DNA of 58,813 nucleotides, counting the filler, from Barthelona sp. PAP020 (lineage: Eukaryota): assembly GCA_040182905.1 (NCBI GenBank). It is 2 parts of 2 records of this genome, joined end to end, with 100 filler letters (N's around TTAATTAATTAA, not from the genome) between each part and the next. Parts side by side here need not be neighbours in the genome. Positions count along the whole stretch, not along the records: positions 1 to 29,387 come from JARQWU010000119.1; 1 more part is not named here. One strand, 5' to 3'. Within the stretch, counting starts at the first letter, position 1, and the number at the start of each line of letters is the position of its first letter. The position numbers and the translations under genes were made by a program. Below, in pieces: positions 1 through 58,813 of the stretch. The notes under the pieces were generated by a model, which did not search any database, was not told where the DNA came from, and saw nothing but the letters and a program-made list of their open reading frames with translations.

Positions 1-41
1 TAAAAAAGAATACATTTTCTTTTTTCATTTATAATTTTTTT

Positions 42-3000
42 GTTTATAGACTTTGTTTCTGAGAGTTTGGGATTTTATTGGGGTGATCGAACTTGTCTTG
101 AGCGTAATTGATGTCGAAGGGTAGCCTTCTTTTCCAAAATTTTCTCCTTCGATTCAATTATGGTCGAGTTAGCATATTTCAGCGCCATCGCATCTGATGC
201 CCAACCGCCTGCATCTTTTAGTAATTCCATATCCTTCCCCTCCTCCCATAGTTCTTTTGCTCTCCCTCTCCTTAATGAATGAGGGGTTATGGTATCTGGG
301 AAACTCCGTTCTCTCGTCCAGTTATGCATTAGTTTCTCAGTTTGCTTCATGATTTCTTTCTTTTCATAGAAAGTGCCGAAGAAAGTCTTTGATTGATTTG
401 CTCCCGTTCTTTGGTAAAATTGACCCCCTCTTGTGTGGAAATGGCGCAGTTCTTCTTCCATAAGAACGCTTCTCTTCCATCTTCCTACTTTGGATGAAAG
501 TATGTTTATGACAATGTGATCTCTCTCTTTTGTCAGAATATTACTGTTACTTCTCAATAAATCGTCCTTCCTGGAACACGTGAAGAAAAGGGCCAATATG
601 TTGTCAATTACATCTGTTGATGTGCTTTCTGTGAGATCTCTTCTGCTCTCGATATAACTTATCAAATCCAGCAGTTGATCCCTATTGATGCCTATCGTGT
701 CTTTAATGTTATGGTCTTCATGACCTCTATTTCTCTTCACATACCGAATGGTGGCATCTCTTGTGTTTTCAAAAGATGCGCTCTGTTTCCACCCAAGTGC
801 TTCCCAAAAGAAAGTTACTGCACTGTACAGATACTGCAGTCGTTGTAGTCCTTTCTTGTATCTACCGTTGGACGCTCTTTCATCCCCCGCCTCTTTAATG
901 AATGAATGTAAGACCATTTCTGCTTTTTCATTTGGCGTGGACGGGATCTGGTCTTCTCTTTTTGCGTAGAAGTTTATAAAGTCCGTGAATACTGCATGAT
1001 ACCCTTTCCAGGTTTGATCAGCGATTGAGCCCTTCTTTATGTCCCATAGGGTAGCGTTAGCTGGAGAATACACATCCACTACTTGCTGCTCTTCTCTGTT
1101 TCTTTTTGGTGATAACCTACAAGCTAGCTTTTGACCCGAAATTATGAAGTCTGACCTCTTCCCTTGGATTGTGTGATATCTCCACGGGAGCCATGCTCTT
1201 GTTGGTACACCTCTTACCTTTACTTCTGATTTAAATTTCATAGCCCTTAACATTAGATCTAATATCATGTTTTCGGCAGTTTCCTTATATAGCAGGACCT
1301 GACCTATCCTCTCAATTTCAGCGAAGAATAGCATGCTTTCATATCCAACTGCACCATAATCTCCTTCTTCTTCACCAATTGGGTTTATCTCTTCTGGTAG
1401 AATATCCTTTTCAGTGTCGCTTTGCATATGCTTTTGAAACATATCAGTTGTTACTGTTGTAGGGAAATTCCCTGATTTTGATTTTAGTTTCTCTTGTCTC
1501 AGAACTCTTCTTAGTTGTCTACTTTTCCCTTGTAAACTTTTCCCTGTTCGATTCTTTAGCCTTGGACACATTCTTACCATGCTAAAAGTCTCTAACGTAT
1601 AATCCGGAATATCAAAAGCAGTAGGGCATAATGTTAGGTCCGAGAATAAACCTCCACGTGGCAGTGCATAATGCTTACCACGGGATAACATGTCTGCGGC
1701 CTTGTTCTTTGCCGACGGAATCCACATCGGAATGACTTTACAATTTAATTTGTTTATTCTTTTCCAAATTCTATCTGCCGTTGTGCGCATGCCCTGATTT
1801 TTATGCTTGGCTTTCCTGAATGCACTTAATGCTGACTGATTATCAATCAGCCAGATCCAGCAACCATTGAGTGCGAGATCTTCGTTTATGTTTAAGGCGT
1901 CTTCTAGTGCCTGTAGCTCTAGGAGTGCAATATTGCTTGAGCTACTTACTTTTCTTGACTGCATTCTTGTCGTATCTTCAGTTTTTATTGCGATCCCTTT
2001 CTTTAACGGAGAAGCATCTGTTGCCACTATAGCTGTGATTACTCTTGGAGAGAGATCTCCTTTTATTTTCTCTTTTAAAAGAATACTTATTGATTCCTCC
2101 AGTGATATCGGGAGTTCGATATTAAGATGGCCATATTTTGCACAGAATATTTCCATCGAGTCTATTTTTAGCAGTTTCATTTTATGTTTTATCAAATTTG
2201 CCACCTGTAATGAATTCTCTCGATATCTTTGGGAGACTATTGCTGCTGCCTGTAGCTTTCCTTGCAAACTCATGAGTTCGGAGATTTTCATTTCATTCTT
2301 CACACTTTCTAACATTTTTTCCCTTTTCTTTTCTGGTAACCTAATACTACGCTCCTTTAGGTCCAGATCGAAGCCCAGATATTCTATACTTTGACTAGGA
2401 AATTGGATCTTCTCCTCTTTAACTTTAAAACCAACGAAATTTAATATTTCTAGACATCTTTTCAAAGCTTTTTCTGCATCAGCTTTTGTCTCTCCACCGA
2501 TTAGCACGTCATCTACGTATTGTAAAACAAACACACCCTCTGATCTTAGTGTTTCTGTTACTATTTGTAGCACCATGGTGAACATTTGAGCAGCGATGGC
2601 TGAACCAAAAGGTAGTCTTTTGGCTCCGTAGAATTTATTGCCAACCTCTACTGTTGTGAGGTTTATCCATTCTTTGTCCAATGGGATATGTGTATATCCC
2701 GACTGGATGTCTATCACTGCTGCGAATTCCGGGATCAGCGGGAAATATCTTGTGGTATTCAGCTCTGTTGGCCACAACAGAGATTGTGCATTTAACGGTC
2801 TACAGTCTAGTATTGGTCTTATTGTTCCATCCTTCTTTGGTACTGCACCTAATGCTGCCTTTAATGTACCTGGACCTTTTACTTCCTGCAATACTCCTTC
2901 CTGTATCCATTGGTTTAAAACATCTTTTTCTTTATCTTTTGCCCAGTTCTTAACCTCCACCGTGATGTTGGTCTCTGGATCATGCATCGCTGGTGCGCCT

Positions 3001-4124
3001 GTTATTATCTTTTCCAGTAGTTGAGTTTCTTCTTTTGTATATTTCAAGTGTTTAGCGAGTTGTGCAAAATTTTCCCATTTCCATCCCGGGCTTCCTTTTA
3101 ATTGTGCAGCCTGATGTTCTTTTGAGATTTCTTGGTGTCTTGGTAATACAGGGGCTTTTATAAGTTTGTCGTTAATATTGCTCAAGTTTTCTCTTTCTTT
3201 TCTTCTTTTCTTTTCTCTTCTGTGTGGTAACTGACTTTTGAGTCTCTTTTCTTGTGTGAAAGGTTTATCTGTTATTTCTTTCTCTCCTGAAAAATAAACC
3301 TCATTACCCTTTTTATTATTATAACTTCTTTCTTTATCACTTCTCTGGAAGTAAAAACGGTCAGGAGTATTTAAAGATACCTTATTAAAACTGTCCATAT
3401 CTTGTATTAATGAATCGAGTTTTTTCGTGTGCGATTTCTCTTCGAACATTCGGATCCATGCCTTATGCATCGCTCTTTCTATATCTGTTACTTCTGAGTT
3501 ATCGTTCGTATTACTAAGTATTTCAATAAATGCTTTAGTCACATAGGCCATCTTCTGTGCTTTGGCCCAATCGTTTTCTTTGAATTGGTACCTTTGCACC
3601 AGGTTGTTCAATCTTTCCATGGGATTCTCTCCTTCCACCATTGCTTTTTCAGACCAGCGTGAGGCTCTTTTAGGGTCTTGTATCATCAATGCGATGTTTC
3701 CCGTTACCTGCCTGCATGTCTCACTCGCAGTATTCTCAATGACTTCGTCGATATTCATTATGTCAGCTGTTCTTTTTCTCTCTTTCTTTTTCTTTTCTTT
3801 CTTTTCTTGTTCTTTTCTTTCTTGGCTTTGTGAAAATTTTATCGCTTCTAATATCTGTTGGAAGCGGTTTTCCATCGAGTTCTCTAGATTTTCAAATGCT
3901 TCTTTCGTCACAAACCTTTCCTCGTTCTTAGTTTCTTGGGGCATTCTAGATAAAATACGTAATCTTAGAATGTGGGCTTGCTGTATAGAGCAGAAAATAA
4001 AACTTATGTAGATCTATTTCACTTTACCGCCAAAACGATTGTTACTAATCACTTCCAATATTGGAAACTTTGTCTACGTATGTGATTATCTCTCTCTGTT
4101 ACGATAATCAGGGCGTCTATAAAC
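42..4124 (-). mobile_element. Tyrosine-recombinase (DIRS-class) retrotransposon, apparently intact, single ORF
   Basis: Contains the RT-RNase H-YR ORF 75-3944. Bounded by the inverted repeat GTTTATAGAC (42-51) / GTCTATAAAC (4115-4124). Visibly more GC-rich than the flanks. The boundaries are inferred from the IR only. Confidence 0.8.
75..3944 (-). CDS. Gag-like / reverse transcriptase / RNase H / degenerate MT-like linker / tyrosine recombinase polyprotein (1289 aa)
   Basis: RT motifs VPKKDG..RPILDCRPLN, IDIQSGYTHI, LPFG and YVDD (2508-2519). DIRS-type RNase H motifs ATDAS, LELQA, IDNQ and NKAADMLSR. YR catalytic R (TCSR), K (SSKV), HSLRRG (264-281), GGW and Y (LKYAN). Confidence 0.93.
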   Translation of the reverse strand: MPQETKNEERFVTKEAFENLENSMENRFQQILEAIKFSQSQERKEQEKKEKKKKERKRTADIMNIDEVIENTASETCRQVTGNIALMIQDPKRASRWSEKAMVEGENPMERLNNLVQRYQFKENDWAKAQKMAYVTKAFIEILSNTNDNSEVTDIERAMHKAWIRMFEEKSHTKKLDSLIQDMDSFNKVSLNTPDRFYFQRSDKERSYNNKKGNEVYFSGEKEITDKPFTQEKRLKSQLPHRREKKRRKERENLSNINDKLIKAPVLPRHQEISKEHQAAQLKGSPGWKWENFAQLAKHLKYTKEETQLLEKIITGAPAMHDPETNITVEVKNWAKDKEKDVLNQWIQEGVLQEVKGPGTLKAALGAVPKKDGTIRPILDCRPLNAQSLLWPTELNTTRYFPLIPEFAAVIDIQSGYTHIPLDKEWINLTTVEVGNKFYGAKRLPFGSAIAAQMFTMVLQIVTETLRSEGVFVLQYVDDVLIGGETKADAEKALKRCLEILNFVGFKVKEEKIQFPSQSIEYLGFDLDLKERSIRLPEKKREKMLESVKNEMKISELMSLQGKLQAAAIVSQRYRENSLQVANLIKHKMKLLKIDSMEIFCAKYGHLNIELPISLEESISILLKEKIKGDLSPRVITAIVATDASPLKKGIAIKTEDTTRMQSRKVSSSSNIALLELQALEDALNINEDLALNGCWIWLIDNQSALSAFRKAKHKNQGMRTTADRIWKRINKLNCKVIPMWIPSAKNKAADMLSRGKHYALPRGGLFSDLTLCPTAFDIPDYTLETFSMVRMCPRLKNRTGKSLQGKSRQLRRVLRQEKLKSKSGNFPTTVTTDMFQKHMQSDTEKDILPEEINPIGEEEGDYGAVGYESMLFFAEIERIGQVLLYKETAENMILDLMLRAMKFKSEVKVRGVPTRAWLPWRYHTIQGKRSDFIISGQKLACRLSPKRNREEQQVVDVYSPANATLWDIKKGSIADQTWKGYHAVFTDFINFYAKREDQIPSTPNEKAEMVLHSFIKEAGDERASNGRYKKGLQRLQYLYSAVTFFWEALGWKQSASFENTRDATIRYVKRNRGHEDHNIKDTIGINRDQLLDLISYIESRRDLTESTSTDVIDNILALFFTCSRKDDLLRSNSNILTKERDHIVINILSSKVGRWKRSVLMEEELRHFHTRGGQFYQRTGANQSKTFFGTFYEKKEIMKQTEKLMHNWTRERSFPDTITPHSLRRGRAKELWEEGKDMELLKDAGGWASDAMALKYANSTIIESKEKILEKKATLRHQLRSRQVRSPQ

Positions 4125-4192
4125 GTAAATGAAAACTTATTTGATGAGACCAAATATTATTTTTTCTTTCTTTTTTTATTCTTTATTTACAA

Positions 4193-4558
4193 ATGAATCA
4201 GGATTTATTGGATTTAGAACAACAAATATTAATGAAACAACAATTTACATATGGTTTAAAGGAAAGATTGACAATTAACGAAGAAGGTTTAGATGCATTA
4301 AATAGTTATAAAAATTCATTTAAAAGAAGAGATACCAAATTTCATACAAATAAACCAAATCTAAATCAAAAATATCAAGAAAATCAACCTATTTTTTTAA
4401 ATATGGGTTCAATTTTCTTTAAAACTACAATAAATAAAGCAGAAAAGATAATAGAAACAGAAAATGATGATGTTGAGAACAAATTAATTGAGTTAAATCA
4501 AGAGCTTCAGAATGATGTAAATCTTTTCCAATTGTTGGTTTCCAAAGCCAATAATTGA
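4193..4558 (+). CDS. Prefoldin-like protein, PDRG1-like
   Basis: Helix-hairpin-helix prefoldin layout with N.EGL.AL and FLNMGSIFFK motifs resembling PDRG1. Confidence 0.6.
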   Translation: MNQDLLDLEQQILMKQQFTYGLKERLTINEEGLDALNSYKNSFKRRDTKFHTNKPNLNQKYQENQPIFLNMGSIFFKTTINKAEKIIETENDDVENKLIELNQELQNDVNLFQLLVSKANN

Positions 4559-4737
4559 TCATAGTCAATCGTTAATTCAAAAAATTTTGTAATAAATGAT
4601 CCATCTTTTTTTTTTCTCGCCTTTTCTTATGTTTTATTCACAAAAACAAAGCTACATTATCAATAGACATATTTTTACAAGTTCTTAGGGTTAATTTCCC
4701 ATTAAATTAATAAATAATTGATTATATGTGATATTTG

Positions 4738-4769
4738 TACTATTAACATACTATTAACATACTAATACA
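4738..4769. repeat. Short 11-bp tandem repeat (TACTATTAACA x2 plus a degenerate third copy)
   Basis: Read directly, just downstream of the HAD stop codon. Confidence 0.7.
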
Positions 4770-4776
4770 TGTATTC

Positions 4777-5409
4777 CTAAGCTAAAACATCAAAATTTAT
4801 ACTTTCAAACCTGTCAACATACAAATCACTCACTTCTCTCAGTTCATAATTGTTATATCCAACGAATTGTATACCATTGAATATAGCAGCTTGATGATCA
4901 GTATTTGAATCACCCACCATTACACAAGTATCTTTTATAAATTGATTTTCTTCAATGATTCTTTGAATATGAAATTTTTTATGAATAGGACTACCATCAA
5001 TACTAGTAAAATAATCTACCAATGAATGTTGATCACACAAAAACTTTAATTCAGTATCTTCAGTTCCACTTACCAGATGATGAGAATGAGTGAGTTGATT
5101 TGCTTTCAGAAAATTGATTGAATCTAAAATCTGAAATTTAGGGTTTATTAAAGCTTCTTTGGCAATTTTAGAAAATTCATCGAAATAAGGTTGTAACTCT
5201 TCTTCAGTTTTTGTTTCTTTTCTAATATTATTAAAAAAATATTTAATAATATCGAATCTAGGAATGGCACCATTACTTTCATGAAATTTAATTAGTTCAT
5301 TCACTTGTGTTTCATCGTAATTTCTCAAAACATGTCGAAAAATATTTGTTTTAAATTTTGCTGAATCTAAAAATACTCCATCAAAATCCCAAAATATGTG
5401 TTCGATCAT
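4777..5409 (-). CDS. HAD-superfamily phosphatase (phosphoglycolate phosphatase-like), bacterial type
   Basis: Motif I WDFDGVFLDS directly after the Met at 5409, motif II VSG, motif III GSP..K, motif IV VGDS..D..AA. Confidence 0.88.
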   Translation of the reverse strand: MIEHIFWDFDGVFLDSAKFKTNIFRHVLRNYDETQVNELIKFHESNGAIPRFDIIKYFFNNIRKETKTEEELQPYFDEFSKIAKEALINPKFQILDSINFLKANQLTHSHHLVSGTEDTELKFLCDQHSLVDYFTSIDGSPIHKKFHIQRIIEENQFIKDTCVMVGDSNTDHQAAIFNGIQFVGYNNYELREVSDLYVDRFESINFDVLA

Positions 5410-5724
5410 TAAAATAATCTCACTTGTTCTTTTTGTCGCAAAAAAAAAATTGTGAGAATATTTCATTTTCTTTCATCAAAAAACATTTGTTAACCAAATA
5501 AAACTTCGTTCTTTTCAAATCTATGGTTTTTTTTTTCTAAATTCTAAAATGGCTTGCTTTTTGAAATAAAAGAGAAATTTTTCAATTGTTTCAACAACAT
5601 CCTTTGCATTTTATGATTAATAAAGACATATTTTTTGTATTTGTTGTTTCTTGTGTATGAAATAAAAGAAACAAAAACAGTGTACAAATATTTTTCTTTT
5701 TATATTCAAAGAAATAATTCAAGA

Positions 5725-6247
5725 ATGGTATATATATACATTATACAAATATATTTCTAATAATTTTTAGGCCTCACACAGTTCTTGGAATCATTTGCCC
5801 GAATTTTGTTGTCAAATTCCGAATTGTCCCTTAATTTCCGATGAAGACGGAAAACTATCGATTGTTGATGAAGCGATAAAATCTTTTAAAGCCAATAGGC
5901 TTTTTTCTAATTTTACAATTGATGGACCTGCTGATCGTCTGTTGTTGTATTTATATTCATTTATTCGAGATTGTTTGGATATTTCAAAGAATTGTGAATC
6001 AATGAAAGAAGGGAAAAAGAGTTTGGAAAACTTTGCTTCAAGATCAATTCCTTTGCCTGGTGATAAAAGTTTCAAATTAACTGGTATCATTTCCATTCCT
6101 CAAGATGATGAAGAAAGAAATACTCTTAGAAATTTGTTGGGACAATACAGAATAGATGTTGTTGAAAAGCTGTTGCCAAAATTGTTTGATGAAGAGGATA
6201 GACCTTCTAAATGGTGGCATTATATAATTGACTTTGAAAATATGTAA
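5725..6247 (+). CDS. ARPC3: Arp2/3 complex subunit 3 (p21-Arc); exons 5725-5727 and 5771-6247
   Basis: Motifs IVDEAI..FKAN..F.NF.I.GPADRLL.YL, PLPGD..F.L and PSKWW. Removing the intron gives the N-terminus MASHSSWN. Confidence 0.92.
5728..5770 (+). other. Spliceosomal intron, 43 nt, directly after the start codon
   Basis: GTATAT...CTAATAATTTTTAG; removal joins the ATG in frame to the ARPC3 ORF. Confidence 0.85.
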
Positions 6248-6536
6248 ATTTTGATAATAAATGTGTTTGTTTGTTTGATATTTACACATAAAAGCATTGG
6301 AAGACAAGAAATGAACAAAAGAGAATGGTTTTTACTTATTTAATGACTTTTGAGACTTGGCTAATCGCTCAAATAATGTTATACAAAAAGTTTATTGAGA
6401 TTTGAGATTTGAGCTGAAAAAGATAGAACATTTGACTGCCAAACAAAAAATTGATAAAATGACAAAAATGGCAGATTTCAAAAATTATCAGCATTCAAAA
6501 AAAGAAAACAGGAACCTTTTGCAACCGAACAATTTG

Positions 6537-7720
6537 TCAATCATCGTCATCATCATCATTATCATAATCACTTTTATTAGTCTGTTTGTCTGTAAATAAG
6601 CACACATTACCATAGTTAGCTGTGTTGATAGGAACCAAATCCAAACATGTATCAACAATCATATTGTACTCCATTTTATTTATATTAACACCTACAGAAA
6701 CTAATTATCTGATAATTTGAGGGTTCATGTTCAGCATAATTAGATTTAATGACACCTCAACACCCCTTTTTGATAGTTCAATTAGTTCAAACAGATGTGA
6801 ATAACAATGAGACACAATCGAAAAAACCTTGATAGTATTGTCTTTACATCGTCCACAGACCAGCTGTTTCTTTTCAGGTGATATAGCAAAAGAAAAATCA
6901 TAGCCATTGTAAGAACAAGGAACCTTTTGAAACTCCTGGAAACAATTCACATTGTATGAGGTAATATAACCATCACTAGACATATAAAATAAAGGATGCA
7001 ATTTTACCTATTTAATAATTATCCCATGCTTCACCACACAAATCAAATGCATGGATAAGTGTTCCGTCATCCATGTTCCGCAGTTTGATGGTTTTTAACA
7101 AATCACCAAAGGCAATTATTCCTTTGGAAACTTGGAAATCAATGGCAGAAACGGCATGATCCAGATTGAATGTATGAACAATAGAGAGATTTTCAGCGTT
7201 AATCAACGTAGTACAATCAAAACTGCCAAATAACAGATATCTACCATCTCATGAAAGTTTTACTCTGAAAATAGGTTTGCAATGAACTCTTTTCTCCAAA
7301 AAAACATCACCGCTATTTATATCACATTTTCGAAGTAATCCAGCATCACCATTAGAATACACATAATTGGAGCAATTGGAAAAACAAATACCATAAACAA
7401 CAACATCATTGCTCAACCTGCGCAATATGGAGAAATCTGGAAGATTGTACACAATGACAGTTGCATCATTCGAACATGTGGCCAACTTTTGTTCAATTAG
7501 TATATATATATCTTGTATGTCTTTCGGAGACTCAGTCTTTTAGTTGCTACATCAAATACATGGACATGCGGAAAACTTCAAGCCACAGAATATTTACTAT
7601 CAGGAGAGTATTGAATATAATACACATCATTAGAACCAAATTCTTTAATTTCACTCACACTGTCTTCATCAATCTTCAGAAGAAACATATTAAGAATAGT
7701 TTTCTTCTTCAATTCATCAC
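6537..7720 (-). pseudogene. WD40-repeat protein pseudogene carrying the C-terminal domain shared with the ankyrin genes
   Basis: WD40 motifs YSPDSKY, ATCSNDATVIVYN, LS*DGRYLLFGSFD and ISPEKKQLVCG..DNTIKVF. Broken by in-frame stops (7249, 6705 and one near 7580) and frameshifts. Reading through 6705 continues LVSVGV...DDDDDD to a stop at 6537. Confidence 0.85.
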
Positions 7721-7814
7721 TTGAATCAAAAGACAAGTAAAAACTATCAACAAAAAAAAATCAAACAAAATTTTTCAAACAAAAGAATAGTGATTCAATC
7801 TGTGAAATGAAATT

Positions 7815-8230
7815 TGCTATTTATCAGTTAAATAATTTGTTAAAAGTTTTAAAGTATTAAAGGGTTGATTTCAAAAACTATTGAAACGTTAAATCATCTA
7901 TGCTGTTTCAGATATCTTAAATGCCTTTTCTTGTGGGAAAATTCTTCAATGTCTAAAATTTTCAAATAATTGACCTTTATTTGACTTTATTACCAATAAA
8001 AATATGAATAAGTGAAAGATAAACCTCAATTTTTGCTCTTTGGATTATTATAAAAAGGACTGTTTGGTCAAACAGTCTAGCTTAAATATCCTCCAATTTA
8101 TTTGGTACTGAATTGAAATTGTCACACAATAAGCTTCATTGTTGCTTCATGTTGCCTCACTGTGATATAAGTAGCCTAATATTGCTTGAATTCTGGAATA
8201 TTCAGAAAGAACTTACGACAAATGCAAAAT
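7815..8230 (+). pseudogene. Decayed leucine-rich-repeat gene remnant
   Basis: Fragments IYQLNNL, GLISKTIETLNHL..FRYLKCLFLWEN (from 7862) and ELKLSHNKL...ISSLILLEFWNI match the LxxLxLxxN pattern; many stops and frameshifts. Confidence 0.5.
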
Positions 8231-8354
8231 ATAGACTTTTGCAAATGATTTTTCCAAATTTTTATTATTGTTTGAAATTAACTTTTTTTTCTCCCTCATT
8301 TTTGTCTGATTCACTTTTGTTGAAAATGTGCTGAAATGAATTTTCAAAAATTAC

Positions 8355-8525
8355 CTTTTGACTGAAATTTGCTTGAATGAATATTCTGAGATTTGGATGT
8401 TACCAAAAGCACAGGGGGTTGGGGGAGGGGTAGAGAGGAAATTTTGACAATTAAGAATGAAAATTTCTTCGAAATTTTCTTTTGCTTATTTTTTGCATTT
8501 AACAAAATTAAAATTTCAAAGTTTT
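8355..8525 (-). repeat. Dispersed repeat, segment A (partial copy with an internal micro-inversion)
   Basis: The reverse complement of 8405-8525 aligns with about 55838-55955. Positions 8356-8390 match 14246-14279 in direct orientation. Confidence 0.7.
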
Positions 8526-8899
8526 GAATCTCTCTAAAGCGATTCATAACTCATCACCTTTGTTATTAAATAGTGGTGAAAATATTTTACAGCTCTTTTT
8601 AAGAACTGTAATACAATACCATAAAGAAACTTCTCTTCCTTCTCAAAAAATTTATCTAATATGATGTTTTACTGTCTTTTTGATGAAGAATCAGAATATT
8701 TTAGTAAACAAAAAAGGAACCATTTTGAAGTTAATGGTTTCCCAAAAAGAACATTCCAAGCCCTCTTTAAGTAACTCAGTTAATGACTAGCGTTTAACAA
8801 AGGTTATATCAAAGACAAACAAACTACAATTTATGCACAACGAAAAATAATTTGCAAAACATCCATTGAATAAACATGTAACCATACAAACAGACCTTT

Positions 8900-11800
8900 T
8901 TAATCATCAGCATCACTTTCATCATCTTCCATCTCTTTATCAATATACTCACGCATATTGCCACCATTTCTTTCATTGATGTCGATCAAATCCCAACACA
9001 ATTCGATTGTCATGTCAAAATCTCTTTGATTCATATAGACTCCAGCACTCACAAATTCCCGAATGATAACACTGTTCACATTCATTGCAACAAGTGTTGA
9101 CAATAAATACCCTTGATTCTTTACCAGTTCAATTAACTCAGATTTGGACAAAGGCTCAAATTTCAAATCAACAGGCTTGCCACTCTCCAATTGATGCTTC
9201 AAATTAGGACAGCTCAAAAAGCAGTATAAATTGTATGTTTGCCGTTCCTCAACACATGCATACAATCTATTGAAAAACAACAACATTCCTACACCATCTA
9301 TGTTTGGTTTGGCACAATCTAGAAGCATTTTGGCAATATCAAGATGACCTGCTTGACAACTTATGTTAAATGGAGAATTCCCATTATTGCAACACAAATT
9401 AACATCAGAACCATGATTTAGGAGCATTTTAGCAACATCAAAAAGTCCATTTTGACAACAAATTAACAATGGAGAAGCACCATTATTCTTACACAAATTA
9501 ACATCAGATCCATGGTCCAAAAGCATTTTAGCAACATCAACATGGCCACTACAACAACTGATATACAATGGAGAAGTACCATTATTTCTACATAAATTAA
9601 TATCAGCTCCGTAATTTAAGAGCATTTTGGCAAGATCAAGATGCCCTTTGTGACAACTACAAAACAATGGAGAAGTACCATCTTTCTTGCAAAAATTAAC
9701 ATCTGCTCCATAATCCAAGAGAATTTTAATAATATCAAGATGTCCATTTTGACAACAAATGAACAATATAGAAACACCAAAATAATCACAGAAATTAACA
9801 TCAGATCCATTATCCAAGAGCATTTTAGCAACATCAAGATGGCCATTATAACAACTCATATACAATGGAGAATCAACAATTTTTCTACATAAATTAATAT
9901 CAGCTCCATGATCCAAGAGCATTTCGGCAACATCAAGATGACCTTTTTTACAACTGCTGTGCAATGGAGAAGTGCCAATCTTATCACACAAATTAACATC
10001 TGCCCCATGATCCAAGAGCATTTTGGCAACATCAAGATGACCATTATAACAACTGATGTTCAATGGAGAATATCCATCATTTTCACATAAATCAATATCA
10101 GCTCCATAATCCAATAGCATTCTTGCAACATCAAGATGACCTTCTTGACAACTGATGTACAATGGAGAAGCACCATCATTCATACACAAAATAATATCAG
10201 CTCCATTATTCAAGAGCATTTTGGCAACATCAAGATGACCTTGATGACAACTAATAAACAATGGAGAAGCACCATCTTTCGTGCACAAATTAACATCAGC
10301 GCCATGATCCAAAACCATTCTGGCAATATCAAGATGGCCATTTTGACAACTAATGTACAATGGAGAAGCACCATCATTCATACACAAATTAACATCTGCT
10401 CCACAATCCAAGAGCATTTTGGCAACATCAAGATGATCATTTTCACAACTGATGTACAATGGAGAAAATCCACCATGATTACACAAATTAACATCTGCTC
10501 CACAATCCAAGAGCATTTTGGCAACATCAAGATGACCATTTTGACAACTAATGTGCAATGGAGAAGAACCAACATACATACACAAATTAACGTCAGCGCC
10601 ATGATCTAAAAGCATTTTGGCAACATCAACATGACCATTTTGACAACTGATGTACAATGGAGAAAATCCACCGTTCCTGCATAAATTAATATCAGCTCCA
10701 TAATCCAACAGCATTTCAGCAACATCAAAGTGGCCTTTGTGACAACTAATATACAATGAAGAAGTACCATCAGTCGTACATAAATTAACATCAGATCCAT
10801 TATTCAAGAGCATTTTAGCAACACAAAGGTGATCATTTTCACAAGTGATATACAATGGAGAAGCACCGTTATTCATACACAACTTAACATTAGCTTTATG
10901 ATTCACTAGCATTTTGGCAACATCAAGATGACCATTTTGACAACTAATATATAACGGAGAAGCGCCATTATTCTTACACAAATTAACATCAGCTCCATGA
11001 TCTAAGAGCACTTTAACAACATCAAGATGACCTTTTTGACAACTAATATACAATGGAGAAGCACCATTATTATTGCATAAACTAACATCAGCCCCAAAAT
11101 CCAACAGAAAATCAACAACATTGACATGCCCATCAAAACAAGCTCCCCAAAGCGATGTTCTTCCTTCCTTGCCCTGCTTGTTTACATCAACACCAGCTTT
11201 GACACACTGCTTTACAACCTCAAGATTACCATCACAAGCTGCATAATAGATCTTCTTTGGTCTTCCATTATCTTCAAATCCATCTACATCAAACCCATCT
11301 GGAACAACAACTTGATCCATGTTATGCTTGACATATGGCTCAACTTCCTCTTCAATACCTGTCTCTTCAATAACAGTATCGACAAGCATCTTCAGATAAC
11401 CAGCAATTAACTTGAAAGACGGACGCTTGGAAGGGTTTTCATCAAAACACAGCTTTACAATACCATGGCCAGGAATCGAATCTATCATCTCGTCAGAATA
11501 TGGCAATTTCCCATTAATCAAATATCTGAATGGTTCATCATCCACAGCATCACAAGGACAAACTTCTGTCATCACATAAAGCATCATCACTGCAAACGCC
11601 CACACATCAACAGCCCTTGGATCTATCTTGTCTTCATTTTCCCCAACAAGGATCTCAGGAGATAGATACGAAACTGCACTGTTCATGTCAACCATCAATA
11701 AACTGTTGGCATCTTTCACTGTCCAAAAATCGCTCAAAGCAGGAATGAACTTTCCATTAAAATTCCTCAAAAGAACGTTAGTGGGCTTCAAATTGCCATG

Positions 11801-12379
11801 AGTTAAACCGCATGCGTGACAATAATCCAATGCGGAAGCAACCTGCATGAGTATTGTGAGCTTTTCCATCAAAGAAAGGTTGGGTATTTCTTGCTCAAGA
11901 AAAGAGGTGCAGTATTCCATAACTATTCCAGTTTTACCGTCGATCTCAGTCACACCATGAATTTGACGAAGGAAAGGATGATTTAGCTTCATGGGAACGT
12001 ATTGCTTGAGGAAATCGTGTTTTTTTGGCTTTTTGTGGAATAATTTGATAGCAACAATGATTCCCTCTCTTTCAGCAGTAATTAAGCGTCCAAATACCCC
12101 TGACACAAAATTGGACTTAAGCATTTTAAGGGTAGATCCAACAATTTCAGTTGGTTTTAGGGAATCCATGAGCTCTGTAAATGATTGGAGATTGTTTATA
12201 CGATTCTTGCCCTTTGATTGCCAGTTTGCCATAAAACTGGTGTCAACCTGTTTTTCATTTGGTTCTACTATCTTTTTAGTGCCTAAAATATCAGAGTCAA
12301 AAACCATTAGGTGTAAAAAAAAAAGAAAATAAAGGCTAAAAATGTTTAATAATCTTTTTTTACAGTAGTATTCATTCAT
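8900..12379 (-). CDS. Pseudokinase + ~20 ankyrin repeats + unrecognised C-terminal domain (1159 aa; start uncertain)
   Basis: Kinase fold with VAIK, HGNLKPTN (catalytic Asp replaced), DFW, SPE, DVWAF and KRPSF. 33-aa repeats GxSPLYISCxxGHLDVAKMLLDxGADVNLC. Confidence 0.92.
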   Translation of the reverse strand: MNEYYCKKRLLNIFSLYFLFFLHLMVFDSDILGTKKIVEPNEKQVDTSFMANWQSKGKNRINNLQSFTELMDSLKPTEIVGSTLKMLKSNFVSGVFGRLITAEREGIIVAIKLFHKKPKKHDFLKQYVPMKLNHPFLRQIHGVTEIDGKTGIVMEYCTSFLEQEIPNLSLMEKLTILMQVASALDYCHACGLTHGNLKPTNVLLRNFNGKFIPALSDFWTVKDANSLLMVDMNSAVSYLSPEILVGENEDKIDPRAVDVWAFAVMMLYVMTEVCPCDAVDDEPFRYLINGKLPYSDEMIDSIPGHGIVKLCFDENPSKRPSFKLIAGYLKMLVDTVIEETGIEEEVEPYVKHNMDQVVVPDGFDVDGFEDNGRPKKIYYAACDGNLEVVKQCVKAGVDVNKQGKEGRTSLWGACFDGHVNVVDFLLDFGADVSLCNNNGASPLYISCQKGHLDVVKVLLDHGADVNLCKNNGASPLYISCQNGHLDVAKMLVNHKANVKLCMNNGASPLYITCENDHLCVAKMLLNNGSDVNLCTTDGTSSLYISCHKGHFDVAEMLLDYGADINLCRNGGFSPLYISCQNGHVDVAKMLLDHGADVNLCMYVGSSPLHISCQNGHLDVAKMLLDCGADVNLCNHGGFSPLYISCENDHLDVAKMLLDCGADVNLCMNDGASPLYISCQNGHLDIARMVLDHGADVNLCTKDGASPLFISCHQGHLDVAKMLLNNGADIILCMNDGASPLYISCQEGHLDVARMLLDYGADIDLCENDGYSPLNISCYNGHLDVAKMLLDHGADVNLCDKIGTSPLHSSCKKGHLDVAEMLLDHGADINLCRKIVDSPLYMSCYNGHLDVAKMLLDNGSDVNFCDYFGVSILFICCQNGHLDIIKILLDYGADVNFCKKDGTSPLFCSCHKGHLDLAKMLLNYGADINLCRNNGTSPLYISCCSGHVDVAKMLLDHGSDVNLCKNNGASPLLICCQNGLFDVAKMLLNHGSDVNLCCNNGNSPFNISCQAGHLDIAKMLLDCAKPNIDGVGMLLFFNRLYACVEERQTYNLYCFLSCPNLKHQLESGKPVDLKFEPLSKSELIELVKNQGYLLSTLVAMNVNSVIIREFVSAGVYMNQRDFDMTIELCWDLIDINERNGGNMREYIDKEMEDDESDADD
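9300..11260 (-). repeat. Tandem 99-bp ankyrin-coding array, ~20 units with high internal nucleotide identity
   Basis: Recurrent plus-strand blocks caatggagaagcacc, acatcaagatgacc and aaattaacatc at 99-bp period. Confidence 0.95.
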
Positions 12380-12894
12380 TGTTTTGAAACAGTTGTTGTC
12401 GAAATGAAATGTACTAGTTGGTTAGATTGGTAGAGGACGTTTTTTCAATGCAACACCTGATTGTTTGTTAGGATTTTCTTTTTGAAATTTGTGCCATAAT
12501 TGTGTTGGAAATTTATTCAAACCACACTTTAAAGATGTTAGAAAATGATGATAATTGTATGTTGTAACATTGTTAGTTAGTTCAAAGACTATGTGTGAAA
12601 AACCATTATTCCAACAATCTTCGTAAATTTGTCAGTTTATTCATCAGTTTTGTTTTATTTATGATGAAGTGATTTTCCATTGGCACTTAGATGTGCAAAT
12701 GTGTTGAATTAATCTCGTTATTTATGTTTGTTTTTTCTGTTGTTGAAGATTATATTATATCATTTGATGATTGATATGCAGCTTCACAAGATTGATCCTT
12801 AAGAATTGTATCTTCTTTTTTTTTTTTCCTAATGATGGTTTCTGAGGTTGGAAACATTCAACTTCCAAAATAAGCAAAAAATTTAATTTCTTCA

Positions 12895-13406
12895 ATTTTG
12901 CAAGAAAATTTTGGAAAAATTTGCTTTAGCTTGTTTCTTTGCATTTGTGATACAAAAATAAAATGTAAAGATTTTACAAACATTTTCATAAAGAAGACAT
13001 GTATAACCCACATATAGGACAGTAGTTAAGATACAAACATTACTCGGAGAGTTCAACAAAAGTCGAAGAAACTTCAGATAAGACCTCAAACATAGAGATG
13101 ATATAAACAAGAACAATTCTTTACTTCAAGAATCCTGAATTTAATCCTTTAGGTCGCATTCTTTTTCTTTTTAAGCATCAAACATCCCAAAATCTTCGTC
13201 ATCGAAAAACTTCTAACTATACTAAACCCAACGTAATGGGTTAACACAAAAATAAAAGTCTTTTAAATTTTTGAAATAATTGGATTTAAATTTCCATTTT
13301 TGAAAAATAAACAGTTCTACAGATTATTCAACCTAAAAACCTTTGACCAAATAAACACTATTTTTTTATTCACTCACACGCATAATAATTCTTGGCTTGG
13401 CAATAA
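12895..13406 (-). repeat. Dispersed repeat, segment A, inverted and split by a ~300-bp unrelated insert
   Basis: The reverse complement of 13285-13406 matches the start of A (ccaagccaagaa...tgagtgaataaaaaa.atagtgtttatttg; from 14033 and 55715). The reverse complement of 12895-12985 matches the continuation at about 55825-55905. Confidence 0.7.
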
Positions 13407-13457
13407 TCATGCATCATAAACATTAATATTGAATTAACCTATTCATTTTTCTACTTG

Positions 13458-13802
13458 TGCGAACCTTTTCCAGAATTTTCCCAAATCAGAGCCTGGGAAT
13501 CTCAGTTGACTGATAAATGATAAACATTCATCTTTATTCTTTTAGGAAGGTTCAGCGTTCCTGAAAGGAACCTTTCTTTTTTGATACCTCTCTTTCATAG
13601 GCTGTCATAGGAGAGCTACACCCTATGCTGGGTGTGCAATATTGCATTACTATTTGCTCAAAAGGGCCTAACGCCCCGATCTCTTTAAAATATATCTGAA
13701 TTGGGCAAGTTTTCATGCATTCACCATGGCAGGTCAAAAATTTGGAGGTAGGCTAAAGAAAAGTTCCATACCTTCAGGGAAAAAGGAAGAATTGGAAAAT
13801 TC
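13458..13802 (-). repeat. Dispersed repeat, segment B (inverted copy of 14345-14682)
   Basis: Shared blocks aggttcctttcaggaacgctg, aaatttttgacct, aaagaataaagat and aaaaggttcgca. Confidence 0.9.
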
Positions 13803-14032
13803 GGATTCGTCAAAAATAATAGGCTTGTGAAGAACCTCATTTCATTTTTCTTTCTTATTCTTTAAAAAAACACTGTTAACATAAAAATTAAGGTATTTTT
13901 GTATTTTTCATTAAATTATCAAAATTTCTATCGAATATTTTTTAATTTCTTTTTTTTTAATTAATTTTTTCTTTTTTTTCTTTTCAAAAGAATGGAAAGG
14001 AAAAAAAAGAGGGTTGTTTAGAACCCTATTAT

Positions 14033-14682
14033 TTATTTCCAAGCCAAGAAGCACTGTGTGTATGAGTGAATAAAAAAGAATAGTGTTTATTTGTTAAAGG
14101 CTTTCGAGAACCGATTGATCTGTTGAAAAACTTTAGAATTTTGCTTTTGCAAAAATCCAAAAAAATTGGAATGAAGAATTTCTCCGAAATTCTCCCACTT
14201 GATCGTTCCAATTACATTTCAGTCCCTCAATTCTCCTCCTGGGATTTTGACTGAAATTTGCTAGAATGAGTTTTCTGAGTTAACTTTCTTTGTAAATAAA
14301 TATAATTGTTTCACAACTGGACCAAATTTTTGCAAAAGCAAAAAAATTTCCGATTCTTCCATTTTTTCATCAAGATACGGAAGTTTTCCTCAACCTACCC
14401 CAAATTTTTGACCTACCATTATGAATGCGCGAAAACTTGCACAATTAAGATTAATTTTAGCATGTCAGAGCTTAAAGCTCTTTTGAACAAATGGCAATGC
14501 AGCATTTCACTTGCCCCATAGGGCGTAGCTGCTACGAAAGCCTATGAAAGAGTAATTCTCAAAAAAGAGAGGTTCCTTTCAGGAACGCTGGACCCCCGAA
14601 AAGAATAAAGATTAAGGTTTATAATTAATTAATCAACAGAAATTCCAGTCTCTGATTGGGGAAGTTCTGTAAAAGGTTCGCA
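14033..14682 (+). repeat. Dispersed repeat A+B (~650 bp) followed by an A-rich tract; probably a non-autonomous mobile element
   Basis: A (14033-14330) aligns with 55715-56033. B (14345-14682) aligns with the reverse complement of 13458-13802. A-tract at 14683-14698. No coding signature. Confidence 0.85.
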
Positions 14683-14733
14683 AAAGAAAAAAAAAAAACT
14701 GTGAAAATATTCACGTTAACATTTGTGAGACAA

Positions 14734-15630
14734 TTAATTTATACTGACAAAATCATTTGATAGTAATAATGACACATCTAAGAGTTCTCTCTTTGGTTTC
14801 TGTAAGGTAGATTCATTGGTTTCAGCAGCTCTATCGTTAGCTCTTGGTTTTTTTGCATTTTTTGTATTCTTCAATTGTTTTTTTTTATTAAGCTTTGCTG
14901 GTTTTGGATTTTTTTCGTGTTTAAATTCCTTTCTATTACTATTTGTCTTGTTTGACTTATTTTTTTCTTTCTTTTTGTCTTTTTCCATATTTTTATCTCT
15001 TCTATTGAAATTGTCTTCATTTGCTAAAAACTTCATAAACTTTCTTTCATTATTTGTTTTTTCCTTATTTTCATTTATTTTCGACGGTTTTTTAATGTCT
15101 AACTTTTCAAAAATTGGTCTATTCGGATCAGTAGGAATCGTTATCCCTGAAGATCTCAATAGACTAAATTTCTTTTTGGAAACTAAATCTTCTGACCACC
15201 CTCCAACATGATAAACTTGACTAAGATGAAAAATCATTGTGTTATTAATAAAATATGGATCAATAATCCATAGTTTACAACCTTGTTGAAAAGAAAAATT
15301 ACCCTGGAGAAGTGCCTTAAATTGGTTTTTTCCATCAGATACATGAAATGTTAATAATGAATCTGCCCTAACATTTTTTGTGGAAAATCTAAAATCTTTA
15401 CAGACAGTTACATTCTTAACAACACTGGTTATTTCAATTAAATACCTGCCATTGTATTTTCCCGTCGAAAATGATGCAATTCCAGGAGGAAATGAAAATG
15501 GATTCGTGATTGTTGAAAGAGGTTGCAAAAAATAATTCTCTACAAACTGATCAAAAGAATAGTTTTCATCTGTAAATGCTTTTTGAATATAATTTAATAT
15601 GTTTTTTGGAGTGTTAGCAACAATATTCAT
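14734..15630 (-). CDS. RMI1-N / TDRD3-like OB-fold protein with a basic tail
   Basis: Pattern LIEITSV.NV..., LLTFHVSDG..QFKAL, GCKLWI and HVGGW..DL matches the RMI1-N OB fold. Confidence 0.65.
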   Translation of the reverse strand: MNIVANTPKNILNYIQKAFTDENYSFDQFVENYFLQPLSTITNPFSFPPGIASFSTGKYNGRYLIEITSVVKNVTVCKDFRFSTKNVRADSLLTFHVSDGKNQFKALLQGNFSFQQGCKLWIIDPYFINNTMIFHLSQVYHVGGWSEDLVSKKKFSLLRSSGITIPTDPNRPIFEKLDIKKPSKINENKEKTNNERKFMKFLANEDNFNRRDKNMEKDKKKEKNKSNKTNSNRKEFKHEKNPKPAKLNKKKQLKNTKNAKKPRANDRAAETNESTLQKPKRELLDVSLLLSNDFVSIN

Positions 15631-15914
15631 TGTTTTTAATGCATAAAAAGAATAAACAGATTAACATTTCTTTTTTTTTTGTTTCTCATTCAATTTTGCA
15701 AGATTTACACAATATGTAAGAGTTAAAATTAATTTTTTGTCCATGGAGGGGGAATATTTCAAAAGGTCAAAAAGTCTTAAATTACAGAATTTTTTTATTG
15801 TTTCGGTATTTTGTGGATACGAGTGTAAATTAAAAATTGTGAAAGGTAAAAAAAACGATAGCAATCATACTATTGAGGCAATTCTTTTTATTGTTGAAGT
15901 ATTTCTCAATACTT

Positions 15915-17459
15915 ATGTCAGACGATGAAATAAGTGTTGAAAATGACATATTCAATGAATTATTTTCCTCTACACCAACTTCTTCAGAAATCCAATACAC
16001 ATTTGACACTTCAAGAGTTAAATCCACAGAATTTTCGAATCAAAATCTTGCACATTCTTCTTCGAAAAATAATTTGCCTTCAATACAAATTCGTCATAAG
16101 TCAAAAGCGATTGTCTTTGAAGATGATTCATTTGTTAATCATGATGCATTATTATCAATTTCAGCAGATTTATATGCTTCAATATCTCCCAATTTGCCTC
16201 CTCAATCAAGGGAAATTCCAAACCTTGGGGAATTGGAACAAAAAAGATCGGAAGATATTATAGCAAATATATCTGAGGACGATGATATCTTTTATCATTC
16301 TAGACCTACTTCTCGTTTAGATAATGAAGAGGAAGACAAATTAGGATTAAGTCAATCTTCTACACTTACAGATTCTGTTGAAGCTTTACCATTTCTTTCA
16401 CCTCATCCTTCTATTTCCGAAATTGAAGATAAAACGGGTGATGTATCAAAAAAATTTATCCTTAACACTCCAAATAGTCTGAGTGATAATGATGAAGATG
16501 ATGTTTGTGTTGATGTAGTTCACGAAGTTAGTCGTTTAATGTTACATAAAAGTGATTCTGAAGATATTGATTCTATGTCTGTTTTTGAAACTGAAACTGA
16601 AATTGATGAGTGTTATTCTGAAAGAGAAAAAGAATCAAGCGAAAGTTTTGTGAAGAATCGATCATCCACTAGTTTTTCGTCCGAAACTGAAATAGAAGAA
16701 AATATAGAAGTGATTGAGTTCCAAAATATCAATAATCTTCGGGTTGAAAGTATTGATCCAGAGGAATTCTCATATCCCATTATTAGTCCTGTTGCTAGTT
16801 TAACATCGTTTAATAGTCCAAATACAATTAAAGAGAAATCAGTCCATTTTACTCCAGTATCAACCGAAGGTAATTCTCAAGATTCCATAATGATATATGA
16901 AGAACAGTTTGAAGACAAAAACATCGATGTGAATGATCTTTTTACTGAAACCAATGAAAATGAAGCATTATCTTCAGCAGTATCATCAGAAATATCGTCA
17001 GAAATATCATCAGAAATATCATCAGAAGATTCGTTTGAAGATGATGAATATTCAAAGAAATTGTTGAGTGATGAAGAATTTGAATGTTCTGAAGAATTTG
17101 ATGTTCTGGAACAAGATCATCTATTTTCAAAAGCACCATTGTTGTTCGGAATTTATGGCAGGGAAGAAGGAAAAAAATTTGTTGATGAAATGCTTAAAGA
17201 TGTGGAAGCAGACGTTAAATTGTCTGTGGTGATCCTCAACAAATCCAAAGGAAATACCGAAGATGAATATCCCAAAAGAGATCCTTTTATTGAATCTTGC
17301 ATGTCTGTTCCAAAAATTGTATTGCAAAAACAGTTGCTTAAAAGTTTAAGAAACATTCCCAAAAAATTGGTGAATAATACATTCAAGGACAAAAAATCTG
17401 ATTTGAGTTTTGAAAGGTTTGAAAAATTGTTTGACCTGTATTTGAACACAAATTTATAA
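15915..17459 (+). CDS. Hypothetical acidic, Ser-rich protein
   Basis: Long ORF with first ATG at 15915; SSEI x3 micro-repeat near 16985-17030. Confidence 0.75.
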   Translation: MSDDEISVENDIFNELFSSTPTSSEIQYTFDTSRVKSTEFSNQNLAHSSSKNNLPSIQIRHKSKAIVFEDDSFVNHDALLSISADLYASISPNLPPQSREIPNLGELEQKRSEDIIANISEDDDIFYHSRPTSRLDNEEEDKLGLSQSSTLTDSVEALPFLSPHPSISEIEDKTGDVSKKFILNTPNSLSDNDEDDVCVDVVHEVSRLMLHKSDSEDIDSMSVFETETEIDECYSEREKESSESFVKNRSSTSFSSETEIEENIEVIEFQNINNLRVESIDPEEFSYPIISPVASLTSFNSPNTIKEKSVHFTPVSTEGNSQDSIMIYEEQFEDKNIDVNDLFTETNENEALSSAVSSEISSEISSEISSEDSFEDDEYSKKLLSDEEFECSEEFDVLEQDHLFSKAPLLFGIYGREEGKKFVDEMLKDVEADVKLSVVILNKSKGNTEDEYPKRDPFIESCMSVPKIVLQKQLLKSLRNIPKKLVNNTFKDKKSDLSFERFEKLFDLYLNTNL

Positions 17460-17568
17460 TTTCTTTCACAATATTTGATAAATTGATGAACTCATTTTTT
17501 TAAGATTTAACTTTTCAATTTGATCATTTAGCTTTATTTCACACCAATCAAAATAAAAGACTAGTTAT

Positions 17569-18285
17569 TTACAGATAATGAGGCATACTTTGGTCAATGA
17601 CCTTTGGTTTTTTAATCTTTTCAATATTTTTCATCAACAAATCATAAATCAACAAATAATTGTTCCTTAAATCAGTTGAAGCCAATCTTAACTGAATAAA
17701 ATGTTTTTCATCCAATTCAAAAACTGCTTGTTGGTAATCTAAAATTTTTGGATACTTATAAGCCTTGCTTATTAATTTACTTCTGGTGATGTGATATTTT
17801 GTCATATGTTCCAACAATTCAAAAGCATTGTCTTCACTACTGGCTAATTCTTGCAAAACAGTGGTTTGAACTGCTGCACCAAAGTTATCACCATGATCTA
17901 AAGGGGGTACTAATAATTGTATCCAAGTTTTTACATCAGCTAGAACTTCAACAAATTCGAAAATTTCAGTTTTTACTGATTGAGTAAGTTCTGCTATAAT
18001 GGGGTTGATTGGTATTTCATTAGGACAATAATTTGATTTTAAAACTGAGGAAGTGGTCTCAAAATTGGAAGATGTTCTGGTTTTATCTTTGGGAAATAAT
18101 TTGGAATCAATTGCAGAATTTAATTGTTCAGAATTAAATAATCCTTGTTCTTCACAAACTTTTTTATACAATACAGTTAAATCAATAATATGTTTTGGAA
18201 TTACTTTTGTCAATGCATTATCAGCTGTTTCATTAATTTGTTCATATATTTTTTCAATTTCTGGACTTTTTTTAATGTTTGTCAT
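17569..18285 (-). CDS. Proteasome activator PA28/11S (PSME3-like)
   Basis: WIQLLVP...GDNFG..VQ activation loop, KYP...DY, LRNNY...YDL..KN.EKIKKP, C-terminal YL. Confidence 0.93.
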   Translation of the reverse strand: MTNIKKSPEIEKIYEQINETADNALTKVIPKHIIDLTVLYKKVCEEQGLFNSEQLNSAIDSKLFPKDKTRTSSNFETTSSVLKSNYCPNEIPINPIIAELTQSVKTEIFEFVEVLADVKTWIQLLVPPLDHGDNFGAAVQTTVLQELASSEDNAFELLEHMTKYHITRSKLISKAYKYPKILDYQQAVFELDEKHFIQLRLASTDLRNNYLLIYDLLMKNIEKIKKPKVIDQSMPHYL

Positions 18286-18492
18286 GAGGAAATAAAATAA
18301 AATTGGAATGTGGAGCTGGGATGAAACCTTTCAACAAGTGTTTTTAATGGTTATTACAATTGAAATGAATAAATAATTGTTCTTTTATTTGAAATATATG
18401 ACAATAAGAAAAGTTCGAATGAAAATGTCAAAACAAAATGTCTCTCTTTTGGAGACCCGCCAAAATCAATCTACACTAGTTTTCTTTCTTTA

Positions 18493-20859
18493 ATGCAAGA
18501 AGCTTGTTTAATTCAAGTAATTAATATTATTAAGCGTTTTCTAATTTTATAGATTGAACATTTAACTGATCAATTAGTTTTTCAACAAGAATTAATTTCA
18601 AAGATTAAAAATGAATTAAAAGATTTGTTGAATACTTATAAACAATTAAAAAATGATTCGAAGGAACAATTAAATGAAGAATTGAAGTTAAAGAAGAAAT
18701 TATCAATATTGGAAAAAGAATTTGATTTTAATTCCTTGAAATTAGCCGAATTATCTGAATCCAAAATTGAAACTGAATTATTAAAAAAGAATTTAGCAGA
18801 GTATTGTGAAGAAATGAAAAATGTATTGAATCAAAAGAATGTTGAAATTAAACGATTGAAAGAAACCAAAACAAATAAAATGATTGATGATATTAATCAA
18901 ACAAAATGTTTTGAATTAAAAAAAGAAAACGAATATTTAAAAGATGTTTTGAAAGAAATTTCCACAGAATATTTTAATTTTGATGAAAAGAAAGCAAATG
19001 AAAACATTATTAAATTAATTTCAGATGAATTGAATAGATCTCAAGAGAAAACAAATGAATTATTTGATTCTTTCAATAATTCTCAAAAATTGGCCTCAGA
19101 ATTGAAAGAACAATTAATAAGATTAAAGAAAATCAATGAAACTTTGTTATATGAAAGTTCTTCAATACAAAGTGAAAATGAAGATTTATTAAAAGAAAAG
19201 GAACAATTATTAAACAAGTTTACTGAATTGAATGATTATTTAAAATTGAAATATGAAGACATTGTTCGATTATCAACGATTAAAGAAAAATTTTCCATTG
19301 AAGTTAAAAAAATAAGTGATGAAATGAATTCAATGGAAAATACCATTAAAAGTTTAATTTTTGAAGGAAAAAACAAGGAAAAAGATATTTTAAAAAAAGA
19401 AGAATTGTACAAAGAATTTCTAGTTGTTAATGAAGACTTAATTGTAAAGTTTGATCGATTGAATAAGAAATATTGTAAATTGAAAGCAAAATATGAAGAC
19501 ATTACTGAAGAGATTTTAAGTTTACAAATGATAGATATCAGTAGTGATCATTCAAAACAAGCAACAGAAATTGCAGAATTGAATAAACAAATTGATATTT
19601 GTAAAGAGACAATTCAACAAAAGCATTCAGAAATGAAAATTTGCACCAAAAAATTTTTGGAAATGAAAAAAATACAAAGAAACTTTGAAACTTTTGAAAA
19701 ACAATATAATGATGATAAGATTGTATTTGAAGGGTTTAAACAAATTTTTGACAAAAGTTTGAAAACTTTTGATGAAAAGTATGATTCTTTTGAAGATAAT
19801 ATAATAAATTTGAAAAATGCTATCAAAAATAAAGAAGAAGACATGAATAAACAAGATGAAATTTTGGAAATTAACAAGAAGTTGATTGAAAAAAAAAAAA
19901 AGAAAATAGAAAAGTTAAAAAATGCCATTGAAAATACTGAAGAATCATTTGTTATGTTTTCTACAGAATTAGATGGTTTTAATATGCAATATGAAAGGTT
20001 ACAACAAAAAATTGATGAAAAAACATTAGAAATCATGTTTTTTAAACAAAGAAATAAAAATATTGAGCAAAAAAACAATGAGTTGCTTTATAGAGCAAAT
20101 TTTGAGATTGTTACTAGCATTGTTAATAATGATATTTTGAATGAAGTTGATAATCTTATTTATCAACATGAAATTAATCATTACGAACAATTAATGATAG
20201 ATAAGATTGTAATTTTAGATGAATCTGAGAAAATAATAGATAATTTAAAGATATGTATTGACAATCATCAGAATCAATTAGAAAAAAGTCAAAAAGTCAC
20301 TAAAAATTTATTATTAAATCAAAGTAGATATAATAGGTTAGAAATACAAAATGATCGTTTGAAAGATTCAGTAAAATATTTGAAATTTTCAGAAAAGGAA
20401 AATGCTAGAAAGATTGAAGCAATAAACGAAGAAAATGGTATGTTAAAAGAGTCAAATAATAAACTATTCACTTCAATAGATGAATTAGAAAAACAATTGA
20501 ATGAAAGAAATTCTTACATTCAAAATTTAACCCAACAATTAGAAAAACGTCAACCAACAATCGAATTCAGTCATCAAACAGAATTTATTGATGATGAATC
20601 AATCAATGATGACAATGAATCAACACAATCAAATACTTTTGTTTTGAATAACGATAAAAACAATAATCAGAGTGTTAACAATACAACTAACACATTTAAT
20701 TTCTTTTCTACTGAAACACCTAATGCTGTGAATGTCTTAAATAATGAAAATATTGACCCTCAAATGATGCATTCGAAACAAATGATTACACCATCATTAT
20801 CAGTTAGAAGATCTATGTCAAGGAGACATATGCTCAGATCAATGTCAGGTAAGAGGTAA
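18493..20859 (+). CDS. Long coiled-coil hypothetical protein; exons 18493-18516 and 18553-20859 (5' end uncertain)
   Basis: Heptad-rich K/E/L ORF. An upstream ATG is joined in frame by the 36-nt intron. Confidence 0.75.
18517..18552 (+). other. Spliceosomal intron, 36 nt
   Basis: GTAATT...CTAATTTTATAG; its terminal TAG is an in-frame stop that splicing would remove. Confidence 0.7.
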
Positions 20860-21180
20860 ATTTGGGGTTAAAATTTGAATATTAGTGCTTTGGGATGTTA
20901 CATAAAAGATGTGTGATAGGTGAGATATCTGTCTTGTAAACAGATAATGAACCCTTTTTTATATATTAAACATAAATAAACAATTCTCTTTTTATTAATC
21001 CTTCTTTCTTTCTTAAAAAACCTTTGAATTTGTTGGTTCAGCGTTTGTTTCAAGGGAAGAACTTCTTTGGATGACTATATGAGTAGAATGTCCTGCAAAC
21101 ATTTGAAAACAAAACAACAACAAAAAAAAAAACAATAAAAAAATTTATTGAAAAAAGCACAAACGTTTTGATTGAAGTCA

Positions 21181-21825
21181 TTATTCATCGCTGATTTCTT
21201 CTAAACCAGGAATTTCATCATCATCATCATCATCTCTATCCATGTTTCCCATGTCAGGCATTGAAGCAGCCAATTTTTCCAATTCTTCAGGGGACATGTT
21301 CTTCAACATTTCTTGCATGGCACTCATGTCGGGCATTCCTCCCATATCAGCACCGGGCATTCCCATACCGGGCATGCCACCCATGCCACCCATTCCTCCG
21401 AGTTGAGAGAAGTCGATGTCGTTCATACCTTTTGTATCAAAAGCTTCATCTTCTTTTGTTTCATCCAACCAACGAGACCAATCAATGGCAATATTGGCAC
21501 GCCTTTTTCCTTTGCACAAACTTGTCCAAAAATTGTCACACAACTGTTCATCATCAGAATCTTCATCAGAATCTTCATCGTTCTTTTCAAAAGGAATTTT
21601 CTTAAGAACAATTTGAATGTGTAAACCAGTAACATTGAAACTGAATTCATTTTCAACCTTACCGAATAATTCAAGTTCGTCGTGATATTCAACATCATTT
21701 GATTTGAAATTAATCAAAAGATTGGTGCCGTCATACTTTAAATCTACATTTTCGGCATCTGCTTGATTGATTGACACAAAAACTTGTTCAGATCTTTGTG
21801 CCCAAGTAATAGCTGGTCTCATCAT
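21181..21825 (-). CDS. Hsp90 co-chaperone p23 (Sba1/PTGES3 family)
   Basis: P.ITWAQR N-terminus, W..L.K, IDWSRWLDE, and a GM-rich acidic tail. Confidence 0.93.
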   Translation of the reverse strand: MMRPAITWAQRSEQVFVSINQADAENVDLKYDGTNLLINFKSNDVEYHDELELFGKVENEFSFNVTGLHIQIVLKKIPFEKNDEDSDEDSDDEQLCDNFWTSLCKGKRRANIAIDWSRWLDETKEDEAFDTKGMNDIDFSQLGGMGGMGGMPGMGMPGADMGGMPDMSAMQEMLKNMSPEELEKLAASMPDMGNMDRDDDDDDEIPGLEEISDE

Positions 21826-22369
21826 TATGTAATAATCAAATTTAATTAAAAAAAAAAATCCGTTAAACGAGATAAAGATGGAAATTCTTTTTTGAACAAA
21901 GAGAAATTTTGTCAATAAACTTTTGAAGTAGTTGTTTGTTTCATAATTCCAGTGTAATTTTTGTTTGAAGATAACTATTTAACATCTTTTGATAAATATA
22001 ATCTTCCGAACAAACAAAATGTGATGAATTTTTCAAGATTTTATTTTTTCATTGATATTTAAATTCATTTGAAAGCTAGATGAGACAAGATAAAAATGAA
22101 ATCAAGCAAAAAAAAAAATAAACCCTTTTACAGATAAAAAGATTCCCAAAATGGGATCAAATTGTGTGCAATACAACAAATTGTTAAAGATGCTAAAGCA
22201 ATATGCCTCAAAAGAAAAATTGATTTCATGATCAAAGTTATCTTTTGTGATAGAAACTCAAAAATATCTTTTCCCAAATCATTGTTTAAAGGAATAATGT
22301 TATAATCTAATAACTTTTGATGAAAAAGAGACACAAAGTCTATTTATGATCATTGTTGGCAAACAAAAA

Positions 22370-25300
22370 TTAAAACTCACAATCGATTAACAATGGTTGG
22401 TAATCTTGACAAAACACTTCCAATCGAAAATAACAAGTATCAAATTTTTTCATTGTTAAAGGAGAAATAACCAATTTGTTATCAAAATGCTTTTCAGGAC
22501 AAAAAATGAACTCTCTCACAATTGTCTGATTCTTGGAAAAGTTAAAAGGGGGTAAAGGTGAAAGTTCATTCAAACTTATGTGTTCGCACAAACCAATACT
22601 GATAGGAATCAATTTTTGATTCAAATTCTTTTGAGTCAAAACAATTCGAACTAAAACGTTCTCGTTAAGTGATTTGTCTTCAAAAGTTAAAAAAAAAGAG
22701 TCTGTTTTTAAAATCTTGAAATTTTCAATGCAGGCAAAAGGACTAATGAATCCAAAAGTTTCAAATTTTTTGAAATATTTCGTTATGAAATTCACATAAA
22801 TCGTGTCAAAATATTTTAAAAAGTTTGACCAACTTAAAGAATGAATGGATACAATTTCTTTGCTCTTTTGTTTAACGCTTTGAACAATTACAGTCTTTTC
22901 AGAAGGAATTATCTCCAGCACATGATATGCATGTGAAGGCTCAAGAAACGTTTCATTTATGATTTTCAAACTCAACTGTCTAGTACCAGCACCATAAAGG
23001 ATACAAGAATCACCATTTTTTTCATCCTTTTGTTTTAAGTCTTTATGCATACGTTTAAACAATCGATCAACTTTATCTGGAAAATCAAGTAAGCTATCGA
23101 TTATGATATAATCTCCATAAGTAGGCTGCATTATCATGTTCACTAAATGCATATGTCCACCATCTTCTAAAACAGAATATCCTCCCCCATAAACACTAAC
23201 GATAGCACTTTCTAATAAATTGACGGCAACATTAATTTTTGGACCCAAATTTTCCGCAGCGACCATTTTTCCATTTTTACAAGGTAAATATCCATTCACA
23301 ACAACATAAATTGGTTCATTATTGTTATAAAGCCTAAATAAATACAAATCATTTTCTTTATTATGTGCAATCAGAAAGTTTTCTTTTGGAAAATGAAATA
23401 ATGAATTGAGAAAGAAGCAATCATTGATTTCACCTTGATATACGTTATCAAGGTCTAAATGTTCGATATCAATGAAAGCTGAACTTCTTTCCTTAATTTC
23501 TGAGAAATGTAAACGTTCATAATGTCCATAATTGATATCCAATGGTTGTAATAAACCTTTGTGAAAATCGAATAAAATTTTGGTCTCATATTCTTCATAA
23601 GATGATAAAAAATCTTCTGTTTGCTTAATTTCATTTGTTTGCTGAATGTATTGAGTTAATTTATCCAATTTAGTTCTTTGAGGAAAGAATAAAGCTTTGG
23701 TTAATTTTTTAATAATTTCTTTGTTATTAGATGTGTCAAATGAGTGATGATAACTCTTTAACAAATCATGAATTTTAAGGATTTTAGAATTTTGCTGATT
23801 TTTTTCAACAGATAATTTTAAATTGATATATTGTTGTTCATTTTTACGAATTCTTTCTTCTAATTCATTAAATGAAGGACTTGAATTGATATTATAAAGA
23901 TTTGACAATAGAATGATATTTAATTCATGAAAAACTAAAAAAATAGAAGGTGTATTAATAAATTGAATTTTTAATACTTTAAACATGTTATCGATATGTT
24001 TTTTACGAACAGTTCGAGCATGGAAATAAATATCTGCTAGACAATGACACATAAATAAACTTTCATGTTCAATTAATAATTTTCGATTATGAATAATGAT
24101 ACTCTTATCTTCATAAAAATTCAATTTTTGTAGATCATGAATTAATTGATTGGATTTCATAATAAAACTTTTTTGAAGCAAATTTTTTTGTTTTACTTTG
24201 AATTTATAAAAATTTCCCAAATGATCATATGAATAACCATAAATTTTTGAATATTTTTTCAAAACATTTTCAATATTTTCAGAAACATTTGATAAATATT
24301 CCAAATGTTTCTTGAAATTATAATAAAATAAAATATTTGATGCAAAAATTTGAAAAGTATATTGTAAAATAATGATAATTATGATAATCTTTGATAAAAA
24401 AACATATTTATCATAAAATAAACAAAAGATAATAATTAAACTGAAATAATTGAAATAAAAATTCACAAAATATCGTTTTGAATATTTTTTTATCTTTATT
24501 TCTTTATTTTTCTTTTCAAAAATTGCTACAAAATGATGAAATCTTTGATAAGGAAATATTACCAAAGATTCATTAGTACCAATGATTTGTAAAACAAAAT
24601 CTCGTACAATTATTAATTCAAAAATGAAGAAAATTACTAAAATCAAATTTTCATTAATATTTGATTCAATATGACAAAAATAAATGAATATACTGAAACA
24701 TAAAGCAGAAAAAAAAACATTGATTTTTGATTGTATAATTAAAAGACCCATCATCAAAGCAATAACCAATAAAATATCAGAAAAATGTTTTAACTGCATT
24801 TGTAAAAATATACTCTTGACAATCAATATGCTTAAGATTAAGTAAATTAAATATATGAAATATTTTGAATTATTTCGAATATTTGGTTTTTTTTGCTCAA
24901 ATACAATACAAATAAAGATTAAACATAAAGTTCCAACAATATTAAAACCAAGAAAATGTGTTTTTTCGGGATAAAATAATATGATAATTAAATACAAGAT
25001 ATAAGCCAATAAATTTATTCTTTGAAATTTATTTTGTAGAATAATTGTTAAACTATTGATAAAAATTAAATATTGAAAAGTTATGTTGTTAATAAAGTCA
25101 ATTTTGGAATTTGAACGAAATAATTTGTAAAATATACAAATACCAATGGTTAAAATTAATAAATAATGCTTTTTAGTTTTAAAAGAAGAAGAAAAAAAAG
25201 AAAAATAAAAGATGATCAGATTATATATAAAAATGATGAAATCATATTCATAAAAAATAGCTGAACTTACAATTAACACCAAAAGAATCAAATAATTCAC

Positions 25301-26383
25301 AATTTCAATATCAAATGCATACAATAAAAATAAACAAAATGTAAAAACTAAAAAGTACAAATCAAACTTTCCAAAAAGTAATAAATTTATCCCAAAAATT
25401 ATGAAACTTATCCAATACATTATTAAATCATGAATTTTTTCTCTTTTTATTCTATTTTTTTTTCTTTTCACAATATTACCTTTATAATTGAATAAATCTT
25501 TCCTATTTTTATCATTCTTTATCATTATTAAATGAAAAGTTATAAAAATTGGTATTATCGATCTGATTCCATCCAAAAATTCAAAAATTACAAAATTTTT
25601 TACCACTACTAAAAATAGTACATACAACCATTTTACGTTTATCGAAACTATCTCAAAAATTCCCAAAAGAAAAAATTGAAAAGAAAAATCAAAGAAATTA
25701 AGATAAATTTTGAATTTTTCCGTTTCATTGAATAAATAAAAATTCATTAAAAATATAAAAACATTAATAACATGAAATTTTACATGAATTCTTTTCCAAA
25801 AACTTTCATCATCAGTTGTTTCTTTCAATGCAATCAAATCATGATGAAATATGAAATTAAAAGGATTAAATATTTTGATCTTTTTTTGATCAATAAAAAC
25901 ATATTTGAAAAAAATGGTAAAATTGACCATTATAGAAATACAAAAAAAATACTCTTTAAATTCCCTTGAAAGATATGTTATAGCAGTCAATATAACACTC
26001 ACATAGAACGTATTATCATAAACAGCAATAGGAAAATTTATTTTGGTAAAAGAAAAATAATCATCACATACTATCAAGACTAAAAACCAATAAGTCCACA
26101 ATATTAACAATAAAAAAATAGAAAAACCTAACGAAATATCTTTATAATGAAACCAATTCATTAATAAAAGAAAATTACTCAAAAAAAAGAAAAAAAAACA
26201 TAAATATTGACAAAAAGTAAATACTACAAAATGTTTCGATATATCGTTAATATAAATATTACCTTCAAATTTTAAAAATAATAAGAGAAACGAAAAAAAA
26301 CATATTAAACTGGGTAATATCAAAAAAAAATATGTTATTGCATTAGGAAAATTATCAACTATTATCTCATTCAAGAAATCCAT
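22370..26383 (-). CDS. Multi-pass membrane protein with a C-terminal calpain (CysPc + C2L) domain
   Basis: Many hydrophobic segments in the first ~690 aa, followed by QGEINDCFFL, YVVVNGYLP, LLESA, GGH and HAYHVL. The NPWG Asn is absent (VQSVKQ). Confidence 0.85.
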   Translation of the reverse strand: MDFLNEIIVDNFPNAITYFFLILPSLICFFSFLLLFLKFEGNIYINDISKHFVVFTFCQYLCFFFFFLSNFLLLMNWFHYKDISLGFSIFLLLILWTYWFLVLIVCDDYFSFTKINFPIAVYDNTFYVSVILTAITYLSREFKEYFFCISIMVNFTIFFKYVFIDQKKIKIFNPFNFIFHHDLIALKETTDDESFWKRIHVKFHVINVFIFLMNFYLFNETEKFKIYLNFFDFSFQFFLLGIFEIVSINVKWLYVLFLVVVKNFVIFEFLDGIRSIIPIFITFHLIMIKNDKNRKDLFNYKGNIVKRKKNRIKREKIHDLIMYWISFIIFGINLLLFGKFDLYFLVFTFCLFLLYAFDIEIVNYLILLVLIVSSAIFYEYDFIIFIYNLIIFYFSFFSSSFKTKKHYLLILTIGICIFYKLFRSNSKIDFINNITFQYLIFINSLTIILQNKFQRINLLAYILYLIIILFYPEKTHFLGFNIVGTLCLIFICIVFEQKKPNIRNNSKYFIYLIYLILSILIVKSIFLQMQLKHFSDILLVIALMMGLLIIQSKINVFFSALCFSIFIYFCHIESNINENLILVIFFIFELIIVRDFVLQIIGTNESLVIFPYQRFHHFVAIFEKKNKEIKIKKYSKRYFVNFYFNYFSLIIIFCLFYDKYVFLSKIIIIIIILQYTFQIFASNILFYYNFKKHLEYLSNVSENIENVLKKYSKIYGYSYDHLGNFYKFKVKQKNLLQKSFIMKSNQLIHDLQKLNFYEDKSIIIHNRKLLIEHESLFMCHCLADIYFHARTVRKKHIDNMFKVLKIQFINTPSIFLVFHELNIILLSNLYNINSSPSFNELEERIRKNEQQYINLKLSVEKNQQNSKILKIHDLLKSYHHSFDTSNNKEIIKKLTKALFFPQRTKLDKLTQYIQQTNEIKQTEDFLSSYEEYETKILFDFHKGLLQPLDINYGHYERLHFSEIKERSSAFIDIEHLDLDNVYQGEINDCFFLNSLFHFPKENFLIAHNKENDLYLFRLYNNNEPIYVVVNGYLPCKNGKMVAAENLGPKINVAVNLLESAIVSVYGGGYSVLEDGGHMHLVNMIMQPTYGDYIIIDSLLDFPDKVDRLFKRMHKDLKQKDEKNGDSCILYGAGTRQLSLKIINETFLEPSHAYHVLEIIPSEKTVIVQSVKQKSKEIVSIHSLSWSNFLKYFDTIYVNFITKYFKKFETFGFISPFACIENFKILKTDSFFLTFEDKSLNENVLVRIVLTQKNLNQKLIPISIGLCEHISLNELSPLPPFNFSKNQTIVREFIFCPEKHFDNKLVISPLTMKKFDTCYFRLEVFCQDYQPLLIDCEF

Positions 26384-26629
26384 AATGATTCATGTTCTTT
26401 AACATGTCAAATCGCCAGAAAAAAAAAAATTATAATAACTCTGTTTTTTTCTTGTTTAACTGTTCTTGTACAATCAAATTTCCATCTAAATAAGTCATTT
26501 TATTTGAAAAATAAATTGAATAAATTAATTAACAACATTATTTTGGATAAAAAGTTGAATGACAATGCTAAAATGAAGCAAAAAATAAAAAATTGCAAAC
26601 TATCTTTATATTATGAAAAAATTAAATTT

Positions 26630-27496
26630 CTACTTTCTTTTAGGAGCCTTTTTATTGTTTCTTTGTTCTTCTTGCAAAAATATGCCCGCAGCTCTTGTTT
26701 TATCAAATTTACTTCCCTTACTTTTCAAAACAGTTCTCAAAATTCTTTGATTTGTGTCTGTTTCTTTGTTATCTTTTGTGACTAATCTCTTTGATCTTTT
26801 CTTTCTTAAAACCTTCATATCACGTTCCATATCATCCTTATCATGAACACCATGAGATGCAGTTGCCCAATGTGCATGTTTCAAAGCCTTTTGCAGTTGT
26901 TGCTTACGTTGATCTCCTTTTTCTTTCTCCCCTTTCAAACTAGTAACAGTCATTCCGATTGTTCCAGGAGTTGAACTTTCTTTTTGTTTCTTTCTGTTTC
27001 TAAATTCATTTTTCTTTTGTTGTTTGATTCTATCCTTCTTTTCTTTTCTTTGAGCTAAGAATGGATCAATGTGTTCTTCACCAGGTTTAACCTCATATAA
27101 CCATTGGTTATCTTTATTATTAATTCCATTTTGTCCATATCTAGGTTTCATGGAGTCAGTTTCAGGATCATAAACTAATCTAGAACGTTTTGCTTTGCTT
27201 TCTGGTCTAATACGCTCAGCAAACTTCTCCCAACGAGTCTGTTCTTTTGGTTTGGGAACGGATTTTTCTCTAGGAAGACGATATTTTGATTGAGGTAATT
27301 GAACCAATTTTCCAAAGGAAACTTCAGCGTTTTCTTCAATTGGACAATTAAATAAGGAAGCTACTAAAATTTGAGTGGATTCAGTGCATAATTCTTTTAA
27401 ATCTTCATTCATATGTTGAAAAAATGTGGGTTCAAGATCTCGATGATCATACACCATCATTAATCCTTCATCAACTTCTATTGAAGAGTTTTGCAT
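26630..27496 (-). CDS. RRS1: Ribosome biogenesis regulatory protein
   Basis: LPREK.VPKPK..TRWEKFA, LVYD......PRYG, DPF and ATAS.G..D motifs. Confidence 0.92.
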   Translation of the reverse strand: MQNSSIEVDEGLMMVYDHRDLEPTFFQHMNEDLKELCTESTQILVASLFNCPIEENAEVSFGKLVQLPQSKYRLPREKSVPKPKEQTRWEKFAERIRPESKAKRSRLVYDPETDSMKPRYGQNGINNKDNQWLYEVKPGEEHIDPFLAQRKEKKDRIKQQKKNEFRNRKKQKESSTPGTIGMTVTSLKGEKEKGDQRKQQLQKALKHAHWATASHGVHDKDDMERDMKVLRKKRSKRLVTKDNKETDTNQRILRTVLKSKGSKFDKTRAAGIFLQEEQRNNKKAPKRK

Positions 27497-27768
27497 TGAA
27501 TAAAATAACAATATTTTTCATATTTTTTTTTTGATTCAACTGTTTTTTATATATTCATTTTAGGAAAGACACAGTCATTCTTTTAAACTAACAGGCTCTT
27601 TAATTTTAAAAAACAGGATTTTTTAAATCCTGTTTTATTCTTTGAAATCTGAAACATCAATATAAAAACCATCACATATGTAAAAAAGACAATCAATTTT
27701 TGTGGAAATACAGTTGTAGATTCAAAGAAACAAAGAATTTGTTTTTTATTTGATATATAGACAAAAAT

Positions 27769-28659
27769 ATGAGTGCAAAAGAAAAATTAAAAATTGCAAT
27801 GAACTTTATACTCGATCAAAGTGAAAAATTGAATTCTGTTGAATCATTAAAAAAATACTTGCCCAAATTGCCTTTTCCATTTGATAAGTTGTCCAGTATC
27901 AGTAGTTCATTTACTGTTGAATTTGTCAGCTTTTCAAATAAAAATTTAAAAGCGCATTTTTCTTTTGAAAGGGACACTGTTGAATTTATATCTCATTTTT
28001 TATTAGGAATAGTTTTTTTTCTTATCTTTCTAGTTTTTTATGAATTAGTGAAAATTATTCAACATTTGTGCAAAACAAATAAAATTTTCAACAATTTTTT
28101 AACAACCGTCAATTCTTTTGCGTTATATGGAATCATTATTTTAAATTTGATTCTTTTTGGGTTCGAAAATTATGCTGGTTACCCGTTAAGTCAATTGTTA
28201 ATCAGTGAATTTTCCATTTTCAAATCAATTTTGACTTTGGCGTATAACATGGTAATTTTCAATTGTTTAATCTTAATTTTGAATCCTACTAGATTTTTTG
28301 TGAATTTATTTGTTGTTTGTGTTCACATTATCATTCTTTCTCTTTTACTTTTTATTAACCATATTAGATTGATTGATTTGTCTTATTGGTCATTTGGTTC
28401 ACTAATAAGCGATTTTAACACTGAAATTCTTTGTGTCTATTTATTTACCCTTATTGTCTATTCAACATTGCTTGTAAATAAGAATAAAAAGGAAAAAATC
28501 ACCAAGTCTGTTCAAATTAAGGGGAAAACTCAAAATCAAGATGAGGAGCCAAACAAATTGACACCAAATGAAATGAACAGTAAAAAAACCCCCAGCCAAA
28601 AGAAATCACAGAAATCAAATGCTGTTCACAACAACAAAAACAAGAACAATCAAAGATAA
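27769..28659 (+). CDS. Hypothetical multi-pass membrane protein
   Basis: 296-aa ORF with about 5 hydrophobic segments. Confidence 0.7.
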   Translation: MSAKEKLKIAMNFILDQSEKLNSVESLKKYLPKLPFPFDKLSSISSSFTVEFVSFSNKNLKAHFSFERDTVEFISHFLLGIVFFLIFLVFYELVKIIQHLCKTNKIFNNFLTTVNSFALYGIIILNLILFGFENYAGYPLSQLLISEFSIFKSILTLAYNMVIFNCLILILNPTRFFVNLFVVCVHIIILSLLLFINHIRLIDLSYWSFGSLISDFNTEILCVYLFTLIVYSTLLVNKNKKEKITKSVQIKGKTQNQDEEPNKLTPNEMNSKKTPSQKKSQKSNAVHNNKNKNNQR

Positions 28660-28816
28660 AATTTTAAAATTTGACTTTGTGAAAGAAAATATCATGCCAA
28701 TGGTTTTCGACGTGTTCTGTTCCTGTAAAATTTTTTTGTTTTTATTCTTCAGAATTTGAAAGTTTTAAAAAAGATATTGAAACTAATTTACACTCAAATT
28801 ATTTTTGATTCAACAT

Positions 28817-29387
28817 TCAAGACATTTCCTTTTCCAAGGCATAGACTTGATAATTGGACACTTCAAAATGATGGCTTTGTGTTAAGAAATATTGAGCACC
28901 TCTTTGATTTTGATACATATTTCGAGGAGGATATGAATAACTAATACCTAATTGTGTGTACCCACCATTTAAATGGGCATTGTGACATATATATAAATCA
29001 TGATCTTGATCAGAACCTCCAAAACATGGACCATGACTGCTTCTATGGAACACAGCACTCTTTGCTTGTCTAATGGGCAATTTGAAACCAGAATTTAAAA
29101 ACTCTTGCATTTCGAAACTATTCTTATCCAATTCTTTCTTTACTTTCTGTGGTGTGGTGATTGGTGCATTTCTTTGTGGTGTTCTTTGAGGCGTTTTAAT
29201 GTAGTTGATGCGTTTTGTTTTGTTTTTACCTTGGAACAAAGTTGATAATGAGGGAGGTTGTTCTTCTAAATGCAAAGCACCAGGCCTTGCTAAAGAGAAA
29301 ATAAAGGATTCCTTTGAGGGATCTGCTCTGGCATCATTTAAAATAGTCCATGAAACAGGTGTATATGCTCCAAAGATAGCACCATTA
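28817..29387 (-). CDS. TLDc-domain protein, 3' part only (5' end lost in the gap)
   Basis: NGAIFGAYT..SW, SFIFSL, GPCFGG, HDLYI, LG.SY and F.V..Y.VY. The frame is open up to the N run. Confidence 0.85.
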
Positions 29388-29487
29388 NNNNNNNNNNNNN
29401 NNNNNNNNNNNNNNNNNNNNNNNNNNNNNNNTTAATTAATTAANNNNNNNNNNNNNNNNNNNNNNNNNNNNNNNNNNNNNNNNNNNN
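29388..29487. other. Artificial contig/scaffold linker (44 N + TTAATTAATTAA + 44 N)
   Basis: Exactly 100 bp; the central 12-mer (29432-29443) has stop codons in all six frames. Confidence 0.97.
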
Positions 29488-29721
29488 TACAAGCATGAAA
29501 GCATTTTCATTAGATCTTCCCAATTGACGCAAAGCAATGAACACTGCATTTTTTAACTCAATATCGTTCGTATTTAACAATTTAGATAAGTTAAAAAATA
29601 GTGTGGTGATTTCTTCTTCATTAAAAGTTCCTGATTTGGATAAAATTTTGACAATCTCTTGAACAGTATCTACATCAAGTTCTTCTACTTTAAGAAAGGC
29701 ATATCGAGTAATGTCAGTCAT
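29488..29721 (-). CDS. Coatomer gamma subunit-like (adaptin N-terminal), 5' fragment truncated by the gap
   Basis: G.F.EEE.T.LFF.LSKLL..ND.EL...V...L..L resembles the gamma-COP N-terminus. Confidence 0.7.
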
Positions 29722-29887
29722 TTTCAAAAACAAAGTATTTGTCGTTTTGACTGTTTTTCTTTTTTTTTTTTTTTCTTTCAATTTTATTTTTTTCACTTCT
29801 TGTTTTGAACTTAAATTATGAAATATTTTAATAAATTTTATGGATGAAATAATTATTTTTTGGATTTCTTTTTTTTGTGAAAATTAA

Positions 29888-30313
29888 ATGGTAAGATTTA
29901 AATTTCGATATATTGGGTTTGAATTATGTTTTTATGGAGCGATTCCAACAAAAAAAATCACTTCTAAGGAATTGTTGAACAGCATTGAAGAGAGTGTTGA
30001 ATTACATCTTGGTCCTGTTGGTAAAAGCATATCTTCACACAGATTAGTTATGAAATATTTTGATTTTTCGACAGGTTTGGGAGTTTTAAGATGTGCTCAT
30101 CAAGATGTCACTCATACCTTATTTGCTTTAACATATATTACTTCTATGTGTCAAGAAAGATGTTCTATTCGAACTTTACATGTTTCTGGTACTATTAAAA
30201 AAACTCAATTAAAAGTAGTTGAATATTCCCGTCTGGTTCTCAAACATATGAGAGCATATGATTTAGCACGGGCTCAACAATCTGAACCAATTCCCAATGA
30301 TCTTGGGTTTTAG
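29888..30313 (+). CDS. POP5: RNase P/MRP subunit Pop5
   Basis: MVRFK.RY N-terminus, G.VG, KYF...TG.GVLRC and LHVSGTIKK. Confidence 0.93.
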   Translation: MVRFKFRYIGFELCFYGAIPTKKITSKELLNSIEESVELHLGPVGKSISSHRLVMKYFDFSTGLGVLRCAHQDVTHTLFALTYITSMCQERCSIRTLHVSGTIKKTQLKVVEYSRLVLKHMRAYDLARAQQSEPIPNDLGF

Positions 30314-30740
30314 CTCATTTGATGTCTTTTTTTCTTTTTCTAAATTTTTGTTGGAGCTTTTTTTTTTTTTGAAGCTATTGTAATATTAAGTCACTTTTTT
30401 ATTAAATTAGTGATCAATTTTGTGGGTTGTTCATGTCATTGATTGAAAACTACCGAAAGAATTATTAAATTTTTTTTTTTTTTGGTATTTTTTGAGCAGT
30501 ATGTTTGAGATTTTCTGTGTTTTGGGGTTTTTTGTGGCGGATTTTTCGATTTAATCTTTTGATTCATAGTTTTTTTTGGATAAAGTCAGTTTACAATCCT
30601 CTTTTTTTTTTCTTGTTTCAGTTAGCCATCATCTTTTGAACGATTCAAACGTGGAACCAGTGTAACTTTACATTATTTTACCATTTTAAGATTTAAAAAA
30701 AAAAAAAAAAATACAATAAATGCAAAAACACCTTTTATCA

Positions 30741-33281
30741 CTAAATATCTAGCTTGACTTCAAAAGACCAATTGTTTAATTCCAGATTCATTTTTTTCAA
30801 TTCAAAATAGTTATCTTTGTTAACAATCTCAAAATTTTTATCATTAATATCAACAGATTTTATTTTTGAAAAACCAATCAACCTAATCCTTTCGATATGA
30901 GGAATTGCAAAATCATCATTTGTAAAATGTAACTCATTGTAGGTGAAATCAAGTTTCTCAAAATTCTTTGGCATATCACTTGAAGTGATTAAAACGGTAT
31001 TATCATTAATCTTTCTGCTTCTAAATTGACAATATATGCTGTTACCCAATTTGTAATTGAAGGTATGACCATCATCAAGATACAGATTTCCTTGAGCATT
31101 TTCACCATAAATATTCAAAGTGTAGGGATCATTAGTCATAGTCTTTGTGGATCTACGTAATCTCTCCTTTGTTAATATCACACCTCCTTCACGAATAAAC
31201 ACGGGAACAGTTCCTAACGGTGCATCAAAAGCATAATCTTTATTCTTGTGAATTTTAATTGGAGCTGTATCAGAATGTATGCTATACCAAGTTCCAATTG
31301 GCAAAGGAATTTTTATTTTGTGAACATTTGCATCAGTTACAGGCCATACAAAGATACTGTCACCCACCATCCAACCATGATCTGTTTCAAGATATTTTTG
31401 TTCATCAAAATGATGCCAAATAGGTCTGACAACAGGCACACCTGTAACTTCGGACTCATAGAACAAAGTGTACCATAAAGGCAAATAACGATATCTGATA
31501 ATAACTTGATTTCTAATTTTTTGAAGCACTTCATCACCAAACAACCAAGGTTCTCTTCTTTTTGTTTCAATATGTGCATGTGCTCTAAAAAAAGGGTTCC
31601 AAGCTCCACTTTCATACCAACGTACCAATAATTCAGGATTAGGATCATAAAAGAAACCACCAACATCAGCTCCAACAAAAGAAATCCCAGTAACCCCCAA
31701 AGATAATAACATAGGACCAACCATTTTCAAATGTTCCCATTTTGCCATATTGTCACCAGTCCAAACAGCAGCATGATATCTTTGTGAACCAGCAAAAAAA
31801 GATCTTGTTAAAACAAAAGGCCTTTCACCAATTCTGTCCTTGACCAGACCTTCAGCCGTGGCACGATGAAAATAATACCCATAACTATTATGTAGATATT
31901 TGTGTTCTGTACCGTTCATATGTTTAGCATTTCTGGGTAAAGTGATTTCTTTACCTGAAAAAACGCTAGGTTCATTCATATCATTCCAAAACCACACGTT
32001 ATTTCTGGATTGATACCTATCTTGGGCTAATAAATCACCCCACCATGATCTCACATCCATGCGTGTGAAATCAGGGTACACACTCATTCCAGGCCAACAA
32101 TTACCTTCAAAATTGTTATTATCATTCTCCCTCTTGATTAAGAATCCTTTGTCAGTTGCTTCTTTATAAACATGATAACCGTTGTCTTTTTTGATATGAC
32201 AATCAGCGATAACTACCATTGATCTTCCAATATCTTCCAATTTACCCATTAATCGATCAGGATCAGGAAATTGTGTTGTATCCCAAGTTAAATACCTTTT
32301 TCCATTTGTATGTTCTATATCCAGCCACAAGAAATCAAATGGAAAGTTTAAATCTTCAAAGTGCTGAATTACGTCATCACAATCCTCTTCGTTTTTATAA
32401 TTCCATCGATTTTGATGATAGCCTAATGTTTCCAAACGAGGTAAAGGTGTGGTACCTAATAAATTCTTCAATCCTTTGTAATAATCCATGGTTGTACCTC
32501 CCCAAACATAAATTTCACCTTGACCAACTTCCCAATATTGTTGAACCTGAGTGCCATCAATATCATAAACTGTTTCAGCAGGATTTGGAGATAAAGTTGC
32601 AACTGTCAATCCAGGAGAGTGACTAAATATTAATGGAACAGCTCCATACAAGGGGAAATTTGATTTCACATCATATTCAAAAACATCCAAATTCCAAAGT
32701 CTCCAAGGCTCAGAATTCCAACTGTTATCAAGAGGAAAATTATGAGCATGCTCAGGAATACCAAAAAGCTTGGAATCTCTGGCAAATTGATATGATATTG
32801 AGGGTGATCCTTCATATAAATCCAAAAATCTGCTATCAATTTTAAAAATAAGATCTTCATTTTTATAAATAATTATTCCAAAAGGATTTGTCAATACCTC
32901 AAACAAAAATTCATTCTTTTTATACAAATAACGATTGTTATATTCAACAAAATTAACTTTTATAACATTTAAATTATTTTTCAAGATTGAATCTTCATTT
33001 ATATAACCATCATAATCAAATCTAATCCTAAACAAAATTTCTTCATAGAAAGTTAGTAATAAAGTCAACTTTTCTTCAGAATTATCTTTGTTTTTTAAAG
33101 TTAAAATTATATCATCATCCTTTTCAAATATTCCATCAGCTAATTGCCAATTTTTGACATTATGTTGATGATGTTTTGAACAATACGATTTCGAGTCACA
33201 AAAATCGAATTCATGCCTTTTAAATGCATATATATTAATAAAAAATAATATTAATATTGGTAATACATACTTCAAGTGCAT
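30741..33281 (-). CDS. GANAB: Glucosidase II alpha subunit (GH31)
   Basis: Signal peptide, FK...F..C....YC, WLDIEH, WNDMNEPSVF, WTGDN, FFRAHAHIETKRREPWLF and RRST..M..DPYTL. Confidence 0.92.
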   Translation of the reverse strand: MHLKYVLPILILFFINIYAFKRHEFDFCDSKSYCSKHHQHNVKNWQLADGIFEKDDDIILTLKNKDNSEEKLTLLLTFYEEILFRIRFDYDGYINEDSILKNNLNVIKVNFVEYNNRYLYKKNEFLFEVLTNPFGIIIYKNEDLIFKIDSRFLDLYEGSPSISYQFARDSKLFGIPEHAHNFPLDNSWNSEPWRLWNLDVFEYDVKSNFPLYGAVPLIFSHSPGLTVATLSPNPAETVYDIDGTQVQQYWEVGQGEIYVWGGTTMDYYKGLKNLLGTTPLPRLETLGYHQNRWNYKNEEDCDDVIQHFEDLNFPFDFLWLDIEHTNGKRYLTWDTTQFPDPDRLMGKLEDIGRSMVVIADCHIKKDNGYHVYKEATDKGFLIKRENDNNNFEGNCWPGMSVYPDFTRMDVRSWWGDLLAQDRYQSRNNVWFWNDMNEPSVFSGKEITLPRNAKHMNGTEHKYLHNSYGYYFHRATAEGLVKDRIGERPFVLTRSFFAGSQRYHAAVWTGDNMAKWEHLKMVGPMLLSLGVTGISFVGADVGGFFYDPNPELLVRWYESGAWNPFFRAHAHIETKRREPWLFGDEVLQKIRNQVIIRYRYLPLWYTLFYESEVTGVPVVRPIWHHFDEQKYLETDHGWMVGDSIFVWPVTDANVHKIKIPLPIGTWYSIHSDTAPIKIHKNKDYAFDAPLGTVPVFIREGGVILTKERLRRSTKTMTNDPYTLNIYGENAQGNLYLDDGHTFNYKLGNSIYCQFRSRKINDNTVLITSSDMPKNFEKLDFTYNELHFTNDDFAIPHIERIRLIGFSKIKSVDINDKNFEIVNKDNYFELKKMNLELNNWSFEVKLDI

Positions 33282-33577
33282 TGTATGTGAATAAAAATCT
33301 AATTGAGGAATTATTATTTAAAATTTTGTTATAAAAACAGCATTTTTGAAAATAAATTATGATATTTATGAAAAATGCAAAAGGTTATTTGACAAAAGTG
33401 AAAGATCTTTGAAAAATGATTTTCATTTGCAATTCTCAATTTCTTTTTATTTAGTTTTTTGAATTTTTTGTAACACTTCATTTTTATAAATATTATTTCT
33501 GCAAAACTCAGATTTGCAAAAAGAAAGAGGATCAGCAAAAAAATGCAATCATTATATTTTTTTTGTTTTATTGATTT

Positions 33578-35206
33578 ATGAATCAAGAAACAACTCGAAA
33601 ATTGTTAAGAAATAGAATAATAGCGATAGAATTTATTTTGAATTTTATTCATGTTGTAATTTTACTTTTATTTTTGATTGGACCTGCAGATCATTCAATT
33701 TTTTCAATAAATGTGGGTAAAAATGGCTATTATCGAGCTTTTAGTTACACATTAATGACTTTTACTGTATTATTTTCAACGTTATTCTTTATGCCTCAAA
33801 TAGAATCCCCTGGACAAAAAGGTATTGTTGTATTATTACATATAATATCCATTATATTTTTTATATTGAATTTATATATTGATTTTCAAAGTATTTTTAA
33901 TCATCATGTCAATATTCCTTTGTGTTCATTATCACTCGTTTTTCTGTTGTTCAGTTTGAAATTAATAGTTGATTTTCCCCTTAAAGGTAGTGATAAATCA
34001 TTATTAGACAATGATTTTGTTGTTGATATTACTGACTATTGGAATCTTGATAAGACGGAAGAAGATACAGTTAACAAAGATACAAATACATTTGAAACAA
34101 CATTTTTGAAAGAAGAAAAGAAAAATAAAGGGTGTTTTAGCCAATTTTTATCAATTCTATTTTATGTTTTTATATTCTTGATGATTTTTTTTCCTTTGCT
34201 AAGCTTTGTACAAAATATGACACAATATCGGACGTTATCACAAGAATTTCATTTTGGAATACGTCACGGTTTTGATGATACAAAGAAAGAAAATTTTGGA
34301 CACATGATGATTAAAAATTTTGCGACAAATAATGATAATTTGTTGTTTTTCATGAATGATTTAGCTTATTGCTCTGAATTGTATAATGTAGTTGTAAATC
34401 AAACAATTGGAAAGCAAATATCTTCTATCTTGCTTGATATACCAGGACAAGGACAAAGTAATTATAATCATAGTTTTATTTATGAGCCTATCGCTTTTGG
34501 AAAATGGTTCACCAAAATGTGGGCTCATTATCAAAACGAAAATGAGATTTTCAATTATTGTTCTCAAAAGAATCATCATAAAAAGAGAATTTTGATTTGC
34601 ACTGCAAGTTCTTGTTTATATGCACGAGACATTATGAAGAATGATGATTTCTTTAATGGTTATATTCTCATTAATGATTTGACTCCTGCATTATTTTTCA
34701 ATTTTAATTTATCAAATGAATCACCAAATGTGGGAGATTTTGCTATTTCCAATCCTTTTCGATTATTAGGGGATGTTTTCGGACTTGAATCTATTCTTGA
34801 TTCTTACAAATTTGAATTAGCTATTGATAATTCTCAAAATGATCATATTATTGTTAACAGTACACAAAATTTAGCTAAACTTCAAGCTTTAGAAAAATCA
34901 TCATGGAGTTGGGCAAAGCAACAAATTTCTATTAATAAAGAAACAGTTGATGCTTTTATTGATAATTTAGGTTACAAATTTGACTATAATTTGTGCGATA
35001 TCATTTATAACAGACCAATTGTCTTTATTAACACAAAATTTATGTTCTATTACGAAAAGTTAGGGAAGGAAATTCTAGATGTCAAAAAACAAAGCATGTG
35101 TATGTCTTCAATCAGTAGTTGGGTGATGAAAGATTTGTTTTTGACAAATCTTTTATTATCTAGGGAAAATCTAATGGAAGAAATTGATTGGGTCATTAAG
35201 AATTAG
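33578..35206 (+). CDS. Membrane protein with a degenerate alpha/beta-hydrolase-like domain
   Basis: About 5 TM segments, then LLDIPGQGQS (D.PG.G.S motif). No GxSxG nucleophile elbow (ICTASSC). Confidence 0.6.
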   Translation: MNQETTRKLLRNRIIAIEFILNFIHVVILLLFLIGPADHSIFSINVGKNGYYRAFSYTLMTFTVLFSTLFFMPQIESPGQKGIVVLLHIISIIFFILNLYIDFQSIFNHHVNIPLCSLSLVFLLFSLKLIVDFPLKGSDKSLLDNDFVVDITDYWNLDKTEEDTVNKDTNTFETTFLKEEKKNKGCFSQFLSILFYVFIFLMIFFPLLSFVQNMTQYRTLSQEFHFGIRHGFDDTKKENFGHMMIKNFATNNDNLLFFMNDLAYCSELYNVVVNQTIGKQISSILLDIPGQGQSNYNHSFIYEPIAFGKWFTKMWAHYQNENEIFNYCSQKNHHKKRILICTASSCLYARDIMKNDDFFNGYILINDLTPALFFNFNLSNESPNVGDFAISNPFRLLGDVFGLESILDSYKFELAIDNSQNDHIIVNSTQNLAKLQALEKSSWSWAKQQISINKETVDAFIDNLGYKFDYNLCDIIYNRPIVFINTKFMFYYEKLGKEILDVKKQSMCMSSISSWVMKDLFLTNLLLSRENLMEEIDWVIKN

Positions 35207-35671
35207 GTCGTACCTCTAATTATGCGTGTAAATATGTAGTTTATTTTTTTTTGTGGATGGCCGTTATCCAAGATTTTTCTTTTGATTCAAAGGTTTCATT
35301 TAAACAATGATATTTATAAATATTAACGGTATTCATTGTTGTTTATCAAAATTTCTATCGGCATTAAATCAACAATACCTTCAATCTTTGTAATATTTAT
35401 TATCTTCAAGGTCTTTTGTTATTGTTCAACACTTAGAGCTTTAAATTAACTTCTTTACTTGTTCATAAAACATGCTAATTGAAAAAACACAATCTTTTTG
35501 AAAATAAAACTTTGCAAACTACTTTCTATAATTATTGTACAGTTAATAGGTATTGTATCTAGTTGTTGACCGTTTGTTAGACTTTGACCAATTGTTTTGA
35601 TTTTAATAATTTTCTTTTCCTCTTTTTTCAAATAAATAAACAAATAAAAACAACAGCTAATTTTACAAACA

Positions 35672-36178
35672 TTAATATCGTCTTATGGATATTGGATCAA
35701 CTCTATTGACATTTGCCTTGACAGCATGTGGTCCATTATAGTAGACAGAACCATCAGAAGGGGTGGAAATTTCTGTAACAATTAACAAAAAATCAACTAA
35801 CCATCCTAAACCAAAGCCCCCCAAAGAAAACATTTTAATAAATCCAATGGTGGGATATCCCATATAAAATCTATCAACACCCAAGATTCCTAAAAATATT
35901 GATAAGGTGACCGATGTGTAGTAAGATTTTCCTGTAATATAATAACAATCCTTTTCAATTAAGAAATTTCTATCTCCAGTACAAGTAACCGCTGATCTAA
36001 CAGTACAATTTGCCTCATAATGATTGCCCCTTTGACAATTTACAGGTTGACCAAATGAATTTAATTCGGGAGTCAAACAAGTATATTGAATTTTTTCTAA
36101 AGCATCTTTACATTCAAAACTAAACACGGGAATAGTTAAAAATATAGAAAATACAATAAATATGCACAATAACTTCAT
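35672..36178 (-). CDS. TM2 domain-containing protein
   Basis: Signal peptide, Cys-rich ectodomain and LSIFLG.LGVDRFY.GY...G..K..SLGGFG.GWLVD. Confidence 0.93.
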   Translation of the reverse strand: MKLLCIFIVFSIFLTIPVFSFECKDALEKIQYTCLTPELNSFGQPVNCQRGNHYEANCTVRSAVTCTGDRNFLIEKDCYYITGKSYYTSVTLSIFLGILGVDRFYMGYPTIGFIKMFSLGGFGLGWLVDFLLIVTEISTPSDGSVYYNGPHAVKANVNRVDPISIRRY

Positions 36179-36343
36179 TTCGAAAAAATAAAACAAAAAA
36201 AAAATTTGTGGAAAAAATTGTTATTTAAAGGCCACCATTTGTTATTCAACAAAAAAATCAAAAGTTTATTGATATTTAAATAATAAAACGGAATATAAAA
36301 TCAAAATACAAAACTTGAAGTCAATGTTATCAAATCTATCTAA

Positions 36344-37702
36344 TTAACATTCAACAAATACAGTAGCGCTTGGAAATAGACCTGCTTCGGCCAATGAAAC
36401 AGGTAAAATATCTAATTTAGTTTGCACTGTTCGTAATCCAATTACATTTGGAATTTTTTTTTTTATATATTCTAAGAGAATTGCAACAGTTGCTTCTGAA
36501 GGTAATTTAAGTACCAATACTTGCCCACTCGGCGTTCTAACTTTAATCGAGCATAAATTCTCTTCAGATTCAATTCTAAGATTTGTTTCTATTATTTCCG
36601 CTTGTTTTATTGAATGAAGACTCATAACAGTTGCAATTTCGTTCGCTTTATTGGCATTGCTATTTTTTGAATTTTGAGAGACATTCTTTGAAAAATTTGG
36701 AGACTGTGGTCTCAATCCAGAAAATATATCTCCTTTATTTTGTTTTAAAAATTCTTTCGAACTGATTTCTGAATTATCAGAAACTGAAAATTGAACACCA
36801 TTTGGAAAACGATTTTGAAATTCTTTGGGATAATAACCTTCAAAAATGTCAGCCAAGAATGTTCTTGCACTGGGAGAACTCCATTTTCTTACAATTTGTT
36901 TTTCAATCGAAAATCCATCATTAAAAACATTGACTTCAATGGGTTTTCCTTTTACCAATTCATGAATGCCATTCCTGTTAATGACTTCATTTGGCATTTC
37001 ATCGCACAATTTTGATAACCCATTCAATCCAGCAATAAAACCTTCAATATTTGGCTTATCATCTGTATTTGCAAATTGTGCAAATGGCAACTCAGGTAAA
37101 TCCCATGTTCCTTTGTTAAAATTTCCTTTTTCATCATTTAGTTGTTGAAGATCTGCATCACATTCCTGATTTTTTTTAATAGGAGATGTTGGTTGACCCA
37201 ACCAAACCAAACCATAATCTGTGAAAAAAGTTTCCATTTCCAAAATTTGTTTTCGCAGTTTACTAATTTCCCGAATAGATTCATTTCGTTCAATATTTTT
37301 ATTATTTGCTGTTTTTAATTCCATTAATGCTACATCTCTTTGTTTTCGAACATCATTCAATTGTAATTTTAACCTTACAATTTCCTGTTCTTTTTGCTGT
37401 AATTGAGCTTCAGCAAGTTTTAAACGACCAGAAATTACCGATAACAATCCTTCTCCATTATTGATATCGCCCAAAGATTGAGAATACTCGCTTAATTTAA
37501 AAAAGGACACTTTATTTTCATTTTTACCTTGCAAATCGTTGTTATTGTTGGAATTTTGATTAACAATTAGGTTTGTTTTTAAATGATCGATTAATTCTTC
37601 ATTTTCATGTTTATTCTGTACAAATTGAGGCAATTTCATTCGATATCCAGGTAAATTTGGTCTCCCAATGCCTGTAGGTAATTTTAGATTGTTATTTGTC
37701 AT
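36344..37702 (-). CDS. UBXN11-like SEP/UBX-domain p97 cofactor
   Basis: Coiled coil, METFF.DYGLVWLG, SEP-like F.DG...FL.DI.EGYYP.E....FPNGV, and a C-terminal UBX ending AGLFPSA. Confidence 0.8.
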   Translation of the reverse strand: MTNNNLKLPTGIGRPNLPGYRMKLPQFVQNKHENEELIDHLKTNLIVNQNSNNNNDLQGKNENKVSFFKLSEYSQSLGDINNGEGLLSVISGRLKLAEAQLQQKEQEIVRLKLQLNDVRKQRDVALMELKTANNKNIERNESIREISKLRKQILEMETFFTDYGLVWLGQPTSPIKKNQECDADLQQLNDEKGNFNKGTWDLPELPFAQFANTDDKPNIEGFIAGLNGLSKLCDEMPNEVINRNGIHELVKGKPIEVNVFNDGFSIEKQIVRKWSSPSARTFLADIFEGYYPKEFQNRFPNGVQFSVSDNSEISSKEFLKQNKGDIFSGLRPQSPNFSKNVSQNSKNSNANKANEIATVMSLHSIKQAEIIETNLRIESEENLCSIKVRTPSGQVLVLKLPSEATVAILLEYIKKKIPNVIGLRTVQTKLDILPVSLAEAGLFPSATVFVEC

Positions 37703-37939
37703 CAAAGAAAAATCGAATTAACAATGCCACAAAAAAAAATTTCTCATTTTTTTTGAGAGTAATAAATGTGAAAAAAAAGTTGCATACACAGCAATGATAT
37801 CTCAATTGGTGCCATAAGTCAACAAAAAATTGCTTAAATAAATACTTAAAGTGAATATTTACAAGAAAAGCCATTTTGTAACTGTTAATTCCAAACAAAA
37901 TCATATTGGGATACAAAATAAACTATATAAATTTACAAA

Positions 37940-38281
37940 TCAGTTCTTTTTGAAAAAAGTTTGATTGGTCGTGCGAAACCTTTCAGAATCTTCATAAGAG
38001 TAAGAATTTGACCAAACATTGGTTCTCTCTTTTGTTTCTATGGCAGATTTCTTTTTTGAATTATTATTATCGCGTTGTGGAGGTACATATGTGCTTTGAG
38101 CAGTTGTAACGAAATTATCGGTAGGTTGGGCTTCATTACTAAAGGTAGATGCATTAAAATGTGACACTTGACCAGGTTTCACACGAACTTTTTCATCTTC
38201 TTTGGTTTGAATTTGATCTTCATACCAGTTACCCAACAAAACTTTTGGATTGTACAATAATCCTTGAGAATTACCTGACAT
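37940..38281 (-). CDS. Small axonemal microtubule-inner-protein-like (CFAP107-like)
   Basis: Y..KVLLGNWYED motif plus F.TT.Q..Y/F motifs. Confidence 0.6.
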   Translation of the reverse strand: MSGNSQGLLYNPKVLLGNWYEDQIQTKEDEKVRVKPGQVSHFNASTFSNEAQPTDNFVTTAQSTYVPPQRDNNNSKKKSAIETKERTNVWSNSYSYEDSERFRTTNQTFFKKN

Positions 38282-38474
38282 TCTTTTCTTTTGTGTAAAA
38301 AAAAAATTGGAATTTGAATTTCCCACAATCAGATTCTTTTGTCAAAGTTAATTTTCATTACTGACTTAATTCTTATTAAGAAAAAAACCTAATATTTAGT
38401 TAAATTGAGTATTTCTTTGTGGTTTTTGGTGAGTTGGGAAAAAAAAATTTCTTTACCTTTATTCGGTTTTTTTG

Positions 38475-39026
38475 TCATAGTTGTGTTACAATAGGAAAAT
38501 TACTTTTGATTTCAGACAATTTTGAAAAAGGATGGTCAGCTCCACGATCATATTTGGAAGACTTGTGATTATGATCATTTATTTTTGAATTAGAAATGTT
38601 TGTGTGTGTAAAATCTCTCCTTTGTGGTCCATTTTTAATCAAAAATTCATATACTGAAGGTTTTGGAGGAATTTCATTTCTATATGCAAAAATAAATGCT
38701 GGTTCATAAACAAAAGAAACAAAAGAATCATTATCATCACTATCTTCACAAATTTCATTCATTTCTATTTCATTGATTTCAGTTTTTAAATTTGATTCTT
38801 TTGAAACTTTTGTGTTGAAATTATTATTTTCTACTTTTTCTTCCCTAATTAGCCCTTGAATGGATTCAGAAAAGGTTTGAACTTTTTCATTGCAAAAATC
38901 AGATTGACTCATAATAAAATAGTCGATGCTGTAGGAAAAACCAAAAAAATCAGTCAAGTTTCCAAAACAAAACTGTTTCGATTGATCATCAATAAACTTT
39001 GTATCAAAAAAAGTAATTCCGTTCAT
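38475..39026 (-). CDS. Hypothetical protein (true start may be 38912)
   Basis: Open frame with host-like composition; no recognisable motif. Confidence 0.55.
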   Translation of the reverse strand: MNGITFFDTKFIDDQSKQFCFGNLTDFFGFSYSIDYFIMSQSDFCNEKVQTFSESIQGLIREEKVENNNFNTKVSKESNLKTEINEIEMNEICEDSDDNDSFVSFVYEPAFIFAYRNEIPPKPSVYEFLIKNGPQRRDFTHTNISNSKINDHNHKSSKYDRGADHPFSKLSEIKSNFPIVTQL

Positions 39027-39229
39027 TTTTAATGTGAATTAAAAATCAATTGGTCAAATTATCACTTTGAAAAAAAAAAAATATTTTTTATGGAAGAATT
39101 TGATTTTGGCAAATTTAACTTTGAGAATTTTACGGCTCCATTTTTATCTTTTTCAAGTGAAGAACAAATAAATATTCAATCAAACATAGTATAAACTGAA
39201 AAAAAAGAAAAAAATCCACAGATTCATAT

Positions 39230-40729
39230 TTATTGATTCACCAAACATTCGGTGATACCCGTAATCTCATAGAGCGCATTTGTTAATTCTAATTCTTGTT
39301 CAATAGCTTGTTTCATTTTTTGAAAGCTGTCAAATATTTCAACTTCTCTTTGAGCCCTGTTAAACAAGCATTCCAATACTATGGCAGAAGCCTCAATTGT
39401 AACACAATTATAGTGAGGAATAGTAAAAGTTTTTCTCAAAACATTCAGGAATTTAACTGTTGATTCAGTGTCCATTCCAACAACACTTTGAACCAAAGCA
39501 TTTCTATTCAATAATTCTTGAACCAATGATACGACTATTTCTGCATTCTTCGTGTTTGCAACATATTCTAAAGCTTCAGTATATTTAAAAGCTCGCAAAA
39601 GTTTATCTATTTGAGAAGACTTAATTTCTCTGTCCAATTTCACCACATTGTCACCAGTTGTCAACCCTTGAGGAACTTTTCTGTATCTTTTTTTGTTCTT
39701 TTGAATACCTGATAAAAATGAGACAAAATCACCCTGAGATTCAAATTCAAACTCTTTTTTCTTTTTATCACTAGTTTCTTTCTTTGATCTGTGCAAAGCC
39801 AATGAAGAGTCAGCATGACAAGAAACCAAAGTACCATCATCAGGACTTATTGCTAAATCTAAAACACCAACAGGACTGTGCAAACTCTCAATCAAATCTA
39901 ATTTTTGGGGTTCAATAAACTTAATCATACCATCAAGTCCACCAGATATTAACCTTCCATACTTTTTATCAATAATAATAGTGCTGATATCTTTTTGATG
40001 CAATCGATTACTAACTAAGGTTTTTCCACTGACTAAATCCACAATATCAATGGTAGGACCATGTCCAATAGCCATAGTAGATCCGTTAATGTCACAAAGG
40101 CTTTCAACGCCTTCTTCAAAAGCAAAAGTATGAATTTGAGCTTGATTTCGTAAATCCCAAACTTTGACAAGACCATCCTTACTACAAGTAGCAATAAGAT
40201 CCATAGTATTCCCAATAGAAATAGTATCACGAATATAACTTGAATGTGCATCTGTTATCGAGGCAATAAGCTCACCAGTAGGTAGATCACTGATATTTAC
40301 CTTACAATCATCACCAGAAGTAACAATAGAAGTGTTGTCAGCTCTAAAAAAACAATTTCTAACAGTGTCTTCATGATTGTTAAATTGTTTTAATATTAAA
40401 CCATTTTGAGAACGAATACATTTCACAACACCCCTTTCACCACCAGCAACAATAATTCTGGCATCAGATCTAAAAGCAGTGCAAAAAATATTATCATTGA
40501 ACTTGGTATGAGATTTATAAACCGAAAAATTACTCGTATCATATATAATTAATCTATTGCCACTACCAATAACAAATGGGTAGGGATCAACAGGACTAAA
40601 GTCAATACTATATGCCAAATTTGCAACTCTTTCTATTTCAGGCTTTCTAAAACTCCTCCAGTGTATCTGTTCATTTGTAACATTCCGTGATTCAATCGGA
40701 GTCCTACGAAATGGTAACTTTCGATACAT
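39230..40729 (-). CDS. UTP15: U3 snoRNA-associated protein 15
   Basis: N-terminal W..F..P, WD40 repeats (FRSD..IIVAG, H..YIR, HQK.I) and a C-terminal DK.LR.FKY..AL...ELL.R.AL domain. Confidence 0.9.
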   Translation of the reverse strand: MYRKLPFRRTPIESRNVTNEQIHWRSFRKPEIERVANLAYSIDFSPVDPYPFVIGSGNRLIIYDTSNFSVYKSHTKFNDNIFCTAFRSDARIIVAGGERGVVKCIRSQNGLILKQFNNHEDTVRNCFFRADNTSIVTSGDDCKVNISDLPTGELIASITDAHSSYIRDTISIGNTMDLIATCSKDGLVKVWDLRNQAQIHTFAFEEGVESLCDINGSTMAIGHGPTIDIVDLVSGKTLVSNRLHQKDISTIIIDKKYGRLISGGLDGMIKFIEPQKLDLIESLHSPVGVLDLAISPDDGTLVSCHADSSLALHRSKKETSDKKKKEFEFESQGDFVSFLSGIQKNKKRYRKVPQGLTTGDNVVKLDREIKSSQIDKLLRAFKYTEALEYVANTKNAEIVVSLVQELLNRNALVQSVVGMDTESTVKFLNVLRKTFTIPHYNCVTIEASAIVLECLFNRAQREVEIFDSFQKMKQAIEQELELTNALYEITGITECLVNQ

Positions 40730-41030
40730 AATTTCAAGAAAAAATTGATAGGAATTTTTTAAAGATTTTTTCGAGGTAACAAATGTGTTTATATATGATT
40801 TAACTATTTAAAACGCTAAATTAATGAACAAATATGAAAGCTTTTCGAGAAATGAACAATTTTTTAACAAATACTTTTCACAAATCATTATAAATGGCTT
40901 AGTAACAAAAAAACTAATCTTCAATGGAATAACAAAAAATTTTTTGATGAATTAAGTTATTTACACTAAAAAATGAATATTATTTGGATATATTGGAAAA
41001 GAAGACTTAAAACAAACAATTCTAATCAAT

Positions 41031-41999
41031 TTAATGTGTTTTGGCATAAATTTTCACAACATAAGCATATTTTTGTGTCCATCCAAATGTTTCCATCATT
41101 TCATGTATCGTAGAGTTTTCATTAATTGTGTTATTTTGCATTAATTGATTGATTCCTTCAGTTATATTACAATTTTCTTCTTGGTTAATATTTATTATAT
41201 CTTTTGATTTTTCATCATGTTTATTGTTTTGTGGAATGATATTTTGAGTGGTATTTTCGTTTTTACTGGACTTTTCTTGCGTAATCACGTATTGCCATCT
41301 TGAATATCTTTTAAAAAAGTCTCTTTCTACACATTTTCTATCATCTTGAGAATAAGGTTTCCCATCCCAAAGTTTACGAATTTTTTTGGATGAAATAGGA
41401 ATTTTTGTATATTTTTGTTCATCCCACATGGTATTTTCATTTTTTGAATTCTTTTGTTTAATTTTGTTTTTGTCTTGTATTTTCCTGTTTAATTTTTTTT
41501 TTCTCGTTGTCATATACAATTGAGGGAGTTTCTTTTTGACAATTTCAATTACTTCCAATATTTGTTCTGTTGTGGTTTCTTTTTCTTCAATAGTTTCATC
41601 ATCATTAATGGTCTCGTCATCAGATACATTCTCATTTTCAATTGAAGTATGTATATCCACAGTATTATCTGAATTTTCTTCCAAAAATGTTGTTTTTATC
41701 ATTTCAAACAGATCAGTTGGAAGTATAGAATGCTCTTTTTTTGTTTCTGTCATCTGATAAAACAATGAATTTGGTTTGAAACTTTTTATTGGTCTTTTTT
41801 TTATTTTTGGCATATCAACCAAAGGTAATGCTTTTTGTGTTGCTCCTATTTCCCATAAATTTATCCATTCGTTTTCTTGGATGTTTTGTTGTAATAATGC
41901 ATTTAATTTTTTTTTCAACAACTGAGTTTCAATTTCAACAGTTTTAATGGTTTGATCACAATAAATTGATGATTCATAAATTTTGGTTCTGAAATTCAT
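41031..41999 (-). CDS. Hypothetical protein
   Basis: ORF of ~320 aa with first ATG at 41999. Confidence 0.65.
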   Translation of the reverse strand: MNFRTKIYESSIYCDQTIKTVEIETQLLKKKLNALLQQNIQENEWINLWEIGATQKALPLVDMPKIKKRPIKSFKPNSLFYQMTETKKEHSILPTDLFEMIKTTFLEENSDNTVDIHTSIENENVSDDETINDDETIEEKETTTEQILEVIEIVKKKLPQLYMTTRKKKLNRKIQDKNKIKQKNSKNENTMWDEQKYTKIPISSKKIRKLWDGKPYSQDDRKCVERDFFKRYSRWQYVITQEKSSKNENTTQNIIPQNNKHDEKSKDIININQEENCNITEGINQLMQNNTINENSTIHEMMETFGWTQKYAYVVKIYAKTH

Positions 42000-42100
42000 A
42001 TAATTCAATCAAAAAAAATAAAAAAAGGAAAAAAACAGGCAGTTTAGTTTGATGATAAAAATTTTTTGTTTTTTTGATTTTCATTTTCATTAATGAATTA

Positions 42101-44443
42101 ATGAATTCTGAACTCGATATTACTCCCTTTGAAAGTGGAAATTTTGATTTAACTAATCATTTAAGAAGATCATTAGCTAATTTTATTGCATCTAATCCTA
42201 ATGAAATGATACAACATTTAAATGAACATCATGAAGCATTAGATAAAATAAACAGTAAATTATCTGAAAGAGTCTTAGAATGTTCTGATGAATTTGTTAA
42301 AGGAGTTGAAAGGATAGCATCATTAGAAAGTGATTTAAAATTGTGTTTAAATTATTGTGATACTTCATCAGAATTAATTAAATTGTCTTGTTTGGATGAA
42401 AGTGTTAAATTTTTACAAATTACTTCAACAAATAATCGATTAAACAATTTAAGATCTGTATTCAATATATCTATTGAAATAAATGAATGTAAAAAAGAAT
42501 TATATGAGATTGATGAAATAATAAAACAAAATAATATTAAATGTATAAATTTTTGTGAAATTTATGATAGAATAAAGAGTTTAATGATAAAATTTGATGA
42601 ATTAAAAATGGTTAATATTGTTCAAGTATGGAATAATCAAATTGATTATATAAATCAACAATTAATATTTATTTCTGAGGAATTGATAAAGAAACCTCTT
42701 GTAAATTTGGATAAGTTGCCAGATATAATAAATTTTCAACAAAATTATGGGTTAAGTTGTGAAACTATTTTTAAAAAAATTGAAAATTTTTTAATTATTA
42801 ATTGTGTGATTAATTGTTACCATTGTATAAATGAAATGATTTATTTAGATCAAATAAAGAAGAAAAAGAATAAAAAAGATGAAGAATTAATTAAAATCGA
42901 AATAGAATTTGAAAATGATTTTAAAGAAGGTGAAAACATTATAAAACATTTAAAGAAAATTTGTATTGAATTTATTAATATTAATAATAACACTTGTGAA
43001 TGTTATTTAAATTTACTTTATGAAAATATTAAAGAATATTTAGCAAAAACAAAAGAATATGCTAAGATAGTTGATAATTTTGATTTTGAACGTTTAAATT
43101 ATTATATTCAATGGATATTTATTAATATATTTAATTATATTCAACATTTTGATATTTCTATAAAATTTGGAATGAAAATTAGTAAACTTTTAATAATTTC
43201 AAAAGATAATGACATAATTATGAAAAAATTATTAGAAATTGCTGAACAAAATGCTATAACATTGAAAAATCAATTAATACCATCCATTAATGAAATGTTT
43301 TCAACAGAAGTTTGGATCAAAGCTCCAATTATGATGTCTATTCATTCATTATTGAATGTTTTATTGATTACTGAAAATAATTCCAAATTGAATCAGAACA
43401 TATCTTTTATTAATGAATCGGAAAAAAGCAAAATCAATTCAATCTCATACAAAGATGAATTTTCTCCTTCACCCATACTTTTAACTTTATTAAACAATAT
43501 AATAGCACCAATTATTCAACAAATATTCTATTTTCCCGAATTAATTGCAGTAAATGCTAAAAATTTGTTGGATATTTTCAAAAACTTTTTAAAAAATATT
43601 TACGAAAAATTTTACACAAATGTTCCAAACATTATATATTTTTCACCAATAATGAATGCTTGTTTAATATACTTAGAAATAAAGAATCCAATTTCAACTA
43701 ATTTTACTTTTGAACAAAAATATACCATGTTAGATACTTTAATGGTTTTCAAACAATTAAGTGAACGGATATTTGATATCTTTACACCTAAAATTGAAAA
43801 TAAAAAAATTTTGAAAATGATCAACAGTTATTTTCATTTATTTGAAGGATTTTTAGATGTAATGAGAACTATTGTGGTACATCCAATCATTCCTCCCAAA
43901 CTTTTTAATAGTTTTTCTGTTGATATATATAAATCTTTTCATATGCCTTCATTAGATAATGCTAAATATATATCTCAAATTCTAGGCACAATTGATAATT
44001 ATTCTATTAATTTACAAACATATTCAGACATGTCACAATGTTCAAAAGATCTTTTATTAAATAATTTCATCAATTGTATCTTGTTACTGTTAGCAAATCA
44101 CTATTCAAATATTGAAACAATTTCTCCTTTAGGTAGAGCTCAATTGATGATGGAAATTCAATCTTTGCATGCCGAACTTTCAGTAAAAAATTTCAATTTT
44201 GATAATCCTATAATAGCAGCCTTAAACGATTGGATTAAACTTATTTTTGAGCCTCAAGATCAAGTATTCATTTGGTTAAGCGAAAATAGTCATAAATTAC
44301 CTCAATCTTTAATGTTTAACACATTTAAATTTTGTGAATTTTGGGATGATTTAAATGAAGAAAAGGAACCTTTATTAATGGCTTCAAAGGAATTAGTATT
44401 GAATTGTCGTAATGCACAAGCAAGAGATTATTTGGATTCTTAA
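42101..44443 (+). CDS. VPS50: Syndetin/Vps50-like EARP subunit
   Basis: Vps54_N-like LD.I...LS..V.....FV.GV..I..L..DL, E.W...P, and C-terminal S..GRA.L.M..Q.L. Confidence 0.72.
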   Translation: MNSELDITPFESGNFDLTNHLRRSLANFIASNPNEMIQHLNEHHEALDKINSKLSERVLECSDEFVKGVERIASLESDLKLCLNYCDTSSELIKLSCLDESVKFLQITSTNNRLNNLRSVFNISIEINECKKELYEIDEIIKQNNIKCINFCEIYDRIKSLMIKFDELKMVNIVQVWNNQIDYINQQLIFISEELIKKPLVNLDKLPDIINFQQNYGLSCETIFKKIENFLIINCVINCYHCINEMIYLDQIKKKKNKKDEELIKIEIEFENDFKEGENIIKHLKKICIEFININNNTCECYLNLLYENIKEYLAKTKEYAKIVDNFDFERLNYYIQWIFINIFNYIQHFDISIKFGMKISKLLIISKDNDIIMKKLLEIAEQNAITLKNQLIPSINEMFSTEVWIKAPIMMSIHSLLNVLLITENNSKLNQNISFINESEKSKINSISYKDEFSPSPILLTLLNNIIAPIIQQIFYFPELIAVNAKNLLDIFKNFLKNIYEKFYTNVPNIIYFSPIMNACLIYLEIKNPISTNFTFEQKYTMLDTLMVFKQLSERIFDIFTPKIENKKILKMINSYFHLFEGFLDVMRTIVVHPIIPPKLFNSFSVDIYKSFHMPSLDNAKYISQILGTIDNYSINLQTYSDMSQCSKDLLLNNFINCILLLLANHYSNIETISPLGRAQLMMEIQSLHAELSVKNFNFDNPIIAALNDWIKLIFEPQDQVFIWLSENSHKLPQSLMFNTFKFCEFWDDLNEEKEPLLMASKELVLNCRNAQARDYLDS

Positions 44444-44584
44444 TATAGCTTCATAAATCAAATTAAATTAATTTTTTTTTTTTTTTCAAAAAGAAATTTT
44501 CACTTTTCGATCTTTAAAATTATCGATTTAGAAAAATTTGTTAATATTTTATCATTATTTTAAAAAAAAAAGAAAAAAAATAGA

Positions 44585-45331
44585 ATGAATGAAAATGCAA
44601 ATGATCTTACTTCATCCGAAACTCTTCCAGATGAAGAATATGTAAGTTTAAAACACTTATTCATTTCCTAATAATATTAGTTGTCTCCGAATACAATAGA
44701 TAGATTTCAAAAACATTCACCCTATTCAAAATCATTTCTTGATAATTTACCTTCAGTAGCTTTTCCATACAATTTTCCTTCTCCTTACACATCTTTTCTG
44801 AGTCCTAAACGTAATAATTACCTTCCTTCAATTTTGAAACGTTCTTCTGACAAATTTGCCACCCCTTTAGACAATGTACCTCCATCAAATAAAATTAAAA
44901 CTGCACCTGCAAAAGTATCTAGACCGTTGAATTTTTCTTCTGATTTAGGTTCTCCTCACAATCCTTTAAATTTGTTCGATAAATTTTACAAGGAAGCTAA
45001 AACAAATGTTGGCATAAATGGTGATGAATCTTTGAAAAAAGATGAAATATATATGGCCATTTGCAAAGAATGTAAAAATTTATCGAACAATGTCATTTGC
45101 GAGAAATGTGCCCAAATTAGTCCGTTGGTATCCTCAAAAATTATGAAACATTGTCATAAAGCGCTGAATGAATTAGATTCAATCAACATAAGTAATTCTT
45201 CTACTGATTCAAATTCCAATACAAAAGAAATAAATGAAAAACAGAAAAATAATTTGATGAATAATGATAATTCAAAGTTTGATTATATTCGTCAACAAAT
45301 TGCATACATTCAACAATTATTGGTTGTATAA
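44585..45331 (+). CDS. Hypothetical S/P-rich protein with CxxC...CxxC; exons 44585-44641 and 44681-45331
   Basis: A 19-codon first exon joins the ORF in frame; CKEC...CEKC. Confidence 0.75.
44642..44680 (+). other. Spliceosomal intron, 39 nt
   Basis: GTAAGT...CTAATAATATTAG; removal restores the frame and removes the in-frame TAG. Confidence 0.88.
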
Positions 45332-45473
45332 TGCTTTTACACATATACACATATAAATATTTTATTAAATACATAATTCTATTGCTCTCAATATTGAGGG
45401 ATAAAATAAGTGATGGACATGAAAAAGAAGTAACAATTTTTTTTTATCTGTTTGTTGAGTTAGTTGTTTAAAA

Positions 45474-47261
45474 ATGAACAATAATTACAATTATCAGAGA
45501 CCAGAAAACTATTCTGTTGGATATCAACAAAAGAATCAACCTAATTATCAAAACGACCAAAATTATAATAATAATTATAATTCTGATTATAATAATAATA
45601 ATTCAGGTAATTATCAACCTTCTGTTGGTGGTCAAAATTATCAAAATCAAAATTATGATAATTTTAATGATCAACAATATGGTTCTCAGGGAGCCCATCA
45701 AGGAAATTATGATTCTCAACAAAAGGATTATTCTCATCAAAATAGAAGAGGTGGTTATGATCGTCAAAGAAATGATTATGACCGTCAAAGACAAGATTAC
45801 AATCGTCCAAATTATCAAAACAGAAGGACTAATAATCAATATGAAAGTAACAGAGGACCTAATTCTTATGATAATAATTCTTACAGTAATTATGGTCATA
45901 GTCAATCAAGAGGAGGTTCAATGGATGATATGATTGATGATTTAAGCAATCGCCAATATGACGGGCAACATCAACATGTTAAAATACAGCATGACTTTGC
46001 CATATCTGCAGATCAAAATGCAATTGAACAGTATTTAAATGAGCACAAAATTTCGATTGAAGATCCTCTTAATCAAAAGTTCCCACCTATAATCACTTTT
46101 GAAGAATCAAATTTCCCTCCAATTTTATTGCAAGAGTTTGAAAGACAAAACTTCAAGGCACCTTTTCCTATTCAAGCAGCTTCATGGCCCATTTGTATCA
46201 GTGGACGAGATACAGTTGGTATTGCAAAGACTGGATCTGGAAAGACGCTATCTTTTATAATTCCTGCTTTGTTACATATTCTGCAACAACCTCCAACTCA
46301 AGGGCCACATGTTTTAGTTATGGCACCAGTCAGAGAATTGGTTCTGCAGATTGTTGATGAGTTCAGAAAATTCGCTAGATGTCTAAATATTGGAGTGTGT
46401 GCAGTATATGGTGGAGCGAAGAAATTTTATCAAACAAAAGAGCTCAGAAGTAACCCTCAAGTAGTTGTTGCTACACCTGGTAGACTAATTGATCTTTTGA
46501 GGGAAGGAAGTATTGTTTTGGATAATTGTTCTTATATTATTCTTGATGAAGCAGACAGAATGCTTGATTTCCACGGTTTTGAGCCTTATGTACGTGTTGT
46601 CATGAAAATGTCACCCTCAAATGGTCAAAGAACCTTGTGGTCTGCCACATGGCCTGCATCTGTGAGGGATTTAGCCAAACAGTTTTTACGAGATCCTGTT
46701 AGCATTAGAGTTGGACAAAGAATCATTCAAGCAAATCCAGATGTCACCCAAGAAATTAGAATCACTGATAATTACAGTAAAAATGGGGATTTCCTTCAAT
46801 TAGTGGCAGATATTTTCCATCGTAATCCAAGAGACAAAGTTTTAATCTTTTGTAAGACTAAGAATATGTGTGATCGTCTTGCTAATGATGTCAGACACGC
46901 TATTGGTGAAATAGCTCATACTCAAAGAAATTTTGTGGGTGTCTTGCATGGTAATAAAACCCAAAAAGATAGAGAATATACTATCAATCAGTACAGAAGG
47001 GGTTACTGTAGATGTATCATAGCAACTGATGTTTTGCAAAGAGGTATTGATGTTGAAGACATTACAACGGTCATTAATTATGATTTTCCTTTGGAAATTG
47101 AAGATTATGTGCACAGAATTGGTAGAACTGGTAGAGCAGAAAAGAAAGGTATTGCTATCAGCTATTTCTTGCCTGAACAAGATTATAAATTGAAGAATGA
47201 TCTCATTGAAGTAATGAAAGGAGCAGGACAAAATATTCCTCAAGCACTTTATCAAGTTTAG
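45474..47261 (+). CDS. DEAD-box RNA helicase, DDX5/Dbp2-like, with an N/Q/Y-rich N-terminus
   Basis: Q motif, AKTGSGKT, TPGRL, DEAD, SAT, YVHRIGRTGRA and A.Q.IP..L. Confidence 0.93.
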   Translation: MNNNYNYQRPENYSVGYQQKNQPNYQNDQNYNNNYNSDYNNNNSGNYQPSVGGQNYQNQNYDNFNDQQYGSQGAHQGNYDSQQKDYSHQNRRGGYDRQRNDYDRQRQDYNRPNYQNRRTNNQYESNRGPNSYDNNSYSNYGHSQSRGGSMDDMIDDLSNRQYDGQHQHVKIQHDFAISADQNAIEQYLNEHKISIEDPLNQKFPPIITFEESNFPPILLQEFERQNFKAPFPIQAASWPICISGRDTVGIAKTGSGKTLSFIIPALLHILQQPPTQGPHVLVMAPVRELVLQIVDEFRKFARCLNIGVCAVYGGAKKFYQTKELRSNPQVVVATPGRLIDLLREGSIVLDNCSYIILDEADRMLDFHGFEPYVRVVMKMSPSNGQRTLWSATWPASVRDLAKQFLRDPVSIRVGQRIIQANPDVTQEIRITDNYSKNGDFLQLVADIFHRNPRDKVLIFCKTKNMCDRLANDVRHAIGEIAHTQRNFVGVLHGNKTQKDREYTINQYRRGYCRCIIATDVLQRGIDVEDITTVINYDFPLEIEDYVHRIGRTGRAEKKGIAISYFLPEQDYKLKNDLIEVMKGAGQNIPQALYQV

Positions 47262-47753
47262 TTTTTATCGTTTATCACATGTCTTTTTTACTTTGTGTGC
47301 AGTAAGATAAATAAATAATAGGATAGAAGGTCTTATATTGGTGTTATGTTTCACAATAAAGTAGTCGGATTTTTTTATTTTCATCAGATTTGGATGTACA
47401 TATTACATTTTAATTTTATAATTTAAACTGTAAATATAAACAGTGTTTTCATTTGGAAAATTAAAGGTAAGTAGAATAGTAAAAGAATGGTAGAAGTTAA
47501 ATGGAAAAGAAAAAATTTTTTTTTGAGAGTTTGACGCTTGTTTGTGTATTTAAACTTTAGAAAACAAATTATGAGAATTTAATGTGATAGAAATACTATA
47601 ATTATAATATTAATATTGATTTGGAATGAAACTAATTTTTTGTTTTTTTGGTTACTGTATAAAATACAGTTAGTAATTGTTAAAATTACCAAGTTTTCAA
47701 ATGAATTTAAATACAATCAATAAATTTTGTTATTTTATTGTTGTAATGAAAGA

Positions 47754-50700
47754 ATGAACAATTTTTTCACACCAATTGTTTTACCTTTTTATTGTTTGGG
47801 GATATATTCATTATATCGAACTAAATGTTCGTTTAATTGTTTTAAAGATGATCAAATTCCCATTACTATACATCATTTTCTATTTTTTTTGTGGATTTTT
47901 TTTTTATTGATTGTTGATTGTTGTATAAGTTATTTATTGGGTGAATCAAGTATTAATATTGCTTTTTTGTCTTTTAGTTTGTTGATTACTTCACAATATT
48001 TAACATTTTATTGTATTGCCAAAATGATGCGTAAATTTCCCATGCCTAGCATTTTTAATCTTTTAGCGTATATGTCTGTTCTCATATTGTTTCTATCATA
48101 TATAATTTTTTGTTTGAAAGGTTTATCCAATGGAGCAATTCTTACAGCAGGTCTTCTAATACCTGCCACATTTATTTGTATAATTTTAGGAGGCGATGTT
48201 AATTTTTATCCTAATTTAACTGTTGATAATCTATTAAATAATGATATTAGTTTGGAGACATCGAGTAGAACCCGTTTATTATTAAATTTAGCTCCTGGTT
48301 TTGCTATTGGTATGAGTGCTTTTGTACTTCAAAACATTTTTCTTGATGAGAAGTACCGAATGAAATCCAATTATACTGTGCCTCTTGTTGGTGGAATAAG
48401 TTCTTTTGTTTTTTGTATCAATATATTTTTAACTCCATTGAAATCTTTTCTTCGATATACTACATTAACTATGTATTTACCAAATATTCCCATATTTATC
48501 ATATGTTATTTGGCTGTTACAAAAGGGATGAGCTTTGCTATTGATATATCTTTTGGATTTAATTTACTTTCAGTTGTTTCTATTTATTTATTTTCTGATT
48601 TGAAAGAAAATAAGGAAAAGAAGGAGATGCAAATCTTATACGGTTTAGAAATGATAAAAACGAATATCTGTGCATTAAAAATCAATATGAATTTTTGGAG
48701 ATTTTGTTGTTTATTAGTTTTCAACAGTGTTTTTACAATTGTTGCAAAATATGTGGCTTATGTTTTTGAAGGAATTAATGAAAGGAGTTATATCACTTCA
48801 TTTATTTTATTAGGGTGTGTCCTTACATTTATTTTCACATGTATTTTATTCAATTGGATGTTTTGTTTTAATCGTGGTGATTTAGTTGATTTTGTGAATC
48901 GAAAAAAAAATTCAATGGTTGATAAAGATATAGACGATAATAAGAATGAAAATGATGTTACCTTAGTAGAAATAATTCCATTATTGGAAAAATTTGCAGA
49001 TCGTTGTAGGATTGTAGCCATAATATCTACTACGTTATTAATTTATGTATTTTTTGATGAAATATATTTTTTAAAGAATGAATATGAAATGTTGTATGGA
49101 ATTTTTTATCTGATTTTGGGGTATGTAACATATTTGAAAATCTCTAGTATTTTAAATTATGATACTGAAGTTCCATTGGTTGTTAGAAATATTAGTAGTT
49201 ACAAAAGATTAATCAGATTAGAAAAAATTACCCTTTTTTTCATAAATGTTGGACTTATTATTCTAGAAATTGCTATTGATCGCATTCCTAATATACCTTT
49301 GAGTTGCTCAATATTTTATCACTTATTTCGGGATATGCCTTTAATTTTTGCTTTGATACGATTCAAGAATAATTTTAAATTCGATTTTAGGTTTTTCATT
49401 TTTTATGGGAATACCATTTTGTTAATGCTGTGTGAAATTATATTTGAACATTTACAAGAAACTGATGATAATGTTGATATTGCATTGAATTTATTTTTCT
49501 TTTTCTATTTTTCTATAATATTGTTTATTGGATACTATTTGATAAGTTATGTCAATAAGATTGAAAAATCTTTGAAAAAATCAAAGTTTTTATATTTTTT
49601 GATATTATTTGTAAGTTTGGCAAATTTATCAATGCATATTAAGATCATTTTAAGATTAAATTTGTATTTTATTGTATTAATTATATATCTATGGTTTATT
49701 TTACCAATTCAAATAGCTTTATTTAATTCTACCACGAAAAGTTCAAAAAATTCAAAAAAATCAGACATCAATAAAAAATATTTCAAAATTCTTATAGGTA
49801 CTTTAACTTTTGTATATTTTTTGATTAATTTTTTATATTTTTCAAAAGTTTCATTTGATTTAGGAACGTTTACAATAATTTTATTCATATATATCTTTGG
49901 AATAATATTATTTTTATGTATAAACATTCATGAAGGTATTTTTGATGGAAATGGTACTAATGGGAATATATATTTTAATAAAACGTTATTTCCCAGTTTA
50001 ATTATGAATTCTACTGGAAAAAATCAAGAAATATTTTCAAATATTTTATTGATTTTTATTATTTCTTTTAGTTTATTACAATTTCTTTTTATTGAACATA
50101 TGATTGAAGCTAAAGATACTTATTGTTATTTTACTGGTATTATTTTATTGTTATTATTTCATTTCTATGATTTAGGTAATCATGTAATACCAAGTAGATT
50201 GGTTGATGAATATTATTTATTAGAAAATAATGATATACAAAAAATGTTAAATTCAACTAATTCTCATGGTAGTGGAATGTTTTCTTCTTCTTCTTCTTCT
50301 TCTTCTTCACATATACATAATAGTTTTGATAGGATATCTTCTCATGATAATAATAATTTATTTAATCAAAATTTATATGATAAAAGAAAACAAAATAAAA
50401 ATATTGATGAAAGTTTTTCACAAAGTTTTGAAAATATTCGAGAAGAAAGTATTTTTAGTAATAATTCAATTACAAATACTGTTAATACTAATAATACTTT
50501 AATAATTGATAATAGACGTCATGGATATAATGTAGTGATAACTAATCTATTTGCTGAAATGAATGAAATTTTAAAATTATTAAATGAGAATAAAATTGAT
50601 CCAGGTTTTATTAAATTGTATAATTCATCAACTTTTGAAAAAAAAAAATTGATGAAAGGGAGGATGAAAAAGATGATTATGAAGAAAATGAAATTAAAAA

Positions 50701-53194
50701 TGAAGAATCAAATATTTTTATCGCAAAGAAATATAATATGCTTAATGATAGACAATTAAAGCATAAATTAATTGAAATTCAAACAAAAATAATTAAAATT
50801 TTGGATAAAAAGAATTTATTTGATGCTAAAGCATATTTACAATTAAGAAATATTGCTTCTGGGAATTATTCTGCTAAATTATTTATGATTAATTGTTTTA
50901 AACAAGAAAATCCTCAGTTTGAAGAAATTAATTTAAAAAGTGATAATATACTAATGATTATTGATGAATTCAACAAATATGTTCAAGAACAATTGATATT
51001 AGAAGAAATAGAAGAGGAAGAAGAAGCAGAAGAAGATGAAGATGAAGTAAAATATAATAAGAAGTTTAATAATTTATTTATTAATGATGGTATTGATAAT
51101 ACTGATATTGATGTTAGCAACAATCAAAAAAATGCCAACTTTATCATGGATTTATTGATGAATAATGAATTTGAAAACATTTCCAGATCAAGTAGTAATG
51201 ATGGATTTGAAAATGTTTCGGAAATGTCTGATTTTGATCAAGAAGAACATAATGATGATGAAAATGATGAAGAAGAAGTGTTTTTGGAAAAGAATATGAA
51301 GAAAAATAGAAAGAGAAATGTCTTACCAAATGAAATCGATGATGATGATGATTTAAATGTTGTTAATGTCAATGAAATTGATTGTAAAGATGATGATATT
51401 GATTCAACTATTATTAATGAACAACGAAATATTTTGAATGAGAAAACAAAACAAAAAGAAAAGGCAAAAGCTAAGAAAAAAAAGAAAATCAAACGAGAGA
51501 TGAAAACAATTTTGGAAAAATGTTCAAAAATGGTAGATGTCAAAATGAAAGTGGAAGAATTTATTGTTTCAATCAATATTGATGATTTCTCTTGTATTGT
51601 TGACGAATATATTGTAATTGATTCTCTCTTGGATGATATTTCAACAAAAAGCATTGATTATTTCAAAAATTCAAACTTTTCATCAAAAAATTTAACAATT
51701 TTAAGAGATTTATACAAAAGAACAAAAAGAAAATTAAAAAATTTCAAAATTAAAGTTAAAAACTTTGAGAAAATTGAATCTGAAAAGAGTTATTCAAATA
51801 TTCTACAAAATTATCTGAAGATTATTAAAAAGATGAAGGGTTTGGATGAAGATACTTGGGAAAATAATTCTTTCGATAAAAATGATTTGTTAGGTCAAGA
51901 TATTTTATCATCAAGGAAGATTGAATGGGTTGAATGGTGTGATACTGATATTTTGGACATTGAAATGGATGATGAGTTAAAGGATGGTTTGATTAATGAT
52001 AGTATTGTTTATGATTGCCTCAAGATAGCAAAAACATACAATATGCTGGATTTGCTAAATGATTTCATCGTGTTGTGTGATGCAAAGCATGGTATATTCA
52101 TTGTTCGTTACTTTAATAATGATTACGGAACCGAATATCATATTCTTGACTCTTTTCTTCCAATGATTGATGATAGACATGCTTTCACAAGTATTACGAA
52201 TAAAAAAACAAGCATTTTAATCCCTTTGATTGAGAAATTCCTTGTATTGTTTTCCGGAAAAACTTATGAAACTTTGGGAAACTTTTCCATCACATATTTG
52301 AAACTTTTGTTTGGATTTAAGAGTTTCAAGATCAATTTTTCTGATGTTTCCAAGAATAATCATCTCAGCAGTGTTTTGTTTCAAACATTATTCAAAATTA
52401 CCAATGCACAAAGTGATGCAACAAAGACTGATTTTTTATTGACTGAATCCTCAAAGAAAACAAAGTTTAAAATTCCACCAAAATCTTTATTTTACATTAA
52501 CAAAGTCTTTGATTCTATTCATAATGGAGTTCGAACCCAATTTATTTATTTAATACCCCATTCCCAGGTTGATATTTCGCAATATTCTGGAATGTTTGCT
52601 AAAAACTCTATACAATGGACCGGGAGATTGCAAACCCAATTGAATTCTTTGTTAGATGAAGAAGTGAAAGACAAAGGCATTTGGTTAACAATGAATGAGT
52701 TATTATTTACATTTGAATATGCTTTAGAATGTTATATCATTTCAAAAATGCACAAATTTGTTTACAAAGGGTACATATTTGATGAATATTTGCAAAAGTA
52801 TGATTTAAACAGTAAATCATTGCATTTAGCACCACAGTACCTTTTACAGTTTGAATTAGATGATTCTCAAAAAATATCAGATGTGGAGGTTTTTATTGAG
52901 TGTGTGCAATTGCAAAAAGAAGTTCAACCATTAGTGTTAAGCATATGGAATCATAATTACTATCCTGTACGTCAACCATTTGGATTTGAGATGTTTGACC
53001 CTTTTTATTGTGATGAAAGGTGTTCATTCTTTAAGAGTTTCATTAACATTTCTGAAACCGAAAATTTCACAAGTATTGTTCCCTTTGTTCAAAGTCAAGA
53101 CATTTTTGGAAATCAAAAGACTGAAATTATTGAAATTGTTTTAAGAGTTTATTGTTCTGAGGTTAATGTCAAATTAATTTTTACAAATGAGTAA
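47754..53194 (+). CDS. Multi-pass membrane protein with an inactive calpain-like C-terminus; one gene split by a frameshift in the A11 run (50638-50648)
   Basis: The frame of ORF 50738 is open back to the A run (IDEREDEKDDYEENE...). Calpain-like motifs GIFIVRYF, ILDSFLP, LIEKF, GIWLT and PQY. Catalytic Cys and His are replaced. Confidence 0.78.
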
Positions 53195-53673
53195 ATTACC
53201 TCCGTTTTTATTAATTTCAGATTTTGGAATCCGTAGTTTTAATAAGCAATGTAAATGGTCTAATTTTCTTTTTTCATTTACGTTCATTGTTCATTATGAG
53301 AGTTTGGAGGGTTTCTGACTGATTGGATGTCATACTGTTGTTGGGATTATAAAAGCTTTTATATTTTTCCTTTAGAGTTTTTTTTTTTTGCCTGATATGA
53401 AAGGTTAAGGGGCAACAAAATAGTTGAAATAGTGTTTGAGAAAATTTTCTTTGACCATAATTGAAAAACTTTGTTTTCATTTTTGCTTACTAAGTTTCTC
53501 ATTTCGAAGTTTTTTACCAAGTTATCATTTTAATAGTATTTTTCAATTAAAATAAGAAATAAATGGATTGAAGATAAAAAATAAGAAATTTTGATGCACA
53601 AAAAAAAAATTGCATTTTGCTTATTTTACACGATGAGTAAACAGTATTTATTATTAATCATACAGAATACATA

Positions 53674-54885
53674 ATGAACAGATTTAAATATTCTGGTTTA
53701 AACATTAAAAAACGAGATGAAATGTGTAATTTCTCAAATGTTGGTGAAAATAATCTTTTTTTGCGAAATTTAAGCTATAAAAATATATCAATAATACATA
53801 AAAAAAAGCCAAAGAAACAAATTGGTTCATATATTTTTGAAAAGACAATTGGTGAAGGTAGTTATTCAAAAGTGAGAGAATTTTCTCATTGTGTTACACA
53901 AAAGCATGTTGCCATAAAAACTTTTTCCAAAAAGAAGATGATGAAGATCCCTGGAGCTGCTGAAGCTGTTAAACGGGAAATCGCTCTTTTGGGAATGGTT
54001 AAACATGAATGTATTGTGAAGTTATTAGGTGTTTTTCAGAAAGCTGATAATTCTCAATGTTTTTGTCAGAATGAAGCTTCAGGTTCTAAATGTCTTTTTG
54101 AGAATCCTGAAAATTTCAGGGATGTTGTCTTAGCTTCAAAGAAATGTGTGGTTTTAGAACTTCTGCCGAATGGTTCGTTAGATGAGTATGTAACAAACCG
54201 TTATCCTTTGAGTGTACAAGTTATCAAAGGTATTTTCAAAAGTATTGTGTCTGCTGTTGGATATTTGCATTCAAATGGCATTGCACATCGAGATATTAAA
54301 CCTGATAACATAGTATTTGATAAAAATTGGGTTCCAAAGATTACTGATTTCAACACTGCTGAATATGTAGATCAGCATCCAAAAATTAGACAATGGGGTT
54401 CACTACCATTTCAACCACCGGAAGTTATCAACATTAATAATGAAGATTTTTCAGGAATTGACAGTAAATCCGGTGATGTTTGGGCTTTAGGTGTATTACT
54501 ATATTTTTTGGCAATTGGCAGATTACCATTTTCTGCCAATGAGGGCATATTTCCCATGTTACAAAATATATCTGATGGTTATTTTGTCATGCCAAAAGAT
54601 CTTGATCCATCTATTGCAGAGATGATTCAATTTATTTTGGTTACAGATCCTTTAAAAAGACCTCTTATTGAAAATCTCAATGAACATAGTTGGTGCTCAG
54701 AGGGAAAATTTTCGAAGTGTCTTCAAAAAATTGGAAAGTTCTTCAATTCTGAAGATGATCATTTAATTCCAGATTTGACACCTTGTAGTCCTCCATTGGA
54801 ACCAGTTGATCCATATTCTGAACCACCTCCTCCTCTTGTTGAAGATGATAAAGCAGTTGAAAAGTACACATGTGATATCATGTAA
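53674..54885 (+). CDS. STK11: LKB1/STK11-like Ser/Thr kinase
   Basis: IG.Y.....GEGSY.KV.E, K.K..KIPG....VKREI.LL, HRDIKPDN, GS.PFQPPE.....FSG and C-terminal CaaX (CDIM). Confidence 0.78.
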   Translation: MNRFKYSGLNIKKRDEMCNFSNVGENNLFLRNLSYKNISIIHKKKPKKQIGSYIFEKTIGEGSYSKVREFSHCVTQKHVAIKTFSKKKMMKIPGAAEAVKREIALLGMVKHECIVKLLGVFQKADNSQCFCQNEASGSKCLFENPENFRDVVLASKKCVVLELLPNGSLDEYVTNRYPLSVQVIKGIFKSIVSAVGYLHSNGIAHRDIKPDNIVFDKNWVPKITDFNTAEYVDQHPKIRQWGSLPFQPPEVININNEDFSGIDSKSGDVWALGVLLYFLAIGRLPFSANEGIFPMLQNISDGYFVMPKDLDPSIAEMIQFILVTDPLKRPLIENLNEHSWCSEGKFSKCLQKIGKFFNSEDDHLIPDLTPCSPPLEPVDPYSEPPPPLVEDDKAVEKYTCDIM

Positions 54886-54994
54886 TTGGAATTGTAGAGT
54901 TAAATAGGTACCATACGACAACTCACTAACACAGAATTGCAGAATTTTATAAATTTTGGACTTGAGTTTTTCTTTTTGAGAAAAATTTGACTTT

Positions 54995-55088
54995 CTCGAC
55001 AACTGATGAACAATGGAGATACATCATAATAATCACATAAACTAATAGCAGCGTTATAATCCAAGAGCATTTTGCATTCATCAAGTCT
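54995..55088 (-). pseudogene. Single-repeat fragment of the ankyrin family
   Basis: LDECKMLLDYNAAISLCDYYDVSPLFISC, with the same nucleotide blocks (atccaagagcattttg, caatggaga, acaactgat) as the arrays. Confidence 0.8.
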
Positions 55089-55714
55089 TCTTCTTTCTTT
55101 CTTTTTTGAAGACAACTTCTTCATTGCTTTTATCTTGTAATATTGGATAATTGGAGACAAAATTGCAAATATTACAAATAAGTGGGTATTTTGGAGAAGC
55201 ACATCTTCAATCTCCTTCACAATGAGATGTGTCTCCAAAATTGGTGTATGTGCAACCCTCAATTGAATAAACAAAAGCAAAAGCATCTACAATTAATATT
55301 TTTTGTTCCAGTTGATTTGGACACTAATAACAAGAAATAATAAAAGCCTCTTGAAATTCGATTTGACCGTGAAACAAATGTGTAAAGATGATAAAAACTG
55401 AGAAAACTTATTTTACATATCTCAGTCAAAGGCTAGACTTCAATCTTGATAATCAACAGTGAATTGGCCAGATTCAAAATGACTGTACTTATTTATTGGA
55501 GGAAAACTCAGAGAACTCATTGTAAATTTCAAAAGAAACCCCCTATGGACGTGGAATTGAAGAATCAAAATCAATATTGGGTATCATGTATGACATTTGG
55601 AAATTTCCTCTCTGTTTATTATTTTTGCAAGAGCAATATTTAAAAGTTCCACCTTCCATTTTGGAGAAATTTCAAGTTTCAACAGATTAATCGCGCTTTG
55701 AAAGCCTTTAATCT

Positions 55715-56033
55715 TATTTTCAAGCAAGAAATATTGTGCCTATGAGTGAAAAAGAAAGAATAGTGTTTGTTTGGTAAAAGCTTCCAAGGCCCTAATGATC
55801 TGTTGAAACTTTTAATTTTTCAAAAGTGAATGTTAAAAACTTTAAAATTTTGCTTTTGCCAGATACAAAAAAACAAGGATGGGTAAATTTCTCAGAAATT
55901 TTCACACTGGCTCGTCAAAATTACATTTCACTCCCTGGACACCCCCTAGATTTTGATTTAAATTTGTTTGAAAAACTCTTTTGAGTTAACTTTCACTGTG
56001 AATAATTGTAGTTATTTCACAACTAGACCAATT
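55715..56033 (+). repeat. Dispersed repeat, segment A
   Basis: Colinear with 14033-14330 (tatgagtgaa, aagaatagtgttt, tgatctgttgaaa, attacatttca, gagttaactttc, tttcacaact.gacca). Confidence 0.88.
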
Positions 56034-56401
56034 TATTAATTTATTTGTAGCCCAGTATGCGTCAACTTCCGCATTTAATGGTAAAATGAAAACCTCATGC
56101 AACTCTCTTTTAGATTAACGAAAAACATGAAACTGCTAATTTTTTCTTTACAAACAAATTACGGCAACATGGAGTTTTTTGTTGTTTAGACAAATAATCA
56201 GAACATGACAGCATGAAATGAAAGAGGAATTTTTGCATGAAACTAATGTTCCCAAAAGAAACATTCCTTATCCTCTTTTCGTTAATCAGAAGGTAACCTT
56301 TCCCAATGATCATATCCAAAAAGAAACTATGAGTCACATAGGAAAAAGATAAATAATAAAACATGTGTTGAATAGAAATAAAACCCCGCAAACAAACCTT
56401 T

Positions 56402-57883
56402 CTAATCATCAGCATCACTCTCATCATCTTCTATCTCTTCATCAATATACTGACGCATATTGCCACCATTTCTTTCATTAATGTCAACCAAATCCCAACA
56501 ATAGTTGATTGACATATCGAAATCTCTTTGATTCATGTAAGTTCCAGCACTTACAAATTCTCGAATGATAACACTGTTTACATTCATTGCAACAAGGGTT
56601 GATAAAAGATAGCCCTCATTCTTCACCAATTCAATTAACTCAGATTTAGAAAAATGTTCAAATTTCAAATCCACATGTTCACCACTCTCCAATTGTTGCT
56701 TCAAATTGGAACAGCTCAAAATGGAGTATCCATTGTTTTTTTTCCATTCCTCGTCACTTGTATACAATCTGTTGAAAAATAATACCATATCTTCACCATA
56801 TACATTTATTTCGCGACAACTAAGAAGCATTTTGGCAATTTCAAGATGACCTTGATGACAACTTATATACAATGAAGACCATCTATCATTTACACAGATA
56901 TTAAGATCAGCTCCATTATCCAAAAGTATTTTAGCAATATTAAGGTGACCATTTTGACAGCTGATATACAATGGAGACGCACCATTCTTTTTGCACAAAT
57001 TAACATCAACATCATTCTCCAAAAGCATCTTGATCACATCAAGATAACCATTCAGACAGCTGATGTACAATGGAGAAGCACCATTTTTCTCACACAAATT
57101 TATATCAGCCCCATGATCTAAAAGCATTTTGACAACATCAAGATGACCATTTTGACAACTAATATACAATGGAGAAGCATCATTATTGTTGGACAAATTT
57201 ACATCAGCTCCATGGTCCAAGACCATTTTAGCAACATCAAGATGACCTGTTTCGCAACTGATATACAATGGAGAAGCACCATTATTGTCGCATAAATTAA
57301 TATCAGCCCCATGATCCAAGAGTATTTTGACAAAATCAAGATGACCATTATAACAACAAACAAACAATGAAGAAAAACCGTTATTAGTGCATAAATTAAC
57401 ATCTGCTCCATGATCCAAGAGCAGTGCGGCAACAGAAAAATGACCATTTTGACAGCTAATATATAATGGAGAAGCATCATTATTGTTGGACAAATTAACA
57501 TCTGCTCCATGATCAATGAGCATTCTGGCAACATCAAGATGACCATTTTGACAACTGACATAGAATGGCGAAAATCCACCAATCATACTCAAATCAACAT
57601 CAGCACCAAAATCCAACAAAACCTCAACAACTTCGATTTGCCCATTTATAGCAGCTCCATACAATGATGTCCTTCCTTCCTTTCCCTGTTTGTTCACATC
57701 CACGCCAGCTTTGATACACTGCTTGACAAGCTCCAGATTTCCATCACATGCAGCCCAATAAATTTTCTTTGGACGGCCATCTTCTTCAAATCCATTCACA
57801 TCAACTGCATCTGGAACAACAACTTGATCCATGTTATGCTTGATGTAAGGATCAAGTTCCTCAACTACACTATTAACAACCAT
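56402..57883 (-). CDS. Ankyrin-repeat protein (~10 repeats) + shared C-terminal domain; kinase-less paralog of 8900-12379
   Basis: The linker KHNMDQVVVPD, the cap repeat and the C-terminus ending EDDESDADD are nearly identical to the paralog. Confidence 0.92.
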   Translation of the reverse strand: MVVNSVVEELDPYIKHNMDQVVVPDAVDVNGFEEDGRPKKIYWAACDGNLELVKQCIKAGVDVNKQGKEGRTSLYGAAINGQIEVVEVLLDFGADVDLSMIGGFSPFYVSCQNGHLDVARMLIDHGADVNLSNNNDASPLYISCQNGHFSVAALLLDHGADVNLCTNNGFSSLFVCCYNGHLDFVKILLDHGADINLCDNNGASPLYISCETGHLDVAKMVLDHGADVNLSNNNDASPLYISCQNGHLDVVKMLLDHGADINLCEKNGASPLYISCLNGYLDVIKMLLENDVDVNLCKKNGASPLYISCQNGHLNIAKILLDNGADLNICVNDRWSSLYISCHQGHLEIAKMLLSCREINVYGEDMVLFFNRLYTSDEEWKKNNGYSILSCSNLKQQLESGEHVDLKFEHFSKSELIELVKNEGYLLSTLVAMNVNSVIIREFVSAGTYMNQRDFDMSINYCWDLVDINERNGGNMRQYIDEEIEDDESDADD

Positions 57884-57940
57884 TGTCTTTAAAACAGAGA
57901 TGATTTTTCTTTAAATATTTGTCCCTCAAATCAGTCATTA

Positions 57941-58363
57941 TTTTGAAACAATCGTCATCTAAATGAAATATAATGATTGACTGGTTCGAGCGGGGTGGAA
58001 AACATTTCAATGTATTGTTATATTGTTTCTTAAGATTTCCCAATTCGAATTGAAACTGTGCTTTCGATATTGATTGAAAATGTTGCATAATTATGAACGT
58101 TTGTCGTGATGTTGTTTATTCGATTATTTATGGTGAAAGACATTGTTCCCATTTAGTTTCACAGATTTATTGAATTAGTTGTGGTATTGACATATTTATG
58201 CTCATGAGATTCATAAATTGAACAGATAAAGTGTCATATGAATGAATCACGTCTTCTTTTTTTCTTGTATTGATACTCCTGTTCAATATCTTTCATCATG
58301 TAACATTGGATGATTGAAAGCGCAACCTCAAATATGATTAATGCTTTGAAGAACCACATCTTC
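57941..58363. repeat. Diverged duplicate of the block upstream of the kinase-ankyrin gene (12382-12815)
   Basis: Anchors ttttgaaaca...aaatgaaat at one end and catt.gatgattga...gca.c.tca...atcttc at the other. Confidence 0.7.
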
Positions 58364-58813
58364 AATTCCCTTTTCAATGAGAGTTTTCAATGTTGTTAGT
58401 GTGACAAACGTTCAATTGAAATAAATAAGAGCAAAAGCATGTATAATTGATATTTTTTTGTTTATTTGGAAAAGGAATGAGCATCTGAAATTTTATTGGA
58501 TGATCAAATGCGAAAATTTCTGTCAAGTTGCAAAACAATTACCTATTTAAAAAATATTAGCCCAAAATACTCATTAAGTAAATTTCAACCAAAATCCGAG
58601 ATGAATCGAAGACAAATAATCGATTTTGTCTGTCAAACAATAGAATTGAAAAAAATCTTCTCAACTGATCATTTGTATTCAAAAAAACAAGAGTTTTAAA
58701 GTTTTATTAGATATTTATGAGGTATGAGTTGTTCAGTGAACAACGAAACGAGTTAGCTTAAGGTTTGGGAAAAACTCATGTGGATTCAGATGCCCAAGTA
58801 ACTTAAAAAATTG

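Follow-up and report, generated by a model that had tools for sequence, protein, structure and literature searches.

The receptor boxes of cullin-type ubiquitin ligases (F-box, SOCS/VHL box, BTB and DCAF) are few and ancient; LPxE is an F-box motif, and WDxR is the conserved propeller motif of DCAFs, the receptors of DDB1-Cul4. Interchangeable repeat modules that undergo birth and death are also known from fungal NLRs such as HNWD, in which a NACHT or NB-ARC NTPase is combined with WD40, ankyrin or TPR repeats; NLR effector domains lie N-terminal of the NTPase, and the repeats of HNWD sensors are highly homogenised. The Utp proteins of the SSU processome consist of WD40 repeats, a helical C-terminal domain and an acidic tail, and their C-terminal domains self-assemble. 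The Nek kinase-ankyrin expansions of Giardia comprise kinase-ankyrin fusions with dead kinases, comparable to the gene ANK1 described below.

In the available part of PMC3355856, SOCS boxes cap WD40, ankyrin, LRR, SPRY and GTPase proteins, and the SOCS-box/VHL-box receptors of Elongin BC-Cul5/Cul2 (ASB, WSB, SPSB, MUF1) resemble the proteins reported here in placing a short helical C-terminal box on WD40, ankyrin and other binders. Poxvirus and bacterial ankyrin-PRANC proteins (C-terminal F-box, PF09372) likewise have an ankyrin array, a non-ankyrin linker and a constant C-terminal motif, as far as the accessible text of PMC4353913 goes. The available portion of PMC7029713 reports 30 ankyrin proteins in Giardia, each with a single C-terminal RING (XB3-like), and describes Skp1 and Cullin1 as not detectable there; expansions that join ankyrin repeats to a ubiquitylation module therefore occur in the sister lineage, and they share with our family a metamonad ankyrin expansion with a constant C-terminal module. 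Barthelona is a free-living anaerobe with a small genome, and related lineages have lost SCF and APC/C. In a window of 58,813 nucleotides from Barthelona sp. PAP020 (the whole stretch of DNA analysed), WD40 and ankyrin proteins end in a common domain that is new, with a design logic that is familiar.

Domain copies and their genes in the window

A six-frame search of the whole window found three copies of the domain and no others. The features are as follows, all on the minus strand.

6537..7736, minus: WD40 pseudogene (N-terminal helix, single propeller, domain, acidic tail), from tblastn of intact relatives
6540..6584, minus: acidic tail of domain copy 1, from translation
6585..6788, minus: domain copy 1 (68 aa, in the WD40 pseudogene), family profile E 2.9e-17
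8900..12379, minus: ANK1, intact (predicted pseudokinase, about 20 ankyrin repeats, linker, domain, acidic tail)
8936..9139, minus: domain copy 2, C-terminus of ANK1, from translation, alignment and family profile
54909..55097, minus: ankyrin relic, 1-2 decayed repeats, without a domain copy
56402..57883, minus: ANK2, intact ORF (about 10 ankyrin repeats, linker, domain, acidic tail)
56438..56641, minus: domain copy 3, C-terminus of ANK2, from translation; the copy modelled by AlphaFold2

Translating 6540-6788(-), with the TAA written as X, yields for copy 1 the peptide quoted in the preliminary description. The two ankyrin-protein copies, 8903-9139(-) and 56405-56641(-), align to it gaplessly, with 28/68 and 27/68 identities. 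Shuffling set against the 28/68 gave a mean of 4.9 identities and a best of 17 in 100,000 shuffles, and similarity between copies in the window reached BLASTP E 6e-18, so that the original proposal of one C-terminal domain on both WD40 and ankyrin proteins is upheld. The conserved core is shorter than the size of about 80 aa assigned to it: it has about 68-72 aa and is followed by an acidic tail of 11-15 aa. In copy 1 the end motif is altered, with the near-invariant W replaced by L and the first G by Y.

The nonsense codon previously placed at 6705 is indeed present (TAA 6705-6707), as one of several lesions. The WD40 pseudogene has two frameshifts (near 7510 and near 7020) and four premature stops, all in frame: TGA 7578-7580, TGA 7249-7251, either TAG 7008-7010 or TAA 7012-7014, depending on frameshift placement, and TAA 6705-6707. 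Its natural stop is TGA 6537-6539 and its expected start lacks an ATG; since the stops are of mixed types, decay is favoured over a variant genetic code. The N-terminal helix lies at about 7660-7736. The part upstream of the domain matches Pfam WD40 (E 1.8e-7) and a THOC3-type propeller (E 2.7e-12), and tblastn with the intact relatives P0124, P0126 and P0192 covers 7736-6570 in frames -3/-2/-3 at 36-53% identity. Given the many intact carriers found (below), this gene is, judged by its sequence, one dead copy within a large family and no one-off chimera.

ANK1 has a predicted pseudokinase at aa 93-326 (about 11402-12103), so called from its catalytic loop (HGNLKPTN ... DFW), and ankyrin repeats at about 9305-11266. 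Its true start is probably Met25 (12307), because the alignment to the paralogue P0005 (54% identity) begins at residue 25. ANK2 is a paralogue of ANK1 without the kinase, the two being 77% identical in DNA over 1393 bp including the 3' flank; in this single pair dN/dS is 0.13 for the domain and 0.47 for the linker. Among the 24 ankyrin repeats of both genes, pN/pS is 1.43 at six binding-face columns vs 0.36 in the framework, but these columns were picked after the repeats had been inspected, the repeat pairs are not independent, and the binding-face ratio is only about 1.1 when set against pooled pS (0.364), so the figures are no demonstration of diversifying selection. The kinase-ankyrin paralogues P0005, P0010 and P0014 end without the domain, so that it is gained or lost as a unit. 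Dead gene copies adjoin live ones in the window, and the ankyrin relic has upstream of it a segment with 70% likeness to the sequence upstream of ANK2.

Three proposals concerning the ankyrin carriers were rejected. A tree sets P0148 apart from the other four, and two origins were considered, but a single clade is not rejected by the AU test (p 0.53). Homology between the linker and the helix at the N-terminus of WD40 members received an HHalign probability of 0.5%, and the linker's match as a remnant of the final propeller blade was equalled by 142-1000 of 1000 shuffles.

The family and its partner modules

Searched with the domain profile, 1.84 billion representatives returned 67 matches. 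Thirty-eight of these, each in its own 50%-identity cluster, carry the whole domain as a single copy at the very C-terminus, with an acidic tail following, the protein ending 7-30 residues past the NGGN turn in every case; the remaining 29 are all ankyrin proteins, aligned at profile positions of roughly 13-45. The source was checked for 29 carriers and in every case was the same Barthelona (metamonad) transcriptome, a Trinity assembly, in which chimeric contigs can occur. To judge from these searches, the domain is known so far from one protist lineage, the barthelonids.

The partner modules of the 38 carriers are WD40/propeller (31), ankyrin (2, one of them kinase-like), ARM (1), long unclassified sequence (3) and a fragment (1). 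WD40/propeller Pfam families match 29/37 carriers scanned and two more fit the family propeller profile; ankyrin families match 2/37, and the ARM partner is importin-alpha-like (E 5.5e-8). No other copy shares more than 51% identity with the domains on the ARM, kinase-ankyrin and long members, which were thus not pasted from a known member. The profile search and partner table foreseen in the preliminary description thus produced many carriers and several partner types, with a lopsided diversity: at 31/38 propellers, swapping is real but rare. Its broader suggestion, a lineage-specific birth-and-death family pairing a constant domain with interchangeable modules, agrees with the 38 carriers, their WD40, ankyrin, kinase-like-plus-ankyrin and ARM partners, the paralogues lacking the domain and the dead copies beside live ones; copies are not few, partners are diverse, and no described domain matches confidently.

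Word-indexed searching misses this family: the 3-row alignment against longer proteins gave 403 candidates, none of which scored, and region 322-402 of P0132 gave 2/8 candidates. The domain profile found 0 matches in PDB sequences at E up to 10, and a PDB search with the full-length alignment was dominated by WD40 matches and is uninformative on the domain. Pfam has no accepted match to the domain; EppA_BapA (E 0.004) was dismissed as a hit to a single tail, below cut-off and not recurring in other members. Five domain queries found 0 matches in NCBIfam, PHROGs offered only E 0.04-0.1 to unknown families, and ESM Atlas gave no usable match. DNA pattern scans yielded 59 viral and 6 metagenome stretches, 0 confirmed in either, and 9 in prokaryote genomes, including two short matches of 11-15 aa judged to be chance. 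Literature searches found no description of the domain, and 'ankyrin', 'WD40' and 'cullin' do not occur in the main text or six supplements of PMC11316075.

Conservation, predicted fold and described domains

In an alignment of 41 rows, seven columns of the domain are invariant (R, G, DL, N, GN) and three more are conserved at 90% or above. The near-invariant end motif, CWDLxDxNxxNGGN, is a predicted helix-turn-helix peculiar to this domain. Among 21 WD40 members the mean identity is 44% for the domain vs 29% for the propeller region, the domain being the more identical in 202/210 pairs.

The AlphaFold2 model of copy 3 has five helices (pLDDT 87); a single-sequence run on the last 227 aa of ANK2 was unusable (pLDDT 42), and a homodimer prediction without alignment was uninformative (score 0.00, fold uncertain). 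Foldseek gave a best E of 1.8 against PDB and 1.7 against BFVD, where giant-virus ankyrin rows are weak (TM up to 0.44, E >4). Structure comparison among 48,161 chains reached at best Z 3.9 (rmsd 4.3, 73 aligned), to unrelated ARM/HEAT solenoids, and a second comparison Z 2.3. SOCS-box, F-box, SAM, death-fold and MLLE structures are absent from the best 50 of those 48,161 chains, and no death-fold, TIR or HeLo effector fold is among the fold matches listed. An EF-hand reading of DxNxxNGGN was discarded, D61 and N63 lying inside a helix in the model. On the predicted model, then, this is an undescribed domain, confidently modelled and with no clear fold match, and the structure comparison proposed earlier ends there.

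Residues 13-45 look like a single, divergent ankyrin repeat. Their consensus aligns without gaps over one 33-residue repeat, with a score reached by 0/200 column shuffles, and the reversed profile scores -10.5 vs 1.6. Predicted helices 20-26 and 31-39 coincide with the inner and outer ankyrin helices, and the helix-loop-helix with its G-x-x-x-N turn likewise fits the ankyrin repeat (PF00023). The likeness is weak, at 5-10 bits per repeat over less than half of the domain; HHalign gives a probability of 55% over 23 columns, or 11% when the ankyrin set is unbiased, and ankyrin structures reach only Z 2.7 against the model. Unlike an ankyrin repeat, the domain is below Pfam detection, lacks the TPLH motif, is single copy, runs on into a 20-residue helix and the invariant NGGN turn, and travels from gene to gene within a larger unit; its most conserved residues (CWDL, N, NGGN) fall outside, C-terminal to the ankyrin-like stretch. 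We infer from the sequence that the N-terminal half may derive from an ankyrin repeat. The preliminary description had called the domain unrecognised, which stands as regards any described domain or fold and needs qualifying for these middle 33 residues.

Unlike the SOCS box, the domain has about 70 aa, five predicted helices, an acidic tail and a partly ankyrin-like sequence, and is found in barthelonids only. The BC box, (S,T,P)LXXX(C,S,A)XXXPhi by the consensus in the available part of PMC3355856, occurs in 1/41 rows, where shuffling predicts 2.1; in that row, P0130, it lies outside the conserved core. The Cul5 box LPPhiP occurs in 0/41 rows, and the Cul2-like PhiPXXPhiXXXPhi in 7/41, scattered and non-aligned and never downstream of a BC box within the conserved core. 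LPxE[ILV] was found in 0/41 domain rows and 0/39 first-90-residue stretches, and Pfam F-box and PRANC gave no match on tails at E up to 1. As BC-box, Cul5-box and LPxE motifs are missing, the domain is by its motifs no SOCS-box or PRANC member, in keeping with the first impression that it was none of SOCS-box, PRANC or F-box. Unlike ankyrin-PRANC, it sits mostly on WD40 proteins and has no match in viral contigs or BFVD. The eight conserved Cys/His zinc ligands of a RING are missing, a single column being Cys at 90% and two more His/Cys at near 35%; Pfam gives no RING or U-box match, and the model is all-helical; unlike the Giardia ankyrin-RING module, with its one conserved Cys it is no RING, and it is common to WD40 and ARM proteins. 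The DCAF-type motif [WF]DxR occurs in 6/29 WD40 members, WDxR proper in 2, and is not family-wide.

Candidate functions

The fixed terminal position, the three unrelated protein-binding repeat folds and a conservation stronger than that of the binding modules suggest that the domain is probably a common docking module. A variable N-terminal module (WD40 propeller, ankyrin or ARM array, sometimes with a pseudokinase) would be joined to a constant five-helix domain that docks every member onto the same partner, and the invariant R, G, DL, N and GN may form the partner-binding surface. The partner is possibly a ubiquitin-ligase core, predicted by analogy only with SOCS-box, F-box and ankyrin-RING receptors, in which case family members would serve as interchangeable substrate receptors. 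Counting against a ligase are the missing BC-box, Cul5-box, LPxE and RING features and the undetectable Skp1 and Cullin1 of Giardia. This modular receptor family is our best explanation overall, tentative as it is. If true, a new box swapped among unrelated folds would show modular substrate recognition reinvented. A bolder version is rather doubtful: a fifth substrate-receptor box, in which one ankyrin repeat and a new helix-turn-helix would plug dozens of WD40, ankyrin, ARM and pseudokinase modules into a ubiquitin ligase, bypassing F-box/Skp1, BC-box/Elongin C, BTB and DDB1, and replacing machinery lost in the sister lineage Giardia. Whatever the ligase, an undescribed and confidently modelled domain on at least 38 divergent proteins, in a proteome of about 6,300 (PMC11316075, Table 1), is ready for family definition, and its invariant motif is a direct handle for fishing out the partner.

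Conservation and position serve equally a docking or assembly module with a non-ligase partner (self-assembly, anchoring to membrane or cytoskeleton, a chaperone or a transport factor), the family then being scaffolds or cargo adaptors. The missing ubiquitin-system motifs, the importin-alpha-like member and a layout the same as that of the Utp proteins favour this reading, yet UTP15_C and related Pfam families give no match up to E 1, although a different gene of the window matches UTP15_C without difficulty, and rapid birth and death with pseudogenes would suit receptors better than core scaffolds; we think it somewhat unlikely. The ankyrin-like middle also makes a purely structural reading possible, namely a degenerate repeat with a special C-terminal cap that stabilises its own protein, spread by WD40-gene duplication and a few captures with no common partner. 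The 29 non-family matches, the gapless fit, the helix positions and the HHalign probability speak for it; the weakness and short extent of the likeness, the position of the conserved residues and the Z of ankyrin structures speak against it, as do the carriers themselves, most of which have no ankyrin array to cap, and the paralogous ankyrin proteins that end without the domain. We hold it unlikely.

Innate-immune sensing is more improbable still. Under it, as in fungal NLRs or amyloid/death-fold signalling, the repeats would detect molecules of bacteria or viruses, and the constant domain would relay or execute the signal by oligomerising, but no NACHT or NB-ARC NTPase is present in the 37 of 38 carriers scanned with Pfam, the three window copies or the window genes, no death-fold partner was seen, the constant domain is C-terminal, in reversed order to NLR effectors, and the propellers are divergent single copies (29% mean identity), not homogenised as in HNWD. 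It would account for the swapping of WD40 and ankyrin modules with birth and death, a likeness to fungal NLRs, and for the pseudokinase fusion, the relaxed or diversifying binding-face positions and the pseudogenes, in a host that is bacterivorous (PMC11316075). Scarcely credible, finally, is an assembly error or single chimeric pseudogene: the one Trinity source of the outside carriers checked would allow it, but both the WD40 and the ankyrin combination are present in genomic DNA of the window, the pseudogene matches intact WD40-plus-domain relatives at 46-53% identity over both modules, and the domains of the ARM, kinase-ankyrin and long members are too divergent from any copy, so that this reading is already largely refuted.

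Domain copies in the window

The window holds three copies of a C-terminal domain of about 70 residues, a profile scan finding only these, and related ankyrin sequence lies beside the third.

Genes and relics at the domain copies (all on the - strand)
6537-7736: WD40 pseudogene, domain at 6585-6788
8900-12379: kinase-ankyrin gene (ANK1), domain at 8936-9139
56402-57883: ankyrin gene (ANK2), domain at 56438-56641
54909-55304: decayed ankyrin fragment, ankyrin relic at 54909-55097

A WD40 gene precedes the first copy; its frame is broken by two frameshifts and by four premature stops, of three different kinds, and its domain has lost two near-invariant residues (W to L, G to Y). Translation of 6540-6788 (-), with X for the TAA, reproduced the peptide of the preliminary description. 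This peptide aligns without gaps to the C-termini of ANK1 (28/68 identities, as previously counted) and ANK2 (27/68), where shuffled controls averaged 4.9 and reached at most 17 in 100,000. The ANK1 protein comprises a kinase (residues 93-326), some 20 ankyrin repeats, a 55-residue linker and the domain; it is a predicted pseudokinase, because its catalytic loop is HGNLKPTN and DFW replaces DFG. ANK2 is a duplicate of ANK1 without the kinase (77% DNA identity over 1393 bp), and dN/dS between them is 0.13 in the domain, indicating purifying selection, against 0.47 in the linker. The decayed fragment is a third, dead ankyrin copy, with 70% likeness to ANK2 in the DNA upstream.

Carriers outside the window

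A HMMER search of 1.84 billion representatives with a three-row domain profile (E up to 0.001) gave 67 matches, 38 of them with a single stretch at the extreme C-terminus. The source was checked for 29 of these 38 carriers, and all 29 come from EukProt EP00792, Barthelona sp. PAP020, and a pattern scan of viral, metagenome and prokaryote contigs found no carrier. This range is that seen in the collections searched, which may lack other BaSk proteomes. No description of the domain was found in the literature searched, nor in the text and six supplements that accompany the BaSk genomes (PMC11316075). An undescribed mobile domain defines a large, lineage-specific family, of narrow known range and worth defining as such. 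The birth and death proposed for it is borne out by the 38 C-terminal carriers and, in the window, by the pseudogene, the truncated duplicate and the ankyrin relic.

The profile search and table of N-terminal partners suggested earlier yielded WD40, ankyrin, kinase-like plus ankyrin, and ARM partners. WD40/propeller Pfam families are matched by 29 of the 37 carriers scanned (P0133, a 59-aa fragment, was left out), and a profile built from the family's own propeller picks up two further carriers, P0128 and P0159 (the latter via the longer isoform P0191). The partner is ankyrin in P0097, kinase-like plus ankyrin in P0148 (ankyrin by Pfam, the kinase-like part from a degenerate catalytic-loop motif), and importin-alpha-like ARM (E 5.5e-8) in P0146, from the Barthelona transcriptome, which by eye apparently lacks the N-terminal IBB extension. 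Propeller matches are weak at most in P0152, P0158 and P0167 (877-961 aa). These long, beta-rich, unclassified proteins (P0152 together with P0190) have in common an N-terminal helical motif of 35-55 aa (E 1e-7 to 3e-4); P0172 and P0191 share another.

A typical carrier has about 400 residues, with an N-terminal helix, one propeller, the domain and an acidic tail, all four of which are present in the window's WD40 pseudogene, 46-53% identical to the intact carrier P0124. Three EukProt kinase-ankyrin paralogues (P0005, P0010, P0014) lack the domain and end in ordinary ankyrin repeats; P0005, confirmed as from the same Barthelona set, shares 54% identity with ANK1 across 396 aa. In a 70-column tree with most forks unresolved, the four plain ankyrin carriers form a clade (99/89) amid WD40 carriers. 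P0148 may be a second, independent ankyrin capture, though the AU test does not reject a single clade (p 0.53).

Fold, ankyrin likeness and possible function

Across a 41-row alignment R, G, D, L, N, G and N are invariant and C, W and G occur at >=90%, in the pattern IRxLVxxGIxMNxxEFxxIIxxCWDLxDxNxxNGGNMxxF followed by 7-30 mostly D/E-rich residues. Mean identity is 44% in the domain versus 29% in the propeller, the domain being higher in 202 of 210 pairs. AlphaFold2 with this alignment (pLDDT 86.8, pTM 0.72) predicts helices at 7-13, 20-26, 31-39, 46-65 and 70-84. The proposed Foldseek search with this model gave no clear match (best E 1.8 in PDB, 1.7 among viral structures), and VIA reached Z 3.9 at best (rmsd 4.3 over 73 residues, ARM/HEAT solenoids), under the usual background.

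The remaining 29 of the 67 profile matches are multi-stretch, at profile positions of roughly 13-45, and all 29 are ankyrin proteins. Consensus 13-45 aligns without gaps to a single 33-residue ankyrin repeat, with 0/200 column shuffles as good and the reversed profile scoring -10.5 against 1.6, and the predicted helices coincide with expected ankyrin helix positions. HHalign gave a weak signal, 55% over 23 columns with search-picked repeats versus 11% with an unbiased ankyrin set, and comparison with the proteins' own repeats gave p 0.01 for the pseudogene copy and 0.44-0.46 for the two ANK copies. We lean slightly towards an ankyrin origin for the N-terminal half. The claim that the domain is unrecognised is thereby weakened but not removed: residues 13-45 look weakly ankyrin-like, and no sequence family in Pfam, NCBIfam, PHROG or PDB, nor any clear fold, fits the whole.

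The domain is probably a docking module common to variable receptors, because it is constant, conserved, always terminal and placed on unrelated protein-binding repeats, and because it is gained or lost as a unit in genes undergoing birth and death. Of the possible targets, a ubiquitin ligase would be the likeliest by analogy: WD40, ankyrin, LRR, SPRY and GTPase proteins can end in a SOCS box (PMC3355856), poxvirus ankyrin proteins in PRANC (PMC4353913), and 30 Giardia ankyrin proteins in a RING (PMC7029713). The family resembles the SOCS-box and PRANC families in architecture, but on motif and profile tests belongs to neither, nor to the RING, DCAF or NLR families. It is a further version of the known constant-box, variable-receptor design, and its receptor function is inferred from this architecture. 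In the ankyrin binding-face columns, picked after the repeats had been viewed, pN/pS was 1.43 versus 0.36 for the framework (about 1.1 with pooled pS); this variation, near neutral or a little faster, fits variable receptors and is no proof of selection.

Counting against a ligase, no known box motif occurs in the domain, and Giardia is described as without Skp1 and Cullin1 (PMC7029713). Carpediemonas does have BTB-Kelch Cul3-type adaptors (bioRxiv 10.1101/2021.03.14.435266). A non-ligase scaffold or anchor is possible but less likely. A structural ankyrin-derived cap would suit positions 13-45; the most conserved half of the domain falls outside that stretch, and we consider this reading unlikely. 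Immune sensors, also proposed previously for these constant-domain proteins, are improbable, as an NTPase was found in 0 of 37 carriers scanned. An artefact is scarcely credible: odd-partner fusions could resemble transcript chimeras, but the identity of their domains to any other copy does not exceed 51%, which argues against this.

Setting of the locus

The window DNA is AT-rich and eukaryotic (GC 0.19-0.40), with short GT-AG introns (observed at the ARPC3 start) and housekeeping genes including ARPC3, PA28, UTP15, RRS1 and glucosidase II. Judged by the source of the domain's homologues, it comes from a free-living, barthelonid-like metamonad.

Neighbouring elements
75-3944 (-): unbroken 1289-aa ORF, reverse transcriptase (E 9e-24) and tyrosine recombinase (E 5e-7)
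4777-5466 (-): hydrolase of the HAD family without introns (HAD_2 E 2e-14), adjoining the locus
13446-13801 / 14344-14694: 358-bp inverted repeat, arms 79% identical, upstream of ANK1
13336-13406 / 14033-14104: further inverted pair, 73 bp
14033-14331, 55714-56037, 8356-8528, 58509-58600: copies of a dispersed repeat, non-coding, 70-91% alike
29388-29487: filler between the joined parts, with two 44-N runs

The first ORF, with GC of 0.38-0.40 against about 0.29 around it, is a DIRS/Ngaro-type retroelement of a metamonad-like genome. By eye the hydrolase looks bacterial-type, a possible lateral transfer, and the inverted repeats are possibly a decayed DNA transposon. The dispersed repeat adjoins both ankyrin genes, also sits between ANK1 and the WD40 pseudogene, and may have helped the duplication of these genes.

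Follow-up and report, generated by a model that had tools for sequence, protein, structure and literature searches.

The window analysed here is a 58,813-nucleotide stretch of DNA from Barthelona sp. PAP020, composed of two parts from two records with filler between them. Its minus strand carries a long gene, gene A, which joins a kinase-like domain, an ankyrin array and a C-terminal domain (CTD), together with a shorter paralog and a third sequence of the same CTD family. The features are as follows.

8900..12379, minus strand: gene A, a 1159-codon open reading frame with a kinase-like domain, 20 ankyrin units and a CTD
11411..12100, minus strand: protein-kinase-like domain of gene A (aa 94-323; Pfam Pkinase, E = 7.7e-22)
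9293..11272, minus strand: ankyrin array of gene A, 20 units of 99 bp (aa 370-1029)
8903..9292, minus strand: CTD of gene A, a linker and a conserved helical core of ~82 residues (8903-9148)
6570..7736, minus strand: third member of the CTD family, a WD40 propeller with a CTD, directly downstream of gene A
56402..57883, minus strand: paralog B, 493 aa, with 10 ankyrin units and the same CTD
56795-57784, minus strand: the 10 ankyrin units of paralog B
56405-56794, minus strand: CTD of paralog B

Gene A and its relatives in the window

The reading frame of gene A is unbroken over 1159 aa in the ORF listing of the window, and at its base composition the chance of 1159 stop-free codons in this AT-rich DNA is 8e-39. 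Translation probably begins at Met25 (12307), the position at which both Barthelona homologs start (alignment A3). The only Pfam families recognized are kinase and ankyrin for gene A and ankyrin alone for paralog B. The neighbouring genes in the window (ARPC3, PA28, RRS1, UTP15, a Vps54-like protein, a DEAD-box helicase and GH31) are eukaryotic housekeeping genes, and a viral or bacterial origin was therefore rejected. Two plus-strand ORFs, at 9641-9892 and 10136-10609, were rejected as genes; they are repetitive antisense read-through of the 99-bp unit.

When aligned to RIPK1 and Aurora A, the kinase-like head of gene A keeps the VAIK lysine and carries HGN in place of H-x-D and DFW in place of DFG. 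The set expected of an active kinase (VAIK Lys, HRD Asp and DFG) is incomplete, and the domain is predicted to be catalytically inactive. Its homologs in Barthelona retain the motifs (HGD and DFG in P0005, HRD and DFG in P0121), and the same head precedes ankyrin repeats in P0005 and a WD40 domain in P0121. A word-based search with the head returned two close relatives, both from Barthelona. The best 60 solved-structure matches include RIPK1, Aurora A, TYK2 and RSK, at E values of 2e-13 to 2e-12, with no Nek found among these 60. Paralog B has no kinase domain, and the 930 bp upstream of it contain no remnant of one.

The third family member, at 6570..7736, was identified by tblastn: P0146, P0147 and P0144 align to it at E = 6e-71 to 4e-40, and stops interrupt the alignments. 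It contains in-frame stops and a frame change, its CTD motif is degraded to CLDL...NYGNV, and it looks like a dead gene.

A conserved scaffold with a variable face

The array of gene A consists of tandem units that match the Pfam models of the ankyrin superfamily (Ank_2, E = 2.4e-161; Ank, E = 3.2e-140, in 16 matched stretches). All 20 units are exactly 33 residues long, with zero indels, and TRF reports a 99-bp period at 9324-11104 with 18 copies, 78% matches and 0% indels. Units A01-A02 are divergent N-terminal units, A03-A19 form the core and A20 is half divergent. The units are consensus-like, ending GADVN, and share the signature S-P-L-Y/F ... SC. Their mean pairwise identity is 66% (A03-A19), and at the DNA level 68-90 of 99 nt are identical.

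An earlier note on this DNA described a near-invariant framework with a varying beta-turn and first helix, and this description is borne out. Across A03-A20, eight positions (1, 2, 3, 5, 9, 13, 14 and 26) have an entropy of 1.8-2.9 bits per column, while the other 25 have 0-1.1 bits. Position 1 is the most variable, position 26 is occupied by H, N, Y or C, and position 33 is a conserved Cys. The residue sets that had been listed are all present, both after the glycine (A/T/F/S/Y/D/V/N) and before it (N/D/G/V/I/F), as are all of the pairs that follow SC (QK/QN/EN/HK/HQ/QE/YN/KK/CS/QA). The recurring strings were likewise recovered: GGFSP in A07, A09 and B03, CENDHL in A05 and A09, LCMNDGASP in A10 and A12, CHQGHL in A11 and B10, CYNGHLD in A13, A15 and B05, and LSNNNDASP in B04 and B07. 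The repeat numbers, given as about 20 and 10, are exactly 20 in gene A and 10 in paralog B.

The variable sites could be mapped on an AF2 model of paralog B, which is poor as a whole (mean pLDDT 54.7), with only units 1-4 and the CTD usable and the remainder below 50. In these four units (pLDDT 70-91), which show the helix-turn-helix and beta-turn arrangement of ankyrin repeats, helices span unit positions 7-13 and 17-25. This places positions 1, 2, 3 and 5 in the turn and 9 and 13 on helix 1, with 14 just past helix 1 and 26 just past helix 2.

A whole-protein homology search is dominated by generic ankyrin proteins (vertebrate ankyrin-1/3 and bivalve arrays). Among 13 control arrays, each with at least 6 extracted units, 8 have at least five of their eight most variable positions in common with gene A. 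The array of the oyster Crassostrea angulata (P0010) is most variable at 1, 2, 3, 5, 9, 10, 13 and 14, and similar positions vary in P0008 (Saccostrea), P0017 and P0004; P0035, an Aedes NACHT protein, and P0063, from the lichen fungus Pseudocyphellaria, have only 4 of 8 in common with gene A. A conserved scaffold with variable binding-surface residues thus appears to be a pattern common to ankyrin arrays generally, and not an unusual one.

Selection on the units and their age

Over all unit pairs of gene A, dN/dS is 0.26 for the framework and 1.26 for the eight variable sites, which were picked after their variability had been seen. The corresponding ratios are 0.31 and 0.55 in paralog B, and 0.27 and 0.96 for both genes combined. 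Twelve independent nearest-neighbour unit pairs gave 0.28 and 0.81, and codon models, fitted separately and over-parameterised, gave 0.21 and 0.87. At DARPin positions taken a priori the ratio is 0.93, and at the five a-priori positions 2, 3, 5, 13 and 14 it is 1.29. The 25 scaffold positions are therefore under purifying selection (dN/dS ~0.26), and a nearly neutral rate (0.8-1.3) holds for the eight beta-turn and helix-1 positions. Diversifying selection on the latter had been expected in the earlier note. The difference between the framework (0.26-0.28) and the variable positions (0.8-1.3) means that variation is not uniform along the repeat, but an excess over 1 is not demonstrated, as variable-site dN over all-site dS is 0.84 with a bootstrap CI of 0.48-1.46. 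Outside the arrays, the flanks and CTDs of the two genes are constrained: comparison of A with B gives a dN/dS of 0.22 for the N-flank and 0.12-0.19 for the CTD (0.12-0.22 in all).

The synonymous divergence between units is 0.37 for nearest neighbours (pS 0.29) and 0.43-0.62 overall; between genes A and B, dS is 0.67 in the flank and 0.56 in the CTD. The array units are therefore old, their synonymous divergence of ~0.4-0.6 being comparable to that of the paralog split.

Recombination among units

The array arose by tandem amplification of one 99-bp unit, and its copies have since diverged by point substitution. Codons at the variable sites are mostly one or two substitutions away from the majority codon. 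The closest pair of units in gene A is identical at 90 of 99 nt, with none nearer, and exact repeats within the array do not exceed 41 bp, save for one 56-bp stretch between adjacent units. We looked for higher-order blocks as a lag structure in unit identity at 1-11 units and found none, and in paralog B a 297-bp TRF period fits no better than the 99-bp period (77% and 76%). The PHI test is non-significant in gene A (p = 0.51 and 0.11). It gave p = 0.12 and 0.015 in paralog B, and 0.22 and 0.042 for the two genes pooled, the lower value in each case coming from the 30-nt window. A conversion-like tract was detected in 1 of 276 unit pairs (global P = 0.03).

The residue triple at positions 2, 3 and 5 is common to 23 unit pairs, compared with 7.2 expected, and 0 of 3000 column shuffles reached 23. 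This excess indicates that the recurrence of variable-residue combinations is real and non-random. Units with common combinations are not closer to each other in their framework DNA (60.0 versus 62.1 of 75), and the recurrence could reflect either selection or short conversion tracts.

These results bear on the proposal in the earlier note that the locus is a natural DARPin-like library of shuffled repeat blocks, in which recombination drives the generation of binding diversity. The constant scaffold and the variable canonical binding face stand. Neither shuffled blocks nor recombination-driven diversity is supported, given the non-significant PHI test of gene A, the single conversion-like tract among 276 pairs, the maximum unit identity of 90/99, the age of the units (dS 0.37-0.6) and an identity within gene A (78.3 of 99 nt) that is about the same as that between genes (76.0).

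The C-terminal domain and its family

The core of the CTD carries a CWDL-x-D-x-N-E-x-NGGNM motif and an acidic tail, and its linker resembles the last WD40 blade of relatives in the family (alignments A1 and A2). A HMMER search of 1.84 billion representatives returned 36 matches, and all 10 that were looked up are Barthelona sp. PAP020 transcripts; the closest relative is 47% identical. The domain sits on WD40, ankyrin and armadillo-like proteins, and caps WD40 propellers of ~400 aa. P0168, a 998-aa protein with ankyrin repeats and the CTD, was considered as a second kinase-headed member and dropped, as BLASTP shows no similarity in the N-terminal part.

The AF2 model of the CTD has a pLDDT of 79.7. 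Foldseek against the PDB gave nothing at E <= 0.001, and the best of 48,161 chains in VIA-align reached a Z of 3.4 (rmsd 4.8 over 81 residues). Some ankyrin- and armadillo-like rows score weakly, at Z 2.6-2.8, and no SOCS box, F-box or PRANC domain is among the matches listed for these chains. There was no usable match in the ESM Atlas, and Pfam gave only EppA_BapA, below threshold. A literature search on Barthelona and ankyrin found nothing relevant to barthelonid ankyrin or kinase families, and the main text of the BaSk genome paper (PMC11316075) contains none of the words 'ankyrin', 'kinase' and 'WD40'.

The CTD may tie the family to a common partner or cellular place. A bolder version of this idea, to which we attach a small probability, is that the CTD marks a barthelonid-specific superfamily of modular receptors, in which swappable ankyrin, WD40 and armadillo-like recognition domains, some with live or dead kinases, would be plugged into one machine, as in SOCS-box (ASB/WSB) or F-box substrate receptors. 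The ankyrin face, evolving near-neutrally to positively, would then provide target diversity, and gene A would be a WD40-CTD gene in which an ankyrin array took the place of the propeller, with part of the last blade left behind.

Origin and likely role of the array

Overall, we consider it probable that 9293-11272 is the 20-unit ankyrin domain of an intact 1159-codon gene with a kinase-like domain devoid of the catalytic Asp and a family-specific CTD, likely serving as a non-catalytic protein-docking scaffold. In such a scaffold, the long solenoid would bind one or several putative protein partners along its variable groove and the dead kinase domain could act as a docking or regulatory module, while the CTD might give the family members one shared partner or cellular location, much as the ankyrin arrays of Giardia Nek and Protein 21.1 proteins take part in localisation. 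On this reading, gene A encodes an ankyrin scaffold of the ordinary kind that belongs to a lineage-specific family. Its units probably differ through relaxed or weakly diversifying change at surface residues, and not through an active recombination mechanism.

A natural binder library is in our view unlikely. In such a library, units and paralogs would exchange sequence by unequal crossing-over and gene conversion, which would hold the scaffold constant and recombine the variable cassettes, and positive selection on the binding face would create new specificities, as in fungal NLR sensors. This reading would account for variability confined to the canonical binding face, for dN/dS of 1.26 at the eight variable sites of gene A and 1.29 at positions 2, 3, 5, 13 and 14, and for variable-residue combinations that recur non-adjacently and across paralogs above the shuffle expectation. 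Also in its favour are the unit numbers (20 and 10), the PHI result in B (p = 0.015), the one conversion-like tract (global P = 0.03) and the exchange of ankyrin for WD40 on the same kinase head and CTD, which recalls the swapping of repeats described for fungal NLRs (PMC4986451). However, dN/dS is not significantly above 1 (CI 0.48-1.46) at sites that were chosen post hoc, and the same sites give 0.55 in paralog B. Unit dS is high and uniform, without near-identical units (at most 90/99), identity within gene A is close to that between genes, and PHI is non-significant in gene A. The mean identity of 66% lies below the 85% used for fungal repeats, the NOD domain is absent, and unrelated ankyrin arrays show the same positional pattern. 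As this pattern is the ankyrin default, it would be evidence of a diversity-generating mechanism only in company with a dN/dS above 1, young units or polymorphism.

Two further explanations concern the integrity of the locus. Gene A might be a decaying or unexpressed family member whose units differ by neutral drift; this is very improbable, even though its kinase catalytic residues are lost, its closest CTD relative is only 47% identical and the neighbouring family member (6570..7736) is a clear pseudogene. The transcriptome-derived protein set contains 6 of the 14 window ORFs tested, and no exact copy of either gene A or paralog B. Decay is hard to reconcile with 1159 uninterrupted codons in AT-rich DNA (P = 8e-39), with the low dN/dS of the framework (0.26), the N-flank (0.22) and the CTD (0.12-0.19), and with the exact 33-residue register kept in all 20 units. 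Least probable of all, and barely credible, is that the assembly stitched reads of several ankyrin genes into a mosaic, an idea that the existence of several family members with similar units and the 56-bp exact repeat between adjacent units might suggest. All other exact repeats are at most 41 bp long, so that ordinary reads span them; the frame and the 99-bp register are unbroken over 1980 bp, and the flanks join cleanly to the kinase domain and the CTD, both of which have homologs of the same architecture. A docking scaffold of ordinary ankyrin type remains the reading that we prefer.

Comparison with known systems

The DARPins described by Binz et al. in 2003 are reportedly randomised at positions 2, 3, 5, 13, 14 and 33 and restricted at position 26; the random positions of DARPins were chosen as the naturally variable ones. 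Gene A resembles DARPins in its consensus-like 33-residue unit ending GADVN, and five of the six positions said to be randomised (2, 3, 5, 13 and 14), together with the restricted position 26, are among its eight most variable. In contrast to DARPins, it is natural and has 20 units instead of 2-3, its position 33 is a conserved Cys, and its position 1, a fixed Asp in DARPins, varies most. The positional match is to be expected, since the consensus used for DARPins averages over natural repeats (PMC8683736).

In sequence, the array is matched best by those of bivalves, insects and a lichen fungus (43-53% identity), with unit identities that are equal or higher (0.70-0.85). These control arrays differ from gene A in having other head domains in Pfam (STAND-type or others), and they have neither a kinase-like head nor the Barthelona CTD.

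The analogy with fungal NLR sensors, also raised in the earlier note, is not supported. According to the published description, these sensors share with the Barthelona family tandem 33-residue ankyrin units that vary on the beta-hairpin and inner helix, differing numbers of repeats in related genes, and a head that is combined with either ankyrin or WD40; in fungi, repeat types (ANK, TPR and WD) are swapped on the same head (PMC4986451). However, their highly internally conserved repeats are defined by more than 85% unit identity over at least 100 aa (Dyrka et al. 2014, PMC4986451), compared with 66% in gene A, concerted evolution was not detected among the gene A units, and neither gene A nor paralog B has a NACHT or NB-ARC domain in Pfam. 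The analogy therefore fails on both unit identity and the presence of a nucleotide-binding oligomerisation domain.

The Giardia Nek and Protein 21.1 family would be the closest analogue of the gene A family. Of the Giardia Neks, 67% are described as having an N-terminal kinase followed by 1-26 ankyrin repeats and 71% as being without catalytic residues; there are also Protein 21.1 relatives that have no kinase, and deletion of a repeat altered localisation (PMC3218828). By this published description, genes A and B have the same architecture, with a kinase followed by an ankyrin array of 20 units in gene A and a kinase-less paralog carrying the same repeats. The description also matches in that most of the Giardia kinases are without catalytic residues and the family is a large, lineage-specific one in a metamonad. 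The Barthelona family differs from that of Giardia in several respects: the kinase head of gene A has no recognisable Nek identity, its best solved relatives being RIPK1 and Aurora A (E ~2e-13); the TALM motif occurs in 0 of the 30 units of A and B, which carry S-P-L-Y...SC instead; the units are consensus-like and 66% mutually identical where those of Giardia are divergent; and the family has its own CTD, common also to WD40 propellers.

A kinase-dead head on an ankyrin array with kinase-less paralogs was called unique to Giardia by Manning et al. 2011 (PMC3218828). The Barthelona genes are modestly new in adding a second metamonad lineage with such a head on a long ankyrin array and with kinase-less paralogs, and in that an undescribed CTD unites the family and occurs on WD40 propellers as well. 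If barthelonid genomes contain many such genes, they would offer a tractable case of modular intracellular-scaffold expansion in free-living anaerobic protists.

Organisation of gene A and its paralog

Gene A, which encodes a kinase-like head, an ankyrin array and a family-specific C-terminal domain (CTD), and its paralog B lie in AT-rich sequence (~30% G+C) where long uninterrupted ORFs are densely packed. The products of these ORFs are eukaryotic housekeeping proteins, namely ARPC3, proteasome activator PA28, RRS1, UTP15, a Vps54-like protein, a DEAD-box helicase, a GH31 glucosidase and a SEP-UBX protein.

8900-12379, minus strand: gene A ORF, 1159 codons
Gene A amino acids 94-323: protein-kinase domain (Pfam E=7.7e-22)
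9293-11272 (amino acids 370-1029), minus strand: gene A ankyrin array, 20 units in a 33-residue register with zero indels
56402-57883, minus strand: paralog B, 493 aa, linker and C-terminal region as in gene A, 10 ankyrin units

The ankyrin signal of gene A is very strong (Pfam Ank_2 E=2.4e-161), and its array starts with two divergent units at the N-terminal end, followed by a core of 17 and a final unit that is half divergent. Tandem Repeats Finder, which is independent of our register cut, reported 18 copies of a 99-bp period at 9324-11104 (78% matches, 0 indels). Paralog B has no kinase domain, and the 930 bp upstream hold no kinase remnant in any frame. The exact sequences of both genes are absent from the EukProt-derived protein set, although 6 of 14 ORFs from the window have an identical entry there.

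Neither homolog of the head has anything that matches codons 1-24 of gene A (12307-12379, minus), which encode a hydrophobic stretch; since both homologs begin at the Met25 position, the true start is probably Met25, the ORF's given start being too far upstream. Two antisense open frames over the array, 9641-9892 (plus, 83 aa) and 10136-10609 (plus, 157 aa), share its 99-bp period and seem to be side effects of the repetition rather than genes.

Elsewhere in the window, a 1289-aa ORF (75-3944, minus), which has no identical entry in the protein collection searched, encodes both a reverse transcriptase (RVT_1, E=9e-24) and a tyrosine recombinase (Phage_integrase, E=4.7e-7), the pairing known from DIRS-like retroelements. 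The sole match of a 1337-aa ORF (22370-26383, minus) is a weak one to calpain protease near its C-terminus (E=4e-8), which leaves the long N-terminal part without an assignment. Large ORFs of 1010, 818, 744 and 542 aa (47727-53194, 18625-20859, 33578-35206, all plus) have no Pfam match; the 542-aa ORF is an exact member of a transcriptome-derived set and is therefore expressed.

Variable positions and selection on the units

The earlier note had described the array as a natural DARPin-like library, with a constant scaffold and variable binding-face residues. This observation is confirmed, as the residue sets and recurring strings that it listed are all present in the units. By column entropy, unit positions 1, 2, 3, 5, 9, 13, 14 and 26 (1.8-2.9 bits) stand apart from the remaining 25, the framework (0-1.1 bits). 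The recurrence of variable-residue combinations also exceeds chance: the residue triple at positions 2, 3 and 5 is shared by 23 unit pairs against 7.2 expected, a number reached in none of 3000 column shuffles. In the confident part of an AlphaFold model of paralog B (units 1-4, pLDDT 70-91; the rest is poor, mean pLDDT 54.7), helices span positions 7-13 and 17-25, which places the variable positions on the beta-turn (1, 2, 3, 5), in helix 1 (9, 13), just past helix 1 (14) and just past helix 2 (26). Together these sites are the canonical ankyrin binding face.

dN/dS at the variable and framework positions of the ankyrin units
Comparison; variable; framework
All unit pairs (Nei-Gojobori), gene A, all-site dS 0.43; 1.26; 0.26
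All unit pairs (Nei-Gojobori), paralog B; 0.55; 0.31
All unit pairs (Nei-Gojobori), pooled; 0.96; 0.27
12 disjoint nearest-neighbour pairs; 0.81; 0.28
Separate codon-model fits, fixed tree (over-parameterised); 0.87; 0.21

It should be noted that the all-pairs counts are non-independent, which the disjoint nearest-neighbour pairs address, and that the eight variable sites were chosen after inspection, which they do not. At the six a-priori DARPin positions, reportedly 2, 3, 5, 13, 14 and 33, nearest-neighbour dN/dS is 0.93 (1.29 without position 33). The ratio of variable-site dN to all-site dS in these pairs is 0.84 (bootstrap CI 0.48-1.46). These comparisons of site classes yield a real, three- to five-fold contrast between variable and framework sites, but not a ratio significantly above 1.

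Origin of the unit diversity

No unit pair matches at more than 90 nt out of 99, the bulk of them falling at 70-85, and even nearest-neighbour units differ at 29% of synonymous sites. Between the two genes, dS is 0.67 in the linker and first two units (dN/dS 0.22) and 0.56 in the C-terminal region (dN/dS 0.19; 0.12 in its core). Unit divergence is comparable with this flank divergence, which dates the units to around the time of the gene duplication. Of 99 nt, units share 78.3 (gene A) and 74.7 within a gene against 76.0 between genes, hardly a difference, and no periodicity in unit identity was found at lags of 1-11 units.

The earlier note had attributed the diversity to recombination. This is not supported by the age of the units, by PHI tests of gene A (P=0.51 and 0.11; paralog B 0.12 and 0.015; pooled 0.22 and 0.042) or by a GENECONV-style permutation, in which one of 276 pairs passed the global 5% level (A04-A08, the fourth and eighth units of gene A, P=0.03). 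At the eight variable codons, one or two substitutions suffice to reach most alleles from the commonest codon. An array pieced together as an assembly mosaic is unlikely, as exact repeats within it do not exceed 41 bp, apart from a single 56-bp stretch of adjacent units. The data point to an amplification long ago, with point mutation since then under scaffold constraint, and not to ongoing shuffling.

The variability pattern of gene A is not unusual. Among 16 unrelated proteins of the homology search, 13 gave at least six 33-residue units (the anchor pattern extracted too few from P0005, P0013 and P0020), and in 10 of the 13 the entropy profile has a rank correlation of 0.5-0.7 with that of gene A; it is lower in vertebrate ankyrin-3 (0.25), ankyrin-1 (0.44) and a mosquito NACHT protein (0.11). 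In the oyster protein P0010 (unit identity 0.80), the top eight positions by variability are 1, 2, 3, 5, 9, 10, 13 and 14, a pattern which those of P0008, P0017 and P0004 resemble. As the consensus used for DARPins was obtained by averaging natural repeats, according to PMC8683736, overlap with DARPin positions is expected in any ankyrin array.

A family-specific C-terminal domain

A HMMER search with the last ~130 residues of gene A against 1.84 billion representatives returned 36 hits; the ten whose source was checked all proved to be transcripts of Barthelona sp. PAP020, the organism from which every identified relative of the family-specific domains comes. Together with the six exact ORF matches, this points to a barthelonid-like metamonad as the source of the window. 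Pfam scans of 14 hits revealed seven WD40 propellers (290-426 aa), two ankyrin proteins, one weakly armadillo-like protein, one weak and probably spurious bacterial Ig-like match and three with no match or an unrelated one. A CWDL-x-D-x-N-E-x-NGGNM motif and an acidic tail mark the conserved core of ~82 residues, which AlphaFold models as a helical bundle (pLDDT 79.7, >90 in its core), for which neither Foldseek nor VIA-align (best Z 3.4) found a fold relative.

8903-9292 and 56405-56794, minus strand: blade-like segment plus CTD of gene A and paralog B
6570-7736, minus strand: third family member, WD40 propeller plus CTD, directly downstream of gene A

After the last ankyrin unit and before the CTD core lies a segment that can be aligned to the final blade of the WD40 members (GDGYITSFN... 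vs GEDMVLFFN...), a likeness which suggests that the ankyrin array may have replaced the propeller of an ancestral WD40-CTD gene. The gene at 6570-7736 is probably a pseudogene, judging by its in-frame stops, frame change and motif decayed to CLDL and NYGNV.

The kinase-like head

An alignment with RIPK1, Aurora A and two close homologs shows that the VAIK lysine is retained in the kinase-like domain. Its catalytic loop reads H-G-N vs the required H-x-D, and D-F-W stands instead of D-F-G, so the head is predicted to be a pseudokinase; the two homologs have HGD or HRD, plus DFG. Only two close relatives of the head came out of a word-indexed search over 5.8 billion proteins, both Barthelona sp. 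PAP020 transcripts. P0005, a relative of the head, carries ankyrin repeats (54% identity). In the transcript P0121, a 43% identical head with intact HRD and DFG is fused to a linker that resembles a coiled coil and to a WD40 propeller, so that this type of head is joined to differing repeat domains.

Comparison with known systems

The most likely reading, which we consider fairly probable, is that gene A encodes a scaffold protein without catalytic activity, a member of a modular family specific to its lineage, and that its binding-face residues drift at about the neutral rate. The likeness to fungal NLRs drawn in the earlier note fails, since gene A lacks both the NOD domain and the 85% unit identity described in excerpts of PMC4986451. 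The closest functional analogue is the Giardia Nek / Protein 21.1 family, although the TALM motif of that family occurs in none of the 30 units of gene A and paralog B. Among the 60 best solved-structure matches of the head, RIPK1 and Aurora A included, there is no Nek. In the sections of PMC3218828 cited here, its members have an N-terminal kinase plus 1-26 ankyrin repeats, kinase-less relatives exist, 71% of the Nek kinases lack catalytic residues and deletion of a repeat shifts localisation; the kinase-ankyrin association was, according to those authors, found in no other species. What is modestly new here is confined to the CTD family and this parallel with Giardia.
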